From NCBI GenBank assembly GCA_017556505.1, contig JAFYNS010000136.1, positions 2,547-66,546 of the forward strand: a DNA stretch of 64,000 nt, read 5' to 3'. The notes beneath the pieces were generated by a model. The model had not been told where the DNA came from. It searched no databases and worked only from the letters and a program-made list of their open reading frames with translations. Shown in pieces: positions 1 through 64,000 of this stretch. This DNA comes from Bacillota bacterium (lineage in GTDB: Bacteria > Bacillota > Clostridia > Peptostreptococcales > Anaerovoracaceae). Each line of letters starts with the position of its first letter. Position 1 is the stretch's first letter. A program made the translations under genes and the position numbers.

Positions 1-450
1 AGACTCGCCAGCCTTCGCCCGGTATACTTCATTTCCGATTTTAATGGAGATTTCTCCCTTCAGAACGTAGCCGAATTCTTCTCCTTCGTGAGGGTTGTCT
101 GGATAGGTACTTCCGCCCGCTTTCAGCGTCAGCCGGATGGGCTCCATCATGTTTTTCTGTGCATTGGGAATGATCCATTCGGTGATGGTCTTCTGTTCTT
201 CGTCCACCTTCTCAAAATAGTCTTCGTCCCGGAAGACCACCTGCTTCTCACTCTCCTGCTTGGAGAAAAAGCTGCTCAGTTCCGTACCCAGACACTGGAG
301 AATATCTTCCAGGGTGGCAATGGATGGTGATGTCAGGTCATTTTCAAGCTGGGAAATAAATCCCTTGGACAGTTCACTTCGGTCTGCCAGCTCCTCCTGG
401 GTCAATCCGTTCAATATTCGTAATTCTCTGATTCTGCTGCCGATTTCCAT
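1..450 (-). CDS. XRE-family HTH transcriptional regulator with C-terminal cupin domain (3' end runs off the window edge)
   Basis: Own translation of the minus strand from the ATG at 448-450 gives MEIGSRIRELRILNGLTQEELADRSELSKGFISQLENDLTSPSIATLEDILQCLG, then a cupin-like ...PDNPHEGEEFGYVLKGEISIKIGNEVY. It is absent from the ORF track because the window start truncates it. Confidence 0.8.
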   Translation of the reverse strand, partial: MEIGSRIRELRILNGLTQEELADRSELSKGFISQLENDLTSPSIATLEDILQCLGTELSSFFSKQESEKQVVFRDEDYFEKVDEEQKTITEWIIPNAQKNMMEPIRLTLKAGGSTYPDNPHEGEEFGYVLKGEISIKIGNEVYRAKAGES

Positions 451-485
451 GATGCCATACCTGCCGTTTCGTAAAAATAAACTTT

Positions 486-506
486 AAGTTTAGAAATACT
501 AAACTT
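486..506. promoter_or_regulatory. Inverted repeat AAGTTTAG-N5-CTAAACTT upstream of the XRE/cupin gene; candidate auto-operator
   Basis: Perfect 8-bp arms at 486-493 and 499-506, about 36 nt upstream of the ATG at 450. Confidence 0.3.
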
Positions 507-516
507 CATATATATC

Positions 517-553
517 ATAATAAAAGAAACCCCCTGAAAAGTCAAGGGGTTTC
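517..553 (-). terminator. Rho-independent terminator of the Rpn-like gene
   Basis: GAAACCCC (526-533) pairs with GGGGTTTC (546-553). A T-run follows on the minus strand (A-rich 517-525 on plus). Confidence 0.6.
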
Positions 554-595
554 AAATGCATACCTGCCTTTCCTGCAATATATACATTTCAAATT

Positions 596-1519
596 TTAAA
601 GAGCTTTCACTTCCTCCATGCTCAGTCCGGTAGCCACCGAAATCACTTCAGCGGAAACACCCTGCACTTTCAGCCTTCTTGCAGTTTCCAGCTTTTCAGA
701 TATCAGTCTTTCTTCGGCCTGGGCTTTCTCTGCTTCCAGTTCCTCTTTCTCTGCTTCCAGCTTTTCAATCTCCGCTTTCAGCTTCTGCTCTCTATACGCA
801 TTGTCACCAGCCACAGTAATCATATTCTGCACCTCCGTACTTTCATTTGCACGGTCCACCAGTTCTTTAATCCGGCAGGTAAACTCATCTTCGCCTGCAT
901 CTTCATGATTTACATACTGATAGAAGGACCGCAGTTTCTCCGGAACTTTCTCTTCCGGACACTTCAGGTTTAGAATAATTGTAAACTGTTTATCTCCCAA
1001 TGGCAAGTACAAGTTTTCCTCCAGACTTTGGAACCGGTATACTGCCTCACCCAAACCGAAACAGTCGAAAAGACAGATAAATATCACATATCCTGGTTTC
1101 AGCTTACGGTATTCATCCCCGGTTTCCAGTGAAGTAATTGTCTTGGATGCCTGGTAATAACGGATTCTCAGCGGCATATCCGCCTCCCAGTCCACCTGCA
1201 TCTCGATATCAAACCATGCATCCTCATCTTCGAAAAGTGCATCAAAACGCACTGATTTCGACAATAATGCCGGAATCACCACCTTCTCTGTCTCCGCAGA
1301 CATCCAGCCGAAGGACCGTGAATCCCCCGGTTTTTCCGAATCTTCATCTGCAATGGACCGTGCCAAAGCATCCATCACCGGATTCTCCGAAAACCGCACT
1401 TCTCTTACTCTGCGGTCAGGGATAATACGGTTTACAAGCTCCTTACAAAGCTCCGCATCTCTCATGACAATGGCAAACATCAACTGTTCCGTAAACTTAT
1501 GATAAGTCCTCTTTCTCAT
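596..1519 (-). CDS. Rpn-family recombination-promoting nuclease / PD-(D/E)XK putative transposase
   Basis: 307-aa ORF. Core motif VRFDALFEDEDAWFDIEMQVD is typical of the PDDEXK_Tnp_1/Rpn family. It has a coiled-coil Glu/Lys tail and a C-terminal ...VISVATGLSMEEVKAL. Confidence 0.75.
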   Translation of the reverse strand: MRKRTYHKFTEQLMFAIVMRDAELCKELVNRIIPDRRVREVRFSENPVMDALARSIADEDSEKPGDSRSFGWMSAETEKVVIPALLSKSVRFDALFEDEDAWFDIEMQVDWEADMPLRIRYYQASKTITSLETGDEYRKLKPGYVIFICLFDCFGLGEAVYRFQSLEENLYLPLGDKQFTIILNLKCPEEKVPEKLRSFYQYVNHEDAGEDEFTCRIKELVDRANESTEVQNMITVAGDNAYREQKLKAEIEKLEAEKEELEAEKAQAEERLISEKLETARRLKVQGVSAEVISVATGLSMEEVKAL

Positions 1520-1733
1520 AACTTCATTCCTTTCCGAGTATGTAATTCAGAACGGTCGTGCACGAAGTTCTTATGTATAATATTAACATATTCAACCTGT
1601 TCCGCCAAGAAAAAGCCTTCGCCATGATTCGATGACAATCACTGAATTTCAACGTTCTTCGACAATATTCACCTCAGTTCGACAGCAATCGCCGCGGGAT
1701 AATAAGGGAATTATAAAAAGAAATTTACACAGA

Positions 1734-1770
1734 AAAACAACCAGGACGCATCTCTGCGCCCCAGTTGTTT
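1734..1770 (-). terminator. Probable terminator of the giant surface-protein gene
   Basis: AAACAAC (1735-1741) pairs with GTTGTTT (1764-1770), with an inner CGCA/TGCG stem. TTTTCTGTG follows on the minus strand. Confidence 0.45.
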
Positions 1771-1810
1771 CGTTTGAACTTCTGTATAGTTAGAGTAACA
1801 TACACTCCCT

Positions 1811-4800
1811 TTAGAATTTTCTCCACGCCTTTGCAGACCATTCGCTGCAGTACTTCTTACCATTCAGTTCCACATAGCCGCGAACTTTGTAGTAGTATGT
1901 ATTTCCAGCTTCCAGTTCCTTGTTATTGGTATAGGAAGTCTTCGTTGTTGTGAAGATTGGCTTCTTGCCGAATCCGCTGTAACGCTTCGCAGATCGGAAG
2001 ATCTGATATCCGTCGAAGAAGTCAGTATCATCACCGTCGGCTTCAAACCACCAGATTTTGATGGCTTTTCTGCCGTTGAGTCTGGTGCTCTTGCTTCGGG
2101 TTACCAGCTGAATGCCGTCGATTTTGCCCAGCAAAATTTCTTCTTCGCTCTGCTGCATCTTCACCAGCACCTGTACCTTGTCTCCCGTCTTCAGTCCGGT
2201 CAGGGAAGTTACCTTACCCATGGACTTTCCGTTTACCAGAACTTCTTCCAGCTCATAGCCTTCTTCTACTGTGATTTCAGCCTTCGTACCATAATTGGTC
2301 AGCTTCACGTCTGCACCTTCTCCCGCTTCCACTTCTGGTTTCTGCAGTTCCGGTATTTCATTGTAGATCATCTGGTTTTCTGCTGTCTTAATCAGGCCAT
2401 TGATTCGGTCGATTTCTGCCTGCATGGAAGCCTTTTCTTCTGCCGTGTAATTGGAATCACCCATTAAAGCTTCCAGAGCCTTCTTCGCTTCTTCCAGCTT
2501 TGTCCTGGTTTCTCTAAGTGAAGAATTACTTGTCTTCTTAACATCATTTTCTGTGATATCCTCTGCTGCGCTTAAAGCATCCTTCAGTTCAGCCTGATCT
2601 GCTGCAATCTTAGCCAGGATTTCCTGTGCCTCTGCAATGGCTTCATCCAGCTGATCTTTCTGCGCCTTTGTCAGGTTTTCGTCGGACTTCTTTTCTGTGA
2701 TTTCAGAAATCAGTTCTTCTACCGTTGCTTTGTCTGCAGAGGTGATTGTATCTGGATTCAAAGCAGCCGCTCTGTCTTCCAGTGCCTTTACTTCCGCTTC
2801 AGTGTCTGTGATGACCTTTTCCAGTGCTTCGATACGGTCGATTTCTTCCTGTACCTTTGCCTTTTCTGCATCGGTGTAGTTGTCATCTGTCAGCAGTTCT
2901 TTCAGCTTCGCCTTGGCTTCTGCCAATGCCTTGCTGTCATCTGCAGTTACATTGGCATCGGTGATTGCTTCTGCTGATTTCAGTGCGTATTCCAGAACTT
3001 TCTGATCTTCTGCCATCTTATCCAGAACATCTTCCATCTGGTCGATAGTATTCTGCACCTGTCCCTTCTGTTCTTCCGTCAAGTTCGGATGATTCAGCTG
3101 CTCCTTCAGTTCGTTCAGCAGATCTTCCACAGAATCTTTATCTGCGCTGGTTACCTTTTCCGGATCCACCGCATCCGCTGCGCCCGTCAGACTGTCGAAA
3201 GCTGCCTTGGCATCTTCAATTGCCTTCTGCAGAGCAGCTACGTTCGCCTGCGCCTGCTTCAGAGCCTGAAGTTCCTCATCGGCTGCATAAGTTCTGTCTA
3301 CCGCTGCCAGTGCATCTTCTACCGCCTTGATGGCTGTAGAATCATCTGCAGTTACGCTGTCCACTGTCAGTTCCTGAATGGACTGGCTGATGGATGCAAT
3401 TGGTTTCATGAATACAGTGACAGATGTGCTGTTTCCCGCCTTGTCCTTTACCGTTATGGTGTATGTTTTATCCACATTTCCTGCCAGTACACGTTCTGTC
3501 AGTTCCCCTTCTGCCAGGTTCTTATCAGAAACCTGTACCTTCTGGGTTGTATAGTATGTAGCACCGCCGATCACACCAGTGAGTGCTGGTGCAGTCAGGT
3601 CGAATTCCATACCGTCTGTAGAAATATAGGTTTTGTTTCCTGCTTTGTCCGTGATTCGGATGTAGTAAACATACTGTTTCGCATCTTCTGCAGTTACACT
3701 TACCTTGCCGCCGGAAACTTTGGTCCAGGTGTCTATGTTCTTCACAGCATCTTCTGTCATTGCAGTTTCCGCCTGACAGTATTCGATAGTCTTTACGCCA
3801 GAGAGTTCATCTGTCGCGCTTACTTCCAGTTCTACTGTCTCATTGAAGAATAATCCGAACGTAATTCTGTTCAGCAGGGAATTCCAGGTGTGATCTTCCA
3901 GCTTCACCTCACCGCTTGGTGCAATGGTATCGGTAACCACTACAGTTGCCTTGCCCTGTACGGTTTCATAGTTATCAGTATCTACTGGTGTGAACGTATA
4001 CGCTACCGTATTTTCACCCCATACCAGAGTTGAGTCTGTATAATCTACTGACAGGCTGCCTGCCACAGATACATCGGTTCTGGACAGAACAACCGCTGCC
4101 GCTGATGTTTCATTGGCTGGAATGTCTGCACTTACCGTTCCGATTTCCGGAACTGCTCTGGCAATAGATACCTTTACACTTCCTGCTGCAGAGTCCTTAT
4201 GGTTTGCATCACCGAGCACTTTATAGGATACGGTATATTCCCCTGCATTCACTGCGCCTGGCACCTCGGTGCTCCACGGATCGTCACCCAGCTTGTACAG
4301 CATGCTGCCATGTTCTGTAGAACCGGCTATTACCAGAGTCTTTTCGCTGCCGTCATATACCAGACCGCTGACAGCCTGTGGTGCAGTAAATACCGCTTCT
4401 GCCTTTTCGATGGTGAATGTCCATGCGTCATCAGTCAGTCCAGTCACTGGCTTGTAGTTTGCACCTTCTGCCACATCAATCTTCACAGTATAGGTTCCTG
4501 CGTTGACAGGAGATACTTCCCTATTTCCCTGATAGTACTTCACAGTTATGCTGCCCATGCCGGTGATGGAAGCCGCAGAAGCCAGACCTGCAGATTTTGC
4601 CAGGCCGTCATAGGGCAGACCAGTTGGAGCAGTGAAAACAAAGTCAGACACTGCAGGAGCCGCTTTCTCGATAGTAAAGGTTCCACTTGCAGTTCCGGCG
4701 TAATTGCCCTTACCGGTTACGGTCACCTTCGCACTACCTGCGTTGGTGTTATCAGAATAACTTACCGCATAATCATCACTTGTCAAAATCTTTCCGTCCA

Positions 4801-7800
4801 GCCTTACGGTCACGTCCGGCTCCTGTGCCTGGCCGTTATATGTCACCGAAGCCGGAGCTGCACTTACCGCTGCGCCTGCTATGGACGCCGGGGCGATGGT
4901 GTACTCTGCGGAAATGGTCTGTCCGCCCAGAGTGATGGATGCTGTGTAGCTTCCTGCGTTAACAGGATATCCACCGGTGAGATCACCGCTGTAAACCACA
5001 GTCACTGTGTCGCCGGTCGTCAGATGATTTGTCACATCCGCTTCTATCGCACTGCCTGTATAGGTCAGGTCCGCCGGTGGTGCAATCGTCACAGAACCGC
5101 CATCGCCATTTTCCTTAATACATCCTTCCGCATTACAGATTGCTTTGATTGTGTTTTCTGATCTTGTATAGGTCCAGCTGTGAATATGGTTGGTGTAGCT
5201 TTCACTGGTACTGTCATGGAAAACGACAGTGCCGTGGAACTGTGGATAATCCTGCTTGTCTTCACCGGTTAACGTCTGATACCACACCAGATCTCCGGTG
5301 GACTTGGAGCCATTGAGCTTGTAGGCAATTTCGCCGGAAGCGAAGGCTTCTGCACTGACACCGTAAGCCGAGTCTGTCACAGTTCCCAAATATTCGCTGT
5401 CTGCAAGCTTGTTGTAGTCCGTATAACAATGATCAATTTTTCCGATTCGTGTGGTATTCTCTTCCATCCCCTGGTTGTATGCTGTAATGCCGCCATTTCG
5501 ATAGCCATACAAGGTATGACCTGCAACGTAGCAATTTTCAATGGTTCCGCCAAGATTACTTACTGTAATACCACCTGAATAACTGGAGCCCCAATAATCT
5601 CCGCTAATCACTTTCGTGTTTTTTACGAAGCAGTTTGATACCTTTCCACCCAGAATCTGTGAAGCGATCATTCCTGCAGTCGGGCTGGTTAAGGCAGCAT
5701 AATGAACTGTAATATCTTCCATCCCCAAGTTCTTCACAGTGCCGGAAAGGGATCCAAACAGGCCTAATGGTGCATACACTTCAATCTGACCGCCGCTTTT
5801 TATGGTAATATTAGATATCACATGACCATCCCCGTCAAATGTACCCTGATACCCTGTCTCTGTATGGTTCACATCATCGATGTAGTTTGGAGTTCCGGCC
5901 GGTGTAAGCCATACGGTGCCGGTCATGTCGATATCGGCAGTCAGTTTGGCATTGGCAGACAGATGATCTTTGCTGGTTTCCAGATATTCATTGAACCACA
6001 GCAGCTGGCCGGCATTGGAAATCAGATAGACGCCATTCTCCGCTTCCGGCTGCTCGTTATGTTTGCATACAGTACAGATACCGTTCTCCATGGTATGGCG
6101 GACAGTCTCCTTTACTGCACCGCAGCAGGCATGTTTCACAGTATGAAGAATTCCTGGAACGTTCTTATCCGCTTCATAGGTATAAGCTGCACTTTCGTGG
6201 TTGTCCGGATTAAACTCCCCTACGTCTATGCCACATACATCGCAGACTGCTCTGGTCTGGCAGGTTGCTTCCGTGAGCGTCGCCACATGAATATGCTCAC
6301 AGATAAAGGTTCCCGTATTTGTTTCGGAAATCATTCCGATATAGTTTATGCCATCTGATACAACGCAGGTCGGCTGGCTGCCGGATGGCAGATAGAAATA
6401 CAGGGTATTTTTTATCGGCATCACATCCGCGAATCCGTACTGAATCGCAGACTCGCCGGCGTTCATTTCTGTAATCAGGCTGTCAATCGCAGTATCATCT
6501 AATCCCTTTAAGGTAATGGTATACAGAGAAAGGGCTTCACTTCCGTTGGTTATGCTGCCTACAATTCCTTCCGTTCCTGCAGCATACACATTTCCCCCGT
6601 TGATTGTAACAGTACCTTCTTCACAGCCCCATCCCGGACCGATATCATAAGTTGCCTGTCCGGTTGCCCGGATGGTTCCGCCGTTAATGGTAATATGCGG
6701 TGCTGCCTGAGAATGACCGGAGCCGATTCCTGCTGAGTCAGGGCCTCCCACAGCTTCAATTCTGCCGCCGTTAATGGTAATTCTGCCGCTGAGGTTATCA
6801 TAAGCACCAGCCGCCCCAATTCCAGCAGCACCGGCATACTCGTATTCATGATTCAACGCCGTAACGCTTCCGCCATTGATGGTGATATATCCCATATCCC
6901 CCCCATAGGCAGTACCGATTGCTGCGCCTGTCCCATAGGATTGTGCAGTAATGGTTCCGCTGTTTATTGTAATCTTACCGTTACCTGGCTCTTTATAGAT
7001 ATTCGAACCACCTCCGCCGATCGCAGTACCGCCTTTTTTACTTCCAGTTACATCCAGGCTTCCGACACCTTCAATGGTGACAGAAGCACCCGTCGGCACA
7101 TAAATCCCCGGCAGCATATAGGCTCCGCCGGTCAGCTGGTTTCTGCCAATCAGCGTAATGGATGCATGTGCGGAAGGCGCAATGTCAACTGGGGAAACAG
7201 TGCTTTCCCCGGTAATGGTACAGCTGTCCAGAATCAGTTTCACGCTGGCGCCTTCCTCTATGGTAATGCCGTTTGAAGTAACGTTTTCGCCATCCCCGTA
7301 TATGCGAACCATCGCATCACTGCTTACCTGATAGGATCTGCCATCATGCGTGATGATAAGCTTCCCTCCGCCTGCCGCCTTAATGGTAACAGGAGATTTC
7401 AAAATATCATACTCGTTAGGAACAGCTTCTACTGTAAAAGCAAAATCCTCCACATAGGCAGTCCCCATGCCTGCTCCATTTTCAATTTTGCCACGGAGTG
7501 TGAGAGTGCCCGCCGCTGAGGCGGAAAATGCGTTATACGCGTCAGCAGGAATGGCCGTTTCCACGCCATCAACAACGGTATACCATGTTATGTTCTGATA
7601 ATCTGCATGTTCCGGCAGAACGGCCACACCTTCCGTCAGGTTCAGTTTCTCACCCTGTACTGCATCCTGTGACGCACTGTGTCTTTCAAACTGAATATCG
7701 GTAACCGGTACCAGCTGGTGTTCGCAGACAGTACAATTATTGTCCGCCCCGAAGATATGTGCAGTACATACATTGCCGCATATCATACAGGTATTATCAT

Positions 7801-9031
7801 CATACGCGTGCATGCCCGGCTGAATGGTATATCCGCAGACAATACAGTCTCCGCCCTCGTTACAGGTATCATGCAGGTCATGTACGCCTTCCTGGCCTTT
7901 CGCACCGCAAAGTATGCACACAGCTGCGTGTGTACCCTCGGTATAAGACCAGAGACTTGTGTGTGTCTCAATCAGACCGCAAACCTCACCATTGGAAAAG
8001 CTGCTGAGTTCCTTGCACAGTACACTCTCTTCCTCTACAACGCAGGATCCGGTATTTTTCTCAGTTGATCCTACAGACTGCCATTTTGATGGGACATAGT
8101 AACTGTTACTGAGAAATACATAACTCGGATTCCCTACAAGCGCTCCCGTGTAGTAAATTCGGCTCCCGCCTGTATAGGTATTTACTACGGTGCCCCTATT
8201 GTAGCAGCCAGAGACGATGCTCATCTTATTCGTTCCGTACACAGTTCTTGTACCGCCCAGGAGTCCTCCCACTTCGGAAAGGTTATCCCATACAGTGACA
8301 GTCCCTGCATATCCGCATTGCAGCAGATAGTCGTTAAGGGAGATACCTACGATACCGCCGGCTGCGAATGCTGAATTAACCGACGCTTCACTGTAACATT
8401 TATAAAAATTGGTTCCTGCTGAATCCGCTGCAATAGAGCCGACGCTTGCCGTTTCACCAGAAGCAGCGAACCAGGAATCCAGAATTGCAACATTAGTAAT
8501 TTCGGAGTTATGGGTGAAAGCAAACACCCCCGCACCGCCGCCATCTTCCGGCACCACGCAGTAGATTCCACTGATGGAAAAGCCGTTGCCGCGGAACTGT
8601 CCCTTGAACGGATTCTCTGCAGTTCCGATCGGCATCCATCCGCGAAGAGAGGATTCATTGGAAACCAGCGTTCCATCCCCGTTCAGCACTTTTTCATTGA
8701 CAACGATATCTTTCATCAACCATCCATTGGTCGTTCTGTTGTTGGCACCCCCATTTACAAATTCCGCAAACCAGTAAAGCTGCCCTGCATTGGAAATTTC
8801 ATAAAATGAGGTCTGGCTTAATACGGCCGGCTGATATCCGCCGCATGCGGTGCAGAATCCGTTATGATATACCCCGGTACATCCATCTGTACTTCCGCAG
8901 GCTGCGCCTTCCAGCCGCTCTGCCCCGTAGGCGGCACTGCCAGTACCGCCCACCGGCATCAGGGTCATCACCAGGCACATGCTCAGTACCAGGCTTAAAA
9001 TCCGTTTCCACTTTGATGTCAAGTTCTTCAT
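1811..9031 (-). CDS. Giant secreted multi-domain surface protein (2406 aa), adhesin-like
   Basis: N-terminal signal peptide (MKNLTSKWKRILSLVLSMCLVMTLMPVGG). Two ISNAGQL(Y/L)WF beta-helix modules (GLUG-like). Several Cys-rich CxxC segments. A run of ITINGG(T/S/R/N) parallel beta-helix turns at approx 6500-7450. Four to five Y(N/D)G...NAG.Y...I Ig-like repeats at approx 4200-5100 (MBG/Big-like). Two tandem alpha-helical repeats at 2369-2746 and 2747-3154. A C-terminal FN3-like domain at approx 1814-2125. I saw no LPXTG, SLH or choline-binding anchor. Confidence 0.85.
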   Translation of the reverse strand: MKNLTSKWKRILSLVLSMCLVMTLMPVGGTGSAAYGAERLEGAACGSTDGCTGVYHNGFCTACGGYQPAVLSQTSFYEISNAGQLYWFAEFVNGGANNRTTNGWLMKDIVVNEKVLNGDGTLVSNESSLRGWMPIGTAENPFKGQFRGNGFSISGIYCVVPEDGGGAGVFAFTHNSEITNVAILDSWFAASGETASVGSIAADSAGTNFYKCYSEASVNSAFAAGGIVGISLNDYLLQCGYAGTVTVWDNLSEVGGLLGGTRTVYGTNKMSIVSGCYNRGTVVNTYTGGSRIYYTGALVGNPSYVFLSNSYYVPSKWQSVGSTEKNTGSCVVEEESVLCKELSSFSNGEVCGLIETHTSLWSYTEGTHAAVCILCGAKGQEGVHDLHDTCNEGGDCIVCGYTIQPGMHAYDDNTCMICGNVCTAHIFGADNNCTVCEHQLVPVTDIQFERHSASQDAVQGEKLNLTEGVAVLPEHADYQNITWYTVVDGVETAIPADAYNAFSASAAGTLTLRGKIENGAGMGTAYVEDFAFTVEAVPNEYDILKSPVTIKAAGGGKLIITHDGRSYQVSSDAMVRIYGDGENVTSNGITIEEGASVKLILDSCTITGESTVSPVDIAPSAHASITLIGRNQLTGGAYMLPGIYVPTGASVTIEGVGSLDVTGSKKGGTAIGGGGSNIYKEPGNGKITINSGTITAQSYGTGAAIGTAYGGDMGYITINGGSVTALNHEYEYAGAAGIGAAGAYDNLSGRITINGGRIEAVGGPDSAGIGSGHSQAAPHITINGGTIRATGQATYDIGPGWGCEEGTVTINGGNVYAAGTEGIVGSITNGSEALSLYTITLKGLDDTAIDSLITEMNAGESAIQYGFADVMPIKNTLYFYLPSGSQPTCVVSDGINYIGMISETNTGTFICEHIHVATLTEATCQTRAVCDVCGIDVGEFNPDNHESAAYTYEADKNVPGILHTVKHACCGAVKETVRHTMENGICTVCKHNEQPEAENGVYLISNAGQLLWFNEYLETSKDHLSANAKLTADIDMTGTVWLTPAGTPNYIDDVNHTETGYQGTFDGDGHVISNITIKSGGQIEVYAPLGLFGSLSGTVKNLGMEDITVHYAALTSPTAGMIASQILGGKVSNCFVKNTKVISGDYWGSSYSGGITVSNLGGTIENCYVAGHTLYGYRNGGITAYNQGMEENTTRIGKIDHCYTDYNKLADSEYLGTVTDSAYGVSAEAFASGEIAYKLNGSKSTGDLVWYQTLTGEDKQDYPQFHGTVVFHDSTSESYTNHIHSWTYTRSENTIKAICNAEGCIKENGDGGSVTIAPPADLTYTGSAIEADVTNHLTTGDTVTVVYSGDLTGGYPVNAGSYTASITLGGQTISAEYTIAPASIAGAAVSAAPASVTYNGQAQEPDVTVRLDGKILTSDDYAVSYSDNTNAGSAKVTVTGKGNYAGTASGTFTIEKAAPAVSDFVFTAPTGLPYDGLAKSAGLASAASITGMGSITVKYYQGNREVSPVNAGTYTVKIDVAEGANYKPVTGLTDDAWTFTIEKAEAVFTAPQAVSGLVYDGSEKTLVIAGSTEHGSMLYKLGDDPWSTEVPGAVNAGEYTVSYKVLGDANHKDSAAGSVKVSIARAVPEIGTVSADIPANETSAAAVVLSRTDVSVAGSLSVDYTDSTLVWGENTVAYTFTPVDTDNYETVQGKATVVVTDTIAPSGEVKLEDHTWNSLLNRITFGLFFNETVELEVSATDELSGVKTIEYCQAETAMTEDAVKNIDTWTKVSGGKVSVTAEDAKQYVYYIRITDKAGNKTYISTDGMEFDLTAPALTGVIGGATYYTTQKVQVSDKNLAEGELTERVLAGNVDKTYTITVKDKAGNSTSVTVFMKPIASISQSIQELTVDSVTADDSTAIKAVEDALAAVDRTYAADEELQALKQAQANVAALQKAIEDAKAAFDSLTGAADAVDPEKVTSADKDSVEDLLNELKEQLNHPNLTEEQKGQVQNTIDQMEDVLDKMAEDQKVLEYALKSAEAITDANVTADDSKALAEAKAKLKELLTDDNYTDAEKAKVQEEIDRIEALEKVITDTEAEVKALEDRAAALNPDTITSADKATVEELISEITEKKSDENLTKAQKDQLDEAIAEAQEILAKIAADQAELKDALSAAEDITENDVKKTSNSSLRETRTKLEEAKKALEALMGDSNYTAEEKASMQAEIDRINGLIKTAENQMIYNEIPELQKPEVEAGEGADVKLTNYGTKAEITVEEGYELEEVLVNGKSMGKVTSLTGLKTGDKVQVLVKMQQSEEEILLGKIDGIQLVTRSKSTRLNGRKAIKIWWFEADGDDTDFFDGYQIFRSAKRYSGFGKKPIFTTTKTSYTNNKELEAGNTYYYKVRGYVELNGKKYCSEWSAKAWRKF

Positions 9032-9053
9032 TCCATTTTCTCCTTTTGATAAG

Positions 9054-9848
9054 TCAATTTTTATTCATCATCCAGTGAAGCTGGCCGTTCCGTTCTTCGG
9101 CCCAGTCATATTCCTGCAGGTAAGCCCCCCTGTATATTCGTGCAGTCTGCGGATCCCCTCCCAGGAGCCGGTACAGATCACAGTCCACCTCATCCACCTT
9201 CAGATAACGGCGGTTTTCCGAGGCTGCAATGATATGACCGATCCCTGCGTTTTCCAGCGCATCTGCCAGCCGCTTGTATGTCATACGGTACAGGGACTGG
9301 GTTGCCGCGTCCGCCGTCCGCTCCGGCCAGATGCAGGAAATTGCTTCACCTACCGTAACGCCCCGTTCGCCCCGGTCAACCAGAAGTGCCAGCATCTCCC
9401 TCGTTTTCGTTCCGGAGATATGCAGTGGAATACCATCTACCGTTATACTGAAAGATGGTATGGTTTCAATGACCACCCGGTGGGAAGGCAACGCTTTCCA
9501 GCTGCATTTCGCAAGTTCTTTTCGGATATCGGCAGCCGTATAGGGTTTCAGAAGATACCCGGTGGCATCCACTCCCCAGGCATCCAGAGCAAACTCCGTA
9601 TACGCAGTAACGAAAATCACCCGGATCCGCGGATCCAGCGCCTTCAGTTCTTTCGCCAGTTCCAGTCCGTGTATACCCGGCATTTCCATATCGAGAAAGG
9701 CCGCATCAATTCCCCCCTGCCGGGCAAACTCCAGTGCCTCACGGCCATCTTGAAAGACGTAGGTTTCCTTAAGCTCCACAAAATTTGCTGTAGTCAGCCG
9801 GAAGTTATCCAGTGCCGGCAGCTCATCATCTACATAGATAATTCTCAT
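9054..9848 (-). CDS. Response regulator: REC domain plus OmpR/SARP-like winged-helix output
   Basis: MRIIYVDDE...AFLDMEMPGIHG (REC), then TKTREMLALLVDRGERGVTVGEAISCIWPE...LYRMTYKRLADAL (winged helix). ATGA start/stop overlap with the kinase gene. It lies 22 nt upstream of the giant ORF. Confidence 0.85.
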   Translation of the reverse strand: MRIIYVDDELPALDNFRLTTANFVELKETYVFQDGREALEFARQGGIDAAFLDMEMPGIHGLELAKELKALDPRIRVIFVTAYTEFALDAWGVDATGYLLKPYTAADIRKELAKCSWKALPSHRVVIETIPSFSITVDGIPLHISGTKTREMLALLVDRGERGVTVGEAISCIWPERTADAATQSLYRMTYKRLADALENAGIGHIIAASENRRYLKVDEVDCDLYRLLGGDPQTARIYRGAYLQEYDWAEERNGQLHWMMNKN

Positions 9849-11584
9849 GGCCTTTCCTCCTTTTTCGGTATCTTTATGGTTACTGTAGTGCCACAGCCGG
9901 GACGGCTGTCTATTTTCAGAGTACCACCTGCCAGATGGTGCAGGCGGAATCGTATATTTTTCAATCCTACGGATTTTTCTTTTTCCAGTTCCGCCCTGTC
10001 GAATCCGATCCCGTCATCTTCTACCGTGATGATGATATTCTTCTCGTCGCTGCGGGTACGGAGCATAATGGTGCCGCCCTCTTTCTTCCGGCTCAGCCCA
10101 TGTTTAATGGAGTTTTCCACTACCGGCTGCAGAATCAGCGGAGGAATCAGGAAGCGTTCCTCTTCAATATCCGTCAGGAAGGTAATCCTGTCACCGAAAC
10201 GGACCTGTTCCAGAATCACGTAGTCTTCCAGCTGATGCAGGTCAGTGGAGAAGGGAATCGGCTTATCATCCTCCATAATATTGATATTGCTGCGCAGGTA
10301 CCGTGCAAACCGTACAATCGTATCATCGGCTTTTTCCGGATCATATTTACACATACCGCTGATGGCATTCAGCAGATTGAACACGAAGTGAGAACGAATC
10401 TGGCTCATCATGGTCATGGAACGGCTCAGAGTCAGCCGTGCTTCCATTTCTTCCAGAGCATGTTTCTGATAGATGTAACTTCCCATCAGACGTATCCCCT
10501 CCAGGACGGAGAAGCAGAGGATGGAAGCAAGTGTCATCATCAGTCTTCCGCCGGATATGGAAAGGTAAAAGAGCAGCATGTCGCAGGCCGCCCCCAGCCC
10601 CAGAATCCAGGAATAGTTTCTTGTGGAGATTTTGCCGGGAGCTCTGAAACGCAGGTACAAAGAGTAGACTGCGCTGAGACACAGTACAGCCGCACTGAGA
10701 ATGATCGCTGCATGGATAACCCTGAGCGTCTGACGCAGGTCTGCTATGCCGGTCAGCTGAAGAACGATCTGGACTGCGAAAACCAGAACATAACCGCAGT
10801 TCATCAGTCCTACGATGGCAGCCCCCCGCCTGTCTTCCCGCAGTTCTACGGCATTCAGCATGGCGACAGACAGAACCATCAATGCCGTAACGGAAAGGGA
10901 ATAGACCAGTACCGTATGCCCCTCAAAAATCAGGTATGCAAACTCTCCATAGGTGAAACGCCAGATTCCGGCCGATATCGCCAGAAAGCTGAGTGCATAC
11001 AGACGTGGTACTGCTTTGTATTTCCGACTGTTATACAGGGCCACGCAAAGCAGAAAAATACCGCCGATCATGACACAGAAGCTGAGAACCATTTCGGGCA
11101 GGGCATGCCGGAGAAGTGACTTATAGATCTGCAGCTCCGACCCGATTAGAAATTCCGGATTTTCACGGTAATCGGTGTATACAGGCTGCAGCAGGACACG
11201 GACATTCTTACCCATATCTTTCCCGGACAGGGGAATTCTGGTCCAGTTTCCTCCGTGAGTTCGGATAGCGCCTTCCGATGGAGCCAGACGGTATACCAGT
11301 TCCTCATCCAGATAGACTTCCACGTTGCTGTGATTGCTGAAAAAAGCCAGAGTATTTATGCTCCCTTCCACCTTCAGCGTGAAGCAATATTCGTCGGTAA
11401 TTCCTGTGGCTGCGCCAGGATCCTCCAGTTCCCGGTGCTGAACCTGATCGGCCATGGTATAAGGGGCCGTAGTCCGGTTTATGGTGATTTCTTTTTCTGT
11501 AAATGCTGACAGAATAAAAAGGGCGGCCAGTAAAACCGCTGCCGCTGCCAGAACGGCCTGTTCCAGTTTCATTATCATTTTCAT
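9845..11584 (-). CDS. Sensor histidine kinase, LytS/YehU type (His_kinase + HATPase_c) with an extracytoplasmic domain and multi-TM module
   Basis: IRSHFVFNLLNAISGMC phospho-acceptor box, a C-terminal GGTIMLR...VEDDGIGF...GLKNIRFRL ATPase, and an N-terminal TM + periplasmic segment + 6-7 TM helices. Confidence 0.85.
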   Translation of the reverse strand: MKMIMKLEQAVLAAAAVLLAALFILSAFTEKEITINRTTAPYTMADQVQHRELEDPGAATGITDEYCFTLKVEGSINTLAFFSNHSNVEVYLDEELVYRLAPSEGAIRTHGGNWTRIPLSGKDMGKNVRVLLQPVYTDYRENPEFLIGSELQIYKSLLRHALPEMVLSFCVMIGGIFLLCVALYNSRKYKAVPRLYALSFLAISAGIWRFTYGEFAYLIFEGHTVLVYSLSVTALMVLSVAMLNAVELREDRRGAAIVGLMNCGYVLVFAVQIVLQLTGIADLRQTLRVIHAAIILSAAVLCLSAVYSLYLRFRAPGKISTRNYSWILGLGAACDMLLFYLSISGGRLMMTLASILCFSVLEGIRLMGSYIYQKHALEEMEARLTLSRSMTMMSQIRSHFVFNLLNAISGMCKYDPEKADDTIVRFARYLRSNINIMEDDKPIPFSTDLHQLEDYVILEQVRFGDRITFLTDIEEERFLIPPLILQPVVENSIKHGLSRKKEGGTIMLRTRSDEKNIIITVEDDGIGFDRAELEKEKSVGLKNIRFRLHHLAGGTLKIDSRPGCGTTVTIKIPKKEERP

Positions 11585-11590
11585 GGATTC

Positions 11591-11622
11591 ATTGTATCAC
11601 AGGAGCGTAACAGAAGCGTAAC
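11591..11622 (-). promoter_or_regulatory. Candidate promoter of the kinase operon: extended -10 (TGATACAAT) plus a direct repeat GTTACGCT x2 with 11-bp period
   Basis: The minus strand reads tGTTACGCTtctGTTACGCTccTGTGATACAATgaatcATG. Repeat copies are at 11604-11611 and 11615-11622. The -10 ends 5 nt before the ATG. Confidence 0.35.
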
Positions 11623-11649
11623 ATTTCAGGGCGTTTTTTTGAAAAAAAT

Positions 11650-11678
11650 GCCGGAATGCGTTTTTTCTGCACTCCGGC
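11650..11678 (-). terminator. Rho-independent terminator after the DUF1805 gene
   Basis: GCCGGAATGC pairs with GCACTCCGGC (one mismatch). ATTTTTTT follows on the minus strand. Confidence 0.6.
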
Positions 11679-11694
11679 ACTCTTTTCTATAAAA

Positions 11695-11997
11695 TTACGC
11701 ATTCAGTTTTTCGCAGGCCTGCGCACCGGTCATACCAACTTCGATACCCAGTTCTGCTGCTGCCTTGCTGACAGCCTTAACCGGATTGCACAGCAGTGCT
11801 CCGAAATCTGCACCGCTGACGACAGCTGCGGCATCACCCACGGCATCTGCAGTTCCCATGTTCAGATAACCGCACATAACATAGCCCTTCTTGCACTGCA
11901 GAACCAGCATATTCGGATGGCCTTCTCCACCAGGAGCTTCAATGGCAATTCCCTGTACCGGTTTGTGAGCAACTTCCAGCATTTCAATTTTTAACAT
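11695..11997 (-). CDS. DUF1805 (YunC-like) domain protein
   Basis: MLKIEMLEVAHKPVQGIAIEAPGGEGHPNMLVLQCKKGYVMCGYLNM... I chose the start at 11997 because AAGGAGG lies 8 nt upstream. The track ORF extends to 12024. Confidence 0.7.
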   Translation of the reverse strand: MLKIEMLEVAHKPVQGIAIEAPGGEGHPNMLVLQCKKGYVMCGYLNMGTADAVGDAAAVVSGADFGALLCNPVKAVSKAAAELGIEVGMTGAQACEKLNA

Positions 11998-12094
11998 ATC
12001 TATTTCCTCCTTGACCATTATCAAAAGTCTTTTTATAATATACTGTGATTATATCTAATCTACAAATTCAATGCAAGGGGTATCTGATTTGTAA

Positions 12095-13003
12095 ATGAAT
12101 ACGAAACACAGCAAATACGGCGCACTGGTCGCCATCGTCGCAGCTATTTTCTGGGGCTTCTCCGGATGCTGCAGCCAGTATATCTTCGAAAACTTCACAG
12201 TGGATGCGGCACACCTGACATCCTTCCGTATGCTCAGCGCGGGGGCCATCGTAGTTCTGGCAGGCTTTGCCACAGGTAAACTAAAAGGCTCCGACGACAT
12301 GACAGCCATCTGGAAAGACCGAAGTGATGTGATTCAGCTGATTATTTTTTCTATTTTCGGCATCATGCTCTGCCAGCTCAGTTACCAGAAAGCCATCTAC
12401 TGGACCAACAGCAGCACAGCCACCATCATCCAGTACACCGGCCCTGTAATGATTATGGCACTGACCTGCGCCATGGCACACCGGCTGCCTACCAGAAAAG
12501 AGGTCGCTGCCATCATACTGGCTATGACCGGAACCTTCCTTCTGGCTACCCACGGGGATATTCATTCCATGGTGCTTACACCAAGAGGACTCGCATGGGG
12601 ACTGTTCGCTGCAGTTACCATGGTAACCTACAATATGCTGCCGCAGAAACTCATAAAGAAATACGGAAGCATGTGTGTTACCGGCTACGGTATGGTCCTG
12701 GGCGGCATCGTTCTTACCATCATCACCCGTGCATGGGAAGCAGCATGGCCGCTGGATCTGAAGCTCTGGCTTGCCTTCGGCGGTGTGGTATTCTTCGGTA
12801 CTGTGCTCTCCTTCACCATGTTCCTCTGGGGCGTGGCACAGATCGGTCCTGTAAAAGCAAGCCTGATTGCCAGCCTGGAACCGGTTGCAGCCACCGTAAT
12901 TATGATTATCTGGCTCCACGCCGATTTCCTCTTCATGGACCTGATGGGTTTCACCTGCATCTTCCTGACCGTATTCCTGCTTCTGAAAAAAGACGATATG
13001 TAA
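12095..13003 (+). CDS. EamA/DMT-family transporter
   Basis: 302 aa with 10 predicted TM helices and two EamA-like halves (ALVAIVAAIFWGFSG...). Confidence 0.8.
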   Translation: MNTKHSKYGALVAIVAAIFWGFSGCCSQYIFENFTVDAAHLTSFRMLSAGAIVVLAGFATGKLKGSDDMTAIWKDRSDVIQLIIFSIFGIMLCQLSYQKAIYWTNSSTATIIQYTGPVMIMALTCAMAHRLPTRKEVAAIILAMTGTFLLATHGDIHSMVLTPRGLAWGLFAAVTMVTYNMLPQKLIKKYGSMCVTGYGMVLGGIVLTIITRAWEAAWPLDLKLWLAFGGVVFFGTVLSFTMFLWGVAQIGPVKASLIASLEPVAATVIMIIWLHADFLFMDLMGFTCIFLTVFLLLKKDDM

Positions 13004-13011
13004 TATAATAC

Positions 13012-13056
13012 AAAAATGCCCTTTTCTTTCTGCAGAAAAGGGCATTTTTGTTTTTT
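13012..13056. terminator. Bidirectional rho-independent terminator
   Basis: AAAATGCCCTTTTC pairs with GAAAAGGGCATTTT, with A- and T-runs on either side, between convergent genes. Confidence 0.65.
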
Positions 13057-13064
13057 GTATGTAT

Positions 13065-14255
13065 TTACTTATTTATGGTATCTACGATTACACCAATTGC
13101 ATTATCGCCGGAAACATTGCACGCAGTCCCGAAAGAGTCCTGTGTAATATAAAGTGCTACCATAATAGCACAGATCGGACCATTCGGATCGCCTGCTTCC
13201 GTTCCAAAAATCATGTATAAAAACGGTAATGCAGTCATAATTGAGCCGCCCGGTGCACCTGGTGATGCAACCATTGCGATACCCAGTGTCAGAATAAACG
13301 GAATTACAGTCATCAGACTCACCGGCAGCTGATTCATAAGACATACTGCCGTCGCACATGCGGTAATGGTTATCATGGATCCTGCCATGTGAATATTGGC
13401 ACACAGGGGCACGACGAAATTACGTATTTCTTCACTGATGCCATCTGCCTTTGCACACTCCAGATTTACAGGAATTGTTGCAGCAGAAGACTGAGTCCCC
13501 AGTGCGGTTGTATATCCTGGGATCTGATTTTTCAGCAGTACCAGGGGATTTTTATGAGATATGAGACCAGCCGCTGTAAACTGAATTGCAATGTAAATCA
13601 GATGCATCAGAATCACAACGAGGAACACTTTCCAGAGAATGCTGAGAATCGCAAACGTCTTTCCTGATTTGGTCATATCCACGAAAGTTCCGCAGATATA
13701 TAACGGAAGCAGCGGAATAATTGCAGTATGAAGAACCCTGTCAATAATCGCGGAGAAATCAGAGATTCCGTTATATAATGTATCTCCCAGTTCTTTTCCT
13801 CTCATGGTAGCCATACATAAGCCCAGAATAAAGGCCAGTATTACTGCGGATAAGGTATCCAGAACCGGAGCAATTGATATTGAAAAATAAGGAGTCAGTG
13901 AGGTTCCGGCGGTTTGTGCAATTTTTTCCAGTGCGTCAGCGCTCATAAAATGAGGGAACAGACCAGAAGAAACAATATAGGATGCGGTGCCGGCAATCAG
14001 TGTGGATCCGTATGCAATAGCAACTGTAATCAGGAGGAGTTTTCCTGCCCCCTTTGATAAGTCTGCAATCCCCATGGTCACATAAGCGAGAATCATCAGA
14101 GGAATGACGAATTTGAGAAAGCTGGAAAAAATCCCGGACATGGTGACAACCAAACGGCAGATTTCTTCCGGCAGAAACTGACCAATCAGAACACCCAGCA
14201 CAATGGCTATAATCAGTTTTGGAACCAGACCCAGTCTGGAATATATTTTTTTCAC
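13065..14255 (-). CDS. Dicarboxylate/amino acid:cation symporter (DAACS family, SstT/GltP-like)
   Basis: ...GTQSSAATIPVNLECA...CANIHMAGSMITIT...SPGAPGGSIMTALP... I prefer the GTG start at 14255, which is preceded by GGAGGG. An alternative ATG is at 14270. The track ORF extends to 14321. Confidence 0.8.
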   Translation of the reverse strand: MKKIYSRLGLVPKLIIAIVLGVLIGQFLPEEICRLVVTMSGIFSSFLKFVIPLMILAYVTMGIADLSKGAGKLLLITVAIAYGSTLIAGTASYIVSSGLFPHFMSADALEKIAQTAGTSLTPYFSISIAPVLDTLSAVILAFILGLCMATMRGKELGDTLYNGISDFSAIIDRVLHTAIIPLLPLYICGTFVDMTKSGKTFAILSILWKVFLVVILMHLIYIAIQFTAAGLISHKNPLVLLKNQIPGYTTALGTQSSAATIPVNLECAKADGISEEIRNFVVPLCANIHMAGSMITITACATAVCLMNQLPVSLMTVIPFILTLGIAMVASPGAPGGSIMTALPFLYMIFGTEAGDPNGPICAIMVALYITQDSFGTACNVSGDNAIGVIVDTINK

Positions 14256-14428
14256 AAGTAATCCCTCCATAATGACATCTGTGGCTTTACTCCAGGAAGA
14301 ACAAAAGCGACTTCTCAGCAAGAAGCCACTTCTGTATCCGGAATTATTTCACCGTACTATATTTAAAACACCTTACTCTTTCCATTTAACATCTTACTTT
14401 CCCCTTTCAGAAATCATCAAAAATCATC

Positions 14429-14462
14429 AAAAAAAACAGAGAAAAAATTCCTCTGTTTTTCA
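14429..14462 (-). terminator. Terminator between the GlnL-like regulator gene and the symporter gene
   Basis: AAAAAACAGAG...CTCTGTTTTT hairpin, with a T-run on the minus strand. Confidence 0.5.
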
Positions 14463-14484
14463 AAATCTGCATCATACATAAAAT

Positions 14485-15345
14485 TTACTTCAGAGACTTG
14501 CTGTAAATCAGAAGTCCATCTAAAAATTTCGTAATACTTACTCTTCCGCCTCCTGAACTGTGCCCTTTCATGTATTCCATTTCATCTTTTATGCTGCGGA
14601 AATCAAACACATAGTTGGCATACACCTGAAACACTTCGTTTCCGTAATCGTCAAGACCAAGTCCTGCCACATTGGTGAGACCCTTTTTGATAGCCCGGCG
14701 GATTCGCTGCTCCACATTCCGAAGCTGCTCATTTTTTTCTTTTGCCACGTGTTCCAGCACATCACGGCAGTAGGTTTCATCCTGTTCAATCAGACACCTG
14801 CAAATGCTCAGTATATCTGCTGTACCTTTTTCCCCTGCCATACCCAGCATCCCCAGAAAAGCATTAATTTCTTTCAGTGCCTGATCCGCTTCCGATGATG
14901 CCGGAAGCTGCATGCTCCGTGCAGCACTCTGTTCCTGTGCATCAAACATTCCCCGGATATTCTGCATCAGCTGGTTCATCCGCACCCGTTCCATCACGTT
15001 ATTCAGTACTTTTTCCACCTCAATCAGATTCACCGGCTTATTTATGAAAAAGTCAACACCGGCCCGGTAAGCCTGTTCCACCATGGCTTTGTCCGCAACA
15101 CGGGAAATCATGACAATATTCAGATTGTTAACTGCTGCAGAAAGCTGTTCCACCAGAGAAATACCATCCATACCCTCCATAAGAAGATCTGCCAGCACAA
15201 TATCCGGCTTCAGCATCAGAATTTCTGTCAGCGCCTTTTCCGGACAGGTCTGATAGCCGATCACTTCTCCCAGATGCCGGGATTCAATAATGTTTTCCAG
15301 TGTTTTTACAATTCCGATTTCATCATCTACTATATAATATCTCAA
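14485..15345 (-). CDS. Response regulator with YcbB/GlnL-type output domain
   Basis: TTG start preceded by GGAGG. REC domain (MRYYIVDDE...DLLMEGMDG). The C-terminal half has GMLGMAGEKG, EQRIRRAIKKG and FDF, which matches my recollection of Bacillus subtilis GlnL (YcbB). Confidence 0.75.
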   Translation of the reverse strand: MRYYIVDDEIGIVKTLENIIESRHLGEVIGYQTCPEKALTEILMLKPDIVLADLLMEGMDGISLVEQLSAAVNNLNIVMISRVADKAMVEQAYRAGVDFFINKPVNLIEVEKVLNNVMERVRMNQLMQNIRGMFDAQEQSAARSMQLPASSEADQALKEINAFLGMLGMAGEKGTADILSICRCLIEQDETYCRDVLEHVAKEKNEQLRNVEQRIRRAIKKGLTNVAGLGLDDYGNEVFQVYANYVFDFRSIKDEMEYMKGHSSGGGRVSITKFLDGLLIYSKSLK

Positions 15346-16613
15346 ACTAAATCCTCCCCAAAAGCTTCCCCGGGAAACCGGATCACAAACTCAGTTCCCT
15401 GTCCCGGAACACTGCTTACAGAAATGTTCCCCTTAAAAAAGATTTCGACATACTCTTTTACAAGCGAAAGCCCCATTCCTCTCTGCATATCCCCTGTTTT
15501 CTCATTAAACTTGGTGGAAAATCCCTCCAGAAAAATAGTGCCCAGACTGTCCGGACTGATTCCCTTTCCATTATCCTTTACCGTAAGGACAAAATTTTCA
15601 CCTTCCACATCAAGCACTGCCTGGATTTTTCCGGCTCCCGCCTCTGCGGCATTCATCAGGAGATTCCGGATAACAGACATCATCTTAAAATAATTTTTCA
15701 CATGAAAATCCGTTTTCATCCGAAGGGTCATATCCACATCAATACCACGGTCTTTCAACAGGGACTGAACATTTGCCTTTTCCACTTTCATCAGATCCGA
15801 CATGCGCATGTTCCCCCGGTCTACGTCGCTGATAAATACACCTTTCAGCACGCTGATAATATTCAGATAATCCCCCTTCACCTCATGGGCAGTTTTGGCA
15901 ATATACAGTCCCTTCCGCTTCACATCCGCAGGAACCGGCATCTCTTTCATCTCCTGATGAAGCCCAAAGGCAGTTTTCATGATATCTTCGATCTCTGCTG
16001 CATTCTTTTCCATCACATACAGTTCACTTTCAAAAATCGAAGCCTGCACCAGAAGCCGCCGGTATTCCCGGTCATGTTCCTGACGGAGCAGAAGACTGGA
16101 ATAGGTTTCGAGCGCCAGAAGTATGGTCTGCGTCAGAATGGTCCGGCACAGTGCTATAAACAAAATCCACGTGACATCCTGCGCATCAATAAGATTATTT
16201 CCCTGAATCACTCCCCGTACTGCCAGTTCCATAAGATTCGAAAGGAAATCACAGACAAATATCACATACGGGAAGTTTCTTATATCCCGCGGTTTCTTTA
16301 TAACATACCGGTATATTACCGTATACCAAAGTGCAAATGTGAGGAAAAAGCTCACATCAGGAAGAACGAGAAGAAGTGTGTCCGAAAATGCACTGTCTTT
16401 GGAAAGTTCCAGGAGGAACCGAAGCAGCGGCGAACAAAATCCGGAGCAAAAAATCACATATACGGCAGAAAAATCTTCATAACAATAGATGAAGATTGCC
16501 ATGACTGTAACAGACATGGCAATAACGAATCCTTCCGTAATAAAATCAAATTTAACCTGCGATGCAAGCGAAACACAGACTGCTATCAGCAGAGTTTTTT
16601 CTATACGGTTCAT
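15342..16613 (-). CDS. Sensor histidine kinase, GlnK/YcbA-like (multi-TM N-terminus + HATPase_c)
   Basis: 423 aa. About 5-6 N-terminal TM helices, an H-box region (TAHEVKGDY) and an ATPase (NLLMNAAEAG...KDNGKGI...GMGLSL). TTGA overlap with the regulator gene. Confidence 0.75.
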   Translation of the reverse strand: MNRIEKTLLIAVCVSLASQVKFDFITEGFVIAMSVTVMAIFIYCYEDFSAVYVIFCSGFCSPLLRFLLELSKDSAFSDTLLLVLPDVSFFLTFALWYTVIYRYVIKKPRDIRNFPYVIFVCDFLSNLMELAVRGVIQGNNLIDAQDVTWILFIALCRTILTQTILLALETYSSLLLRQEHDREYRRLLVQASIFESELYVMEKNAAEIEDIMKTAFGLHQEMKEMPVPADVKRKGLYIAKTAHEVKGDYLNIISVLKGVFISDVDRGNMRMSDLMKVEKANVQSLLKDRGIDVDMTLRMKTDFHVKNYFKMMSVIRNLLMNAAEAGAGKIQAVLDVEGENFVLTVKDNGKGISPDSLGTIFLEGFSTKFNEKTGDMQRGMGLSLVKEYVEIFFKGNISVSSVPGQGTEFVIRFPGEAFGEDLV

Positions 16614-16622
16614 GGCAATATC

Positions 16623-16778
16623 CTACTTAATAAAGGTTCCCAGAATGTTTCTGGCAAGGGATGCACCCAGGTTTCCGCCCAGCTTCTTGCCAAAACTTCC
16701 TCCGACAGAGGCGCCAAGGGTTTTGCCCAGTTCACGGCCAATGGTGTTTGCCGCTGAATTTGCCACACGCTGCCGGCG
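16623..16778 (-). other. In-frame continuation of the DUF853 gene beyond its TAG stop (51 codons, Gly-rich tail)
   Basis: My own translation directly after the TAG at 16779-16781, same frame, gives RRQRVANSAANTIGRELGKTLGASVGGSFGKKLGGNLGASLARNILGTFIK, then a stop at 16623-16625. Confidence 0.6.
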
Positions 16779-18221
16779 CTAGGCAGCTTCCCTTTCTTCT
16801 CTTTCGATTTCTTTCTGAATCCGCTTTTCTTCAGCAATTCTGGCTTTCTCAGCTTCTTTTGCAGCCGCTTCCGCTTCCCTGGCTGCCGCCTCTGCTTCTG
16901 CTGCCTGCTGCTCTGCTGCTGCTTTTTCCTGCATCATTCTCTGCATGAATTCGAAGGCAGAATCACGGTCGATGTCATCCTTGTACTTCAGATACAGGTT
17001 GTTCTTCAAAATCTCCTGCTTCTTTTCTTCATCGCTGATCGGACCCATCATGGACTGAGGAGGCAGGATTTTGCACTGCTTCACCATACCAGGGATGCCA
17101 TCTGCATCCAGAACGGAGATAATCGCTTCCCCTGTTCCCATGCTGGTCAGGACTTCATAGGTATCGAATTCCGGATTGGTACGGAAAGATGCAGCCGCAG
17201 CCTTTACTGCCTTTTCATCAGCAGGAGTGTAGGCACGGAGAGCGTGCTGAATCTTGTTACCCAGCTGGCTGAGCACTGCTTCAGGAATATCTTTTGGAGA
17301 CTGGGTGATGAAGTATACACCAACCCCCTTGGAACGGATCAGCTTGACTACCTGCTCAATCTTGGACTGAAGTGCTTTGCTGATATCCTTAAAGAGCAGA
17401 TGGGCTTCGTCGAAGAAGAATACCATGCGCGGCTTTTCCATGTCGCCTACTTCCGGCAGTGTTTCAAAGAGCTCAGAGAGCATCCACAGCAGGAAGGTTC
17501 CGTACAGGGTAGTATCGTTTACCAGCTGACGGCAGTCCAGAATATTGATGCTTCCGCGGCCGCTGAAATCTCCGCCGAAGAACCAGTCAGACAGGTTCAG
17601 TGCAGGTTCTCCGAAGAACTCTTCGCCGCCTGCTGCTTCCAGTGCAACCACATGACGGAGAATGGCAGTGATGGACTGCTTCGCCATGGCACCGTATTCC
17701 ATGGCCAGCTCTGCATTGTGTTCGTTCACATACTGAAGCATAGCCTTCAGGTCCTTGGTATCAATCAGGAGAATATCCTGGTCATCTGCGATTTTGAAAA
17801 TAATGGTCAGGATGGCAGTCTGGGTGTCATTCAGATTCATCAGTCTGGACAGCAGCACCGGACCCATTTCAGAAATGGTAGTGCGCACAGGAATCCCCAT
17901 GTTTCCGTAAATATCCCAGAAAGTGGACGGATATGCGTGATAATTGAATCCGCACTCAGCCAGGCCAAAGCGCCGAATACGCTTCTGCATATCCTCACTG
18001 TCCACGCCGGGACGGCACATACCGGACAGATCGCCCTTGATATCCGCCAGAAATACAGGAACCCCTGCATCACTGAAAGACTCTGCCAGCACCTTTAAGG
18101 TGATAGTTTTACCGGTACCGGTTGCACCTGCAATCAGGCCGTGACGGTTGGCCATCTTCGGCTCGATGCATACTTTCTCTCCATTGGAATCACCAATCCA
18201 GATTTTATTATTATAAAACAT
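16779..18221 (-). CDS. DUF853 / HerA-like P-loop ATPase (YjgR family), ending at an in-frame amber codon
   Basis: MFYNNKIWIG...GLIAGATGTGKTITLKVLAE (Walker A), MVFFFDEAHLLF (Walker B). GGAGG RBS. Confidence 0.8.
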   Translation of the reverse strand: MFYNNKIWIGDSNGEKVCIEPKMANRHGLIAGATGTGKTITLKVLAESFSDAGVPVFLADIKGDLSGMCRPGVDSEDMQKRIRRFGLAECGFNYHAYPSTFWDIYGNMGIPVRTTISEMGPVLLSRLMNLNDTQTAILTIIFKIADDQDILLIDTKDLKAMLQYVNEHNAELAMEYGAMAKQSITAILRHVVALEAAGGEEFFGEPALNLSDWFFGGDFSGRGSINILDCRQLVNDTTLYGTFLLWMLSELFETLPEVGDMEKPRMVFFFDEAHLLFKDISKALQSKIEQVVKLIRSKGVGVYFITQSPKDIPEAVLSQLGNKIQHALRAYTPADEKAVKAAAASFRTNPEFDTYEVLTSMGTGEAIISVLDADGIPGMVKQCKILPPQSMMGPISDEEKKQEILKNNLYLKYKDDIDRDSAFEFMQRMMQEKAAAEQQAAEAEAAAREAEAAAKEAEKARIAEEKRIQKEIEREEREAA

Positions 18222-18302
18222 ATGGATTACCTCCTTGCAAAATTTCTTTCTCTTACCCTATATTCTACATGGACTTCGCTCTTTTTTCAAACAATTTTCG
18301 CA

Positions 18303-18336
18303 ATAAAAAACTGTCACAGGAATGTTCCCATGACAG
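18303..18336 (-). terminator. Terminator after the DUF805 gene
   Basis: CTGTCA...TGACAG hairpin. TTTTTTATTG follows on the minus strand. Confidence 0.5.
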
Positions 18337-18351
18337 TTCTGTTTTCGATGT

Positions 18352-18798
18352 TTACTTTTCTTCTTTTTTATTTTTCTTGTACTTTTCCGGCAATTCCCCT
18401 CTTGCTTCCAGAACCTGATATGGTGTAAAGGCCTTTTTCAGATTCGCTGTTGTTGTACCAAGGAAAGACGGTCTTTCTTCATCCGGATACTCCTGAATCA
18501 GATGCAGAATAACATACAGCCATCCGATAATCGGAATCAGCAGCCATAAGAAGAACCATATTTTCTTGCCTACATGATGAATTCTGCGGATGGTTGCCGT
18601 CAGAAACGGCACAGCCATAAGCACGGAGAAAATTTTGAAAAGAGGTTCAAAAACAGGCACCCCTCTTCCCAGCCACAGAAGTCCGGTCATTAACAGAAGT
18701 GTGGTCAGGCAGAACATCAGATAAGGACGGAGTTCCAGCTTGCCATTTACCTTGTGCCAGTCTTTTAATACAGACCAATATCCTGTAAATAATTCCAT
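18352..18798 (-). CDS. DUF805-family inner membrane protein
   Basis: 148 aa. TM helices flank TIRRIHHVGKKIWFFLWLLIP, which resembles the RRLHD motif of the YhaH/YhaI-type DUF805 family. Confidence 0.65.
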   Translation of the reverse strand: MELFTGYWSVLKDWHKVNGKLELRPYLMFCLTTLLLMTGLLWLGRGVPVFEPLFKIFSVLMAVPFLTATIRRIHHVGKKIWFFLWLLIPIIGWLYVILHLIQEYPDEERPSFLGTTTANLKKAFTPYQVLEARGELPEKYKKNKKEEK

Positions 18799-18810
18799 TG
18801 TTATTAATCC

Positions 18811-19998
18811 TTATTCCTCTCTGTTTAATAATGCCAGCACATTTCTTACCTGCATTTCCACACCAATCTTCAGACATCTTTCATCGATGTCGAAAGTGGA
18901 GTTATGCAGGTCCACACGCTCGCCCATTTCTTCATTGTAACATCCCAGGTGGAAGAAGCAGGCTGGACGTTCCAGTGCAAAGTAGGAGAAGTCTTCAGTA
19001 CCCAGGTTCGGGTTCTTTTCGCGAATGACATTTTCCTTGCCCAGGACTTCGATTGCATTCTGTTCTACCACTTCTACCACAGCATCGTCGTTCATCAGCG
19101 GACCATAGCTTGGCATTAAAATGAATTCCGCTTCGCCTCCCATGGCAGATGCTACAGATTCTGCGATATTCTTAACAGATTCTCTTACGAACACTCTCTG
19201 CTGTGGATCCAGGGTACGGATGATACCGTTTAGAGTTACAGTGTCGGCAATCTGGTTGCGGACAGTACCTCCCACAATCTTACCGAAAGATACCACTGCA
19301 GATTCTTCCGGTGCTACTCTTCTGCTGATGACAGTCTGAATGGTGCTCAGAATGTTTGCAGCAATGATGATAGCATCCACACCCTTATCCGGATGTGCAC
19401 CATGGGAACTCTTACCCTTGACGCGGATATCGATCATATCAGATGCAGCGTATCCCTTACCGTACTTCACACCGATTTCACCACACTTGAAGAGAGGGCT
19501 TACATGAAGGCCAACTACATAATCTACATGTGGATTTTCCAGGCAGCCTGCAGCAATCATGCGTTCCGCACCGCCGATGGACTCTTCTGCCGGCTGGAAA
19601 AAGAACTTCACAGTACCGGTCAGTTCCTCCTTCATGGATGCCAGTGCTTTGGCAGTACCCAGCAGAATAGTGGCATGAGCGTCGTGACCGCATGCATGCA
19701 TGATACCTTCATTTTTAGATGCGAAAGGCAGACCGGTTTCTTCCTGAATCGGCAGTGCATCGATGTCGCCGCGTACGCCTACTACAGGACCAGGCTTTCC
19801 ACCTTCCAGTGTAGCTACGATGCTGCAGCCGTCCAGAATAATTTCATAAGGAATTCCGTACTCATCCAGTTTGGATGCCAGATATTTTACAGTTTCTTCT
19901 TCGTGTTCAGACACACATGGATTTTCGTGAATGGTTCTTCTGATTTCAATCAGTTCTCTTTCAAAATCTCCATGGCCCATAATTTCATTAAGATTCAT
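18811..19998 (-). CDS. M20-family amidohydrolase (N-acyl-L-amino-acid amidohydrolase / hippurate hydrolase type), copy 1
   Basis: ...IHENPCVSEHEEET...RGDIDALPIQE...MHACGHDAH...FFFQPAEE... Confidence 0.85.
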   Translation of the reverse strand: MNLNEIMGHGDFERELIEIRRTIHENPCVSEHEEETVKYLASKLDEYGIPYEIILDGCSIVATLEGGKPGPVVGVRGDIDALPIQEETGLPFASKNEGIMHACGHDAHATILLGTAKALASMKEELTGTVKFFFQPAEESIGGAERMIAAGCLENPHVDYVVGLHVSPLFKCGEIGVKYGKGYAASDMIDIRVKGKSSHGAHPDKGVDAIIIAANILSTIQTVISRRVAPEESAVVSFGKIVGGTVRNQIADTVTLNGIIRTLDPQQRVFVRESVKNIAESVASAMGGEAEFILMPSYGPLMNDDAVVEVVEQNAIEVLGKENVIREKNPNLGTEDFSYFALERPACFFHLGCYNEEMGERVDLHNSTFDIDERCLKIGVEMQVRNVLALLNREE

Positions 19999-20090
19999 GT
20001 TATTTCTCCTATCATATGTATACCTTCAGGGGACAGAAAATAAATCCATGATTTTCTCTCCGCTGAAGGCTTATTTCTTTTAAAAACAAA

Positions 20091-20116
20091 CTGCCGAAAA
20101 CATCTGTTTTCGGCAG
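20091..20116 (-). terminator. Terminator after the YfcC-family gene
   Basis: CTGCCGAAAACA...TGTTTTCGGCAG hairpin. TTTGTTTTT follows on the minus strand. Confidence 0.65.
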
Positions 20117-20178
20117 TTCGAATTACTGTTTTGCAACAGTTGCTTGTCGTTTAGTATGTATATACTTATCTTATTCCA

Positions 20179-21591
20179 TTATGCAGGGAATACGAAGCCG
20201 GCAATACCTACGAAGATCATCTGCATTACATAGATGATACCAGCCAGAGGCAGGAACCACTTCCACCACTTCTGCAGAGGAATACCACCGATACCGCAAA
20301 CGATTACGCAGCCGCCAGTAGGCCATACCAGGTTGGACAGACCGTCACCGAACTGGAATGCGATACATGCAGTCTGACGGGAGATGCCCAGGATGTCAGC
20401 CAGAGGAGCCATGATAGGCATAGTAGCAGCAGCCTGGCCGGAACCGGAGGAGATTGGGAAGTTCAGCAGAGTCTGAACCAGCAGCATTACCTGTGCGGAC
20501 AGAGCGGATGGAACGCCAGCCAGGATGTTAGCCAGGCCGAAGATCAGAGTATCCTTAATCAGAGCTGCTTCCATTACTACTACGATACCCTTAGCCATAC
20601 CAGTCAGGATAGCACCCCAGAATACGGACTTAGCGCCAGCAATCAGAGTGTCTACGTACTGGTCAGCAGACCAGCCGGAAATCAGAGCAGCAACGATGGA
20701 CATGATGTAGAACAGACCACACAGTTCACCGTAACCCCAACCCCACTGAGTCATACCCAGAGCCAGGAATACCAGAACTACTACTACGTCCAGAACGATC
20801 AGAGCAGCCTTCTTGTCGAATACGAACTGATCCAGTTCAGACTTATCGAATGCATGAGGGTTTTCGTCGCCGTAAACGATGGACAGAGTAGGGTCCTTCT
20901 TAACCTTCTTACCATATCTCAGAACGTAAACCAGACATACAACCATGAATGCAACCAGGCACAGTACACGGAAACCGGTACCGGAGTACAGAGGTACACC
21001 TGCGATAGCCTGTGCTACACCTACAGTGTAAGGGTTCAGAGTTGCGCCCATGAAGCCGATGTATTCGCCCAGTACGATAATTGCGAAACCGAACATAGCG
21101 TCATAGCCCATTGCTACACCCAGACCTACAATCAGAGGAATGAAGCCGTAGAATTCGGACAGCATACCGAATGCAGAACCACCGATAGCAAATACAGCCA
21201 TCAGAACTGGAACCAGGATAACGTCCTTACCGCCGAACTTCTTCAGCAGTGCACCGATACCAGCGTGGAAAGCACCAGTCTTAACCAGTACGGAGAAAGT
21301 ACCACCACAGGACAAGATTACGAAAATGATGTCTGCAGCAGATACACAACCTTCATAGAAGGAAGCGAAGTAGCCCAGGAAAGTTGTCTTAACCTGTTCT
21401 GCTTCATCCACGTAATGGAAAGTACCATCAATAGCGATGTTTCTCATTGTTCCGTTGATGTCAACCTTTTCATAGTCATAGGTTCCTGGTGGAACAACCC
21501 AGGACAGGATTGCGAAGATTAATACTACGATTGCAATGATTACGTAAGTATTAGGTAACTTGAATCCCTTCTTCTTGTTTTCTTTTGTCAT
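20179..21591 (-). CDS. YfcC-family membrane transporter (DcuC-like fold; putative amino acid/peptide carrier)
   Basis: MTKENKKKGFKLPNTYVIIAIVVLIFAILSWVVPPGTYDY is typical of YfcC proteins. The start at 21591 is preceded by GGAGG. The track ORF extends to 21645. Confidence 0.8.
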   Translation of the reverse strand: MTKENKKKGFKLPNTYVIIAIVVLIFAILSWVVPPGTYDYEKVDINGTMRNIAIDGTFHYVDEAEQVKTTFLGYFASFYEGCVSAADIIFVILSCGGTFSVLVKTGAFHAGIGALLKKFGGKDVILVPVLMAVFAIGGSAFGMLSEFYGFIPLIVGLGVAMGYDAMFGFAIIVLGEYIGFMGATLNPYTVGVAQAIAGVPLYSGTGFRVLCLVAFMVVCLVYVLRYGKKVKKDPTLSIVYGDENPHAFDKSELDQFVFDKKAALIVLDVVVVLVFLALGMTQWGWGYGELCGLFYIMSIVAALISGWSADQYVDTLIAGAKSVFWGAILTGMAKGIVVVMEAALIKDTLIFGLANILAGVPSALSAQVMLLVQTLLNFPISSGSGQAAATMPIMAPLADILGISRQTACIAFQFGDGLSNLVWPTGGCVIVCGIGGIPLQKWWKWFLPLAGIIYVMQMIFVGIAGFVFPA

Positions 21592-21640
21592 AATGTCCTC
21601 CAAAAAACATAAAGGTTTTATTATTTCACTGACATAATAT

Positions 21641-21657
21641 TGCAAATTTTATGCCAA
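21641..21657 (-). promoter_or_regulatory. Sigma-54 (-24/-12) promoter reading into the YfcC-family gene
   Basis: The minus strand reads TTGGCATAAAATTTGCA, so GG and GC have the canonical spacing (TGGCAC-N5-TTGCW). The -12 element lies about 50 nt upstream of the ATG at 21591. Confidence 0.65.
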
Positions 21658-21794
21658 TACTTTTTCCTGTTTTTTTAACAATTTATTAACGTTTTCCTTG
21701 CGAAATCTGTGTCAACGGGTTATACTGTATTCACCAATTGCACCCATTAAAACACTTTAACCTGCAATTCATGTTCCTGTTCCCATCCATAATG

Positions 21795-21810
21795 TGGTAC
21801 GGAATTTGCT
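21795..21810 (+). promoter_or_regulatory. Sigma-54 (-24/-12) promoter reading into the enhancer-binding-protein gene and its operon
   Basis: The plus strand reads TGGTACGGAATTTGCT with correct GG-N10-GC spacing, 20 nt upstream of the ATG at 21830. Confidence 0.6.
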
Positions 21811-21829
21811 TAAGAATAATCAGTATAAA

Positions 21830-23971
21830 ATGAAAGAGAAAACGAAAATGAACCGTAATGGAATCGAAGCAGAGAGAAAAAGAAAAAAAGTTGTGGTAGT
21901 CACCATGAGCACTGGCGCAGGTTCGTCCTATATTTCCGATCTGAAGGAGGTCATTCCGGAAGACAAGGTGGAATATATGCTGTATACTCCCGAAACGTTC
22001 CCCAAAGAAGGCTATGTAGCCAATGCAAATGTTTATCTGGTTTCCTCCAATGCAATCCGCTATACCACCGGAATGCCTCACGAACTCCCTCTGGGGGTAC
22101 AGATGGTAGAAACCAGAGTGGCCTTCCGTTCCCGGGATTTGGAATGCATATCCCTCATTCCGGAAGGAACAGAATGCCTTCTGGTAAATACCACGGAACC
22201 GCTGGCACTTGAGTGTATCGTAGATTTTTACAGCCACAGTATTTTCAATGTGCGCCTGACACCATACTGGCCCGGGTCCAGGGAATATCCTCAGATGGCT
22301 ACCGCCATTACAGCAGGAGACCCCGCACTTGTTCCATCTTACATAGAATCTGTATACGATCTCGGATTCCGCCATCTTTCACCTGGCACAGTTTCCGAAG
22401 TCCTGCTGGCGCTGGATATGGAGTTTCTTATGGAAGAACATGCCTTTCAGTGCTACACAGATGCATTTCCGCCGCAGCAGAGTCACGGCGAAAAGCTTCT
22501 GAAACGTTCCATCCAGTATAAAACCATCACCAACTACCTGATGGGATCCAGCGACTACGGCATTATCGGTATCAACGATGAACACCACGTATTCTGTATT
22601 AATCAGAATGCAGTAGACCTGCTGGAATTGGGTGATACGGTTCATACAGGCCGCCATTATCAGGAACTTCTGCCTTTCCTGTCGCTGGAGGATTATGCAG
22701 ACGACCTGAAGAACAATATCCCGGTTCAGCAGATTATACAATATGGAGATACTGCACTGACCGTATCTCTCAGAGTCATTACGGATCAGGGCAGAAACCG
22801 CGGGCTGATTGTCCGCCTTCAGCGTTTTGCCGATGCGGAAAACAGACTCCAGGATGCCCGTATGAAACTCCTGCAAAAAGGACATACAGCAAAGTATACT
22901 TTCGAGGATATTGCCGGTTCCAGTCCTGCCATTATAGAAACCTGCCGCATGGCACGGAAAATGGCTGCAACCAACTCCGCCATCCTTATCACAGGCGAAA
23001 GCGGTACCGGAAAGGAACTTCTGGCCAGTGCCATTCACAATGCATCCAGTCGTTCCAAGCATCCGTATATTGCAATTAATTGTGCTGCCATGCCGGAAAA
23101 TCTCCTGGAAAGCGAACTTTTCGGCTACGAAGAGGGGGCTTTCACCGGGGCCAGAAAGAACGGCAAAGCCGGTCTTTTCGAGCATGCACACATGGGAACC
23201 ATTTTCCTTGACGAAATCGAGGACATGAGTCCGTCCCTGCAGGTAAAACTGCTTCGTGTCCTTCAGGAAAAAGAAATCATGCGTGTGGGCGGTACAAAAA
23301 TTATCAATGTCGATGTACGAATCATTGCTGCCACCAACATCAACATTGAAACCATGGTACGGAACGGTCAGATTCGAAAGGATCTGTATTACCGCCTCAA
23401 TACCATGCAGCTGGAGCTTCCGCCATTGCGAAGCCGCAGAGAGGATATCCCTCTTCTGGTAAAACGTTTCCGAATTCAGGAAGGACACCGTTTCCGGCTC
23501 AGCGACGCAGTCATGGACCGGTTCATGAAGCATCACTGGGACGGTAATATCCGCGAACTGAAAAACTGCCTGGAATTCTTCCAGTGTCTCGATAAGGAAA
23601 CCATTCAGCCAGAAGATCTGCCGCGTCAGTTCCTCCATCCTTTTTTCGCGGCCTACGCCCCGGATTCCGACTTCCCGCTGGCTGAAGATTTTGCTTCGCA
23701 TGCAGGAGCAAAAGATGAATCCAACCCATTTACGGAGGAGGAAACCTTCGTGCTTAAGGCCCTTTATGATGCGTACTGCGAAAACCGTCTGGTGGGACGG
23801 CGCACCATCTGTGACATGGCCCGTGAGCAGAACATTATGTTGACAGAACAGGAGATTCGTAAGCTCCTGAAAATATTAGAAACCCGTGAGCTGGTCAAAG
23901 TTGGCAGTGGCCGTGCAGGCAGCCGCCTTACGCCAAAAGCCATAGAGCTCATGCAGAAAGGAACCATTTAA
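21830..23971 (+). CDS. Sigma-54-dependent transcriptional activator (bEBP): PrpR_N-like sensor + PAS-like domain + AAA+ + C-terminal winged helix
   Basis: GESGTGKE Walker A, GAFTGA loop (EEGAFTGARKNG), FLDEIEDM Walker B, and RELKN. The start is set downstream of the sigma-54 promoter. The track ORF begins at a GTG at 21794 that overlaps the promoter. Confidence 0.85.
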   Translation: MKEKTKMNRNGIEAERKRKKVVVVTMSTGAGSSYISDLKEVIPEDKVEYMLYTPETFPKEGYVANANVYLVSSNAIRYTTGMPHELPLGVQMVETRVAFRSRDLECISLIPEGTECLLVNTTEPLALECIVDFYSHSIFNVRLTPYWPGSREYPQMATAITAGDPALVPSYIESVYDLGFRHLSPGTVSEVLLALDMEFLMEEHAFQCYTDAFPPQQSHGEKLLKRSIQYKTITNYLMGSSDYGIIGINDEHHVFCINQNAVDLLELGDTVHTGRHYQELLPFLSLEDYADDLKNNIPVQQIIQYGDTALTVSLRVITDQGRNRGLIVRLQRFADAENRLQDARMKLLQKGHTAKYTFEDIAGSSPAIIETCRMARKMAATNSAILITGESGTGKELLASAIHNASSRSKHPYIAINCAAMPENLLESELFGYEEGAFTGARKNGKAGLFEHAHMGTIFLDEIEDMSPSLQVKLLRVLQEKEIMRVGGTKIINVDVRIIAATNINIETMVRNGQIRKDLYYRLNTMQLELPPLRSRREDIPLLVKRFRIQEGHRFRLSDAVMDRFMKHHWDGNIRELKNCLEFFQCLDKETIQPEDLPRQFLHPFFAAYAPDSDFPLAEDFASHAGAKDESNPFTEEETFVLKALYDAYCENRLVGRRTICDMAREQNIMLTEQEIRKLLKILETRELVKVGSGRAGSRLTPKAIELMQKGTI

Positions 23972-23973
23972 CT

Positions 23974-25584
23974 ATGAAGTACGATATTTTAATTAAAAAC
24001 GCAAAGATTATCGACGGATCCGGCACCCCATGGTTCATGGGTGATGTAGCTGTAGCAGAAGGCAGAATTGCAGAACTTGGCAAGCTGGCTCCGGCTGCAG
24101 AAGCGGAAGCGGCACGCGTGATTGATGCAGCAGGCAGAATTCTGGCACCAGGTTTCATCGACACCCATACCCATCTGGACCTGACACCGTTTACCTATAA
24201 TAACTCTCAGGATCCAAAGTCCCAGCGCCGTCTGCAGCAGGGTATCACCTCTCAGATTTTCGGCTGCTGCGGTATCGGTCCCGCACCGGTAACGGAAGCC
24301 TCCAAGGCTGCATGGATGGAAAGAACCTTCGGCATCCACGATGCCTCTGAAGTAAAGTGGAACAGTTTCGGCGAATACCTGAATGTACTGGACGAGCAGC
24401 CTCTGGGTGTGAATTTTGCCGGATACGTGGGACATGGTGCAATCCGTCACTGCGTTATGGGCTACGAAAACCGCAAGGCAACTCCGGAAGAAATCGAAGA
24501 AATGAAGAAGCTGCTGGCAGCTGCCATGGAAGGCGGGGCAGTAGGTATGAGTACCGGTCTGATCTACGCACCAGGCGTATTCGCAGACAAGGAAGAGCTG
24601 ATTGAACTTTGCCACGTGCTGAGAGATTACAACGGTATCTACGCATCCCACATCCGCAACGAAAATGCAAGATGGCTTCCATCTGTAGAAGAAGTTGTGG
24701 AAATCTGCGAAACCTGCAAGATTCCTGGTATCGTTCATCACCTGAAGACCAAGGCAAAGGAGTCCAGGGAACTGGTTGCAAAGGTTCTGAAGACGCTCAG
24801 TGACGCACGTGAAAGAGGCGTTGATGTAGTCTTCGAACAGTATCCTTACGAAGCCAGCGCAACAGGCCTGGACATTGTTCTTTCCTCCTGGATGCACGAA
24901 GGCGGCAAGGATGCCATTATGGCCAGAATCACCGACAAAGAACGTTTTGAAGAGTACCGTCAGTCCATCCGCAGCGACTACGGCTGGAAGAATGACGAGG
25001 AAGAATGGATCGGCGCCAAGAACATGCTGGTTGTGGCAGCCGAAGGCCATCCTGAATACAACGGCCGTTTCATCGACGAAATCGCACGTGACCTGGGTAA
25101 GGAACCGGTTGAAACCGTATTCCACATCCTGGTTGAAACGGATATTCAGTCCAACGCTGCATTCTTCGGTATCAAGGAAGAAGATATCCGTACCATTCTG
25201 CAGCATCCGCTGGGCATGGTAGGTTCCGACTCTGACGATGTAAAAGTTGGCGAAACTACCCATCCTCGTACCAACGGAACCTTCCCTCGCGTACTGAAGA
25301 GCTACGTACTGGACAAGGGAGTTATTTCCATGGAAACTGCCATCTATAAGATGACCGGCTTCCCTGCTGCACGTTTTGGCCTGCATCAGAGAGGTCTGAT
25401 CCGTCAGGGATTCCATGCCGACCTGGTTCTGATCAATCCGGAAACACTGGAAGACCATGCTACTTATCTGGAGCCATTTGGTACACCGGAAGGCATCGAC
25501 CTGGTAATGGTCAACGGACAGGTCGCTCTGGAAAACGGTCAGCCAACCGGTATCATGGCAGGTAAGGTACTTCGCTCCCGCTAA
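23974..25584 (+). CDS. N-acyl-D-amino-acid deacylase (D-aminoacylase) family amidohydrolase
   Basis: MKYDILIKNAKIIDGSG...GFIDTHTHLD...YASHIRNE...HHLK... The layout is typical of D-aminoacylases. The start is 2 nt after the bEBP stop. Confidence 0.8.
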   Translation: MKYDILIKNAKIIDGSGTPWFMGDVAVAEGRIAELGKLAPAAEAEAARVIDAAGRILAPGFIDTHTHLDLTPFTYNNSQDPKSQRRLQQGITSQIFGCCGIGPAPVTEASKAAWMERTFGIHDASEVKWNSFGEYLNVLDEQPLGVNFAGYVGHGAIRHCVMGYENRKATPEEIEEMKKLLAAAMEGGAVGMSTGLIYAPGVFADKEELIELCHVLRDYNGIYASHIRNENARWLPSVEEVVEICETCKIPGIVHHLKTKAKESRELVAKVLKTLSDARERGVDVVFEQYPYEASATGLDIVLSSWMHEGGKDAIMARITDKERFEEYRQSIRSDYGWKNDEEEWIGAKNMLVVAAEGHPEYNGRFIDEIARDLGKEPVETVFHILVETDIQSNAAFFGIKEEDIRTILQHPLGMVGSDSDDVKVGETTHPRTNGTFPRVLKSYVLDKGVISMETAIYKMTGFPAARFGLHQRGLIRQGFHADLVLINPETLEDHATYLEPFGTPEGIDLVMVNGQVALENGQPTGIMAGKVLRSR

Positions 25585-25644
25585 TGATTCATTCAGTTAT
25601 TAATTCACGATATACATATTTAAACGAAAAGGAGAACTTTCACT

Positions 25645-26850
25645 ATGGCAATTGCAGAAAAAGTAAAACAGCTCATTGCTGAACACTACGACGAAATCGT
25701 AGAAATCCGCCGTGACTTCCACATGCATCCGGAACTGTCCGAGCAGGAAGAACGCACCATGAACAAGATCAGCGAATATCTGACTGCATGGGGTATCCCA
25801 AATAAAACGAACATCGGCGGTCACGGTGTAGTTGGTATCATCGAAGGTAAGGCTCCACGTGCAGAAGGATACAAGTACGAAGCAGTTGGTATCCGTGCCG
25901 ACATCGACGCACTGCCAATCCAGGAATCCGCAGACGTTCCATTCCGTTCCGTAAATGACGGTGTAATGCACGCCTGCGGCCATGACATGCACGCTGCTAT
26001 GCTGCTGGGTGCTGCAAAGATTCTGAAGACCCTGGAAAACGAATTTGCAGGTACTGTAAAGCTGTTCTTCCAGCCTGCTGAAGAAACCGTTGGAGGTGCT
26101 GACCAGATGATTAAGGACGGCTGCATGGAAGGTCCTGCCGTTGGCGCAGTTCTGGCATTCCACGTTGCTCCATACCTGCCTACCGGCACCATCGAATTCT
26201 GCCGCGGCAAGATGAACGCAGCAACCTGCGACCTGAACATCGAAGTAGAAGGCGTATCCTGCCACGGTGCACACCCAGAAGGCGGTATCGACGCGATCGT
26301 AGTTGGTTCTCAGATTGTAACTGCTCTGCAGAGCATCATCTCCAGAAACCTGTCCCCTACCAACGCTGGTATCATCACGGTTGGTCAGTTCCATGCAGGT
26401 GTTAAGGACAACGTAGTAGCAGGCAGTGCGAAGCTGACTGGTACCATCCGTGCACTGGATCCTGTTACCATGAACACCCTGAAGACAAGAGTAACCGCTA
26501 CCGCAGAAGGTATCTGTGCAGGCTACGGTGCAAAGGCTCACGTAACTCTGGTTGACGGATACCCAGCTCTGATCAACGGAGATGAAATCGGTGCAGAAAT
26601 GGAAGCACTGGCTGAAGAACACATCGGCAGAGAAAACATCGTATTTATGGCTGAACCAAGCCTGGGTGCTGACGACTTCGCATTCTTCACTCAGATGTGT
26701 GACGGTGTATACATGAACGTTGGTACAAACTCCGGCAAGGAAGAACACCCTCAGAACATCCACAACGAATGGTACAATCCGGACGAAGAAGCAATGAAGA
26801 ACGGTATGCTCATGGAAGTACTGGGCGCACTGAATCTGCTGGCTAAGTAA
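25645..26850 (+). CDS. M20-family amidohydrolase (N-acyl-L-amino-acid amidohydrolase type), copy 2
   Basis: ...FHMHPELSEQE...RADIDALPIQE...MHACGHDMH...FFQPAEE... Confidence 0.85.
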   Translation: MAIAEKVKQLIAEHYDEIVEIRRDFHMHPELSEQEERTMNKISEYLTAWGIPNKTNIGGHGVVGIIEGKAPRAEGYKYEAVGIRADIDALPIQESADVPFRSVNDGVMHACGHDMHAAMLLGAAKILKTLENEFAGTVKLFFQPAEETVGGADQMIKDGCMEGPAVGAVLAFHVAPYLPTGTIEFCRGKMNAATCDLNIEVEGVSCHGAHPEGGIDAIVVGSQIVTALQSIISRNLSPTNAGIITVGQFHAGVKDNVVAGSAKLTGTIRALDPVTMNTLKTRVTATAEGICAGYGAKAHVTLVDGYPALINGDEIGAEMEALAEEHIGRENIVFMAEPSLGADDFAFFTQMCDGVYMNVGTNSGKEEHPQNIHNEWYNPDEEAMKNGMLMEVLGALNLLAK

Positions 26851-26884
26851 GTTTTTGAAAAGAAATTAAAATACATAAGGAGAT

Positions 26885-28012
26885 ATGACAACTATGGATC
26901 TGTTTAAGAAATACGAAGATCTGCAGCTGCGTGATACTATCGTAAAGGTAGACCTGAACGCAATCGCAGAAAACATGCGTCTGATTAAGGAAATGTGCGG
27001 TCCCGACGTGGCTGTAATGCCTGTTATCAAGGCTAACGGCTACGGCCACGGTGCAGTAGGAATCGCTCCTACTCTGATGGAATCCGGTGCTGCATACCTG
27101 GCAGTTGCTACACTGACTGAAGCTCTGGAACTGCGTCAGGCATACCCTGACTACCCAATCTTCATCCTGGGCCACACCCCTGACCGTCTGATGGATATCG
27201 TGGTAGAACAGAACTTCGTTCAGACTCTGGCTGACCTGTCCCAGGCAAAATCTCTGTCTGCGGCAGCTGTACGTGCCGGCAAGACTGCAGTGGCTCACCT
27301 GAAGGTTGACACCGGTTTCCACCGTCTGGGTATCTACGACGAAGAAGAGCTGTTTGAAATGACACAGCAGCCTGGTCTGGAAATCGAAGGTATCTTCTCT
27401 CACCTGGCTCTGACCAACGACGAAGAAAATCTGAAGCAGTATGACCTGCTGGTAGCTATGATTGAAAAGCTGGAAGCAAGAGGCTGCTCCTTCAAGTACA
27501 AGCACATCGCTGACTCCATCTCCCTGGTAGACTATCCTGAATACCGCATGAACATGGTTCGTCCAGGTGCTCTGATCTTCGGTCTGCGCGGATTCCATAA
27601 GGGCTTCCTGCCTGTAGAATGCTGCATCACCTTCGAAAGCCGCATCACTCAGATTCACGAAATCAAGGCTGGCGAAGGCGTTGGCTACGACTATCTGTGG
27701 AGAGCTCCTCAGGATACCCGTGTAGGCACCATGCCTTTCGGCTATGCTGATGGTTACCCTCGTAACATGAGAGACAAGGGTTACGTAACCATCCACGGTG
27801 TAAAGTGTGCTGTACTGGGCGTAATCTGCATGGATCAGGTTGTAGTTGACCTGACTGACGTTCCTCAGGCAAAGGTTGGCGACGTTGGCGTAATCTACGG
27901 CAGCGGTGAAAACCAGATGACCATCCAGGAAGCTTGCGAGCTGGCATCCACCAACAAGAACGAAATCGTGGCAAGAATCCTGTCCAGACCACCTAGAGTA
28001 TACGTAAAGTAA
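26885..28012 (+). CDS. alr: Alanine racemase (PLP-dependent)
   Basis: VIKANGYGHG (PLP lysine motif), ...KVDTGFHRLG..., ...GYADGYPR... Confidence 0.85.
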   Translation: MTTMDLFKKYEDLQLRDTIVKVDLNAIAENMRLIKEMCGPDVAVMPVIKANGYGHGAVGIAPTLMESGAAYLAVATLTEALELRQAYPDYPIFILGHTPDRLMDIVVEQNFVQTLADLSQAKSLSAAAVRAGKTAVAHLKVDTGFHRLGIYDEEELFEMTQQPGLEIEGIFSHLALTNDEENLKQYDLLVAMIEKLEARGCSFKYKHIADSISLVDYPEYRMNMVRPGALIFGLRGFHKGFLPVECCITFESRITQIHEIKAGEGVGYDYLWRAPQDTRVGTMPFGYADGYPRNMRDKGYVTIHGVKCAVLGVICMDQVVVDLTDVPQAKVGDVGVIYGSGENQMTIQEACELASTNKNEIVARILSRPPRVYVK

Positions 28013-28112
28013 AATTTCGCTCTTCCGCTTCCCCGCAAAATACCGGGTTTCAGCGTTTTTCCATTGATTTCCGGTATGACAGGGATCAATGACATCCGAA
28101 TAAAGTGAAAAA

Positions 28113-28158
28113 AGGAACAGATTCTGCATTTTATGGCAAAATCTGTTCCTTTTATTTT
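28113..28158. terminator. Bidirectional terminator between the alr operon and the flavoprotein gene
   Basis: AGGAACAGAT (28113-28122) pairs with ATCTGTTCCT (28141-28150). TTTATTTT lies downstream and an A-run upstream. Confidence 0.7.
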
Positions 28159-28262
28159 GTATTTCTTACTTCGGACTCGCTTTTGGAGCTTGCATTCTTC
28201 TCTTCAGCCGGGTAATCATACCGGATTCTCTTATTTTTTTAAAGAATTCCGGTATGATACGA

Positions 28263-28880
28263 TTATCGAATAAAGTTGGTGCCAACACGAGGTTCTTTCT
28301 CCGGCAGGCCGTAGGCTTCTTTTCCAAGCTGGATGCTCTTCATGAGAAATACCATATTTCTTGCTGCGGTGCGCATCATCTGCATACCCTCTCCATCCTG
28401 CACGGCCTCTTCTGCATCGTTGCCGTGAATGCCGTTCCAGTACTGCCCGGAAGCAATCGGCATTCCGCTGATTGTGAAGTATTTGTTCAGCTGGTCAAAG
28501 GTTGCAGTCAGCCCGCCTCTGCGCGCTGAAGTGACTGCAGTGCCCACCTTCATGGTCAGATCCAGGCCGCAGCTGTAGAAGAGTCTGTCAAGGAAGGATG
28601 ACAGGGTGCCATTGGCAGAAGCGTAATATACGGGACTTCCGATAACCAGACCATCGCATTCTGCAAGTTTTGCAGCGGCTTCATTGACACAGTCGTCGAA
28701 GACACAGTATCCGTGTTTCTTGCAGTATCTGCAGGCAATACAGCCGCGGATTGCCAGATTTCCCACCTGCAGAAGCTCAGTTTCAATACCTTCTGCCTCG
28801 AAAATTTTGATCATTTCATTCAGTGCGGTATAAGTGCTGCCCTCAGCATGAGGGCTGCCGTTAATCAGTAATACTTTCAT
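28263..28880 (-). CDS. Iron-sulfur flavoprotein / flavodoxin-like NAD(P)H-dependent FMN reductase
   Basis: MKVLLINGSPH...GCIACRYCKKHGYC (compact CX2CX2CX5C motif as in Isf proteins) ...LVIGSPVYY... Confidence 0.75.
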   Translation of the reverse strand: MKVLLINGSPHAEGSTYTALNEMIKIFEAEGIETELLQVGNLAIRGCIACRYCKKHGYCVFDDCVNEAAAKLAECDGLVIGSPVYYASANGTLSSFLDRLFYSCGLDLTMKVGTAVTSARRGGLTATFDQLNKYFTISGMPIASGQYWNGIHGNDAEEAVQDGEGMQMMRTAARNMVFLMKSIQLGKEAYGLPEKEPRVGTNFIR

Positions 28881-30066
28881 GGTTACTCCTCCCCTGCTTC
28901 TCCATGCACTGCACTTCGATGTTCATCTCTTCGGCACGTTTTGCGTAGCCGTCGGACATTTTCTGGCCGGTCATCATGACTTTTCTGGCACGTTTGCCGC
29001 CAAAGCGCCGTGCCACAGTGTCCAGCTCATAAAGTGCCATCTGGTCTACTTTGCCATTCTTGCAGGATACGAAGACCGGCACGCAGCCTTCCAGGGCCAG
29101 TACGTCGATTTCGTTCTTCACGTTGTCGTCGTCATACCAGGTATCATCATCCCATGCGATGTGTGCACCTACGCGTACATCGCTGTAACGGCCGCTGTCT
29201 TTGAAGTTATAATAAGTATACAGTTCCAGAATACATCCTGCATCGTGAATCACGTCTTTGGTCATATAGTCCTTATATGCAAAATATGCCCCATCCTGGC
29301 CCACTTTTACATCCTGCAGAACGCCGCAGTTTCCAAGCATGGTGAGATACTGATTGATTTCCTTCAGGGAACGGATTCCCGGAGTCTTTTTCAGCATCCG
29401 CTTCATGTCCTCCGCACTCACGTCTACAATCAGGTCTGTCAGCTGGAAGTTCATGCAGCTGCGCAGGAAGGCAGAAAAACCATTCCATTTTCTCTGATCC
29501 CTGCTTGCCACCTTCCACATATTCATTACATCGTTCTTAAACGATTTATCATCCAGATGACTCTTGTAGTCCTTCTGAGCGTTATAGTCGATGCGTCCGC
29601 CATAGAAGCGGATGACGTGGTCCAGAGTCAGCTGTTTTTCATGATGCTCAGCCAGTTCGCTGATGGATTTCACATCTTTCTGTGCGATTACGTTCAGCTT
29701 GCCGGTAGTCACGTTGAACTGATGCATCGGGGTTGGGTATTTTGCAGAGAGAATGCCCATGGCAACCAGCACCAGGTCGCCGCCTCCGGTCAGGTCGAAG
29801 AAGCACTGGTTTCCGGCGCCGTATTCGCGGGCCAGCACCCCGTCCATTATCTCTACGATTTCATTGAGATCTCCGTACGGTACTTCCACAAACTCCATGT
29901 CGTGGTCGCCGCAAAGCGCCTTGTGACAGCGTTTCAGCTTTCCCCGGCCTTCCAGTGTCATAATCGGCTTATAGCCGAAGCAGATGACCTTATCCATGTG
30001 GAAATGGGTACAGGTAATCAGGTTTTCTATCGGTTCCTCGTCAAAAAATTCAATCAGTACGTTCAT
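28861..30066 (-). CDS. Card1/Can2-like protein: N-terminal CARF-like Rossmann domain + C-terminal DUF1887 PD-(D/E)XK nuclease domain
   Basis: FFDLTGGGDLVLVAMGI (CARF-type DxTGG loop). The C-terminus has NEIDVLALEGCVPVFVSCKNGKV...LYELDTVARRFGGKRARKVMM (E-x-D...S/E-C-K nuclease core as in DUF1887). The start is 1 nt after the M20 stop. 20-nt overlap with the flavoprotein gene. Confidence 0.6.
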   Translation of the reverse strand: MNVLIEFFDEEPIENLITCTHFHMDKVICFGYKPIMTLEGRGKLKRCHKALCGDHDMEFVEVPYGDLNEIVEIMDGVLAREYGAGNQCFFDLTGGGDLVLVAMGILSAKYPTPMHQFNVTTGKLNVIAQKDVKSISELAEHHEKQLTLDHVIRFYGGRIDYNAQKDYKSHLDDKSFKNDVMNMWKVASRDQRKWNGFSAFLRSCMNFQLTDLIVDVSAEDMKRMLKKTPGIRSLKEINQYLTMLGNCGVLQDVKVGQDGAYFAYKDYMTKDVIHDAGCILELYTYYNFKDSGRYSDVRVGAHIAWDDDTWYDDDNVKNEIDVLALEGCVPVFVSCKNGKVDQMALYELDTVARRFGGKRARKVMMTGQKMSDGYAKRAEEMNIEVQCMEKQGRSNHESITD

Positions 30067-30067
30067 A

Positions 30068-31516
30068 TTACAGTCCTCGAATCAGTCTTACATAAAATTC
30101 TACGGTTTTGATCAGGGTCGGAATTGGAATCCGTTCATTGTTTCCGTGAATCATGGCACGCTCTTCTGCGGTCAGGTACATGGCAGAGAAACGGTACACA
30201 CGATCACTGATGGCGTTATAGGAGCGGGAGTCGCTGCATGCCATCATCAGGTACGGCGCCACGATGGCATCCGGCCAGGTGTTATGTATTGCATCTTTCA
30301 GCTTCAGCCATTCCTCGCAGGTCGTATCGGAATAAGGCGATGGGTTCATGGCATTGACTGCTTCAATCTTGATATTGTCGTTCCTGATGACGCTGCGCAG
30401 GTATTCTACTGCGCTGTCAGTGGTGTCGGTGCCCAGCAGACGCAGGTTCGCGCCAAAGCTTGCCTTTGGAGGCAGTACATTGTATGCCTTGCTGCCGTCC
30501 ATCCGGGTCAGGGCCACGGTGGTGCGCATGAGGGCGTTCAGTTCGCCGCCTGCCATGGAGCAGTATGCAGACAGAACCGGTCCGAAGAGCCACAGGTTGG
30601 CGAAGATCATACGGTACAGGAAGGTGGAATGACGTCCCAGAGCGTCAAACATTTCTTCCACAGGTCTTGTCATCTGGGTTGGGAACGGATGCTTTTCAAT
30701 GGCAATGATGGCATCAGCCAGCTGCTTTACCACACCGTTCTTTGGAGGAGTGGATGCATGGCCGCCGCCGGATTCCAGGGTGAAATTCACGTTCAGCATG
30801 CCCTTTTCACCGATTCCAACCACCGCGCAGGACTTGTCAACCCCAGGAAACACACCGTCAACTACCGCGCCGCCCTCATCTACTACCAGAGCAGGCACGA
30901 TTCCGCGTTCACGGAGCCATTCTACGATCATAGGACAGTCTTCCCCGTCTACTTCTTCTCCGCCGGAGAAGGACAGATACAGGTCGTTTTCCGGTGTGAA
31001 ACCACCTTCACGGCCCAGCAGAGATTCCAGAGCTTCGAAGATACCGCAGAGTGTACCCTTGGTATCCAGTGTACCACGGCCCCAGATGTGACCGTCTTCC
31101 ACGATTCCCTCAAAAGCAGGCTTTACCCAGCCATCTTCTTCGATCGGAACTACGTCGTAGTGTGCCATACATACGGACGGCTTTTCGCTGCTGTGGCCCG
31201 GCAGCTTGTACAGCAGACCGCTGCGGCCGATGTGATGCAGCTCTGCTGCCTGATGAACCAGTGGGAAACGTTCTGCCAGCAGTTTCTGGAACTTGCGGAA
31301 CTCTTCCATGTCCATCTTTTCTTCTTCATAGTAGGATACGGTTTTGTAGCGGATCATGTCCACCATATCCTGCACGATTTTATCGTGATCCAGATCGATC
31401 GGATCTTCCACGCCCGGTTCTTCCACCGGCGGAACGAACTTCACCGTTCTGAAAATTACCACTGCTGCCAGCACCGCCAATGCCGCCAGCAAAATCCATA
31501 CAATTGTCATGCCCAT
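30068..31516 (-). CDS. M20/M25/M40-family metallopeptidase with N-terminal membrane anchor, copy 3
   Basis: N-terminal TM (MGMTIVWILLAALAVLAAVVIF), ...VCMAHYDVVP...GRGTLDTKG...GGEEVDG... Confidence 0.8.
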   Translation of the reverse strand: MGMTIVWILLAALAVLAAVVIFRTVKFVPPVEEPGVEDPIDLDHDKIVQDMVDMIRYKTVSYYEEEKMDMEEFRKFQKLLAERFPLVHQAAELHHIGRSGLLYKLPGHSSEKPSVCMAHYDVVPIEEDGWVKPAFEGIVEDGHIWGRGTLDTKGTLCGIFEALESLLGREGGFTPENDLYLSFSGGEEVDGEDCPMIVEWLRERGIVPALVVDEGGAVVDGVFPGVDKSCAVVGIGEKGMLNVNFTLESGGGHASTPPKNGVVKQLADAIIAIEKHPFPTQMTRPVEEMFDALGRHSTFLYRMIFANLWLFGPVLSAYCSMAGGELNALMRTTVALTRMDGSKAYNVLPPKASFGANLRLLGTDTTDSAVEYLRSVIRNDNIKIEAVNAMNPSPYSDTTCEEWLKLKDAIHNTWPDAIVAPYLMMACSDSRSYNAISDRVYRFSAMYLTAEERAMIHGNNERIPIPTLIKTVEFYVRLIRGL

Positions 31517-31531
31517 ATGAGTCTTCCTTTC

Positions 31532-32740
31532 TTATGCTTTATTATTTTTACCGATATTCCGGCATAAGGTCACATATACAATTACAATCATCGGCACAGT
31601 CACCATGAAGCACGGATAGAACAGGTGACCCGGAACGGCTCCATAGAGGAAACCACCAATCAGCGGGCCTGTGGCCATACCGATATCCATGCCTACATAA
31701 TAGGTACTGTTGGCAAGCCCTCGCTTTTCAGGTCCCGCCAGCAGAAGTGCCGTGGACTGACAGACGGAGCACATGATTCCGTAGCCCCCTGCCATAAATA
31801 CTGATGCGGCAAAGAGCAGCAGATTGCTTTCCATGAAGGTCAGGCAGATCATGGCTCCCAGTGCACTTCCGCAGCTTGCCAGTACGAAAGTACCGTATGG
31901 CAGTTTGTCAAAATATTTTGCCAGGGATAGTCTCAGCACTAAAAGCACCATCGCATAGACCGGGAAGAAGAGTCCCACGGTCACATCCAGTCCCATGGTT
32001 TCCGTATACCGAACCAGGAAAGACTGGGTGGCATAATAAGGGATGGTAAAGAGTGCGATGACCAGTGCCACCGGAAGGACTTTTGGATCCACGAACTGAA
32101 GACGCTTACGCGGTCCGGAAGACTTGTCCGCTCCGGCTGCCGTCACTGAATCAGCCGCCGCAGCAGCGGCCGCAGGTTCCCCTTTATCCTTTACGAACTG
32201 GATAATTGTCATGGTGCAAAGAGCTGCCGCCGTGGCAATGATGAACGCTGCGCGGTAACCAAGATGCTGATACACGAATACTCCAATGGACGGTGAAATA
32301 GCCATGCTCAGGGCATTCATGGTGCCGTAGAGCCCCATTCCTGCACCGATTTTTTCCCTTGGGAGCATGTTGCTCATCCAGGTGGAAAGACAGACCGTAC
32401 AGAAGGAAAAACCTACTCCATGGACGATTCTGGCCGCAAGAAGAATCCCTGCATTTGGAGTCAGCACATAGCCCACACTTGCAAGGGCCATCAGCGCCGA
32501 ACCGATAAAGGCAACCTTGTATTTGGAGATTTTGTCGGCAAGATTACCGACGAATGGCCTGCAGAACAGGGAGCACAGGTTCATGGCACCGCCCATAAGA
32601 CCCATGACTGCCGCTGCAGCCCCCAGACTTTCCGTGAACCCCGCGATCAGGGGCGTCACCATCATGGGACTGGCCATAAAGAAAAAACTGGCCGCCAGGA
32701 CCAGCACAATATCTCTGGTTAAATAACGTTCTTTTATCAT
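31532..32740 (-). CDS. MFS transporter
   Basis: 402 aa with 12 TM helices and an Ala-rich central loop. Confidence 0.8.
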   Translation of the reverse strand: MIKERYLTRDIVLVLAASFFFMASPMMVTPLIAGFTESLGAAAAVMGLMGGAMNLCSLFCRPFVGNLADKISKYKVAFIGSALMALASVGYVLTPNAGILLAARIVHGVGFSFCTVCLSTWMSNMLPREKIGAGMGLYGTMNALSMAISPSIGVFVYQHLGYRAAFIIATAAALCTMTIIQFVKDKGEPAAAAAAADSVTAAGADKSSGPRKRLQFVDPKVLPVALVIALFTIPYYATQSFLVRYTETMGLDVTVGLFFPVYAMVLLVLRLSLAKYFDKLPYGTFVLASCGSALGAMICLTFMESNLLLFAASVFMAGGYGIMCSVCQSTALLLAGPEKRGLANSTYYVGMDIGMATGPLIGGFLYGAVPGHLFYPCFMVTVPMIVIVYVTLCRNIGKNNKA

Positions 32741-32825
32741 TTCTGCTGTAGCACCTTCTACGAATTTTTCTATAATATAGTCTGCCCTTTTTTTCGGAAA
32801 ATGTCAAGGAAATCTCTTTACACAA

Positions 32826-32856
32826 AGAAAACGGCCGGAAATCCGGCCGCTTTTTA
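32826..32856 (-). terminator. Terminator after gldA
   Basis: CGGCCGGA pairs with TCCGGCCG, flanked by A/T runs. Confidence 0.6.
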
Positions 32857-32875
32857 TGCGAGTTTGGTTATGAAA

Positions 32876-33973
32876 TTACAGACCAAGGGAATATCTTCCG
32901 TAAGCGTCTGCTGCCTTCATAGCAGCCACTACCTTTTCAGGAGTGATGATGATTGGCATGTTGTTCAGAGTATCGCCTTCTGCGCATGCTGCTTCTGCAA
33001 CTGCCATCAGCTGTTCATCGGTCACGTCAGCCAGACCCAGCTGCTGGAAGGTTACAGGCAGATCCACGTCAATGCACCAGTCGATGATATCCTGCAGTTC
33101 TTCGGTGTCGATGTTTTCCAGTACCAGCTGTGTCAGAGTACCGAAAGCAACCTTTTCTCCGTGATACATATGGTGGCATTCTTCCAGAACAGTCAGTCCG
33201 TTGTGGATTGCGTGAGCGCCAGCCAGACCTGCGGATTCGAAACCGATACCGGACAGCAGAGTGTTGGCTTCGATTACCTTTTCTACAGCTTCCGTGCATG
33301 CACCTGCTTCCAGAGCAATCTTCGCCTTGCGGCCTTCTGCCATCAGAGTTTCGAAGCAAAGCTTTGCCAGAGCAACGGCTGCGGTTGTAGCCATGCCGCC
33401 TGCGCAGTTTGCTGCGTTCTTCGCTGCAGCTGCTCTTGCTTCAAAGTAAGTAGCCAGAGCGTCGCCCATGCCGGAAACAGTCAGTCTAACCGGGGACTTG
33501 GCAATGATGTCAGTATCCATCAGTACCAGATTAGGGTTTGCAGGCAGGAAGAAGTATTCTTCGAATACACCTTCGTCAGTGTAGATTACGGACAGTGCGC
33601 TGCAAGGAGCATCTGTGGATGCAATGGTAGGACAGATGATTACCGGAGTCTTGCAGTGGTATGCAACTGCCTTGGAAGTATCCAGAATCTTACCGCCGCC
33701 GATACCGATGATGAAGTCACATTCCTTTTCCTTCATCACTTCGATGAGACGGTTGATTTCAGTCTTACAGCATTCGCCGTTGAAATAGTCGAACAGGATT
33801 TCAAAATCCTGACCTTCGAAACTGCTTTCTACAATCTGACCGATTCTCTTGTAGCCGGATGCAGTGATCAGAATCAGAGCCTTCTTACCGTAACCCTTTA
33901 CGTAATCGTAGAGCTTACCCATTTCGCCTGCGCCCTGTACGTACTTACCTGGGCTGATTAAAATTTTTGCCAT
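32876..33973 (-). CDS. gldA: Glycerol dehydrogenase (iron-containing ADH family)
   Basis: MAKILISPGKYVQGAGEMGKL...GIGGGKILDTSKAVA...TIASTDAP... Confidence 0.85.
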   Translation of the reverse strand: MAKILISPGKYVQGAGEMGKLYDYVKGYGKKALILITASGYKRIGQIVESSFEGQDFEILFDYFNGECCKTEINRLIEVMKEKECDFIIGIGGGKILDTSKAVAYHCKTPVIICPTIASTDAPCSALSVIYTDEGVFEEYFFLPANPNLVLMDTDIIAKSPVRLTVSGMGDALATYFEARAAAAKNAANCAGGMATTAAVALAKLCFETLMAEGRKAKIALEAGACTEAVEKVIEANTLLSGIGFESAGLAGAHAIHNGLTVLEECHHMYHGEKVAFGTLTQLVLENIDTEELQDIIDWCIDVDLPVTFQQLGLADVTDEQLMAVAEAACAEGDTLNNMPIIITPEKVVAAMKAADAYGRYSLGL

Positions 33974-34092
33974 AATAATTTACCTCCCTCATAGGACAGA
34001 AAATAAAGTTTTTCCGAAGATTAGTATACCATATTTTTCCGAAACGTGGTATAATTTCCCTATGAAATATATTCTCAAGGAGGAATAAAATT

Positions 34093-34764
34093 ATGGGCAA
34101 CGTTAAGAAATACCGCTGCACAATCTGCGGATACATTCACGAAGGGGAACTGACCGAAGACTTCAAGTGTCCTCTGTGCAAGCAGCCTGCTTCCAAGTTT
34201 GAACTGATTGAAGAACCAAATGCTGAAGGAAACAAGTACGCAGGAACCAAGACCGAAAAGAACCTGGAAGAAGCCTTCGCAGGCGAATCCATGGCAAGAA
34301 ACAAATATACTTATTTCGCTAATATCGCAATGCAGGAAGGCTACGACCAGCTGGCTGAAATCTTCCTGAAGACTGCAAGAAATGAACAGGAACACGCACG
34401 TCTGTGGTTTGCGGAACTGGGTCACCTGGGTGACACCGCTGCAAATCTGAAGTCTGCAGCAGAAGGTGAAAACTACGAATGGACTAATATGTACGACAGA
34501 ATGGCCAAGGATGCTGATGAAGAAGGCTTCCCTGAACTGGCTGAAAAGTTCCGTAAGGTTGCTGCCATCGAAAAGGCCCATGAAGAAAGATATCTGGCAC
34601 TCTTAAAGAACGTGGAACTGCAGCAGGTATTCGAAAAGTCCGAAGAAATCATGTGGGAATGCCGCATCTGCGGACACCTGGTAATCGGTAAGAAGGCACC
34701 GGAAAGCTGCCCTGTCTGCGGTTTCTCTCAGAGCTTCTTCGAAGTAAGAAAAGAAAACTACTAA
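34093..34764 (+). CDS. rbr: Rubrerythrin with an additional N-terminal rubredoxin-like CxxC...CxxC domain
   Basis: N-terminus YRCTICGY...CPLCK, a ferritin-like core ([13 protein letters not shown]...EQEHARLW...), and a C-terminus WECRICGH...CPVCG. Confidence 0.85.
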
Positions 34765-34781
34765 TTTACAGCACTCAAAAT

Positions 34782-34810
34782 CTCCCTCGGCCGAGGGAGT
34801 TTTTATTTTT
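34782..34810 (+). terminator. Terminator after rubrerythrin
   Basis: CTCCCTCGG pairs with CCGAGGGAG, followed by TTTTTATTTTT. Confidence 0.7.
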
Positions 34811-34811
34811 C

Positions 34812-35135
34812 TTAAAATACCATCTGTACCAGCACCATATAAAGTACGGTACCGCCTGCAATACTGAGCAGAGTATTCCGTTTCCACACGTGAAGCGCAG
34901 CTACCGCCCCGCAGGCCAGAAATTCCGGAATGCCATAAGGCGCCGCCGCAAAGGATACCCCCTTCAGGCAGAACACCACCAGCATACCCATGATCGCAAA
35001 CGGTAATACTTTGCCAAGATAGGTGATGTAGGCCGGTGTTTCACGGTCACCGCGGAAGATGATGAAGGGCAGAAAACGCAGTGCCATGGTCACCAGCGCA
35101 GCAACTGCCACAGTTCCAAATGCATGCATGTCCAT
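34812..35135 (-). CDS. azlD: Branched-chain amino acid exporter small subunit AzlD
   Basis: MDMHAFGTVAVAALVTMALRFLPFIIF... (107 aa). TAATG overlap with azlC. The longer track ORF (to 35315) overlaps azlC, so I rejected it. Confidence 0.75.
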   Translation of the reverse strand: MDMHAFGTVAVAALVTMALRFLPFIIFRGDRETPAYITYLGKVLPFAIMGMLVVFCLKGVSFAAAPYGIPEFLACGAVAALHVWKRNTLLSIAGGTVLYMVLVQMVF

Positions 35136-35860
35136 TACGCCTCGCCTCCCTTCGCAGGCCGGCGGCCTTCCACACTGCTCCGAAGTCCTGTCAGAAGCAG
35201 AGTAATCACAATCATGGCAGGAATCAGGAAGCTTCCTGCACCAAAGATCAGCAGGCAGGCAGCAGAGGCAACCAGACCGATCAGTGCCGGACGGTGGTCC
35301 CTGGTGCTGAGCCACTGCTCCGTAAAGATTGTCACAAACAGGGCTGTCAGTGCGAAGTCAATGCCCTCCGTATTAAAAGGAATCACAGAGCCCAGCAGTG
35401 CCCCGATTACAGACCCGGTCACCCAATAGCACTGGTTGAAGAAGGACACAGTGAAATAGTACTTGTGTCTCTCGCGCTGCACTGCCGGATCCTCAGAAAC
35501 CGGGTCCTGGCAGACCAGTGAGTACGTTTCGTCTGTGAGGCCGAACATCATATAGAGTTTTTTGCGGCCCGCACCCTTGTAGCGGTCAATCATGGAGATA
35601 CCGTAAAACAGGTGCCGCGCATTGACCATCAGAGAAGTCAGTGCCGTCGTCAGCAGGCTGGCACCTCCGGTCAAAAGGTCAATCACCACATACTGAAGAG
35701 ATCCAGCGTAAATAAACAGGCTCATGGCCAGTGCCCAGCCGGCCCCGTAACCCCTGGTTTTCAGGATAATCCCAAAGCCGATGCCCAGCACCACATATCC
35801 GGTCAGCACCGGAATGGTGTCGAGAAAGGCTTTTCTCAGCAAATTCTTTTTCTCCGTCAT
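35135..35860 (-). CDS. azlC: Branched-chain amino acid exporter AzlC
   Basis: MTEKKNLLRKAFLDTIPVLTGYVVLGIGFGIIL... 241 aa, multi-TM. Confidence 0.8.
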   Translation of the reverse strand: MTEKKNLLRKAFLDTIPVLTGYVVLGIGFGIILKTRGYGAGWALAMSLFIYAGSLQYVVIDLLTGGASLLTTALTSLMVNARHLFYGISMIDRYKGAGRKKLYMMFGLTDETYSLVCQDPVSEDPAVQRERHKYYFTVSFFNQCYWVTGSVIGALLGSVIPFNTEGIDFALTALFVTIFTEQWLSTRDHRPALIGLVASAACLLIFGAGSFLIPAMIVITLLLTGLRSSVEGRRPAKGGEA

Positions 35861-35878
35861 TGTTTCCCCGCAAAATCT

Positions 35879-36766
35879 CTACTTCACCACATTGCGCAGT
35901 GTTCCTACACCTTCGATGGTGCATACCACTTCATCGCCCGCCTTTATGTACTTTGGCGGAGTGAATCCCATGCCTACGCCGGATGGAGTTCCGGTTGCAA
36001 TGATATCGCCCGGTTCCAGAGTCATGCCCTGAGACAGTTCACTGATAATGGTGGAAATATCCGCAATCAGCATTCTGGTGTTTGACTGCTGGCGCAGCTC
36101 GCCATTTACATGGCAGGAAATATCCAGCTGCGGAGGGAAAGCAATCTGGCTCTTATGTACGATAGACGGTCCCATAACGGAATAGCCGTCCAGGCTCTTT
36201 CCGCGGAGCCACTGTACGTGCTTTCTCTGAATGGCTCTGGCGCTTACATCATTAAACACAGAATAGCCGAAGATATATTCTTCTGCTTCTTCCGGCTTGA
36301 TGTCACGGCACTCTTTGCCGATGATGACAGCCAGTTCCGCTTCGTAGTCCATTTCTTCGTCACAGGACGGGCAGACAATCGCCTCACCGTGACCGGTGAT
36401 GCGGTTTGCACGTTTGCCGAAGTAAATGTGCTGCTCGTCCTTCTTGCTGGTTGCCGCCTGGAACATGTCTCTTGCTTCTTCCTGGTGGGAACGGTAATTG
36501 ATTCCCACGCAGATAATATCATGAATCGGACGGGTAATCGGTGCCAGCAGCGTTACTCTGTCCAGCGGAATTGCCGCTTCATGTTCCTGATGCCATGCAC
36601 GTTCTGCCATCAGCAGTTCCACTTCACTTACATTAGTGATGAAATCCACCATATCCTTATATTCCTGGTCAACACCCAGCATCTGCAGGGACACTGCATT
36701 CTGTCCGTCAGGCAGAATCGCTCCCAGCTGTCTCTGACCGCTGATTTCGTAAGTTACAAAATTCAT
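35879..36766 (-). CDS. Fumarylacetoacetate hydrolase (FAH) family protein
   Basis: ...ICVGINYRSH...EAELAVIIGK...FNDVSAR...GKSLDG...GDIIATGTPSGVG... Confidence 0.85.
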   Translation of the reverse strand: MNFVTYEISGQRQLGAILPDGQNAVSLQMLGVDQEYKDMVDFITNVSEVELLMAERAWHQEHEAAIPLDRVTLLAPITRPIHDIICVGINYRSHQEEARDMFQAATSKKDEQHIYFGKRANRITGHGEAIVCPSCDEEMDYEAELAVIIGKECRDIKPEEAEEYIFGYSVFNDVSARAIQRKHVQWLRGKSLDGYSVMGPSIVHKSQIAFPPQLDISCHVNGELRQQSNTRMLIADISTIISELSQGMTLEPGDIIATGTPSGVGMGFTPPKYIKAGDEVVCTIEGVGTLRNVVK

Positions 36767-36767
36767 T

Positions 36768-37970
36768 TTACTTAGCCTCCTGTTTCAGATACTGCAGTGC
36801 CATATACGCATAAGCTGCCGCACCTGTACGCAGCACATCTTCGTTAAACAGGGATTCCGGATGATGAACTGCCTGCGGATAGCCTTCTGCAAAGCTTCCT
36901 GCACCCAGATTGAAGCAGACGGACGGTACTGCCTGGCTGATAAATGCAAAGTCTTCACTGCCTACAGACGGTGTTTCATACTTCACGATGTGCTCTTCAC
37001 CCACCAGTTCTGCCGCATAGCCGGTCAGCTGTGCGGAAAGGTCAGGATCGCACTTCACGCAAGGACAGTAGTCAAAGAATCTGGTTTCCACACTGCAGCG
37101 GAGCGCCGCACCCACGCCCTTTGCCACTTCATCGATTCTGGTCTTGATAAACTCATTCTTCACACCGGTAGGATCGTTGGTACGGATAGTACCCCACATT
37201 TCCGCGTGAGCCGGAATGATATTGGATGCATGGCCAGCCTGGAATCTGCAGGTTGTAAATACACCGTACTCATGAGCATCCAGTTCACGGCTGTTGATTT
37301 CAGCCAGAGCCACATGAATCTGTGCTGCTGCCGTAATCGGGTCAATCGCTACATGCGGTGTAGAACCGTGACCGCCCTTACCGGTTACCTTGATATAGTA
37401 CTGTTCACAGGAGGACATTGCTGCACCATCCGCCAGAACGATAACTGTGCCGGACGGAATGTCTGTACCAATCACCACATGGAACATGTACGCCGCATCC
37501 ACCTTTGGATTTTCCAGCAGTCCGTTTTCAATCATATCCTTTGCGCCCAGGAAAATCTCTTCTGCCGGCTGGAATGCCAGCTTTACAGTACCTTCGATCT
37601 CATCTTCATGTTCCTTCAGCAGTTTGGCTGCACCCAGAAGCATGGTAGTATGGAAGTCATGTCCGCAGGCATGCATTTTATTCGGAGACTGGCTTGCAAA
37701 CGGCAGATCCAGCGCTTCCTGAATCGGCAGGGCGTCCATATCTGCTCTCAGCAAAATCGTTTTGCCCGGCTTCTTTCCTCCTGCCAGAGCCACAATACCT
37801 GCCTTACCGCAGTCTTTCGGCTCATAGCCCATGGCCTTCAGCTCTGTACGCACTTTCTCTAATGTATGATTCAGCTCAAATCCGGTTTCCGGATGCATGT
37901 GCAGATCTCTTCTTACTTCTTCCAGCCAGCCCTGCAGCTGACCCGCCTGGTTTAAAATCATGTCTTTCAT
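36768..37970 (-). CDS. M20-family amidohydrolase (N-acyl-L-amino-acid amidohydrolase type), copy 4
   Basis: ...LHMHPETGFE...RADMDALPIQE...MHACGHDFH...AFQPAEE... Confidence 0.85.
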   Translation of the reverse strand: MKDMILNQAGQLQGWLEEVRRDLHMHPETGFELNHTLEKVRTELKAMGYEPKDCGKAGIVALAGGKKPGKTILLRADMDALPIQEALDLPFASQSPNKMHACGHDFHTTMLLGAAKLLKEHEDEIEGTVKLAFQPAEEIFLGAKDMIENGLLENPKVDAAYMFHVVIGTDIPSGTVIVLADGAAMSSCEQYYIKVTGKGGHGSTPHVAIDPITAAAQIHVALAEINSRELDAHEYGVFTTCRFQAGHASNIIPAHAEMWGTIRTNDPTGVKNEFIKTRIDEVAKGVGAALRCSVETRFFDYCPCVKCDPDLSAQLTGYAAELVGEEHIVKYETPSVGSEDFAFISQAVPSVCFNLGAGSFAEGYPQAVHHPESLFNEDVLRTGAAAYAYMALQYLKQEAK

Positions 37971-38053
37971 CGAAGCATGTCCTCCTTTGATTATGTTGTT
38001 TTTATTATATGCTTAATACGTTTCCCTTTCAATGAGGGAATTATCCGAATTCT

Positions 38054-39373
38054 TTAAACAGATTTGTTTTCTGACTGTTTCGATAAGAGTTTGTCCAGGT
38101 AGATGGACTTAAACTGTTTGCTCGCCATTGCCTGCTTCAGCGGCGGCAGCTTCAGGATAACCTGAAAAACAGCAGCCATGGCACGATGGTTTGCGAAGGC
38201 CTGATTGTCGAAAATCAGATTTTGCAGAGTTCCCTTCTCAATGGCCTGTGCCACATAACGATGGGTGCTGTTCACCGGTGTGATAATCTGTACCGGACGG
38301 CGTTCCATCTCAATGGCACCGGTCGGGCAGTTTCTGGCACAGACACCGCAGCCCAGACAGATTTCGCTGTCAATCCATGCCAGCTTGCGCTTGCGTTCTG
38401 CCTCCTCTGCCTGAGACCCGGCAGCCGTGCCCAGTTCCATCTTAATGGCCAGCACAGGACATACTTTGGCACATTTGCCGCAGCCTATGCACTTGTCTCC
38501 GTGAATCTTCGGCAGATAGTTGGTGGTTGCAACCGGCTGCATCGGACTGAAATGACGTGCTGTCTGCAGTGCTTCACAGCAGCAGCCGCAGCAGTTGCAC
38601 AGAAACGCAGGTTTTTCCCTCACGTTTTCTCCAATCTGCACCAGATTGCTTTCGTAAGCCAGCTGCAGAACATCCCTGGCTTCCTCTTTGCTGAGCAGAC
38701 GGACATGCTCGCCATGCTCTGCCAGAGACCGGGCCACATTTCCCAGTGTCAGGCATACATCCATTGGTGCATTGATTTCACAAGGTTTATCCATGTGCAT
38801 CATCTTATGACGGCAGTAACACATACCCAGCCCCACATAGTCCGCATCCTCGATAATATGTGACGCCCGCTCATAATCCAGGATGTAGTTCATTTTCTCA
38901 TTGGTCAGGACCGATTCCTGTACAAACACACGTCCCATTCTGGTTTCTGCCGCAAAGAACAGTTCCTTAATAAAATCTTCTTCCACATTCATGTACTGAT
39001 AGTAAAGTTCCGACAGATACTTCTGATCGATATCGCCGCGGGTGCGCATCAGTGCAAACTCCAGGAAGCCCGCCATCGGAGGCGGCATGACAAACTGGCG
39101 CGCTCCGTTATGCCAGGAGTCTAAAATCAGAGCTTTTTCGCAAAGCTGATCCAGCAGGTGTTCTGCCTGCAGCTGGCTGCAGCCCCAGACGCTGGCCGCT
39201 TTTTTCAAAGTGAAAGGCCGGATTGGCAGCATTGCCACATGGCGTGCTTCATCCTCCGTATACAGTACCTGCAGAATCTTATACAGTGTTTCCGTCGGCG
39301 CTGCCCCCTGTGCGAACAGGTTAATACGCTGCTCCAGGTTTTTATATGCATCTTTCGATGTTAAGTGTCCCAT
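38054..39373 (-). CDS. 4Fe-4S dicluster domain protein of unknown function
   Basis: CIGCGKCAKVCP and CLGCGVCARNCP ferredoxin motifs, plus the unusual LCNCCGCCCE and MCYCRH Cys clusters. The start at 39373 (MGHLTSK) has an AAGGAA RBS. Confidence 0.7.
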   Translation of the reverse strand: MGHLTSKDAYKNLEQRINLFAQGAAPTETLYKILQVLYTEDEARHVAMLPIRPFTLKKAASVWGCSQLQAEHLLDQLCEKALILDSWHNGARQFVMPPPMAGFLEFALMRTRGDIDQKYLSELYYQYMNVEEDFIKELFFAAETRMGRVFVQESVLTNEKMNYILDYERASHIIEDADYVGLGMCYCRHKMMHMDKPCEINAPMDVCLTLGNVARSLAEHGEHVRLLSKEEARDVLQLAYESNLVQIGENVREKPAFLCNCCGCCCEALQTARHFSPMQPVATTNYLPKIHGDKCIGCGKCAKVCPVLAIKMELGTAAGSQAEEAERKRKLAWIDSEICLGCGVCARNCPTGAIEMERRPVQIITPVNSTHRYVAQAIEKGTLQNLIFDNQAFANHRAMAAVFQVILKLPPLKQAMASKQFKSIYLDKLLSKQSENKSV

Positions 39374-39456
39374 AATCGTTCCTTTTCTGCTGACCGCATT
39401 GAGTAATTTAAAGGTATTATAGCATGCAGTATGGGTCATATTGAAGAAAAAAATAA

Positions 39457-39483
39457 CCGGAATGCAGATTTTCTGCACTCCGG
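39457..39483 (-). terminator. Terminator after uxaC
   Basis: CCGGAATGCAGA pairs with TCTGCACTCCGG. TTATTTTTTTCTT follows on the minus strand. Confidence 0.65.
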
Positions 39484-39501
39484 CTTTTACTGTTGTCTTA
39501 T

Positions 39502-40935
39502 TTAAAATTCAAATCCGAAATAGTTTACTGCGTTCTTCCAGCAGATATCTTCTACCATCTGTCCCAGTGCTTCCAGGCTGTCTTCATCTCCCGGATACTG
39601 TCCGCTTTCCACCAGATATCCCAGCTTGTCGCAGAGGATGCGTCGGTAATATTCATGACGTACGAAGGAAGTGAAGCTTCTGGAGTCAGTCAGCATACCC
39701 ACAGAACCGCTGATCTGACCGGTTTCCATGAGCTGGTCAATCTGATCCTGCATACCGCGGATGTGGTCTAAAAGCCACCATGCTGCGCCGTACTGCACCT
39801 TGCCGCTGTCAGAACCGTCAGCTTCTGTTCCTGCTGCAAAGTTTGCTGCCATGGTTGCCATCATGGCACTGTCATTTGGATTCAGGTTGTAGAGAATGGT
39901 CTTCGGCAGATGGCCTTCCCCTTCCAGTCCTCCAAGCAAAGCACTCAGCTTAAACGGATCTGTTGCTTCCCCGATGCTGTCTCCGCCGCCGTCGGCACCG
40001 AATGCTTTCCACACTTTCGGAGAATTGTTTCTGATCGGTCCCAGGTGCAGCTGCATTGCCAGGCCTCGTGCTTCGTATTCAGAAGCCAGGAAGCGAAGCA
40101 GTCCGCCCTGATATACTGCGATTTCTTCTTCAGTCAGAGTGACACCTTCCAGTGCCTTTGCCATGACTGCAGCATGGTCTCCTTCCACATAGCGGAAGTG
40201 AAGGAATCCATGGTCAGTCACCTTGCAGCCTACAGAGCAGAAGAAGTCTAAAGATGCCTTCAGAGCAGAAGTCAGGCCTTCCCAGCTGTCAATGGCAATG
40301 CCGTAACGCTCAGAAAGCTGTGCCAGTGCTCTGTCCCAGTTTTCTGTCTGGTCGATGTTCAGGAAACGGTCCGGACGGAAGGACGGCAGTGTACGGAACG
40401 GTACTTTGCCGGCTTCATATTCTGCTGCCAGCTTCTGATGCCATGCCAGGTCATCCGCCGGGTCGTCGGTGGTGCAGAGGATTTTGGCCTGCGCCTTATC
40501 CAGCAGGGACACCGCATCAAAACCTTCGCTCTGCAGAATTTCGCAGGTCTTATCCCAGATTTCCTTCGCAGTCTTTTCGCTCAGCGGTGTGTAAATGCCA
40601 AAGTAACGCTGCAGTTCCAGATGCGCCCAGTGATATACCGGACTGCCGATGAGTTTTGGCATAATGCGAGCGAATTCGGCAAATTTTGCGTAGTCGTCTG
40701 CCTTACCGGTCACGTATTCTTCTGCCACACCGCAGACACGCATGCAGCGCCACTTGTAGTGATCCGCTTCCAGCCAGACCTGAGTCAGGTTGTCATAGCG
40801 GCGGCGCTCATAAATGTCCTTTGCCGGCAGGTGGTTATGATAGTCGATAATCGGGCAGTCTTCTGCATATTCGAAAAACAGCTTGCGTGCTGTCTCCGTG
40901 GTGAGCAGAAAATCTTTATCCATAAATGCTTTCAT
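39502..40935 (-). CDS. uxaC: Glucuronate isomerase
   Basis: MKAFMDKDFLLTTETARKLFFEYAEDCPIIDYHNHLPAKDIYE... Confidence 0.9.
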   Translation of the reverse strand: MKAFMDKDFLLTTETARKLFFEYAEDCPIIDYHNHLPAKDIYERRRYDNLTQVWLEADHYKWRCMRVCGVAEEYVTGKADDYAKFAEFARIMPKLIGSPVYHWAHLELQRYFGIYTPLSEKTAKEIWDKTCEILQSEGFDAVSLLDKAQAKILCTTDDPADDLAWHQKLAAEYEAGKVPFRTLPSFRPDRFLNIDQTENWDRALAQLSERYGIAIDSWEGLTSALKASLDFFCSVGCKVTDHGFLHFRYVEGDHAAVMAKALEGVTLTEEEIAVYQGGLLRFLASEYEARGLAMQLHLGPIRNNSPKVWKAFGADGGGDSIGEATDPFKLSALLGGLEGEGHLPKTILYNLNPNDSAMMATMAANFAAGTEADGSDSGKVQYGAAWWLLDHIRGMQDQIDQLMETGQISGSVGMLTDSRSFTSFVRHEYYRRILCDKLGYLVESGQYPGDEDSLEALGQMVEDICWKNAVNYFGFEF

Positions 40936-40947
40936 CAGAATTTCTCC

Positions 40948-42243
40948 TTAGAATTTTTCCTTGTTGATCCACAGGCCCAGAGCAGGGTTTGGAATGTAGT
41001 AGATTTCTTCTCCGTCCTCCATGGTGTTGTAACCGTACTGCAGGGTTTCCGGATTATAACGGGCAGTCATTTCATCGTAGTCCGCCCAGCCGAAGCCCAC
41101 GCCTTCGATTTCCTCACGGGTAATCTTATCCTTCTTCACCGCATAGGTGATGGAGAAACGTTCGTCGGAAGAACCGTGAATCAGGTGCGCTGCTGCACCC
41201 ATGTTGTCACGGAGATCCTGATTTTCTTCCTTTTCGAACTGTTCCAGGGTATTCAGGCGGCCCTTGTAGCCGTACTTGCGGATCAGCTTGTCCACCTGCA
41301 GGTCCTCCCCAAAACGTTCAATTCCCGGTGCCAGTACCAGCAGCTGTCCGCCGTCAGCGATAGCCATGCGGGTACGGTATACGGACTTATTTCCCAGCCA
41401 TGTAGTTCTGAATTCGGAAGGATCCAGGTAAACCACACACTTTTTGATACCGGTTTCCACGAAGTCGATATTCTTTTCCTGTGCCAGCTTAATGGCTTTT
41501 TCCAGTACGCATCGTGTATCACCGATGAACATACCGTGCTGATTTATCACACCGCCCGGTGCTGTGCAGACAGTCAGTACAAAGAGAATCGGACGGTCTG
41601 CCAGGAAGTGCGTCATACCGTAGTCAAAGATTTTGCGGACCGGAGTGTGGTCCTTGCCCATCATGCGCTCCATGCCGTAGACAGCGCCTACCATGTGGCT
41701 CTTATTAATCATGTCCGCACCGCCGACACCCACGAACAGGTTCTTTGCGTGGTTTGCCATACAGATGACTTCGTGAGGAACCACCTGGCCGATGGACAGA
41801 ATCAAATCATATTTTTCCTCCATCACCAGCTTGTTGATTTCCACGTCTACCGGATCGTGCCACAGACCCTCAGTGATTTCTTCCAGGTATTCTGCAGGAA
41901 CTTCACCGATTTTCACTACGTCAGTACGCCAGTTGTGTTCCAGGAACCGCTCGAAGGGAATATCGCCGAACATGTGCGCCGCTTCTTCTGCAGTCACAGG
42001 CACATGGGTTCCCAGTGCCGGCAGAATGTCCACTTCACAGCCCATTTCCACCAGTGCGTGATAGTACACGTTAGTGATGAAACCGGAGTTGGAGTGAAAG
42101 CGTGTAAAGTCAGGCGGAATAATCAGTACATGGTGAAGTTCACCATGCTCTGCCTGCCAGTCATTCAGGCTTTCCAGCAGAGCCTGACGGATTTCTTCCG
42201 GGCTCATGATTGCTTCTGTATTTGCATAATAGAATTTTTCCAT
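40948..42243 (-). CDS. LarA-like (DUF2088) nickel-pincer-dependent 2-hydroxyacid racemase/epimerase family protein
   Basis: VLIIPPDFTRFHS, ILPALGTHVP, GQVVPHEVICMANHAKN and INKSHMVG align by eye with the LarA segments SSDHTRPVP, ATGFHRP, ESHFFAGFSGGRK and MANHSG, including the catalytic His positions. Confidence 0.6.
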   Translation of the reverse strand: MEKFYYANTEAIMSPEEIRQALLESLNDWQAEHGELHHVLIIPPDFTRFHSNSGFITNVYYHALVEMGCEVDILPALGTHVPVTAEEAAHMFGDIPFERFLEHNWRTDVVKIGEVPAEYLEEITEGLWHDPVDVEINKLVMEEKYDLILSIGQVVPHEVICMANHAKNLFVGVGGADMINKSHMVGAVYGMERMMGKDHTPVRKIFDYGMTHFLADRPILFVLTVCTAPGGVINQHGMFIGDTRCVLEKAIKLAQEKNIDFVETGIKKCVVYLDPSEFRTTWLGNKSVYRTRMAIADGGQLLVLAPGIERFGEDLQVDKLIRKYGYKGRLNTLEQFEKEENQDLRDNMGAAAHLIHGSSDERFSITYAVKKDKITREEIEGVGFGWADYDEMTARYNPETLQYGYNTMEDGEEIYYIPNPALGLWINKEKF

Positions 42244-42257
42244 AACAAAACTCCTTC

Positions 42258-43106
42258 TTATACACCGCTGTATGCGCTGAAACCGCCGTCAACCGGAATT
42301 ACGATACCGGTTACAAAACCTGCCGCCTTCTGATCCACCAGGAAGAGCAGCGCACCCAGCAGTTCTTCAGGCTGACCGAATCTTCCCATCGGAGTAGCTG
42401 CCAGGATTTTGCCGGTACGTGCAGTCGGTGTGCCGTCTTCATTGAAGAGCAGGCTGCGGTTCTGATCGGTGGCAAAGAAGCCAGGTGCAATGGCGTTTAC
42501 ACGGATGCCCACCTTGCTGAAGTGCACAGCCAGCCACTGTGTAAAGTTGGAAATGGCAGCCTTTGCGCCGGAGTAAGCCGGAATCTTTGTCAGCGGAGTG
42601 AACGCGTTCATGGAGCTTACGTTGATGATATTGCAGCCTTCGCGGCCAATCATATCCTTTGCAAATTCCTGCGTTGGAATCAGAGTTCCGATGAAGTTCA
42701 GGTTGAATACAAACTGCAGGTCTTCATCATCAAGATCAAAGAAAGTCTTGGTATCTGCATCCAGGTCGCCCATTTCGAAGTATTCCTTGTCAGTGTTTGC
42801 ACGTGCGTTGTTTCCGCCGGCACCGTTAATCAGGATGTCGCATGGGCCGTAAATCTTCAGCACTTCTTCATGTGCCGCCTTTACGCTTTCCTTATTGGTC
42901 ACGTCAACCTGCACAGCTGCCGCTTCTCCTCCCATTGCGCGGATTTCTTCACATACGGCTTCCGCCTTTGAAACAGTACGGTTCAGGATTGCAACTTTCG
43001 CTCCGCAGAGAGCCAGTGCCTTGGCGAATTCCTTGCAAAGCACGCCTGCGCCGCCGGTTACAACGGCTACTTTTCCTTCTAAATTCGGTCTATAGCATAA
43101 TTCCAT
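42258..43106 (-). CDS. SDR-family oxidoreductase, fructuronate/mannonate oxidoreductase-like (YjmF/UxuB-type)
   Basis: MELCYRPNLEGKVAVVTGGAGVLCKE...NVSSMNAF...YSGAKAA... The start at 43106 is preceded by GGAGG. The track ORF extends to 43304 across the repeat region. Confidence 0.75.
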   Translation of the reverse strand: MELCYRPNLEGKVAVVTGGAGVLCKEFAKALALCGAKVAILNRTVSKAEAVCEEIRAMGGEAAAVQVDVTNKESVKAAHEEVLKIYGPCDILINGAGGNNARANTDKEYFEMGDLDADTKTFFDLDDEDLQFVFNLNFIGTLIPTQEFAKDMIGREGCNIINVSSMNAFTPLTKIPAYSGAKAAISNFTQWLAVHFSKVGIRVNAIAPGFFATDQNRSLLFNEDGTPTARTGKILAATPMGRFGQPEELLGALLFLVDQKAAGFVTGIVIPVDGGFSAYSGV

Positions 43107-43134
43107 AGTCTTAACCTCCAACAAATGGCTCCAA

Positions 43135-43349
43135 GTACGCCTTTTCTTAAAAAACAGATGTTTTGGAGTACAAATTTCATTATAAAACTTCAAATAATCG
43201 TCTTTTAACCGCGAAAAATGTATTTTTTCAACAATTACAGTACTCCAAAATGCAAAATTCAGTGTGTTTGGCGTACTTTTCACGCTGCCAGACAGGTAAT
43301 GCAATCCATTTTGTACTCCAAAACACCCAAATCAACGCATTTGGAGTAC
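43135..43349. repeat. Triplet A of the 37-bp bipartite palindrome RTACKCC-N23-GGMGTAY
   Basis: Copies at 43135-43171 (GTACGCC...GGAGTAC), 43240-43276 (GTACTCC...GGCGTAC) and 43313-43349 (GTACTCC...GGAGTAC). The spacer is exactly 23 nt in each. Confidence 0.9.
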
Positions 43350-43352
43350 TTT

Positions 43353-44234
43353 TTACCTTCCGGATTGCGAAAGTACAAATCGTTCAACACCAGCTGCCAC
43401 GCCGTCCTCATCGCAGGAGGCGGTAATCCAGTCAGCTGCCGCCTTTACGGCAGGTTCTGCATTCTCCATGGCGATACCGATTCCGGCTGCACGGATCATG
43501 GTGATGTCATTTAAGCCGTCGCCGAAAGCGATGGTCTTTTCGTGCGGTACGCCAAGACGGTCCGCAAGATCCAGCAGAGCCTGCCCCTTATTGGCATTCA
43601 TCTGGTTCAGCTCAATGTTCTGCGGAGATGAGCTGGTAGCCAGGATTCCCGGAAACACCTGCGGAATCTCTGTAAGCAGGCGGGACCGCAGCTCCATATC
43701 CCGGGTAAAGAACTGAATCTTCTGCACGTTCATGCCCGGTCTCCCGCCGCAGTATTCTGCCACGAAGGCCTTCAGTTCCGGCACCGGTCTGCGCAGGTCA
43801 TGATACATCTTCCGGATCTTCGCATCCTCGATCACCGCGTCCACCTGGTCCTTCAGAGCCGAAGTCATCCAGGCTGCATTGTCCATATAACAGTCATAGA
43901 GCACCGGCTTGTCATCCAGCCAGGCCATAATGTCCACCGCCTGCTGCCATGGCATTTCCGCCCCGCAAAGCGTGTCCATACAAGGCTCTCCGGCTTCGTC
44001 CCGCACCTTCATCACTGCTGCTCCGTTGATGGTTATGGCGTAATGCACAAAAGGCAGCTGCCGGATTACATCCGGCATGCCGCCATAAAATCTTCCTGTG
44101 GTAGGTACCACCGCCCAGCCGGCTTCTGACGCCGCCTTCAGCGCAGCAAAATTCCCCGGGCTCAGCTCCTTTGCAGAGTTCAGCAAAGTGCCGTCCAGGT
44201 CCAGGGCGATGATACCTGCAGGAACCTTACGCAT
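43353..44234 (-). CDS. Cof-type HAD-IIB phosphatase
   Basis: MRKVPAGIIALDLDGTLLNS...FGDGLNDITM... The start at 44234 overlaps the gnd stop by 8 nt. Confidence 0.8.
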   Translation of the reverse strand: MRKVPAGIIALDLDGTLLNSAKELSPGNFAALKAASEAGWAVVPTTGRFYGGMPDVIRQLPFVHYAITINGAAVMKVRDEAGEPCMDTLCGAEMPWQQAVDIMAWLDDKPVLYDCYMDNAAWMTSALKDQVDAVIEDAKIRKMYHDLRRPVPELKAFVAEYCGGRPGMNVQKIQFFTRDMELRSRLLTEIPQVFPGILATSSSPQNIELNQMNANKGQALLDLADRLGVPHEKTIAFGDGLNDITMIRAAGIGIAMENAEPAVKAAADWITASCDEDGVAAGVERFVLSQSGR

Positions 44235-45678
44235 TGTAAGTACCTGCGGAAGTATTGCCGCCGTGGCCGGTCCAGTTGGTGTGGTAGAACTGGCCTCTAG
44301 GCTGGTCGATTCTTTCGTATGTATGTGCACCGAAGTAGTCACGCTGCGCCTGAAGCAGGTTTGCAGGCAGACATTCGGTAGTGTATCCGTCGAAGTAATT
44401 CAGAGCGGAAGAGAATGCAGGCATTGGAATACCCGCCTTTACTGCGTAAGCAACCACTTCTCTCCATGCAGGAATCAGACCCTTGATGGTTTCTGCGAAA
44501 TAGTCATCCAGCAGCAGGTTGTCCAGTTCCGGATTCTTTTCGTAAGCTTCCTTGATCTTACCCAGGAATACGCTGCGGATGATGCAGCCGCCTCTCCACA
44601 TGAGAGCGATGCCGCCGTAGTTCAGGTTCCAGCCATAAGTCTTGGCTGCAGTACGCATGAGAGTATAACCCTGAGCGTAAGAAATAATCTTGGACGCATA
44701 CAGAGCCTTACGGATTGCTTCGATGAAGGCCTTGCGGTCACCCTCAAAAGCAGGGATTTCACGTGGGAATACCTTAGCAGCATTCACACGTTCTGCCTTC
44801 TGTGCAGACAGGCATCTGGAGAATACCGCTTCACCGATCATAGTCAGAGGAACGCCTTCATCCAGTGCGGAAACAGCAGTCCACTTGCCGGTGCCCTTCT
44901 GTCCTGCAGTGTCCAGAATATAGTTTACAGTTGTTTCACCGTTTTCGTCCTTGTAACCCAGAATATCTCTGGTGATTTCGATCAGGTAGCTGTCCAGCTC
45001 GGTCTTGTTCCATTCAGCGAAGACTTCGTGCATTTCTTCTGCAGTCATGCCCATACCGTCCTTCATCAGCTGGTATGCTTCGCAGATCAGCTGCATGTCG
45101 CCGTATTCGATACCGTTGTGAACCATCTTTACGAAGTGGCCTGCACCGTTTTCACCAACCCATTCACAGCAAGGTGCGCCGTCTTCCACCTTGGCACAGA
45201 TTGCCTGGAAAATCGGCTTGATGTGTTCCCATGCTGCAGGGGAACCGCCCGGCATCAGGGATGGACCGGTCAGCGCGCCTTCTTCACCGCCGGAAACGCC
45301 GGAACCTACATACAGCAGGCCCTTGCTTTCCACGTAAGCAGTTCTTCTGATAGTGTCAGGGAAGTGGCTGTTGCCGCCGTCGATCAGGATATCGCCTTCT
45401 TCCAGGTACGGAATCAGGGTATCAATCAGATCATCAACCGCCTGACCAGCCTTAACCATCATCATGATCTTTCTTGGCTTTTCCAGGCTTGCTGCCAGCT
45501 CTTCCAGGGAGTAAGTGCCGATGATGTTCTTGCCGGCAGCTCTGCCCTCTACGAAATTCTTCACCTTTTCGGTGGTTCTGTTATATACAGCTACAGTGAA
45601 ACCTCTGGATTCCATGTTCATTACCAGATTTTCACCCATTACGGCCAGACCTACCAGGCCGATATTTGCTTTTTTCAT
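44227..45678 (-). CDS. gnd: 6-phosphogluconate dehydrogenase (decarboxylating)
   Basis: MKKANIGLVGLAVMGENLVMNMESRGFTVAVYNRT...GNSHF... Confidence 0.9.
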   Translation of the reverse strand: MKKANIGLVGLAVMGENLVMNMESRGFTVAVYNRTTEKVKNFVEGRAAGKNIIGTYSLEELAASLEKPRKIMMMVKAGQAVDDLIDTLIPYLEEGDILIDGGNSHFPDTIRRTAYVESKGLLYVGSGVSGGEEGALTGPSLMPGGSPAAWEHIKPIFQAICAKVEDGAPCCEWVGENGAGHFVKMVHNGIEYGDMQLICEAYQLMKDGMGMTAEEMHEVFAEWNKTELDSYLIEITRDILGYKDENGETTVNYILDTAGQKGTGKWTAVSALDEGVPLTMIGEAVFSRCLSAQKAERVNAAKVFPREIPAFEGDRKAFIEAIRKALYASKIISYAQGYTLMRTAAKTYGWNLNYGGIALMWRGGCIIRSVFLGKIKEAYEKNPELDNLLLDDYFAETIKGLIPAWREVVAYAVKAGIPMPAFSSALNYFDGYTTECLPANLLQAQRDYFGAHTYERIDQPRGQFYHTNWTGHGGNTSAGTYNA

Positions 45679-45741
45679 TGCTCGTTCCTCCTGCCTTCCC
45701 GGCAAAATCTTTCGCTGCGGACGCTGCCGCTTCAGCGGATC

Positions 45742-46821
45742 CTATCTCTGCACTCTCGCGTTGCCTGCATAGATGTCCCAAACCTGCTTTTCGTCTGCAG
45801 GTTCTGCGTAGTCATTCAGGCTGCTCGCTGCCAGTACGCCGGTTGCCCAGCCGAACTGCAGACACTTTTCAGGTTCCCAGCCCTGCATCAGACCGTACAG
45901 CAGACCGCCGGTGAAACCGTCGCCGCCGCCGATTCTGTCCATTACAGGAATGGTTCTAGGCTCTTCAATGCACCACTTGCCGTCAGCCAGCAGAATGCCG
46001 CCCCACAGGTGTTCGTTTGCACTGATAACCTGTCTTAAAGTAGTACCGAATACCTTTGCGTTGGAGTACTTTTCCTTAACCTGGTTAATCATTTCCTGGA
46101 AGTTTGCAATCTTGGAGGAAATGTCCTTACCGCCTGCTTCAGGACCCGCAAAGCCAAGGCACAGCTGGAAGTCTTCTTCGTTGCCTACCAGAACGTCAGC
46201 AACGCTTGCGATTCTGTGGAACGCATCTCTCAGTTCTTCTTCTCTGCCCTTCCAGAAGGTTGCTCTGTGGTTCAGGTCAAAGCTTACCAGAGTACCGTAC
46301 TTCTTCGCAGCTTCTGCCACAGCCAGGCAGAACTGAGTTGTTTCTTCACTCATAGCTGCAATCAGACCGGAGATATGCAGAATACCAACACCTTCCTGAC
46401 CGAAGATTCTTTCGATGTCGAATTCTTCGATGGACAGGGTTCTGCCCACTTCGCCGGCTCTGTCATTCCATACTCTTGGTGCTCTCAGACCGAAGCCGGA
46501 GTCAGCGATGTTAAACTGGTGACGGAAGCCCCATGGACCGCCCTGTTCTACTTCTGCACCTTCATAACGGATGTTTCTGGAACGCAGTTCGCTCTTGATG
46601 AACTCTGCGATCGGGCTTCCCTTTACGAACTTGGTCAGCACCAGACATTCCTTACCCAGGGAAGAAGAAACGTTTAATACGTTGCTTTCTGCACTGGTGC
46701 ACTGCATGATGAAGCGGTTGCTGTTATGTACAGCCATTCTGTCTTCCGGAGTGATACGGACACCCATGCTGGTTGGGCATGCGATGGCATAGCGGTAATT
46801 TTCATGGAGATTCAGTTCCAT
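45742..46821 (-). CDS. PfkB-family sugar(-acid) kinase, 2-dehydro-3-deoxygluconokinase-like
   Basis: ...VSFDLNHR...VLVGNEEDF...DRIGGGDGFTGGLLYG... The start at 46821 has an AAGGAA RBS. Confidence 0.7.
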   Translation of the reverse strand: MELNLHENYRYAIACPTSMGVRITPEDRMAVHNSNRFIMQCTSAESNVLNVSSSLGKECLVLTKFVKGSPIAEFIKSELRSRNIRYEGAEVEQGGPWGFRHQFNIADSGFGLRAPRVWNDRAGEVGRTLSIEEFDIERIFGQEGVGILHISGLIAAMSEETTQFCLAVAEAAKKYGTLVSFDLNHRATFWKGREEELRDAFHRIASVADVLVGNEEDFQLCLGFAGPEAGGKDISSKIANFQEMINQVKEKYSNAKVFGTTLRQVISANEHLWGGILLADGKWCIEEPRTIPVMDRIGGGDGFTGGLLYGLMQGWEPEKCLQFGWATGVLAASSLNDYAEPADEKQVWDIYAGNARVQR

Positions 46822-47008
46822 AGTTGTAGTTCCTTTCTTATTTAAACGTTCATTTATTAACAAAACTTTCGCTGCATGCTGCAGAAGCACACAGCCTGAT
46901 ATTTTATTCTACAACAGATTAGATTGCAATGGAATTGCATTTCATCGACAAAAACATTGCAAAAACACGCATCTCATGCTATACTGCAGAAAAAACGGAG
47001 GTCTTCGT

Positions 47009-47827
47009 ATGTCCAGCATTTTCCATTACCGCGACAGTTCCATATACAGCCATCATTCCATCGACCAGCATCCCGATGTGGACGAATTTGCAATGCATGC
47101 CCATGAGTGGCTTGAGATTCTCTACTTCATTTCCGGCCGTGGAACTTACCTGGTGGAAGGAAGCCTGTATCCAATGGAACCCCACGATGTTTTTATTCTT
47201 CGTCCTGCAGAGATGCACAAGCTGGTCATTGATCCTGAAGTTCCTTATGAACGGATGGTGATTCATTTTTCTCCTGAAATACTGAACGAGCTGGACCCTT
47301 CCCACGATCTGCTGCGGCCTTTCTATGACCGTCCTCTGGGTCAGCAGAACCGGTACAGCCTGGAAAGCGACCCGGATGGTCTTCTGCGTGCCGCTTTTTC
47401 CGCCTTTAAATTCGACAAGGTGCCCGATGTCCGTATGAACCTGATGGCTCGTCTTCTGCTGATTCTGACCGCACTTGACGGGCTTCACGGTTCCGGTCAG
47501 CTTCATACACCGGCCCCCGGTCTTCAGAGTGAGCTAGTTGCCTATGTAAATGAGCACCTCTTTGAAGATATCTCCGTGCAGACCATCGCCGATGCTTTTT
47601 ACCGAAGCAAATCCCAGGTCAGCCGTATCTTTCACCAGGCCACCGGTACCTCCCTCTGGGACTATGTGGTCATCAAACGTATGATGACAGCCCGTGCCAT
47701 GATCCAGCGCGGAGAAGCCGCCAATACAGCCTGTACTGCCTGCGGTTTCAGCGATTATTCGGCCTTCTACCGGGCCTACCGGAAACATTTCGGCAATGCT
47801 CCAAAGGAAGATGCTCCCCGTCTCTAG
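47009..47827 (+). CDS. AraC-family transcriptional regulator (cupin + HTH)
   Basis: N-terminal cupin (HAHEWLEILYFISGRGTY) and a C-terminal AraC HTH (...IADAFYRSKSQVSRIF...GFSDYSAFYRAYRKHFG). GGAGG RBS before 47009. Confidence 0.85.
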   Translation: MSSIFHYRDSSIYSHHSIDQHPDVDEFAMHAHEWLEILYFISGRGTYLVEGSLYPMEPHDVFILRPAEMHKLVIDPEVPYERMVIHFSPEILNELDPSHDLLRPFYDRPLGQQNRYSLESDPDGLLRAAFSAFKFDKVPDVRMNLMARLLLILTALDGLHGSGQLHTPAPGLQSELVAYVNEHLFEDISVQTIADAFYRSKSQVSRIFHQATGTSLWDYVVIKRMMTARAMIQRGEAANTACTACGFSDYSAFYRAYRKHFGNAPKEDAPRL

Positions 47828-47832
47828 CAAAA

Positions 47833-49053
47833 TCAGAAGTTTTCTTCCCGGTATACAGAAGGTGTAGTACCATACTGTTTTTTAAACACACGAATAAAAT
47901 AGGTTGTATCCTGAAATCCACATTCTTCTGCAATATCCTGAATCCGCTTTCTTTCATCCCGGAGCAGAATCAAAGACCGCTCCATCCGCTTTCTGTGGAC
48001 ATACTCCGTCAAAGTGCAGCCACATTCTTTGCGGAACAGTTTGGACAGATAACTGCTGTTCACATTAATCTGTTCTGCGATAGTGCTGAGAGATAAATCT
48101 GCAGTGACATCGTAATGAATCAGCGTAATGGCCTTTCCCACATAATAGGAGTACTGTTTCAAAGAGTGATTTTTTACCAGAAGACAGTAGTCACGAATCA
48201 TATCTTCCTGTACCTGCAAGCTTTCACGGATGGTCCGGGCCTGTTCGATGTGCTGAGCATAGGCTGATGAGAGACGGTGAATATGAAGTGGATGAACGCC
48301 GCCGTATTCGGCTGCTTTGCGGAGAAGAGTCTTCAGAATGATCAGGTAGTTTTTCCGGTTCCGCAGAGAGTCAGGGTGGCGCGGTTCAGTTCCATTGTTA
48401 AATACAGAAGATGCCACAGAGGTCAGAAGATGAAGTTTTCCTTCGCTCACCGCCTTCATCAGAATTTTTTCATTTTCATAGTTTGCTTCCAGGACGGAAA
48501 GACTTAAAGGTGCGTCATAAGGGTCTCCATTCACAGCTGAAACCGGTATTGGAGTACTGTGGTCACGAATCTCATATTCAATGTATTCCATGATGTATTG
48601 ATCCTTTGATCCCCAGATTCTGGTTCCCAGCGTATTGGCTAGGGTCAGAAGCCAGTTTTCATCCTCGATAACAGGCAAATCAGCATAATAAATCATAAGC
48701 TGTTTTATTTTAGCTTCCGTCAAAGAAAGGCGAGACGCTTTTTTTTCTATAAAATCCCGGTCAGGAAGGCTCAGAAGAAAAGGACCGATGAAAAAATAAG
48801 TCCCATCAGGCAGCCGCATAAAGACATATTTACAGTCATATTCATCAACAAAGCGGTAGATAACGTTATTACTGGCGGCATTCAGGGAATTTTCCAGAAT
48901 GGAAATATAATTGTCTGTATCATAAAGAAGGCTGCGAAGGCCCAGATCCACAGATGACGAAATACAGATCTCAGGTTCAGTCAATATAGTGCTTGAAATG
49001 TGCATTGCAGAAAGAAGACTGCGGGTAAAGTTTAATTCGGCTGTATATTCCAT
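47833..49053 (-). CDS. AraC-family transcriptional regulator with a large N-terminal sensor domain
   Basis: C-terminus ...IAEQINVNSSYLSKLFRKECG...CGFQDTTYFIRVFKKQYG. Confidence 0.8.
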   Translation of the reverse strand: MEYTAELNFTRSLLSAMHISSTILTEPEICISSSVDLGLRSLLYDTDNYISILENSLNAASNNVIYRFVDEYDCKYVFMRLPDGTYFFIGPFLLSLPDRDFIEKKASRLSLTEAKIKQLMIYYADLPVIEDENWLLTLANTLGTRIWGSKDQYIMEYIEYEIRDHSTPIPVSAVNGDPYDAPLSLSVLEANYENEKILMKAVSEGKLHLLTSVASSVFNNGTEPRHPDSLRNRKNYLIILKTLLRKAAEYGGVHPLHIHRLSSAYAQHIEQARTIRESLQVQEDMIRDYCLLVKNHSLKQYSYYVGKAITLIHYDVTADLSLSTIAEQINVNSSYLSKLFRKECGCTLTEYVHRKRMERSLILLRDERKRIQDIAEECGFQDTTYFIRVFKKQYGTTPSVYREENF

Positions 49054-49229
49054 AGACGCCTCCTTGTCGATTATTTAACCAGATTATATGACATATTTGC
49101 CCGAAATACAATAAAACAGCGAAAATTATACTATAATAAATCAATTTCATCCTATCGCTTCTCCTATAATATAAAGTAGAATAAAATTTAGTATATTATA
49201 ACTTATGTTTCATTAAAGGAGTTGCAACG

Positions 49230-50624
49230 ATGAAAAATACCCCCGTAACACTTCGTCCGTTCGGATGGAGAGACAGAGTCGGCTACATGGTTGGTAATGT
49301 GGCCAATGACTTTACTTTTATTTTCGCAAGCTTATATTTACAGGTATTTTATACTGACGTTCTTGGCATCAACGCCGGTCTGGTAGGTACCATGTTCCTG
49401 ATTGCACGTATTGTAGATGCATTTACAGATACTGCAATGGGCCGCATCTGTGACAAGACCAAGGCTACCAAAAACGGTAAGTTCCGTCCTTGGCTGCTGC
49501 GTGCCTGCGGTCCTGTGGCACTGGCATCCTTCCTGATGTATCAGACATTTGCCACCGGTCTGACCATGCCGCTGCGTATTGCTTATATGTTTATCACATA
49601 TCTGCTGTGGGGCAGTGTATGTTATACCTGCATCAACATTCCTTACGGTTCCATGGCATCCGTAATGAGTAACGAACCGGACCACCGTGCATCTCTGTCC
49701 ACTTTCCGCGGTGTGGGTTCCATGATTCCGCAGATTCTGGTAGGGGTTGTGGTTCCTTTGTTCCTGTACACCACCATGGAAGACGGAACCAAGGTTGCCA
49801 ATGCATCTGCCTTCCCTGTGGTTGCACTGATTACTTCCATTCTGGCAGTGATCTGCTACATTATCTGCTATTTCCTGTGTACAGAACGTGTGAAGGTTAC
49901 CGAAGAAAGCCAGAGTGTTTCCTTTAAGGACACCCTGAAGGCTCTGTCCGGAAACCGTGCTCTGATAGGTATTGCACTGGTATTCGTATGCTATCTGGGT
50001 GCACAGATGCTGAATCAGACCATCAACAACTATATCTTCAAGGACTACTTTGGAAACACTACGGGGCTTTCTGTAATGAATGCAGCAGGTTTCGCACCGG
50101 CGCTGATTCTGGCACCTTGCGCAGTACCTCTGGCCCGTAAGTTCGGTAAGAAGGAGCTGGGCATCTTTGCATCTGCAATGGGTACCGTTGCCTTCGGTGC
50201 ACTGTTCTTGATGCGTACCACCAACATGTGGCTGTACACCATCATCAATATTGTGGGCCTGCTGGGCTTCGGTCTGTTCAACCTGATTATCTGGGCATTT
50301 GTCAGCGACGTAATTGATGATCAGGAAGTACGCACCGGAAAGCGTGATGACGGTACCATCTATGCAGTATGTTCCTTTGCACGTAAGCTGGGCCAGGCTA
50401 TCGCCAGTGCACTGGGAGGCTGGAGTTTAGGCTGGATCGGTTATGTGGAAGGTTCCATGTCCGGTCAGTCCGATGCAGTTCGTGAAGGTATCTATAACAT
50501 TGCTACTCTGGTGCCGATGATTCTGTATCTGGCAGTAGGTATCTGTCTGCTGGTAATCTATCCTCTGAGCAAGAAGAAGGTTAACGAAAATACTGCAGTT
50601 CTGAGAGTCAGAAGAGGCGAATAA
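49230..50624 (+). CDS. GPH-family glycoside/glucuronide:cation symporter (MFS_2)
   Basis: ...GYMVGNVANDF...LIARIVDAFTDTAMGRICDKT...GKFRPWLL... is typical of MelB/UidB-type carriers. Confidence 0.8.
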   Translation: MKNTPVTLRPFGWRDRVGYMVGNVANDFTFIFASLYLQVFYTDVLGINAGLVGTMFLIARIVDAFTDTAMGRICDKTKATKNGKFRPWLLRACGPVALASFLMYQTFATGLTMPLRIAYMFITYLLWGSVCYTCINIPYGSMASVMSNEPDHRASLSTFRGVGSMIPQILVGVVVPLFLYTTMEDGTKVANASAFPVVALITSILAVICYIICYFLCTERVKVTEESQSVSFKDTLKALSGNRALIGIALVFVCYLGAQMLNQTINNYIFKDYFGNTTGLSVMNAAGFAPALILAPCAVPLARKFGKKELGIFASAMGTVAFGALFLMRTTNMWLYTIINIVGLLGFGLFNLIIWAFVSDVIDDQEVRTGKRDDGTIYAVCSFARKLGQAIASALGGWSLGWIGYVEGSMSGQSDAVREGIYNIATLVPMILYLAVGICLLVIYPLSKKKVNENTAVLRVRRGE

Positions 50625-50627
50625 TTT

Positions 50628-52907
50628 ATGAGAACAGTTTTAAATATAAACAGAGACTGGGTCTTTGTAAAAAATATGACAGAAGCTCCGGCCAGCCTGC
50701 CGCAGACCGGAGAACAGGTAAATCTTCCCCATACCTGGAATGGGGAAGACGGTCAGGACGGCGGAAACAACTATTTCCGCGGTACCTGCTGTTATGCCAG
50801 AAACATTCTGAAAAGTGAACTGCCGGATGGTGAAAAATATTTCCTGCAGATTCACGGTGCCAACTCTTCCGCTGAAGTATACATGAACGGTAAGCGTCTG
50901 GCCCATCACGATGGCGGTTATTCCACCTGGCGTGTAGAAATCACCAATACTTTGAGAAATGAAAACTGTCTGGTCATTCTGGTGGACAACAGCGCCAATG
51001 AAACAGTTTATCCACAGACTGCAGACTTTACCTTCTATGGCGGCCTGTACCGTGATGTGGAAATTGTGGCCGTTCCGGAAACACATTTTGAGCTGGAACA
51101 TCTGGGATGTCCCGGCATCTACGTGACACCTGTCATGGACGGCAGCTGTGCAAAGGTTGCCGTTCAGACCTATGTGATGGACAGAAAAGACGGCGACCAG
51201 ATCCGTTTCCGCATTCTGGAAGCAGACGGAACTGTGGCAGCTGAATATACCGGAAGCAGCGAGAAAATGGATTTTGTGCTGGAAAATGCACATCTTTGGG
51301 ACGGTACTAACGACCCGTACCTGTACACTGCAGAAGCATCCATTCTCAGAAACGGGGAAGCACTGGACAAGGTAAGCACACGGTTCGGATGCAGAAGCTT
51401 CGAAATCCATCCGGAAAGAGGTTTTATCCTTAACGGAAGAGAATATCCTCTGCGGGGTGTGAGCCGCCATCAGGACCGTTGGGGCATCGGCAATGCCCTT
51501 CTGAAAGAGCATCACGATGAAGATATGGACCTGATCTGCGAAGTGGGCGCCAACACCATACGTCTGGCCCACTACCAGCATGACCAGTACTTCTATGATC
51601 TGTGCGATGAGCGGGGGATGGTGGTATGGGCGGAAATCCCTTACATTTCCCGCCACATGCCGGAAGCCAACACCAACACTCATAATCAGATGAAAGAACT
51701 GATTACCCAGTGTTACAACCACCCAAGCATCTGCGTCTGGGGGCTGTCCAACGAAATCACCATGGACGGTGCCAAAGATCCGGATATGATCCGAAATCAC
51801 CGTCAGCTGAACGATCTGGTTCACAGGATGGACCCGAATCGTCCGACTGTCATCGCCTGCATTTCCATGTGCGGTATGGATGAAGAATATGTTCACATTC
51901 CTGATGTGGTCAGCTATAACCACTATTTTGGATGGTACGGCGGCAGTATGGAAGAGTACGGACCATGGTTCGACAAGTTCCATGCAAAATATCCGGATAC
52001 TCCAATCGGCTGCTCCGAGTACGGCTGTGAGGCCCTCAACTGGCATAATTCCAATCCGGAAAGCGGAGACTATTCAGAAGAATATCAGGCCATGTACCAC
52101 GAATCCCTGATCCGCCAGCTTTTCAGCCGGAAATACATCTGGGCGACGCATGTGTGGAACATGTTCGACTTCGGTGCTGATGCCAGAGCCGAAGGCGGTG
52201 AAAACGGCCAGAACCACAAGGGTCTGATTACCATTGACCGTAAATACAAGAAGGATTCCTTCTATGCATATACGGCCTGGCTCAATCCGGAACCAATGAT
52301 TCACCTCTGCGGCAAACGCTACATCGACCGTGTGGAAGACATAACGAAGATTACCGTATATTCCAACCAGCCGGAAGTGGAACTTTTTGCAAACGGTGTC
52401 AGTCTGGGCAGAAAGCAGGCAGCAGACCACTTCTTCTATTTCGATGTACCGAACCGCGGTGAAACGAAGCTGGAAGCTGTGGCGGGCAATCTTCGTGATG
52501 AAAGCATCATCCGCAAGGTGGATACCATGAACCAGGACTATATTCTGAGAGAGCAGGGAGCGGTGCTCAACTGGTTCGATATTGTGGAAGTAGAAGGACG
52601 TTTCAGCTTAAACGATAAGCTGGGGGATATCTTTAAGACCTTCCGCGGCAAAATCTGGTTTGCCGGCCTCTTCATGACTCTTGCCAGAAAAATGAGCCAG
52701 GGTACGCCGCAGTCAGATAAGGGCGATAAAAAGAAGAAAAAGAAGAAGGCAAAGAACCCTGAAATGAACAGCGGTGTCATGGACATGATCAGTAACTTTA
52801 CTGTTCTGCGTTTTACCGGAATGCTGGGAATGCGCAATGTAACCTTTACCAAGGAAGAACTGCTGAATATGAATGCCAAGCTGAATAAAATAAGAAAACC
52901 AAAATAG
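50628..52907 (+). CDS. GH2 glycoside hydrolase, beta-glucuronidase candidate, with a C-terminal extension
   Basis: WGLSNEITMDG (acid/base Glu), CSEYGCEA (nucleophile Glu), NHYFGWYGG, and N-H-K at codons 529-531 (nt 52212-52220), which matches the N-x-K carboxylate-recognition motif of glucuronidases. Lys-run KKKKKKKAK at approx 52728-52754. Confidence 0.7.
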   Translation: MRTVLNINRDWVFVKNMTEAPASLPQTGEQVNLPHTWNGEDGQDGGNNYFRGTCCYARNILKSELPDGEKYFLQIHGANSSAEVYMNGKRLAHHDGGYSTWRVEITNTLRNENCLVILVDNSANETVYPQTADFTFYGGLYRDVEIVAVPETHFELEHLGCPGIYVTPVMDGSCAKVAVQTYVMDRKDGDQIRFRILEADGTVAAEYTGSSEKMDFVLENAHLWDGTNDPYLYTAEASILRNGEALDKVSTRFGCRSFEIHPERGFILNGREYPLRGVSRHQDRWGIGNALLKEHHDEDMDLICEVGANTIRLAHYQHDQYFYDLCDERGMVVWAEIPYISRHMPEANTNTHNQMKELITQCYNHPSICVWGLSNEITMDGAKDPDMIRNHRQLNDLVHRMDPNRPTVIACISMCGMDEEYVHIPDVVSYNHYFGWYGGSMEEYGPWFDKFHAKYPDTPIGCSEYGCEALNWHNSNPESGDYSEEYQAMYHESLIRQLFSRKYIWATHVWNMFDFGADARAEGGENGQNHKGLITIDRKYKKDSFYAYTAWLNPEPMIHLCGKRYIDRVEDITKITVYSNQPEVELFANGVSLGRKQAADHFFYFDVPNRGETKLEAVAGNLRDESIIRKVDTMNQDYILREQGAVLNWFDIVEVEGRFSLNDKLGDIFKTFRGKIWFAGLFMTLARKMSQGTPQSDKGDKKKKKKKAKNPEMNSGVMDMISNFTVLRFTGMLGMRNVTFTKEELLNMNAKLNKIRKPK

Positions 52908-52916
52908 TTATTCCGT

Positions 52917-52951
52917 AAAAACGCATCCGAATCAATCCGGCTGCGTTTTTA
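52917..52951 (+). terminator. Terminator after the GH2 gene
   Basis: AAAACGCA...TGCGTTTTT hairpin. Confidence 0.6.
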
Positions 52952-53062
52952 TTATCCGACCACTATGCATTTTCACGGGATGTTCACTTGTCTTCATATT
53001 CATATTTTGTTAGAATAGCAATGTATACTGAATTCCGCATTTGAAATAAAAGGAGAACAACA

Positions 53063-53782
53063 ATGAACCGAATTGTAACCATGGTCTCCCGTAATCTGTT
53101 CAAGGTTCCAGGTCTCTGGGTGAAACTTTGCCGCTACGCGAAGAATGCCCCTGACCATCCGGAACAGGAGCAGGAACGTTATGACCTGATTCGACATATT
53201 TTGACACTTGGCGTTACCAGCGGAAACATCCATCTGGACATTACCGGCCTGGACAACCTGCCTGAAGAGGATGGCTTCATGATTTACGCCAACCATCAGG
53301 GTCTCTTTGACTGCGTGGCTCTGGTTTACGCCTGTCCGCGTCCCCTGGGTGCTGTCTGCAAAAAAGAACTGAAAGGCATTCCATTCGTGCAGCAGGTTAT
53401 CGACTGCACCAAGTCCTTCCTCATGGACCGTGACGATGCCCGCCAGTCTTTAGGTGTTATTCAGGAAGTTACGAAGGAAGTTGCCGGCGGCAGAAACTAT
53501 GTAATTTTCCCTGAAGGTACCAGAAGCCGGGAAGGCAACAAGATGCAGGAATTCCATGCAGGATCTTTCCGTGCAGCTGTGAAGGCAAAGAAACCGGTCG
53601 TACCCGTGGCAGTGATTGACACCCATAAAGTATTTGATACAAAGGGTTCCGCACCTGTCCATGCTCAGCTCCACTTCCTGCCAGCCATTCAGCCGGAAGA
53701 ATTTGAAGGCATGAAAGCGCAGGAACTCTGTGATATGGTAAAAGCAAGAATTGAAGAGAAAGTAAAAAAATGCAGCCAATAG
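53063..53782 (+). CDS. plsC: 1-acyl-sn-glycerol-3-phosphate acyltransferase
   Basis: NHQGLFD (HX4D) and FPEGTRS motifs. Confidence 0.8.
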   Translation: MNRIVTMVSRNLFKVPGLWVKLCRYAKNAPDHPEQEQERYDLIRHILTLGVTSGNIHLDITGLDNLPEEDGFMIYANHQGLFDCVALVYACPRPLGAVCKKELKGIPFVQQVIDCTKSFLMDRDDARQSLGVIQEVTKEVAGGRNYVIFPEGTRSREGNKMQEFHAGSFRAAVKAKKPVVPVAVIDTHKVFDTKGSAPVHAQLHFLPAIQPEEFEGMKAQELCDMVKARIEEKVKKCSQ

Positions 53783-53812
53783 GCTGCATTTTTTATGTTA
53801 TCAGTTTTTAAA

Positions 53813-55228
53813 TTATTTCCAGAATTCCAGACCCTTGTCGTCGACACCGGCATTCTTTGCAACGAATACAGGGTTCTTGCCTTCCTTCTTCTGCTTGCAG
53901 TAGTCGTCCAGACACTTCATAGCAGGCTTCATCAGCAGCAGAATTACAGGTACGTTTACGATTACCATCAGACCCTGCGTCATGTCAGCCAGGTTCCATA
54001 CAGTGGAAGCGGAAGCTACAGCACCCAGGAATACCAGGAAAGTAGCCAGGATTCTGAATGCCAGAATACCGTTCTTGCTTACTTCACGGTTCAGAATGAA
54101 ACGCAGACAGCCTTCACAGTAAGAATAGTTACCAATCAGAGTTGTGAATGCGAACAGGGACATTGCAACGGACAGGAATACAGGACCGAAACCGCCCAGG
54201 TTTGCAGCCATTGCATTCTGTACATAAGCAGCACCACCCATGTCAGGATTGAACTCTGCACCAGAGGACAGGCACATGAAAGCAGTAGCAGTACAGATCA
54301 GCAGAGTGTCGATGAATACGGACAGCATCTGTACCAGACCCTGCTTGGCAGGATGGGAAACGTCTGCAGTAGCAGCTGCGTTAGGAGCAGAACCCATACC
54401 AGCTTCGTTGGAGTACAGACCTCTCTTGATACCGTTCATTACGCAGGAACCAGCGAAACCGCCGAAGATTGCCTTGAAGTCGAATGCAGATTCGAAGATC
54501 ATGCCGAACATTGCAGGGATCTGCTTTGCATTCAGAATCAGTACCAGGATTGCTACCAGAACGTAGATAACGCCCATGAAAGGTACCATTACTTCAGTAA
54601 CCTTGATCAGTCTCTTCGCACCGCCGATGACAATGATACCGAACAGAACTGCAAGGATTACACCGATGATGGCATCCGTGGAATCACCGTACCAGCTGAA
54701 TGCAGCGAATGTGGACTGCAGATTGTAGGAAGCCAGCATGTTGTAACCAACTGCATAAGTAGCAATGATCAGAACAGAGAAGATTACACCCAGCCATCTC
54801 TGACCCAGAGCATCTCTCATGTAGTAAGCAGGACCGCCGTAGCTTGTGCCGTCAGAATCCTTCTTCTTATAAATCTGAGCCAGTGTGGATTCCACGAACG
54901 CGGAAGCACCGCCGATGATAGCAGTAACCCACATCCAGAACACAGCACCTGCGCCGCCTGCACAGATTGCAGTCGCCACACCGATGATGTTACCGGTACC
55001 TACACGGGATGCTGTGGAAACCATCAGAGCACCGAAGGAAGAGATACCGCCTTCCGTACTTGGCTTTTCCATAATTACCTTAAAAGATTCAGTGAACAGA
55101 CGCACCTGAATAAACTTGGTGCCTACTGTCAGGATGATTCCGCCAGCCAGCAGAATCAGAGGAACGCACCATGGCTGATATAACACGCCGCTGACTGCGT
55201 TGATGATGTTGTTGATAATGTCCATCAT
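53813..55228 (-). CDS. Alanine/glycine:cation symporter (AGCS family)
   Basis: ...FGALMVSTASRVGTGNIIGVATAI..., ...GLYSNEAGMGSAPNAAA... Confidence 0.85.
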   Translation of the reverse strand: MMDIINNIINAVSGVLYQPWCVPLILLAGGIILTVGTKFIQVRLFTESFKVIMEKPSTEGGISSFGALMVSTASRVGTGNIIGVATAICAGGAGAVFWMWVTAIIGGASAFVESTLAQIYKKKDSDGTSYGGPAYYMRDALGQRWLGVIFSVLIIATYAVGYNMLASYNLQSTFAAFSWYGDSTDAIIGVILAVLFGIIVIGGAKRLIKVTEVMVPFMGVIYVLVAILVLILNAKQIPAMFGMIFESAFDFKAIFGGFAGSCVMNGIKRGLYSNEAGMGSAPNAAATADVSHPAKQGLVQMLSVFIDTLLICTATAFMCLSSGAEFNPDMGGAAYVQNAMAANLGGFGPVFLSVAMSLFAFTTLIGNYSYCEGCLRFILNREVSKNGILAFRILATFLVFLGAVASASTVWNLADMTQGLMVIVNVPVILLLMKPAMKCLDDYCKQKKEGKNPVFVAKNAGVDDKGLEFWK

Positions 55229-55282
55229 AGTTAAAGTTCTCCTGTTTAATTAAACAACTAAAAAATAAATACATACCCAAAC

Positions 55283-55311
55283 ATTATAAACAAATTCTTA
55301 ACAAAGTGCAA
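55283..55311 (-). promoter_or_regulatory. SigA-type promoter of the AGCS gene
   Basis: The minus strand reads TTGCAC-17 nt-TATAAT. Confidence 0.5.
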
Positions 55312-55347
55312 GAAAAAAAATCCCGCTGAACCTGTAATTCAGCGGGA
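55312..55347 (-). terminator. Terminator after pckA
   Basis: TCCCGCTGAA pairs with TTCAGCGGGA. TTTTTTTTCT follows on the minus strand. Confidence 0.7.
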
Positions 55348-55373
55348 TTTCTGCACTTTTATGTTTGAAATTT

Positions 55374-56978
55374 CTATTTCTGAGGGCCTGCAGCAACCAG
55401 TGCCTTGCCGGCATCGTTTCCGCAGAACTTTACGAAGTTATTGATGAATCTGCCAGCCAGATCCAGAGCCTTTTCTTCCCACTGTGCAGTTTCTGCATAA
55501 GTGTCACGAGGGTCCAGAATTGCAGGGTCTACGCCTGGTAATTCAGTTGGAACTTCGAAGTTGAAGTAAGGAATGGTCTTGGTAGGTGCTGCGTTGATAT
55601 CTCCGGACAGAATACCGTCGATAATACCACGGGTATCCTTAATGGAGATACGCTTGCCTGTTCCGTTCCAGCCGGTGTTTACCAGGTAAGCCTTGGCACC
55701 GGAAGCTTCCATTCTCTTAACCAGTTCTTCTGCATACTTGGTTGGGTGCAGTTCCAGGAACGGCTGACCGAAGCAGGAGGAGAAGGTTGGAGTCGGTTCA
55801 GTAATGCCTCTTTCAGTACCAGCCAGCTTCGCAGTGAAACCGGACAGGAAGTAGTACTGCGTCTGCTGCGGAGTCAGGATGGATACAGGAGGCAGTACGC
55901 CGAATGCGTCAGCGGACAGGAAAATTACGTTCTTCGCAGCCGGTGCAGCAGATACAGGACGCACAATGTTTTCGATATGGTCAATCGGATAGGAAACACG
56001 GGTGTTTTCAGTTACAGACTTGTCAGCAAAATCAATCTTGCCGTTTTCATCCAGAGTAACGTTTTCCAGCAGAGCGTTTCTTCTGATTGCGTTGTAGATG
56101 TCTGGTTCGGAATCCTTATCCAGGTTGATAACCTTGGCATAGCAGCCGCCTTCAAAGTTGAAGATGCCGTTATCGTCCCAGCCGTGTTCGTCATCGCCGA
56201 TCAGCAGTCTCTTAGGGTCGGTGGACAGAGTTGTCTTACCGGTACCGGACAGACCGAAGAATACAGCAGTATTTTCGTGGTTCATGTCGCAGTTTGCGGA
56301 GCAGTGCATGGAAGCAATGCCCTTCAGCGGCAGGTAGTAGTTCATCATGGAGAACATACCCTTCTTCATTTCACCGCCGTACCAGGTGTTCAGGATAACC
56401 TGTTCTCTGGAAGTGATGTTGAATGCAACACAGGTTTCAGAGTTCAGACCCAGTTCTTTATAGTTTTCAGCCTTTGCCTTGGAAGCAGTATAAACTACGA
56501 AGTCAGGTTCAAAAGCAGCCAGTTCTTCTTCTGTAGGCTTGATGAACATGTTTGTAACAAAGTGAGCCTGCCAAGCCACTTCCATGATGAAACGGATGGC
56601 CATACGGGTATCCTTGTTCGCACCGCAGAAAGCATCTACAACGTACAGCTTCTTTCCGGACAGCTGCTTCTGTGCCAGACCCTTTACGGTAGCCCATACT
56701 TCTTCACTCATTGGATGGTTGTCATTCTTAAACTCATCGGAAGTCCACCATACAGTGTCTCTGGAGTTTTCATCCATTACAATGTATTTATCTTTAGGGG
56801 AACGGCCGGTGTATACGCCGGTCATAACATTTACCGCACCCAGTTCACTTACCTGGCCCTTGTCAAAACCAGTCAGTTCAGGCTTCATTTCTTCTTCGAA
56901 CAGTACTTCGTAAGAAGGGTTGTGCACGATCTCTGTCGCTTCAGTGATACCGTACTTTGTTAAATCAATCATTGCCAT
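55374..56978 (-). CDS. pckA: Phosphoenolpyruvate carboxykinase (ATP)
   Basis: ...[13 protein letters not shown]...IGDDEHGW...GGCYAK... Confidence 0.9.
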
Positions 56979-57134
56979 CTTTCTCTACCTCATCTCTCAT
57001 TTCTCTTCGTGTTTTCGCGTTCAGGCTGATTATTTTTTCAAAATATCCGGAGCCGGCCTCTCCGCCCCAGCTGCAGTCTGCAGCAATTCCGCGCTGGACG
57101 TACTCCTCTAATTTACATTATACTTACCTCTTTG

Positions 57135-57182
57135 GAAAAAGCAAGCGGAAACCTCAAATCTTTAGAATCTTAAGGTTTCCGC
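57135..57182 (-). terminator. Terminator after the GNAT pair
   Basis: GCGGAAACCT pairs with AGGTTTCCGC. TTGCTTTTTCC follows on the minus strand. Confidence 0.55.
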
Positions 57183-57195
57183 CTGTTTGACTTAA

Positions 57196-57579
57196 TTATT
57201 TTAAACAGTTATTTTTCGACATGGGCCCATCCAGCAGATCCCAAACCATGACTTCGGACTTGACCGGATCTCCTGCAAAACCGTCTTCTATGTACATACA
57301 GTGTTCTGCGCCCAGTTTTGCGTAGAGTCTGCGGGCGTTATCGTTGGCATCAACAAAGCAGACACCCATGCGAGGATAGCCTTCTGCCCAGCCCACTTCC
57401 GCGACCTTTTTCACCAGTGCAGTTCCGATACCCTGTCCTCGAAGGTGCTTTTCGATATAGAGGGAATATACGTAGATGCAGTTTTCAATCCGCTGATAAG
57501 GCTTGAATCCCACGATGCCCCCAAGTTTCTCCGGGCCTGCCAGCCGGATTTCAAGTTTTTTCTTGTCAGATGAACACAT
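57196..57579 (-). CDS. GNAT N-acetyltransferase, N-terminally short paralog of the upstream gene
   Basis: ...YVYSLYIEKHLRGQGIGTALVKKV... aligns with residues from about 60 onward of the 172-aa neighbor. Confidence 0.6.
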   Translation of the reverse strand: MCSSDKKKLEIRLAGPEKLGGIVGFKPYQRIENCIYVYSLYIEKHLRGQGIGTALVKKVAEVGWAEGYPRMGVCFVDANDNARRLYAKLGAEHCMYIEDGFAGDPVKSEVMVWDLLDGPMSKNNCLK

Positions 57580-57602
57580 AAAACATCTACTCCTTTATAA
57601 TT

Positions 57603-58121
57603 CTACAGTTTCCACAGCAGAAGATCCGCATAGGAAAGTTCCCCTGTAAAGGTTTCCTCTCTCACCGCTAGGTGTTCCGCCCCCATCTTCAGGTACAGAT
57701 TGAGAGCGTTTTCATTTCCACGGACCACACAGATTCCCATCTGAGGGTAGCCTTCCTTCCTGCCTTCTGCAAGAACACGCTCAATCAGTGCGGTTCCGAT
57801 GCCCTGACCGTGGCACTCCGGCTCTACATGAAGGGAATCCAGGTAGAAGCAGTTGTCGATTTTGTAATACGGATGGTAAGGCATGAAGGAAACAAATCCC
57901 AGCATCTTCTCTCCGTCCATGGCCACGAAGGCCCCCTGTCCCGGCTTGGTTATATATTCACTCCACTTTTTAAACTTATCCTCGTAACTCAGGCTGTCCA
58001 GATAAGGCTGATTTAAAAGCCCCTTGTAGGCACGTTTCCAGCTGCGGACATATAAATCGGTAATCAGCGGTACGTGTTTCGCTTCCGCCAACTGAATCTG
58101 ATAGGCAATTTCCGGTTTCAT
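57603..58121 (-). CDS. GNAT-family N-acetyltransferase
   Basis: ...FYLDSLHVEPECHGQGIGTALIERVL... Confidence 0.8.
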   Translation of the reverse strand: MKPEIAYQIQLAEAKHVPLITDLYVRSWKRAYKGLLNQPYLDSLSYEDKFKKWSEYITKPGQGAFVAMDGEKMLGFVSFMPYHPYYKIDNCFYLDSLHVEPECHGQGIGTALIERVLAEGRKEGYPQMGICVVRGNENALNLYLKMGAEHLAVREETFTGELSYADLLLWKL

Positions 58122-58222
58122 TTTCTGTTTCTCAGCTCCTTTTCATTCAGACTGTTATCTGTTATAATCTACCTATATTATGAACACAGAGAGGGCTGCC
58201 TGTCAAGGCTGCATGAAACACC

Positions 58223-58387
58223 ATGAGACATAAAAAAGTAAAAAATCTGGACAGCAGAATGGTTGCGGTCCGCAATTATCTGATTGAAGACATCGGCGGC
58301 AGTGCTCTGGCACTTGCAGAAAGTGCAAAGAAATACAGAGGTCAGTGGAGAACGTATTTTGCCGGGCTTCAGGGAGCAGAGGAATGA
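58223..58387 (+). CDS. Possible 54-aa ORF (MRHKKVKNLDSRMVAVRNYLIEDIGGSALALAESAKKYRGQWRTYFAGLQGAEE); weak
   Basis: My own translation. It is below the 60-aa track cutoff, has no convincing RBS, and I recognise no family. Confidence 0.15.
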   Translation: MRHKKVKNLDSRMVAVRNYLIEDIGGSALALAESAKKYRGQWRTYFAGLQGAEE

Positions 58388-58431
58388 CCTGATGCAAGCC
58401 GCTTCTGATTCGGGCAGCCTTTCGGCCCAAA

Positions 58432-58658
58432 ATACTCCTTTTTGCATTCTTTGCGCCGTTTGGAGTATCGAACCCCTGAAAAAACACATAAAAAAGGCAA
58501 TACAACTCCATGTACTGCCTTTTTTAGTACTCCTTTTTGTGGTTTGCATGCGATTTGGCGTATAAATGGCGTCCAAAACTGCCTGTCTCACCCACTTCAG
58601 ACCTCATGATGACGCCCCCCAATACTCCTTTTGCCTTTCAGATAGCAAAAAGGAGTAT
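58432..58658. repeat. Triplet B of the 37-bp bipartite palindrome RTACKCC-N23-GGMGTAY
   Basis: Copies at 58432-58468, 58527-58563 and 58622-58658, with starts exactly 95 bp apart and a 23-nt spacer in each. The third copy is a near-perfect palindrome, ATACTCCTTTTGC...GCAAAAAGGAGTAT. Confidence 0.9.
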
Positions 58659-58699
58659 TTATCGCCCACTTGAGAGGGGCGCGGCATGACTGCAGCACA

Positions 58700-59590
58700 C
58701 TATCTCGCTGTGCCAACCAGTTCCTGCAGTTCATGCTGCAGCAAATCCATAATCGCCTGCTGATCGATCCCACCCTTGCAGTCGTCAGCAGTGATAATCA
58801 GATTCTTTCCCGGGATAATCCCGGCCCAGTAATACAAAATCATCTTCTTCATCCAGTGTTCCATGTACCAGTCCTTGTCCATCAGGCCGAGATGCTCATG
58901 ATACTTTTTCGTGCCGTCCGGCAGCTTGCAGGTATAATCCGGCACATAATAATCCGCAATCCCAAGCCGCTCCTTCATTTCCCACGCTTCCGGCGGCGCA
59001 TCCTGCGGCCAGTAAACACGTTCCTCGTAAGAATACGGAATCTTCAAAGTATGATAGATGTTGTCCACGATGATCTCCGATTTCGACCGGTTAATCTCAC
59101 CACGCATATTTTTGTGCACCAGATGCTCCGGATGCAGGACCGTTCCCTGGGCAATCGCCGCCTGCTGCGCCGCGATCCTGTCTGACTGCCGCTTCTTCGC
59201 AGCCTTCGCCCAGCCGGCCTCAATAATTCACCTGTACACCGGCCGCATTCTCTGCAGCACATAATCATCCCGATATGACTTGTACTTTCCCAGCAAAATC
59301 TCCTGCCATTTCAGGTTGCACTCAATCGTACTTTGCTTGGCTTCCAGCAGATTCCGCCATGCGATCTCCCAGGCACGCTTCCCCTCCGGAGACAGACATT
59401 CCGTCCGGTTCACGTAAACCGCCTTCCCATTGTTCCCCTGTTTCAGATGCCCCTCCGGCAAACGTTTCAGTTCTTTTTTAATCCATTTGAGCATCTGTTT
59501 TTCCAACAAAACATCTCTTTCCAGGGCTGTCTTAAATCCTCTCATCCGAATCCCTTCTTCCTTACCTTGAATTTTCTTCCATATTATCAT
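58700..59590 (-). pseudogene. PD-(D/E)XK nuclease-like ORF interrupted by one in-frame TGA (59228-59230)
   Basis: Track ORFs 59228-59590 and 58700-59119 share one frame. The 36 codons between them are open. C-terminal half: RSKSEIIVDNIY ... YYVPDYTCKLPDGTKKYHEHLG. The likely start is MRGFK at 59545, preceded by GAAGGGA. Confidence 0.6.
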
Positions 59591-59645
59591 ATATTTTACT
59601 GCAAGTCACGCATTTTATGTAATATTTTTACATTCGTTCAACCGA

Positions 59646-59679
59646 ATTAAAAAAGTGCCTTACTGTCAAGTAAAGCACT
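59646..59679 (-). terminator. Terminator downstream of the radical SAM operon and triplet C
   Basis: AGTGCCTTAC pairs with GTAAAGCACT (one mismatch). TTTTTAAT follows on the minus strand. Confidence 0.5.
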
Positions 59680-59700
59680 TCCTTCTTGTTTCAGGATAAA

Positions 59701-59937
59701 ATACTCCTTTTTGCGTTCTGCACTTAGTTTGGAGTACAGGCAATGCGGATTTTCCCCCGCTATATCGTAATTTGCTGTTCTTGGATACTCCTTTCATGCT
59801 TTAACAGCACCATTGGAGTATCAACTGAAGATGCAAACATCCAAACAACCCGCGGTTTCGCGATTCATCCACATATTTCCGGTGATTTGCAAGGCTGATG
59901 ATACTCCATTTTGCCGGCAAACCGCGAAAAGGAGTAC
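59701..59937. repeat. Triplet C of the 37-bp bipartite palindrome RTACKCC-N23-GGMGTAY
   Basis: Copies at 59701-59737, 59785-59821 and 59901-59937, with a 23-nt spacer in each. Confidence 0.9.
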
Positions 59938-59981
59938 TTTTCGCAGTCCGAAAGCCGTGGAAGCAACATCCGTCGTTCCCT

Positions 59982-60830
59982 CTACACAAACCGCTGTGCG
60001 TACCCGCACCGGCGGCATAATTCTTCAGAAGCTTTTCGGCATGCGAATCCGCGGACCATGGCCTGCGCCCGCTCTGAGTTCAGCACGGAATCCAGATTAT
60101 CCTCGAAGACATTTCCAAGATTTATCACACCCTCGCTGTCCAGACAGCACGGCACCACAGTTCCGTCGCAAAGAATCCCGAAATGGTCTTTCAGGCCCCA
60201 GCAGACTACTTCGTCCCCCTGCATTTCGGCATTGAGATCCGGCCACTGGAAACGGTCACCCCACTCCAGGTGGAGCTTGTCACGGATCCGGATACCACGG
60301 GTATTTTCTGCCCACTCACCTTCCAGCCGCCCTCTCAGATATTCGAAAGTACGGTCGTTTCTGCCACCGTCGTGCCCCCGGTTCCAAAGGCGCAGAACCA
60401 CGATAATTCCAGCCTTTGAAGCCGCATCCGCAAAGTCCGTCACATCCCTCATGTATTTCTCATAGGCCTCTTCGTCCTGACCCGCGGTACCGCACAGTTC
60501 TCCTTCGAAACTGTGCAGTGACACACTTACCTTATGAGGCGCTGCGGCAATCAGCTTCTCCTGACGCCGCGCCAGAAGAGAACCGTTGGTGGTGATGATA
60601 GACTTGAGGCCTCGGTTCTTTGCGATGCCGATAAACTCCGGCAGCTGAGGATGGGAAAGGGGTTCCCCCATGAGGTGATAATAAATATGCTTTGTCCGGC
60701 CTTCCAACTGCTCCAGAACCGCTTCAAACTGCTCCCTGCTCATACGGCCCGGCTTGCGCGAGTGACCGTGGCAGAAGGAACAGTTCATATTGCAGATATT
60801 CGTAATTTCTATGTAAACTTTTGCGTACAT
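59982..60830 (-). CDS. Radical SAM / SPASM-domain protein (short, 282 aa)
   Basis: CNMNCSFC (CX3CX2C) near the N-terminus. The C-terminus has GTVVPCCLDSEG ... CRRCGY, a SPASM/twitch-like Cys pattern. Confidence 0.75.
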   Translation of the reverse strand: MYAKVYIEITNICNMNCSFCHGHSRKPGRMSREQFEAVLEQLEGRTKHIYYHLMGEPLSHPQLPEFIGIAKNRGLKSIITTNGSLLARRQEKLIAAAPHKVSVSLHSFEGELCGTAGQDEEAYEKYMRDVTDFADAASKAGIIVVLRLWNRGHDGGRNDRTFEYLRGRLEGEWAENTRGIRIRDKLHLEWGDRFQWPDLNAEMQGDEVVCWGLKDHFGILCDGTVVPCCLDSEGVINLGNVFEDNLDSVLNSERAQAMVRGFACRKASEELCRRCGYAQRFV

Positions 60831-60850
60831 TGGTTACTCCTTCAACGCCT

Positions 60851-61639
60851 CTATAAGCAGAACCTTTCAATGGCTTCTGCAACCCCATAGGACCGCTCCT
60901 GACTGCAGACGTACTCTGCCACAGATTTCAATGAGTCCACAGAATTGGCCACAGCTACGCCTGTTCCGGCCCAGATAACCATTTCCGCATCGTTGGTGTT
61001 GTCGCCGCAGGCCATAACTTCCTCTTTCGTGATTCCCATCTGCTCACAGAGAAGTTCCAGGGACTGCGCCTTGTTGATTCCCTTCGGCATGATCTCAATC
61101 AGATAAGGCTGGGATTGGGCGATATAGGTTTCCTCTCCCAGCTCTGCCTGCAGCTGTGCCTGGTACATGGGCACCTCTTCCGGCTTTGCCACGATCATGG
61201 CTTTCGGAGACGGCGAGAATTCATACCCGTCAAAATCCCCTACTTCGATTGCTGTGGTATTCGCCAGGTCCGGGTCGATCGTCGTTCCGTCCGTAACCTT
61301 TTCTACCAGGATTTTGTGGTCCAGATAAAACTGGCTGTACAGTCCCCGTTCTTTCGCAAAATCCGCAACTCGCCGCATAATGTCCGGTGTCAGTTCTGCT
61401 TTGAAAATCGGACTGCCGTCAGCCTCCGTCACAAGACAGCCGTTATAGCACAGAACCTTGGTGGAAGGCCCGATCTGCTTCGCATATTTTGCCGCGGAAT
61501 AATAGAGCCGGCCCGTTGCAATGACAATGGTGATACCGCGGTCCGCGCACTCCCGGAGAAGGGAAAGTGTTTTTTCTGCGATGGTAAGATTTTTTTCCAG
61601 CAAAGTATTATCAAGATCTAACGCAATTAATTTAATCAT
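60851..61639 (-). CDS. Cof-type HAD-IIB phosphatase
   Basis: MIKLIALDLDNTLL...ATGRLY...CGDNTNDAEM... Confidence 0.8.
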   Translation of the reverse strand: MIKLIALDLDNTLLEKNLTIAEKTLSLLRECADRGITIVIATGRLYYSAAKYAKQIGPSTKVLCYNGCLVTEADGSPIFKAELTPDIMRRVADFAKERGLYSQFYLDHKILVEKVTDGTTIDPDLANTTAIEVGDFDGYEFSPSPKAMIVAKPEEVPMYQAQLQAELGEETYIAQSQPYLIEIMPKGINKAQSLELLCEQMGITKEEVMACGDNTNDAEMVIWAGTGVAVANSVDSLKSVAEYVCSQERSYGVAEAIERFCL

Positions 61640-61641
61640 AA

Positions 61642-62262
61642 TTAACCTCTCAGCAAACCAACCAGTGATGCCGTCGTACAGGTAATAAGGAATATCTGTA
61701 TCATGATATAGAACGAATTATACAGAACCCGCGTACGTATTTTATAAATCATCTTGCCCAATGGAGTATAGGCAACCGGACTGTTGATTTTAAAGCAGTA
61801 CATCGGAATATCGTTCAGTCCGTCGATGGACTCCCACCGGTCTCCTTCTGCTTTTTCATCTCCGTCTCTGTCTCCGAACAGATGCTTGTGAATCAGCACA
61901 TAGCACTGCTGTGCGTAAAACAGGTGTCTGGAGAAGGCATTATTCCAGCGCACCGTCAGGAGCATGGATAAAAAGCCTGCCATGGTGATTGCCAGGTACA
62001 TGAAGAAGGCCACTATCTCCGGAAGTGCGTTGGCAATCGCCATAACCCCTGCAATCAGTGCGAGGAAGATACTGTTAAATGTCAGTCTCTCATTTTCCAC
62101 ATGTCTGGCATGATTCAGGTTTTCATTCATGCAGTTCTGCAGAAATGCAATCTGCGCTTCCGTCAGAGGCTTGCCTTTGAGTCTGGCCCAAAGGGAATTT
62201 TCATCGGTCAGCCGATTCATTTCTGCTTTTTCTCGTTTATAATTGTCCTTAAAATGGCCCAT
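61642..62262 (-). CDS. Hypothetical membrane protein (2 central TM helices + C-terminal TM)
   Basis: 206 aa. I recognise no family. It abuts the HAD gene (2-nt gap). Confidence 0.5.
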   Translation of the reverse strand: MGHFKDNYKREKAEMNRLTDENSLWARLKGKPLTEAQIAFLQNCMNENLNHARHVENERLTFNSIFLALIAGVMAIANALPEIVAFFMYLAITMAGFLSMLLTVRWNNAFSRHLFYAQQCYVLIHKHLFGDRDGDEKAEGDRWESIDGLNDIPMYCFKINSPVAYTPLGKMIYKIRTRVLYNSFYIMIQIFLITCTTASLVGLLRG

Positions 62263-62434
62263 ATTTTGTCTCCTTTTGCAGTGACCTTTCTGAATACAAA
62301 GTTAAAATCCTGCTTATGTTTCCTGTTTCAATTATATCCCCGTTATTTCGATTTATCAAGATGAAAAGACCCCCCCTGGATTTGAAGTGCACCCCTTTCG
62401 TTAGACATTAACGTCTGACGAAGGGGGTTTTTAT

Positions 62435-62956
62435 ATGTCAGGAAAAAAGAAATATTCAAATGAGTTTAAATTAGCATTGGTCCAAGAGTATTTAGTCGGA
62501 AAGAATGGTGGTTATACAATGCTCGCCAGGAAGTATGGAATTGACCGTAATCATCTTAGACTGTGGATCAATGCATACAAAGCCAATGGAATCGAAGGTT
62601 TAGCAAAAGTTACCCGAACTTATGATGGCATTACTAAAATTCATATTGTAGAATATATGCATAACAACTCTTTGTCCATCAGACATACTGCAGCATTATT
62701 TGGGATTCAATCGCCCTCAACAATCGCAAAGTGGGAACGAATTTATTTCGCAGAAGGCAAAGAGGCATTACTGGAAGAACGAAGAGGTCGAAAGCATATG
62801 TCTACAAAGAAGTCAAAAGAAACAAAGAAAAAGAATATTAATGAAAACGAAGATCTTCTTGCGGAACTTCAGCGTCTTCGCATGGAGAACGAATACTTAA
62901 AAAAATTGAATGCCTTAATTCAAGAGCGGGAAAAGTCGGAGCAAAAGAAAAAGTAA
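62435..62956 (+). CDS. IS3-family transposase OrfA (HTH)
   Basis: MSGKKKYSNEFKLALVQEY...LARKYGI..., a leucine-zipper-like C-terminus, ending in the A-rich run GAAAAAG. Confidence 0.85.
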   Translation: MSGKKKYSNEFKLALVQEYLVGKNGGYTMLARKYGIDRNHLRLWINAYKANGIEGLAKVTRTYDGITKIHIVEYMHNNSLSIRHTAALFGIQSPSTIAKWERIYFAEGKEALLEERRGRKHMSTKKSKETKKKNINENEDLLAELQRLRMENEYLKKLNALIQEREKSEQKKK

Positions 62957-63801
62957 CAGTCATTTCTGAGTTAAGGCAAAAGTATCCGCTTAAAGATTTA
63001 CTGAAGCTTGCCGGTGTACCAAGAAGTACATACTATTACTTAGTAAAAAGGGCCTTAAAGTCTGATAAATACCGTATTGAGAAAGAAGAAATCACGGCAA
63101 TTTATCACGAAAATATGGGTAGATACGGTTATCGCAGAATCACTATGGAAATGCGTAATCGTGGATATATCATAAACCACAAAACTGTTCAGCGGCTCAT
63201 GAAACAGCTGAATCTCAAGTGCATGGTCAGAATGAAGAAATATCGCTCATATCGAGGCCAGGTTGGCAAAGTAGCACCTAATCTGATTAACCGAGATTTT
63301 CATGCTGAAGCACCGAACCAAAAGTGGACGACAGATGTAACGGAGTTTTCTCTCTTTGGTAAGAAGATATATCTTTCACCAATACTGGATATGTACAATA
63401 GCGAAATCATATCGTACACAGTAAGTGAACGCCCTACACTTGCACCAGTTTTGGAAATGATAGATACCGCTTTTGAGCGCTTGCCTGAAAATTCAGGTCT
63501 GATACTCCATTCAGATCAAGGATGGCAATATCAGAACCAGCAGTATCAAAAGAGACTTACCGAAAAGGGAGTCGTTCAAAGTATGTCACGCAAGGGAAAT
63601 TGTCTTGATAATGCTATTATGGAGAATTTCTTTGGATTACTCAAATCAGAACTTCTTTATTTGCGTGCATTTAAAGATATTGAAGAGTTCCTTTCAGAAC
63701 TCGAAAAATATATATTTTACTACAACCACAATCGTATCAAGGGTAAACTAAAAGGACTTAGCCCTGTAGATTACAGGATTAAGTCCCAGTTAGTTGCTTA
63801 A
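62953..63801 (+). CDS. IS3-family transposase OrfB (DDE), probably made as an OrfAB fusion by -1 frameshift in the A-run at about 62944-62953
   Basis: The -1 frame is open from 62941 (..KVTVISELRQKYPLKDLLKLAGVPRSTYYY..). DDE signature WTTDVTEF, HSDQGWQY, NAIMENFFGLLKSE. The track lists only the ATG-initiated part, 63115-63801. Confidence 0.8.
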   Translation, partial: VTVISELRQKYPLKDLLKLAGVPRSTYYYLVKRALKSDKYRIEKEEITAIYHENMGRYGYRRITMEMRNRGYIINHKTVQRLMKQLNLKCMVRMKKYRSYRGQVGKVAPNLINRDFHAEAPNQKWTTDVTEFSLFGKKIYLSPILDMYNSEIISYTVSERPTLAPVLEMIDTAFERLPENSGLILHSDQGWQYQNQQYQKRLTEKGVVQSMSRKGNCLDNAIMENFFGLLKSELLYLRAFKDIEEFLSELEKYIFYYNHNRIKGKLKGLSPVDYRIKSQLVA

Positions 63802-63861
63802 TTAAGTTACCCGTTAGTGTCTAACCTTTGGGGGTCAGTTCAATTTCCAAGGGGGGTTCTT

Positions 63862-64000
63862 TTAGATTCTGAACGCTGCCGGTTTTACGTCTGCCGGAAT
63901 CGGGCACTGATACGGTTTACCGCCGGTTACTTCGCTGAATTCTGCTTTTGCCTTCTCGATAATCTCCGGATTCTCGATTGCCTTAATTGCTGCGTGTGCA
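63862..64000 (-). CDS. 3' end of an unidentified gene (5' part outside the window)
   Basis: My own translation gives ...AHAAIKAIENPEIIEKAKAEFSEVTGGKPYQCPIPADVKPAAFRI, with the stop at 63862-63864. Confidence 0.5.
   Translation of the reverse strand, partial: AHAAIKAIENPEIIEKAKAEFSEVTGGKPYQCPIPADVKPAAFRI

Follow-up and report, generated by a model that had tools for sequence, protein, structure and literature searches.

A six-gene string on the minus strand at 39502-46821 of the window (the whole 64,000-nucleotide stretch of DNA analysed) probably encodes a shunt from glucuronate to pentose phosphate, taking the place of the classical UxuA-KdgK-KdgA branch. We put the probability of this reading, whatever the order of its steps, at about 0.8. 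The original prediction had proposed both the gene string and the route from glucuronate to ribulose-5-phosphate. All six genes were recovered at the predicted positions with matching profile identities, and the searches it had suggested, for the classical enzymes, for the cofactor genes and for the place of the LarA-like protein in its family, all favour the route. The operon is laid out as follows:

45742..46821, minus strand: PfkB-family sugar-acid kinase, 359 aa (PF00294), a putative hexonate 6-kinase
44227..45705, minus strand: gnd, decarboxylating NADP-dependent 6-phosphogluconate dehydrogenase (TIGR00873, 767 bits, cut-off 427)
43353..44216, minus strand: Cof-type HAD-IIB sugar-phosphate phosphatase (TIGR00099, 153 bits, cut-off 137)
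43107..43352, no strand: intergenic gap between the Cof and SDR genes, with a promoter-like site and palindromes
42258..43106, minus strand: SDR of the D-mannonate oxidoreductase (fructuronate reductase) type (NF006132, 447 bits, cut-off 281)
40948..42243, minus strand: LarA homolog, group 18 (NF052594, 616.6 bits, cut-off 500)
39502..40935, minus strand: UxaC, glucuronate/galacturonate isomerase (PF02614, 552 bits; NF002794, 513 bits, cut-off 387)
39455..39485, minus strand: strong hairpin resembling an intrinsic terminator (14 pairs, then a T run), closing the operon 3' of uxaC

The SDR gene starts with an ATG at 43106, preceded by a GGAGG site. The gap ahead of it contains a promoter-like TTAAAA-18-TATAAT at 43208-43179 and repeated palindromes (GTACTCCAAA...TTTGGAGTAC), and judging from these motifs it may act as an internal promoter for SDR-larAH-uxaC. 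Beyond the kinase gene lie regulators, a transporter and a glucuronidase:

46976..47827, plus strand: divergent AraC-family regulator (AraC_binding and HTH_18), in the same place in nine related loci
47833..49053, minus strand: second AraC-family regulator, tied to the transporter and glucuronidase pair
49230..50624, plus strand: GPH-family symporter, glucuronide-transporter-like (TIGR00792, 321 bits)
50628..52907, plus strand: GH2 beta-glucuronidase of the gut-bacterial class, with full-length PDB matches

The divergent regulator is likely to control the operon. The second regulator, the GH2 enzyme and the transporter recur together in three related loci (L037, L042 and L045), and GH2 lies beside the cassette in six. 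The equivalog nearest to the symporter, 'glucuronide transporter', scored 262 bits, below its cut-off. The GH2 protein matched PDB entries 8GET, 6MVH and 6MVG over its full length at 1047-1116 bits and 7KGZ, named 'beta-glucuronidase', at 764 bits; on NF050095 it scored 573 bits, below the cut-off of 950. It is the probable supplier of free glucuronate.

In the proposed route, glucuronides would enter through the GPH symporter and be cleaved by the adjacent beta-glucuronidase. UxaC, 44% identical to the E. coli enzyme, would convert glucuronate to fructuronate, which the SDR would reduce to D-mannonate. The group-18 LarA homolog would then turn D-mannonate into D-gluconate, inverting C2 by transient hydride transfer to the nickel-pincer nucleotide, the PfkB kinase would phosphorylate C6 to give 6-phosphogluconate, and Gnd would decarboxylate this to ribulose-5-phosphate. 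The product would feed the non-oxidative pentose phosphate pathway, whose enzymes Rpe, RpiB and transketolase are encoded in the genome. As one NAD(P)H would be spent and one NADPH regained, the branch is predicted to be redox-neutral. We infer the substrates of the epimerase, kinase and phosphatase. The phosphatase possibly recycles wrongly phosphorylated hexonate; the presence of a phosphatase and a kinase in one operon is unexplained and counts against the shunt.

This route has its opening two steps, isomerisation by UxaC and reduction of fructuronate, in common with the E. coli Ashwell pathway (UxaC, UxuB, UxuA, KdgK, KdgA), although the reductase is an SDR here and a mannitol-dehydrogenase-type UxuB in E. 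coli. Thereafter the two differ. UxuA and Eda/KdgA, which the original prediction had not found in the window, were found nowhere in the assembly, either with profiles (PF03786 and PF01081) or by tblastn with the E. coli proteins, and neither UxaA nor KduI was found in it. These absences are not absolute, since the genome is a metagenome-assembled genome (MAG), 94.4% complete and in 198 contigs. The carboxyl carbon, kept in pyruvate in the Ashwell pathway, would be lost as CO2 in the proposed route.

The same assembly yielded no gluconate kinase (GntK) of either type (FGGY or P-loop), no GntP-family permease and no Zwf. TIGR01313 (GntK) had no real match in the genome. TIGR01314 matched just GlpK and a single FGGY kinase of a glycerol-type cluster, at 123-140 bits (cut-off 648), and these were rejected as GntK. 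The genome has a single gnd. The lack of Zwf and the single gnd account for the presence of gnd in this cluster, in agreement with the earlier suggestion that a pentose-phosphate route explains it.

The arrangement is conserved. In 41 of the 45 related loci whose upstream flank reaches at least 4.6 kb, and across families, the LarA homolog is immediately preceded by PfkB and Gnd in the same orientation, and so the arrangement is not due to chance. Of the 45 loci, 28 have the mannonate-forming SDR as a neighbour and 26 have the Cof phosphatase inside the cassette. UxuA was missing from 33 and Eda from 28 of the 34 independent genomes in which UxaC adjoins the cassette. In one locus, L028, a UxuA-UxuB-KdgK-Eda operon is joined to PfkB2-Gnd-Cof-LarAH, which suggests that mannonate is the branch point.

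These counts bear on whether the classical isomerase pathway operates after all, with the kinase acting as KdgK, uxuA and eda lying in the unassembled 6% of the genome, and gnd and the LarA gene being neighbours that share no pathway with it. The kinase does resemble KDG kinases and the assembly is incomplete, but four independent KDG-route enzymes (UxuA, UxaA, KduI and Eda) would have to have escaped together, the absences recur in the UxaC-linked genomes, and the tight kinase-gnd-LarAH linkage would go unaccounted for. We consider this explanation highly improbable.

The kinase had been singled out as the weak point of the shunt, looking KdgK-like rather than like a gluconokinase. The resemblance is real. 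No NCBIfam cut-off was reached, the best-scoring models were those of KDG kinase (85.6 bits, cut-off 440), and the nearest PDB entry was T. maritima KdgK (2AFB, E 1e-30). That its nearest characterised relatives are KDG kinases counts against the shunt. The objection is nevertheless smaller than feared, as the kinase sits next to gnd across species with 75-99% conservation and a separate KdgK is present in L028. This genuine KdgK scored 206-475 bits on the same KDG-kinase models and aligned with the cassette kinase over the C-terminal 221 aa only, at 33% identity. Its occurrence alongside the cassette indicates that the cassette kinase is not KdgK. Assignment of the window kinase as KdgK was rejected, both on the equivalog cut-off and because the genome lacks the KDG-producing enzymes UxuA, UxaA and KduI. 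The genome holds one kinase of this PfkB type. We propose that it is a hexonate 6-kinase yielding 6-phosphogluconate, directly or through 6-phosphomannonate.

The LarA homolog was assigned by NF052594, the NCBIfam model 'nickel-dependent putative hexonate epimerase' for LarAH group 18; other LarA-family models scored at most 44 bits, and Pfam Lar_N matched at E 3e-13. It was aligned with L. plantarum LarA, T. maritima GntE2 and one group-19 member. Its D45, R48, H80, H157, K167, H183 and K286 correspond to LarA D72, R75, H108, H174, K184, H200 and K298, which appear in the cofactor and catalytic residue list of PMC7583248; the catalytic histidines, previously judged conserved by eye, are thus confirmed. 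These residues were invariant across 81 cassette LarA-homolog sequences. The protein also bears the group-18 signature D-R-H-H-E-V-K-H...W-L-N-K...A-A-L-I-H-S. Judged by sequence, it is a group-18 member from gut Clostridia with no difference in kind.

In Desguin et al. 2020 (PMC7583248), group 18 is placed with groups 19 and 20 by its active-site signature, spanning a loop, alpha11 and alpha14, and groups 19 and 20 interconvert D-mannonate and D-gluconate in vitro. The premise of the original prediction, that the LarA superfamily includes published D-gluconate 2-epimerases, was correct. The closest PDB entry was 4NAR. Its aligned residues agree with the TM0442/GntE2 sequence given in the supplement of that paper, and by sequence it is the structure that matches GntE2 (TM0442, LarAH20). 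We propose by analogy that the window protein is a nickel-pincer-nucleotide-dependent 2-hydroxyacid epimerase, acting as a D-mannonate/D-gluconate C2 epimerase. Its identity to characterised GntE enzymes in the alignment is just 25-28%, a distance that counts against the shunt.

It is doubtful, though conceivable, that the enzyme's substrate is some other 2-hydroxy acid, for example a different hexonate, an aldarate or a derivative of a uronate, and that gnd is linked to it for an unrelated reason. For group 18, Desguin et al. go no further than hypothesising 'a hexonate', and they question mannonate as the native substrate of group 19 (PMC7583248). KduI is among the neighbours in 12% of group-18 contexts, and in about a third of the full-flank loci the core of kinase, gnd and epimerase has neither an SDR nor UxaC beside it. 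Against this, Gnd is an ordinary 6-phosphogluconate dehydrogenase at equivalog level, LarA enzymes all invert the alpha carbon only, and gluconate has just one C2 epimer, mannonate. The adjacent SDR in most of the loci, which would form mannonate, and the classical mannonate operon fused to the cassette in L028 also point back to mannonate.

Within the shunt, we somewhat favour epimerisation before phosphorylation, by analogy with Thermotoga GntE2, which is active on free mannonate. A less probable but serious alternative reverses the two steps: PfkB would phosphorylate D-mannonate, and epimerisation by the LarA homolog would then turn 6-phospho-D-mannonate into 6-phosphogluconate. This order was measured in Lactobacillus suebicus cell extracts by Valk et al. 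2020 (PMC6978723), and gene context fits either order equally well. Among the published values considered, Km for D-mannonate 2-epimerisation is 3.8-120 mM (9.4-120 mM for enzymes assigned as GntE), so the natural substrate could be a derivative. The sister enzyme GntE2, however, is reported in PMC7583248 to turn over free mannonate at 197 per second. Where LarA has I362, Lys or Arg is found in groups 19 and 20 but Ser in group 18, with no obvious gain of a phosphate-binding charge for group 18, and the L. suebicus kinase candidates are GntK homologs rather than PfkB proteins.

The route itself is not new, having been published in outline for Thermotoga, with the group-18 neighbours tabulated in the 2020 supplement. 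There it was proposed in 2012-2013 (PMC3750489) for an operon of T. maritima under UxaR control, aldH-pelB-gnd-uxaR-uxaE-uxaD-gntE-gntK (Rodionova et al. 2012, cited in PMC3750489), and GntE activity was demonstrated in 2020 (PMC7583248). Both systems would take a uronate through fructuronate to mannonate, epimerise C2 with a LarA-superfamily enzyme, phosphorylate C6 and form ribulose-5-phosphate with Gnd, and both combine an SDR-type reductase, a LarA homolog with its catalytic and cofactor residues kept, a kinase and gnd in one operon. The window operon differs in having a group-18 epimerase only 25% identical to GntE2, a PfkB/KdgK-like kinase in place of GntK, a Cof phosphatase and no UxaE. 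Its feed appears to be glucuronides rather than pectin. Thermotoga also keeps a classical kdgAK-uxuBA operon, which the genome of the window lacks. The L. suebicus galacturonate pathway likewise runs from mannonate via 6-phosphogluconate to ribulose-5-phosphate, redox-neutral and bypassing the KDG branch, but phosphorylation was shown there to precede epimerisation, and its epimerase gene is not known. The tabulated group-18 neighbours (SDR 36%, Gnd 32%, ribokinase-family kinase 16%, UxaC 12%) match the window operon. The linkage of kinase and gnd is far tighter in gut Clostridia than in the 25 genomes of that group-18 sample.

Glucuronides are the main form in which drugs, hormones and bilirubin excreted by the host occur in the gut. 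To our knowledge, little is charted about what Clostridia do with the glucuronate once it is released. At least 254 species-level genomes in the collection searched carry the cassette, and kinase relatives above the search thresholds number more than 8000, named no more precisely than 'sugar kinase', with equally many epimerase relatives. On these numbers, the cassette could be the route by which Oscillospiraceae and Anaerovoracaceae usually degrade glucuronate. Predicted fermentation balances would change, as the route would be redox-neutral and lose the carboxyl carbon as CO2. The group-18 LarA enzyme, the PfkB-type hexonate kinase and the conserved phosphatase are offered as targets for bench work.

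The proposed epimerase would depend on a cofactor whose genes larB, larC and larE, also on the earlier list of searches, were all found above cut-off in the genome. They form one larE-larB-larC operon split over two contigs (C27 and C37), with an ABC transporter alongside; the contigs are small (3.0 and 6.4 kb) but their composition fits the bin, and 9 of the 12 genomes of the genus, the window's included, encode LarC. Among related cassette genomes LarB or LarC was found in only 15-19 of 50, and in most gut and rumen Clostridia with the cassette the cofactor-binding residues are intact but larB and larC were not found. This scarcity counts against the shunt, being hard to square with a strict need for self-made cofactor. 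Other cassette genomes had larB and larC assembled on large contigs without trouble. If the genes are truly absent, the bacteria concerned must be supplied by neighbours with the nickel-pincer nucleotide or one of its precursors. The patchy distribution thus raises the question of cofactor sharing between species, and we suggest, speculatively, that the cofactor is a shared resource of the gut community, like corrinoids, with the window organism as a producer by virtue of its larE-larB-larC operon and ABC transporter. One related locus, L083, carries larE-larB-larC immediately 3' of the LarA homolog.

The identities and linkage of six minus-strand genes at 39502-46821 were established by ORF listing and profile searches, bearing out the string originally read there:

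45742-46821, minus strand: PfkB-family kinase (PF00294; start at Met24 of the longest ORF)
44227-45705, minus strand: gnd, 6-phosphogluconate dehydrogenase (TIGR00873, 767 bits)
43353-44216, minus strand: Cof-type HAD-IIB phosphatase (TIGR00099, exceeds cut-off)
42258-43106, minus strand: SDR (NF006132 'D-mannonate oxidoreductase', 447 bits against a cut-off of 281)
40948-42243, minus strand: LarA homolog (NF052594, 616.6 bits against a cut-off of 500)
39502-40935, minus strand: UxaC (NF002794, exceeds cut-off)

A 14-pair hairpin with a T run lies immediately 3' of the uxaC stop (39485-39455) and is the predicted terminator of this unit. The 246-nt gap between phosphatase and SDR (43107-43352) contains a promoter-like site with a good -35/-10 match and is occupied by repeated palindromes, GTACTCCAAA...TTTGGAGTAC. 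The string may thus be read as one transcript or two.

The MAG carrying this cassette comprises 2.40 Mb in 198 contigs, is 94.4% complete and has closest relatives labelled Anaerovoracaceae. Six-frame profile searches of the whole 94.4%-complete assembly found no UxuA, KDPG aldolase or P-loop GntK, and tblastn with the E. coli proteins UxuA, UxaA, mannitol-dehydrogenase-type UxuB, KduI, GntK, GntP/GntU, ExuT, Eda and Zwf likewise gave no match there. The lack of uxuA and kdgA/eda first noticed in the window thus extends across this assembly, and gntK is missing from it as well. The FGGY-type GntK model matched just two proteins, both ruled out as gluconate kinases: one is the glycerol kinase GlpK, and the other adjoins a GlpA-like dehydrogenase and a DUF1667 gene in a glycerol-type cluster. 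An IlvD/Edd-family match is a standard IlvD (792 bits), ruling it out as a gluconate or 6-phosphogluconate dehydratase. Gnd, UxaC, the LarA homolog and the kinase of the cassette subfamily each occur once in the assembly, the sole additional PfkB protein being a ribokinase. The genome encodes Rpe, RpiB and a split transketolase, so ribulose-5-phosphate can be taken up. As the genome search revealed neither a glucose-6-phosphate dehydrogenase nor a gluconate permease of the usual family, no source of 6-phosphogluconate other than the cassette is visible. This explains the placement of its single gnd, as the proposed shunt had been expected to do.

We next consider the epimerase. NF052594, titled 'nickel-dependent putative hexonate epimerase', is equivalent to LarA homolog group 18 of Desguin et al. 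2020 (PMC7583248), and the score above its cut-off places the protein in that group; all other LarA-family models in the NCBIfam profile search gave at most 44 bits. In an alignment with L. plantarum LarA, TM0442 and a group-19 sequence from the PMC7583248 dataset, D45, R48, H80, H157, K167, H183 and K286 matched LarA D72, R75, H108, H174, K184, H200 and K298. These seven residues did not vary in any of the 81 cassette sequences collected, confirming the catalytic histidines first recognised by eye. The closest solved structure was 4NAR (E 4e-28), whose aligned residues are those of the TM0442 (GntE2) sequence in the dataset of PMC7583248. According to that study, groups 19 and 20 (GntE1 and T. 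maritima GntE2) interconvert D-mannonate and D-gluconate, so the LarA-superfamily epimerases named in the original prediction are indeed published. Group 18 is described there as a hexonate epimerase by hypothesis only, because it shares its active-site signature with groups 19 and 20. In the supplement the group-18 neighbours are given as SDR, Gnd, a ribokinase-family kinase and UxaC, and the group bears the label 'G2E3'. Later work in the field (2024) adds a eukaryotic GntE and, in the passages covered, no group-18 enzyme.

The genome also encodes LarB, LarC and LarE, each exceeding its cut-off in the six-frame profile search; the larBCE genes needed for the nickel-pincer cofactor are thus all present. 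They form one operon in the order larE-larB-larC, followed by ABC transporter genes (peptide/nickel-type by ORF translation only). The operon is divided between two contigs, C27 (3.0 kb) and C37 (6.4 kb), whose ends share an overlap of 326 nt with 97% identity, pointing to strain variation in this region. Mis-binning is unlikely given this overlap, the tetranucleotide distance of both contigs, which is typical of the bin's small contigs, and the presence of LarC in 9 of the 12 genomes of the genus, our own included. An exact-sequence look-up of the genome's LarC returned no match. In several congeners LarC is split between two reading frames (residues 1-88 and 74-411), resembling the known larC1/larC2 frameshift.

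Among 50 related cassette genomes (G001-G050, loci L013-L085), LarC was found in 19 and LarB in 15, and of the 20 whose epimerase was most similar to the window's, almost all had neither. A general assembly problem is unlikely, since lar genes, where found, were often on contigs of 35-100 kb or larger. The cofactor-binding residues are nonetheless unvarying in all 81 cassette sequences. Either these MAGs lose the operon for an unseen reason, or many such bacteria depend on cofactor made by others. Because the window's own organism carries lar genes, their scarcity in relatives leaves our reading for this window unweakened. One goat-rumen Clostridia MAG has larE-larB-larC immediately 3' of the LarA homolog (L083:11317-13973), in the order PfkB-Gnd-Cof-LarAH-LarE-LarB-LarC, an arrangement that connects cassette and nickel-pincer cofactor.

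Scanning a single genome for each species yielded 254 loci encoding relatives. The best 80 of these were 71-94% identical, all from gut or rumen Clostridia. Where at least 4.6 kb of upstream sequence was available (45 loci), kinase and gnd lay directly upstream of the LarA homolog on the same strand in 41, with the phosphatase in 26 and the SDR in 28. UxaC directly followed in 31 of the 69 loci with sufficient downstream sequence. UxuA occurred in 5 of the 50 related genomes and Eda in 17; where UxaC adjoined the cassette, UxuA was present in only 1 of 34 genomes. Database relatives of the kinase, which is 75-99% identical across related loci, number more than 8000 and are named just 'sugar kinase'.

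In another Anaerovoracaceae MAG (L028:1775-11272), uxuA-uxuB-kdgK-eda is joined directly to PfkB2-gnd-cof-larAH, PfkB2 being the cassette kinase. The reductase there is of the mannitol-dehydrogenase type, and an inositol-monophosphatase-family gene follows the cassette. The cluster thus encodes two distinct PfkB kinases: with the kinase part of an aldolase-kinase model the genuine KdgK scored 475 bits and the cassette kinase 161, and their alignment was confined to the nucleotide-binding C-terminal half (33% identity). This layout indicates that mannonate is the likely branch point and that the cassette kinase is, by sequence, not KdgK. The KdgK-like kinase had been seen as the weak point of the proposal. 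That objection loses weight, since the protein is well conserved beside gnd across species and in L028 coexists with a separate, genuine KdgK.

An AraC-family regulator gene (46976-47827) is divergent from the cassette. Farther on come another AraC regulator, a GPH symporter (closest named model: glucuronide transporter) and a GH2 enzyme that aligned from end to end with solved gut beta-glucuronidases, scoring 1047-1116 bits (PDB 8GET, 6MVH and 6MVG, reportedly FMN-binding). Most likely, glucuronides would be taken in by the symporter and cleaved by the glucuronidase. UxaC would then give fructuronate and the SDR D-mannonate; the LarA homolog would invert C2, the PfkB kinase would phosphorylate C6, and Gnd would release ribulose-5-phosphate and CO2. 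We infer the substrates of epimerase, kinase and phosphatase; speculatively, the phosphatase might salvage hexonate that was phosphorylated as the wrong epimer. On computational evidence, the glucuronate-to-pentose-phosphate reading is correct.

Epimerisation would precede phosphorylation at odds we put at about two to one. The reverse order, with 6-phosphomannonate as the epimerase substrate, operates in L. suebicus extracts (PMC6978723) and is the less favoured, since the sister enzymes use the free acid, as reported for Thermotoga GntE2 and mannonate (PMC7583248), and group 18 has no additional positive charge at its signature positions.

The route originally read from the window re-derives a published idea. 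In PMC3750489 the same route is proposed for the pectin-induced T. maritima operon gnd-uxaR-uxaE-uxaD-gntE-gntK, and GntE epimerase activity was demonstrated in 2020 (PMC7583248). By contrast with Thermotoga, the window's epimerase belongs to group 18, with predicted activity, a KdgK-like PfkB kinase replaces GntK, a conserved phosphatase is included, no classical branch was found in the 94.4%-complete MAG, and the cassette is linked to a beta-glucuronidase in gut bacteria. Literature searches for this pathway in gut Clostridia and for any named mannonate kinase gave only the L. suebicus paper (PMC6978723).

Downstream, a minus-strand gene at 38054-39373 encodes a 439-aa protein with two ferredoxin-type 4Fe-4S motifs, further cysteine clusters CNCCGCCC and CYCRHK, and an N-terminal domain without a family match. 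It was excluded as a pathway member, since it lies behind the uxaC terminator and none of the 80 related loci has it. The gene resembles an insertion, because in the two closest relatives an M20 gene directly follows uxaC, with no Fe-S protein gene between. On the same strand, 35879-37970 encodes an M20 amidohydrolase, a FAH-family hydrolase (its 164 bits to 2,4-didehydro-3-deoxy-L-rhamnonate hydrolase fall a long way short of the cut-off), then AzlC and AzlD, conserved only in those two relatives. A single minus-strand ORF of 2406 aa occupies 1811-9031.

What the first reader, a model, noticed from the sequence alone, without database searches (positions are those of the whole stretch)
58432..59937. 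Nuclease-like ORF bracketed by two triplets of a strictly spaced 37-bp bipartite palindrome (RTACKCC-N23-GGMGTAY)
Read directly from the sequence, the window has nine copies of a 37-bp unit. Each unit has 7-bp inverted termini, RTACKCC ... GGMGTAY, separated by exactly 23 bp in every copy.

Copy coordinates:
- 58432-58468, 58527-58563, 58622-58658 (starts exactly 95 bp apart)
- 59701-59737, 59785-59821, 59901-59937
- three more at 43135-43349

Inside each terminus is an A/T tract, often followed by GC (TACTCC-W4-GC ...). The central ~12 nt differ between copies. Copy 58622-58658 is a near-perfect palindrome with 13-nt arms.

With equal base frequencies the degenerate pattern is expected about once per 1.7e7 positions ((1/4096) squared). 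Nine copies in 64 kb is therefore not chance.

Two triplets sit on either side of the only substantial ORF in the 58.1-60.0 kb gap, and that ORF has a PD-(D/E)XK-like motif set. All copies lie in non-coding DNA between minus-strand genes. Triplet C lies between the radical SAM stop codon and a terminator, so at least some copies should be transcribed.

The layout resembles REP/BIME palindromes flanking RAYT genes, or multi-site transposon ends such as Mu and Tn7. However, the enclosed protein does not look like a Y1 or DDE enzyme. A fixed 30-bp half-site spacing with a variable core suggests recognition by a dimeric DNA-binding protein rather than a simple RNA hairpin. I cannot assign this repeat to any family I know.
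Basis: partly seen in the sequence, partly recalled or inferred. Interest (0 to 1): 0.8.

Follow-up and report, generated by a model that had tools for sequence, protein, structure and literature searches.

The report
Nuclease gene with matching DNA-site arrays
A decayed gene for an unnamed nuclease-like protein sits between clusters of strictly built 37-bp mirror-symmetric DNA sites, and relatives of this gene in many gut bacteria nearly always carry such clusters with lineage-specific end sequences, which points to an undescribed protein-plus-binding-site module.

Summary
Nine exact RTACKCC-N23-GGMGTAY units occur at the stated coordinates, against 0 expected.

The enclosed ORF (58700-59545, minus strand) is one frame broken by a CGA->TGA nonsense codon. 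Intact 281-aa homologs exist, and all are named "hypothetical".

The protein has a prefoldin-like coiled-coil N-terminal half and a PD-(D/E)XK-type C-terminal nuclease domain. That domain also occurs in the PADLOC defence candidate PDC-S68.

- **Gene-array link.** 34 of 47 loci with a small-form homolog have at least 3 dyad units of the same 7-N(21-26)-7 geometry beside the gene. None of 16 helicase-fusion loci do.
- **Specificity.** Arm sequences differ by lineage and track protein identity. Paralogs within one genome have different arms.
- **Phasing.** Unit spacings are multiples of about 10.5 bp, and A/T peaks recur about every 10 bp inside units.
- **Mismatches.** Arm mismatches are not RNA-compatible.
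- **Co-location.** Arrays move with the gene between genomic sites.

Best reading: these are double-stranded DNA binding sites for the gene's own product. Gene and arrays form a fast-evolving, relocating, frequently decaying module. Its biological role is unresolved: selfish recombination element, defence or regulation, or mobilisation. No described family fits.

The parts
58432..58468 (.). Unit A1 of array A, downstream of the ORF: ATACTCC-N23-GGAGTAT
   Evidence: Exact pattern match. Present in all strain variants L072-L080.
58527..58563 (.). Unit A2: GTACTCC-N23-GGCGTAT. The arms carry a T.C mismatch.
   Evidence: The RNA fold is no better than shuffled sequence, z = +0.84.
58622..58658 (.). 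Unit A3, a near-perfect palindrome that starts 42 bp after the ORF stop codon
59701..59737 (.). Unit B1 of array B, upstream of the ORF. It resembles A1: 77% identity over 48 bp, flank included.
59785..59821 (.). Unit B2
59901..59937 (.). Unit B3. It resembles A3 (73% identity).
43135..43349 (.). Orphan array C: three units at 43135, 43240 and 43313, all with GTAC ends, spaced 105 and 73 bp apart. It lies between a haloacid dehalogenase-family (HAD) hydrolase gene and the start of a short-chain dehydrogenase gene, 27 bp from that start codon.
   Evidence: The same array is present in another sample (L133).
58700..59545 (-). Pseudogene of the 281-aa protein, with a coiled-coil N-terminal half and a PD-(D/E)XK-like C-terminal domain. 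An in-frame TGA lies at 59228-59230, and an alternative upstream ATG at 59590.
   Evidence: Intact alleles occur in strains L075, L076 and L077.
59612..59641 (-). Promoter-like site (TTGAAC-18-TAAAAT) between array B and the ORF start
   Evidence: Consensus scan only.
58479..58526 (-). Terminator-like hairpin of 16 pairs followed by a T run, between units A2 and A1. It is probably the ORF's terminator, which would mean A3 and A2 are co-transcribed as 3' UTR.
   Evidence: The transcription statement is an inference.
59546..59964 (.). Segment holding array B and the promoter. In otherwise 97-99% identical strains it is replaced by a 235-aa RNase_T/zinc-ribbon gene.
58223..58387 (+). 5' remnant of a Methyltransf_4 gene. 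The gene is complete in strain L075. A 603-bp deletion in the window lineage ends 33 bp from unit A1.

Best explanation
**What the units are.** The 37-bp units are sites on double-stranded DNA that are recognised by the product of the adjacent gene family. That product is an unannotated protein of about 250-300 aa. Its N-terminal half is an antiparallel coiled coil with a beta-hairpin tip, resembling prefoldin. Its C-terminal half is a PD-(D/E)XK-type nuclease domain.

**How binding probably works (inferred).**
- A dimer, or a higher oligomer, reads the two 7-bp arms.
- The rigid coiled coil sets the fixed arm-to-arm distance of 30 bp.
- A/T-rich minor-groove positions at about 9, 19 and 29 of the unit let the DNA bend over the protein.
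- Units are placed at whole numbers of helical turns, so 3 to 11 bound units line up on one face of the DNA and build a higher-order nucleoprotein complex next to the gene.

**How the module behaves.** Gene and array form a self-contained module:
- specificity co-evolves quickly between protein and arms;
- several paralogous modules with different arms coexist in one genome;
- the module changes genomic position between related species and rides on integrative islands;
- the gene often decays, leaving arrays behind.

**The window.** Here the gene is dead through a nonsense codon. Two cognate triplets flank it in direct orientation, and a third triplet is an orphan.

**Function.** I commit to a selfish, array-directed nuclease or recombination module as the most likely role. 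The nuclease would act at or beside its arrays and promote local rearrangement and its own spread. This last step is inference only. What is shown: the repeat, its geometry and its tie to the gene family. What is inferred: binding, dimer geometry and function.
For: **Gene-array association**
- At least 3 dyad units sharing arms lie within 1.3 kb of 34 of 47 small-form homologs.
- None of 16 helicase-fusion homologs has them (lists).

**Geometry kept while sequence changes**
- Arms seen include RTACKCC, ATACGCT, GCACTCG, TCACTCC, GTACKCG, ACGGATA, TCTTATAG, ATATGTCTG, TTTCACC and TCGGTCA.
- Unit length stays at 37-38 bp.

**Specificity tracks the protein**
- Arm similarity rises with protein identity. 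Matches out of 7 positions: 7 at >85% identity, 4.3 at 60-85%, 2.8 at 40-60%, and 2.1 below 40%, which is about chance.
- Paralogs within one MAG have different arms: L010, L014 and L015 in one, L011 and L012 in another.
- Locus L010 versus L011: the flanks are 92-95% identical, but the arrays cannot be aligned and the ORFs are 82% identical.
- In a related species the radical SAM locus has neither gene nor array, while gene plus 4 units sit elsewhere in the genome.

**Signs of recognition at the DNA level**
- 61 of 62 lineage-level spacings fall within 2 bp of a multiple of 10.5 bp. The resultant is R = 0.86, and 0 of 20000 jittered nulls reach it.
- A/T content peaks at unit positions 8-10 and 18-20; by dyad symmetry the first peak recurs at positions 28-30. 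Either A or T serves.
- Position 5 varies between T and G independently in the two halves (TT 10, GT 8, GG 6). This gives G.A or T.C mismatches, not wobble pairs.
- 3 of 9 window units fold no better than shuffled sequence.
- Rfam finds nothing.

**The protein**
- The AF2 model has pLDDT 84.5, and the N-terminal model 90.8.
- The best PDB fold matches are TnsA, Cas4-like proteins and NucS for the C-terminal domain, and prefoldin beta for the N-terminal domain. All are weak.
- The C-terminal domain matches PADLOC PDC-S68 (E down to 3e-27) and HEAT_CxxC_PD-DEXK (E = 6e-4).
- A distant member matches a PHROG Holliday-junction resolvase family (E = 7e-5).
- E157, D203, E217 and K234 are invariant across 36 sequences that go down to 24% identity.

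**Module dynamics**
- Pseudogenes or truncations occur in the window, in L015 and in L043.
- A 1.7-kb module is 97% identical at two loci of one Butyrivibrio MAG. One copy lies next to a tyrosine integrase; at the other locus an integrase gene was identified in the related Butyrivibrio sp. Su6 locus L048.
- Strain-level gene gains and losses abut the arrays.
Against: - No binding or cleavage has been shown. Everything rests on comparative inference.
- The fold matches are weak (Foldseek E of 0.3 or more), and no classical DNA-binding domain was found.
- The canonical Lys of (D/E)XK is replaced (E217-H-L219). Catalysis therefore depends on an assumed relocated lysine, K234.
- One lineage (TTACTCC arms, rumen metagenomes) is spaced mainly at 81 bp, 3 bp off phase.
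- Many spacing values are not phylogenetically independent.
- In about half of the lineages the array starts 10-60 bp after the stop codon. It is then probably part of the mRNA, so an RNA role is not excluded.
- The mobility evidence could equally reflect passive carriage on islands moved by tyrosine integrases.
- No target-site duplications or defined element ends were found.
- Only 64 kb of the source genome was available, so the genome-wide copy number is unknown.
Confidence: 0.6

Rival explanations
1. Same protein-to-array binding, but a different role. The protein would be a defence or stress nuclease related to the PDC-S68 nuclease domain. The arrays would act as operators for autoregulation, or as parking and sequestration sites that keep the nuclease inactive until it is triggered. 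Orphan arrays would place neighbouring genes under the same control.
For: - The nuclease domain is shared with the PADLOC defence candidate PDC-S68.
- Neighbouring genes in some loci are typical of variable or defence regions: SocA_Panacea, WYL, type I restriction subunit R, RNase_T and a methyltransferase.
- Upstream arrays end 30-155 bp before the start codon.
- Orphan array C ends 27 bp from the start codon of a dehydrogenase gene.
Against: - About half of the lineages have the array only downstream of the gene. That is an odd place for an autoregulatory operator.
- No partner genes are conserved.
- The small form was not found on phages or plasmids, or in IMG/VR. This is neutral for a defence role.
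- Frequent decay of the gene fits either reading.
Confidence: 0.2
2. The arrays work as RNA. They would be transcribed and form hairpins with a 7-bp stem and a variable loop. These would serve either as CRISPR- or TIGR-like guide arrays for the nuclease, or as REP-like 3' stabilisers of mRNA.
For: - Downstream arrays begin 10-60 bp after the stop codon. In the window the terminator-like hairpin lies beyond units A3 and A2.
- 6 of 9 window units fold well, with z of -3.2 or lower.
- Butyrivibrio arrays look CRISPR-like, with 41-bp repeats and a 75-bp period.
- Non-CRISPR interspaced arrays tied to nucleases have been reported (PMC10910872).
Against: - The mismatches between arms are G.A or T.C, not wobble pairs.
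- 3 of 9 units fold no better than shuffled sequence.
- A and T are interchangeable in the tracts, and A/T recurs every ~10 bp.
- Units are in helical phase.
- Arrays occur on either side of the gene.
- Butyrivibrio arrays, spacers included, are conserved between species and differ only in copy number. There is no adaptive spacer turnover.
- Rfam finds nothing, even at E of 1 or less.
Confidence: 0.1
3. The module is a mobilisation unit. The protein would be a restriction-endonuclease-fold relaxase, as in the MOBC family, and the array would be its origin of transfer (oriT). The loci would then be integrative mobilisable elements or their remnants.
For: - In L041 the order is tyrosine integrase, att-like lysS 3' end, array, ORF. 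That is the layout of a minimal integrative mobilisable element.
- In L048 a Tn916-type integrase follows the module.
- From established knowledge: MOBC relaxases have a PD-(D/E)XK-like fold and lie next to their oriT. IMEs that carry MobC relaxases are reviewed in PMC5704250.
Against: - Most loci, including the window, have no integrase, coupling protein or other transfer gene nearby.
- MobC-type elements typically carry their own VirD4 coupling protein (PMC5704250).
- There is no hit in NCBIfam or Pfam.
- tblastn against 72,556 plasmids found only the helicase fusion.
- Arrays of 3-11 phased dyads are not typical of oriT.
Confidence: 0.07
4. The repeats belong to a family that is already described: REP/BIME with a RAYT gene, a MITE or IS end, integron attC sites, or a CRISPR array. 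Alternatively they are bound by a host factor, and their closeness to the ORF is coincidence.
For: - There is a superficial likeness: palindromic, intergenic, clustered and flanking a gene.
- Unrelated tandem satellites can also match the pattern.
Against: - No HUH (Y1), DDE, IntI or Cas protein is encoded in the gap that holds the arrays and the ORF.
- There are no Rfam matches and no blastn matches in the plasmid or phage collections.
- Units within one array differ in their interiors.
- The arms follow the adjacent paralog rather than the host genome.
- The association holds in 34 of 47 small-form loci against 0 of 16 controls.
Confidence: 0.03

Closest known systems
REP/BIME palindromes with their RAYT (TnpA-REP) genes
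   Same: - A gene is flanked by clusters of short intergenic palindromic repeats.
- Each protein lineage has its own repeat sequence.
- Orphan clusters occur elsewhere in the genome.
   Different: - The protein has a PD-(D/E)XK-like fold plus a coiled coil. It is not an HUH/Y1 transposase.
- Only the 7-bp arms and the 23-bp spacing are conserved. The hairpin is not maintained.
- The units are helically phased.
- Copy number looks low and local, though genome-wide counts could not be made.
Multi-site transposon ends (Mu L1-3/R1-3; Tn7 TnsB sites with the TnsA nuclease)
   Same: - Triplets of protein-binding sites lie on either side of an element-encoded gene.
- TnsA is the best, though weak, structural match for the C-terminal domain.
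   Different: - There is no DDE partner such as TnsB or MuA.
- The flanking arrays are in direct, not inverted, orientation.
- The sites are dyad-symmetric.
- No target-site duplication or defined ends were found.
- There is no sequence-level similarity to TnsA.
res sites of serine resolvases (Tn3/gamma-delta), and operators or iterons placed next to the gene of the protein that binds them
   Same: - Several dyad sites lie next to the gene whose product binds them.
- They are spaced by whole helical turns (53 bp is common in both).
- They build a higher-order complex.
   Different: - The enzyme class is unrelated.
- All units share one fixed 37-38-bp geometry.
- Arrays reach 11 units.
- Arrays may lie downstream of the gene.
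PADLOC candidate defence protein PDC-S68 (RecD2-like helicase fused to a nuclease)
   Same: The C-terminal nuclease domain is homologous (E down to 3e-27).
   Different: - PDC-S68 is about 1230 aa and has a helicase.
- It has no coiled-coil N-terminal domain.
- It has no adjacent arrays (0 of 16 loci).
CRISPR arrays and other interspaced-repeat arrays (the non-CRISPR arrays of PMC10910872)
   Same: Partly palindromic repeats, regularly interspaced, lie next to a nuclease-family gene.
   Different: - Repeat interiors vary within an array.
- Spacers are conserved between species.
- There are no cas genes.
- The evidence points to DNA-level rather than RNA-level function.
- None of the six listed systems matches this protein.

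Membership tests
REP/RAYT | Associated gene encodes an HUH (Y1) IS200/IS605-like transposase | tested here: not met
   No Pfam, NCBIfam or PHROG match of that kind. The fold is a coiled coil plus a PD-(D/E)XK-like domain.
REP/RAYT | Repeats are imperfect palindromes that form stable hairpins | tested here: inconclusive
   - 6 of 9 units fold well and 3 of 9 do not.
- The arm mismatches are not compensatory and are not wobble pairs.
REP/RAYT | Tens to hundreds of copies dispersed over the genome | not testable with these tools
   Only 64 kb of the source genome is available, and it holds 3 clusters.
CRISPR-Cas | Near-identical repeats, variable spacers that turn over between strains, and cas genes nearby | tested here: not met
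   - Unit interiors differ within arrays.
- Butyrivibrio arrays, spacers included, are conserved across species.
- No cas genes are present.
- There is no Rfam CRISPR-DR match.
Tn7-like (TnsA) / Mu-like transposon | A DDE transposase partner, and inverted ends that carry its binding sites | tested here: not met
   - No DDE gene lies inside the module.
- The flanking arrays are direct repeats (A1 resembles B1, A3 resembles B3).
- TnsA similarity is structural only and weak (E = 0.27).
PD-(D/E)XK nuclease superfamily (C-terminal domain) | An alpha-beta-beta-beta-alpha-beta core with conserved acidic residues and a lysine | tested here: inconclusive
   - Secondary-structure order and the invariant residues E157, D203, E217 and K234 fit.
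- Profile matches: HEAT_CxxC_PD-DEXK (E = 6e-4), PDC-S68, and a PHROG Holliday-junction resolvase family (E = 7e-5).
- Foldseek matches to TnsA, Cas4 and NucS are weak.
- The lysine of (D/E)XK is a leucine here.
PADLOC PDC-S68 | Full-length protein of about 1200 aa with a RecD2-like helicase and a C-terminal nuclease | tested here: not met
   Only model positions of about 1075-1220 are matched, and there is no helicase.
MOBC relaxase with oriT | Homology to the TraX/MobC catalytic domain, a nic site, and usually its own VirD4 coupling protein | not tested
   - No usable reference sequence was obtained. The CloDF13 record is poorly annotated.
- No VirD4 neighbour was seen.
- No plasmid hits to the small form were found.
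Integron attC / cassette array | An IntI tyrosine recombinase, and attC sites of 57-141 bp with RYYYAAC...GTTRRRY cores | tested here: not met
   There is no IntI nearby. The units are 37 bp long with other cores, and several lie in each intergenic gap.

The most novel reading that the evidence does not exclude
This would be a previously unrecognised class of two-part genetic element, widespread in gut Clostridia and spanning about 900 protein clusters at 50% identity.

- A caliper-like nuclease built from a coiled coil and a PD-(D/E)XK domain assembles on phased arrays of 37-bp dyads next to its own gene.
- It uses those arrays as its sites of action, for cleavage or recombination that relocates the module and reshuffles neighbouring genes.
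- Protein and site specificity diversify rapidly together.
- The system would be naturally modular: DNA specificity could be reprogrammed by changing the arms and the reading residues.
Probability: 0.3. Interest if true: 0.9.

Novelty: categorically new. Interest (0 to 1): 0.8.

Why it matters
**An unnamed but large family.** In every source consulted the protein family is called "hypothetical". It is nonetheless large: 897 clusters at 50% identity score E of 1e-30 or better.

**A tight cis-partner.** The family turns out to have a DNA partner of unusual regularity. Arm spacing is fixed, placement follows the helical repeat, and the arms are lineage-specific.

**What that offers.**
- A ready-made natural series of matched protein-site pairs for working out how specificity is read.
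- A candidate new kind of selfish, defence or recombination module.
- An explanation for a class of CRISPR-like and REP-like intergenic repeats in rumen and gut Firmicutes.

**Why it can be tested now.** Intact alleles and their exact sites are known, so the question can go straight to the bench.

**If the role is ordinary.** The module could be a mere autoregulated gene. The architecture would still be a new model for cooperative, phased protein-DNA assembly.

Tried and rejected
**Searches that found nothing**
- Rfam, at gathering thresholds over the whole window and at E of 1 or less over 58100-60000.
- blastn of the 1.9-kb segment against the plasmid and phage collections.
- Pfam, NCBIfam and PHROGs on the close family.
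- PDB sequence search: only coiled-coil noise.

**The metagenome DNA scan**
- A two-unit pattern returned 52 loci.
- Most are unrelated 33-bp satellites (WLWD01...) or coding repeats.
- Seven loci form a further true lineage. The window's own species was not present.

**Mobile-element collections**
- IMG/VR, phages and plasmids hold only the helicase fusion.
- One UNVERIFIED 4.2-kb 'phage' contig holds a small-form homolog, but no clear array could be read there.

**Ideas tested and dropped**
- That the window module carries a duplicated end of a neighbouring gene, as seen in Butyrivibrio. No such remnant was found.
- A CRISPR-like reading of the Butyrivibrio arrays. Rejected because the spacers are conserved.
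- That the Butyrivibrio lysS 3'-end duplication shows the ORF's own integration. Downgraded, because tyrosine integrases sit next to both copies.

**Not completed**
- A MOBC membership test through CloDF13, abandoned for lack of a clean reference protein.

**Literature**
- Searches found no description of the family.
- The six non-CRISPR array systems in PMC10910872 do not match.
Full report
**1.

The degenerate pattern RTACKCC-N23-GGMGTAY occurs nine times in the window, at 43135, 43240, 43313, 58432, 58527, 58622, 59701, 59785 and 59901. None of 100 dinucleotide-preserving shuffles contained a match. Allowing two mismatches adds only one chance-level hit. Every close TACKCC/GGMGTA pair is at the same offset of 29. 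All nine units are intergenic.

Two triplets flank the only real ORF in the 58.1-60.0 kb gap. The third triplet lies between a haloacid dehalogenase-family (HAD) hydrolase gene and the start of a short-chain dehydrogenase gene, 27 bp from that start codon.

**2. The ORF**

- 58700-59590 on the minus strand is a single reading frame interrupted by TGA at 59228-59230.
- Forty homologs were found. The full-length ones are about 279-305 aa, mostly 281 aa, and start at the Met encoded at 59545. They have Arg where the window has the stop, so the change is CGA->TGA.
- No Pfam, NCBIfam or PHROG family covers the protein.
- Every database name found for family members is "hypothetical protein".
- A profile search of 1.84 billion cluster representatives gave 897 proteins at E of 1e-30 or better, nearly all 250-310 aa, and 5175 at E of 1e-10 or better.

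AlphaFold models show two halves (pLDDT 84.5 for the whole protein, 90.8 for residues 1-105).
- **N-terminal half.** It runs helix, three short strands, long helix. The best fold matches are prefoldin beta subunits, and they are weak (probability 0.66).
- **C-terminal half.** It is an alpha/beta domain. The best PDB matches are TnsA, Cas4-family proteins and NucS, also weak (E of 0.27 or more).

Sequence profiles support a PD-(D/E)XK-type nuclease domain.
- The C-terminal ~130 residues match the C-terminus of the PADLOC candidate PDC-S68, with E down to 3e-27.
- They match HEAT_CxxC_PD-DEXK more weakly, at E = 6e-4.
- A distant member matches a PHROG Holliday-junction resolvase family at E = 7e-5.
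- E157, D203, E217 and K234 are invariant down to 24% identity, which argues that the active site is maintained.
- The classical lysine position is Leu, so I treat catalysis as likely but unproven.

**3. The decisive result: arrays come with the gene**

I fetched 63 loci encoding relatives from one genome per species, plus loci for individual homologs. Two architectures carry the nuclease domain:
- small proteins of about 250-305 aa;
- RecD2-like helicase fusions of about 1230 aa, which are PDC-S68.

One uniform scan looked for dyads with 7-bp arms, at most 1 arm mismatch, a spacer of 21-26 bp and shared arms, within 1.3 kb of the gene. It found at least 3 units at 34 of 47 small-form loci and at 0 of 16 helicase-fusion loci.

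The misses among small-form loci are of three kinds:
- gene fragments on short contigs;
- a locus where the array was deleted (L043);
- arrays with more degenerate arms. L002, for example, has four units that can be read by eye and with a looser scan.

The arm sequence is different in each lineage, while unit length stays at 37-38 bp, occasionally 40 bp:

| Source | Arms |
|---|---|
| Window | RTACKCC |
| L005 | ATACGCC |
| L009 | ATACGCT |
| L010 | GCACTCG |
| L011 | GCACGCT |
| L012, L015 | GTACKCG |
| L014 | TCACTCC |
| Butyrivibrio | (GT)ACGGATAA |
| L025, L038 | TCTTATAG |
| L026 | ATATGTCTG |
| L062 | TTTCACC |
| L065 | TCGGTCA |
| L052 | GTACGAC |

**4. The arrays are specific to the adjacent gene, not to the host**

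- Paralogs in the same MAG have different arms: L010, L014 and L015 in one, L011 and L012 in another.
- Arm similarity falls with protein divergence. Matches out of 7 positions are 7 at >85% identity, 4.3 at 60-85%, 2.8 at 40-60%, and 2.1 below 40%, which is near chance.
- L010 and L011 occupy the same site after groEL. Their flanks are 92-95% identical, yet the arrays cannot be aligned and the ORFs are only 82% identical.
- A related species has a radical SAM protein 84% identical to the window's. Its radical SAM locus has neither gene nor array, while the same MAG carries the gene with four units at another site.

**5. DNA or RNA?**

Five observations favour recognition of double-stranded DNA.
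1. Start-to-start distances between units cluster at 52-54, 62-63, 72-75, 84, 95, 104-107, 114-117, 126, 137, 157, 188 and 199 bp.
   - Counting each value once per lineage, 61 of 62 lie within 2 bp of a multiple of 10.5 bp.
   - The resultant peaks at 10.5 bp (R = 0.86), and no jittered null out of 20000 reaches it (raw version).
   - The window's own spacings are 95, 95, 84, 116, 105 and 73 bp.
2. Inside units, A/T content peaks at positions 8-10 (73-87%) and 18-20 (90% at the centre), and by dyad symmetry at 28-30. A and T are interchangeable. This is a minor-groove or bending signature with a period of about 10 bp.
3. Position 5 of the arm is T or G independently in the two halves (TT 10, GT 8, GG 6). 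In a hairpin this gives G.A or T.C mismatches, not wobble pairs. The lineage-specific position 7 agrees between halves in 22 of 24 units.
4. Three of the nine window units fold no better than shuffled sequence.
5. Rfam finds nothing.

The Butyrivibrio arrays look CRISPR-like, with 41-bp repeats and a 75-bp period. However, their spacers are conserved between species, and only the number of 75-bp repeats varies.

Two caveats apply.
- In roughly half of the lineages the array begins 10-60 bp after the stop codon and is probably co-transcribed. In the window, the terminator-like hairpin at 58526-58489 lies beyond units A3 and A2.
- One lineage found in rumen metagenomes (TTACTCC arms) is spaced mostly at 81 bp, which is off phase.

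**6. How the module behaves**

- **Position of arrays.** They lie upstream, downstream or on both sides of the gene. When on both sides they are in direct orientation, as in the window (A1 resembles B1 and A3 resembles B3) and in L014 and L010.
- **Orphan arrays.** These occur in the window (array C), L014 (3809), L010 (12624) and L048 (14398). Recombination between flanking arrays would leave exactly such solo arrays. This is an inference.
- **Gene decay is common.** The window has a nonsense codon, L015 a 173-bp deletion, and L043 has lost the array and the N-terminus.
- **Strain variation in the window species.** Some strains that are otherwise 97-99% identical have an intact gene and only array A. 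In them the 419-bp segment holding array B and the promoter (59546-59964) is replaced by an RNase_T/zinc-ribbon gene. A Methyltransf_4 gene next to array A is complete in one strain but reduced to a stub (58223-58387) in the window.
- **Butyrivibrio.** A 1.7-kb unit of 330 bp, the array and the gene is 97% identical at two loci of one MAG. At one locus it sits at the 3' end of lysS, followed by a diverged lysS 3' remnant. An integrase gene follows that remnant in the related L048 locus, and a tyrosine integrase lies upstream of the other copy, L041. The module may therefore ride on integrative islands rather than move by itself.
- **Mobile-element collections.** The small form was not found in plasmid, phage or IMG/VR collections, which hold only the helicase fusion.

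**7. Interpretation**

Shown:
- the repeat is real;
- its geometry is conserved;
- it is tied to a specific, unannotated protein family;
- its arms co-vary with that protein.

Strongly suggested:
- the protein binds the units as double-stranded DNA, with bound units on one helical face.

Inferred:
- a dimer spans the 30-bp arm-to-arm distance, with the coiled coil acting as a ruler;
- the nuclease domain is active;
- the module is a selfish, array-directed nuclease or recombination element.

Rivals:
- a defence or regulatory role that uses the same binding (0.2);
- an RNA-level function (0.1);
- a MOBC-like relaxase with its oriT (0.07);
- a known repeat family, or coincidence (0.03).

**8. 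Comparison with known systems**

The closest analogy is REP/BIME with RAYT genes, which share gene-flanking, lineage-specific palindromes and orphan clusters. Next come multi-site transposon ends (Mu, Tn7) and res sites of resolvases, which also lie next to the gene of the protein that binds them. Membership in each fails on the defining enzyme, and usually on the repeat anatomy as well (see the membership table). The nuclease domain belongs to a known superfamily and is shared with PDC-S68, but the small protein, its coiled-coil half and its arrays are not described in any library or paper I could search. The literature tool does not cover subscription journals fully, so a prior description cannot be excluded.

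**9. Verdict**

It opens onto a widespread gene-plus-array module that appears to be undescribed. The window copy itself is a decayed example: a dead gene, two cognate triplets and one orphan triplet. Interest is 0.8. Novelty is rated categorically new, with the caveat that the function is untested.

Noticed in passing
L017, L018, L020-L022, L027, L028, L032, L036, L037, L039, L047, L049, L056, L057, L060; L136-L140: The same nuclease domain ends a RecD2-like helicase protein of about 1230 aa with a conserved N-terminus 'MAQHISVRVPWHDNGW'. This protein is PADLOC PDC-S68 and is annotated 'AAA family ATPase'. It is the only form found on plasmids and viral contigs, and it never has arrays beside it.
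   Followed up: partly
L040 6678-8520; L041 2056-5480; L048 5185-10271 and 14398-15165: In Butyrivibrio the array-plus-gene unit lies at the 3' end of lysS, and a diverged lysS 3' fragment follows it. In the orthologous L048 locus a Tn916-type integrase gene lies beyond that fragment. A 97% identical copy elsewhere in the genome keeps the last 10 lysS codons and sits 330 bp from a DUF5688/tyrosine integrase and next to a type I restriction R subunit. A second, gene-less array copy precedes a NUDIX gene.
   Followed up: partly
L075 3163-3870 and 5126-5863; L142 5278-5976 and 10074-10739: An RNase_T/Zn_ribbon_Top1 gene and a Methyltransf_4 gene lie beside the module in some strains of the window species. 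In a related species they lie on either side of the radical SAM gene with no module present. This suggests local rearrangement around the arrays.
   Followed up: partly
window 62435-62956 and 63115-63801: Two plus-strand ORFs of 173 and 228 aa. In the near-identical contig L072 the corresponding genes carry HTH_Tnp_1 and rve domains. They are probably an IS3-family transposase, possibly split, 2.5 kb from the module.
   Followed up: no
window 1811-9031 (minus strand): A very long ORF of 2406 aa. It was not examined.
   Followed up: no
L084, L088, L090-L095, L097, L098 and others (WLWD01... contigs): A 33-bp tandem satellite (GTACTCCCATTTCACACCCTGGTAGCACCAGGC...) in long metagenome contigs matches the two-unit pattern by overlap. 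It is unrelated to the finding, and it warns that the bare pattern is not specific in large databases.
   Followed up: partly
L086, L087, L101, L103, L114, L121, L131: A further array lineage from rumen metagenomes has TTACTCC(C/T)...GGAGTAA arms and very A/T-rich interiors. Its spacing is mostly 81 bp, the one clear exception to 10.5-bp phasing. L121 has a homolog of the gene beside the array.
   Followed up: partly
L026 4142-4490; L064 8898-8990; L065 8496-8910: In some lineages the half-sites alternate in orientation at nearly equal intervals of 26 or 31 bp. Overlapping 37-bp dyads can then be read in two registers, and the array becomes a continuous head-to-head/tail-to-tail chain.
   Followed up: no
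L134 (MT839528.1) 3078-3836: An UNVERIFIED 4.2-kb 'bacteriophage' contig from human faeces encodes a small-form homolog (31% identity over 98% of the query). GTTGCAT/ATGCAAC motifs lie downstream, but no clean array could be read.
   Followed up: partly
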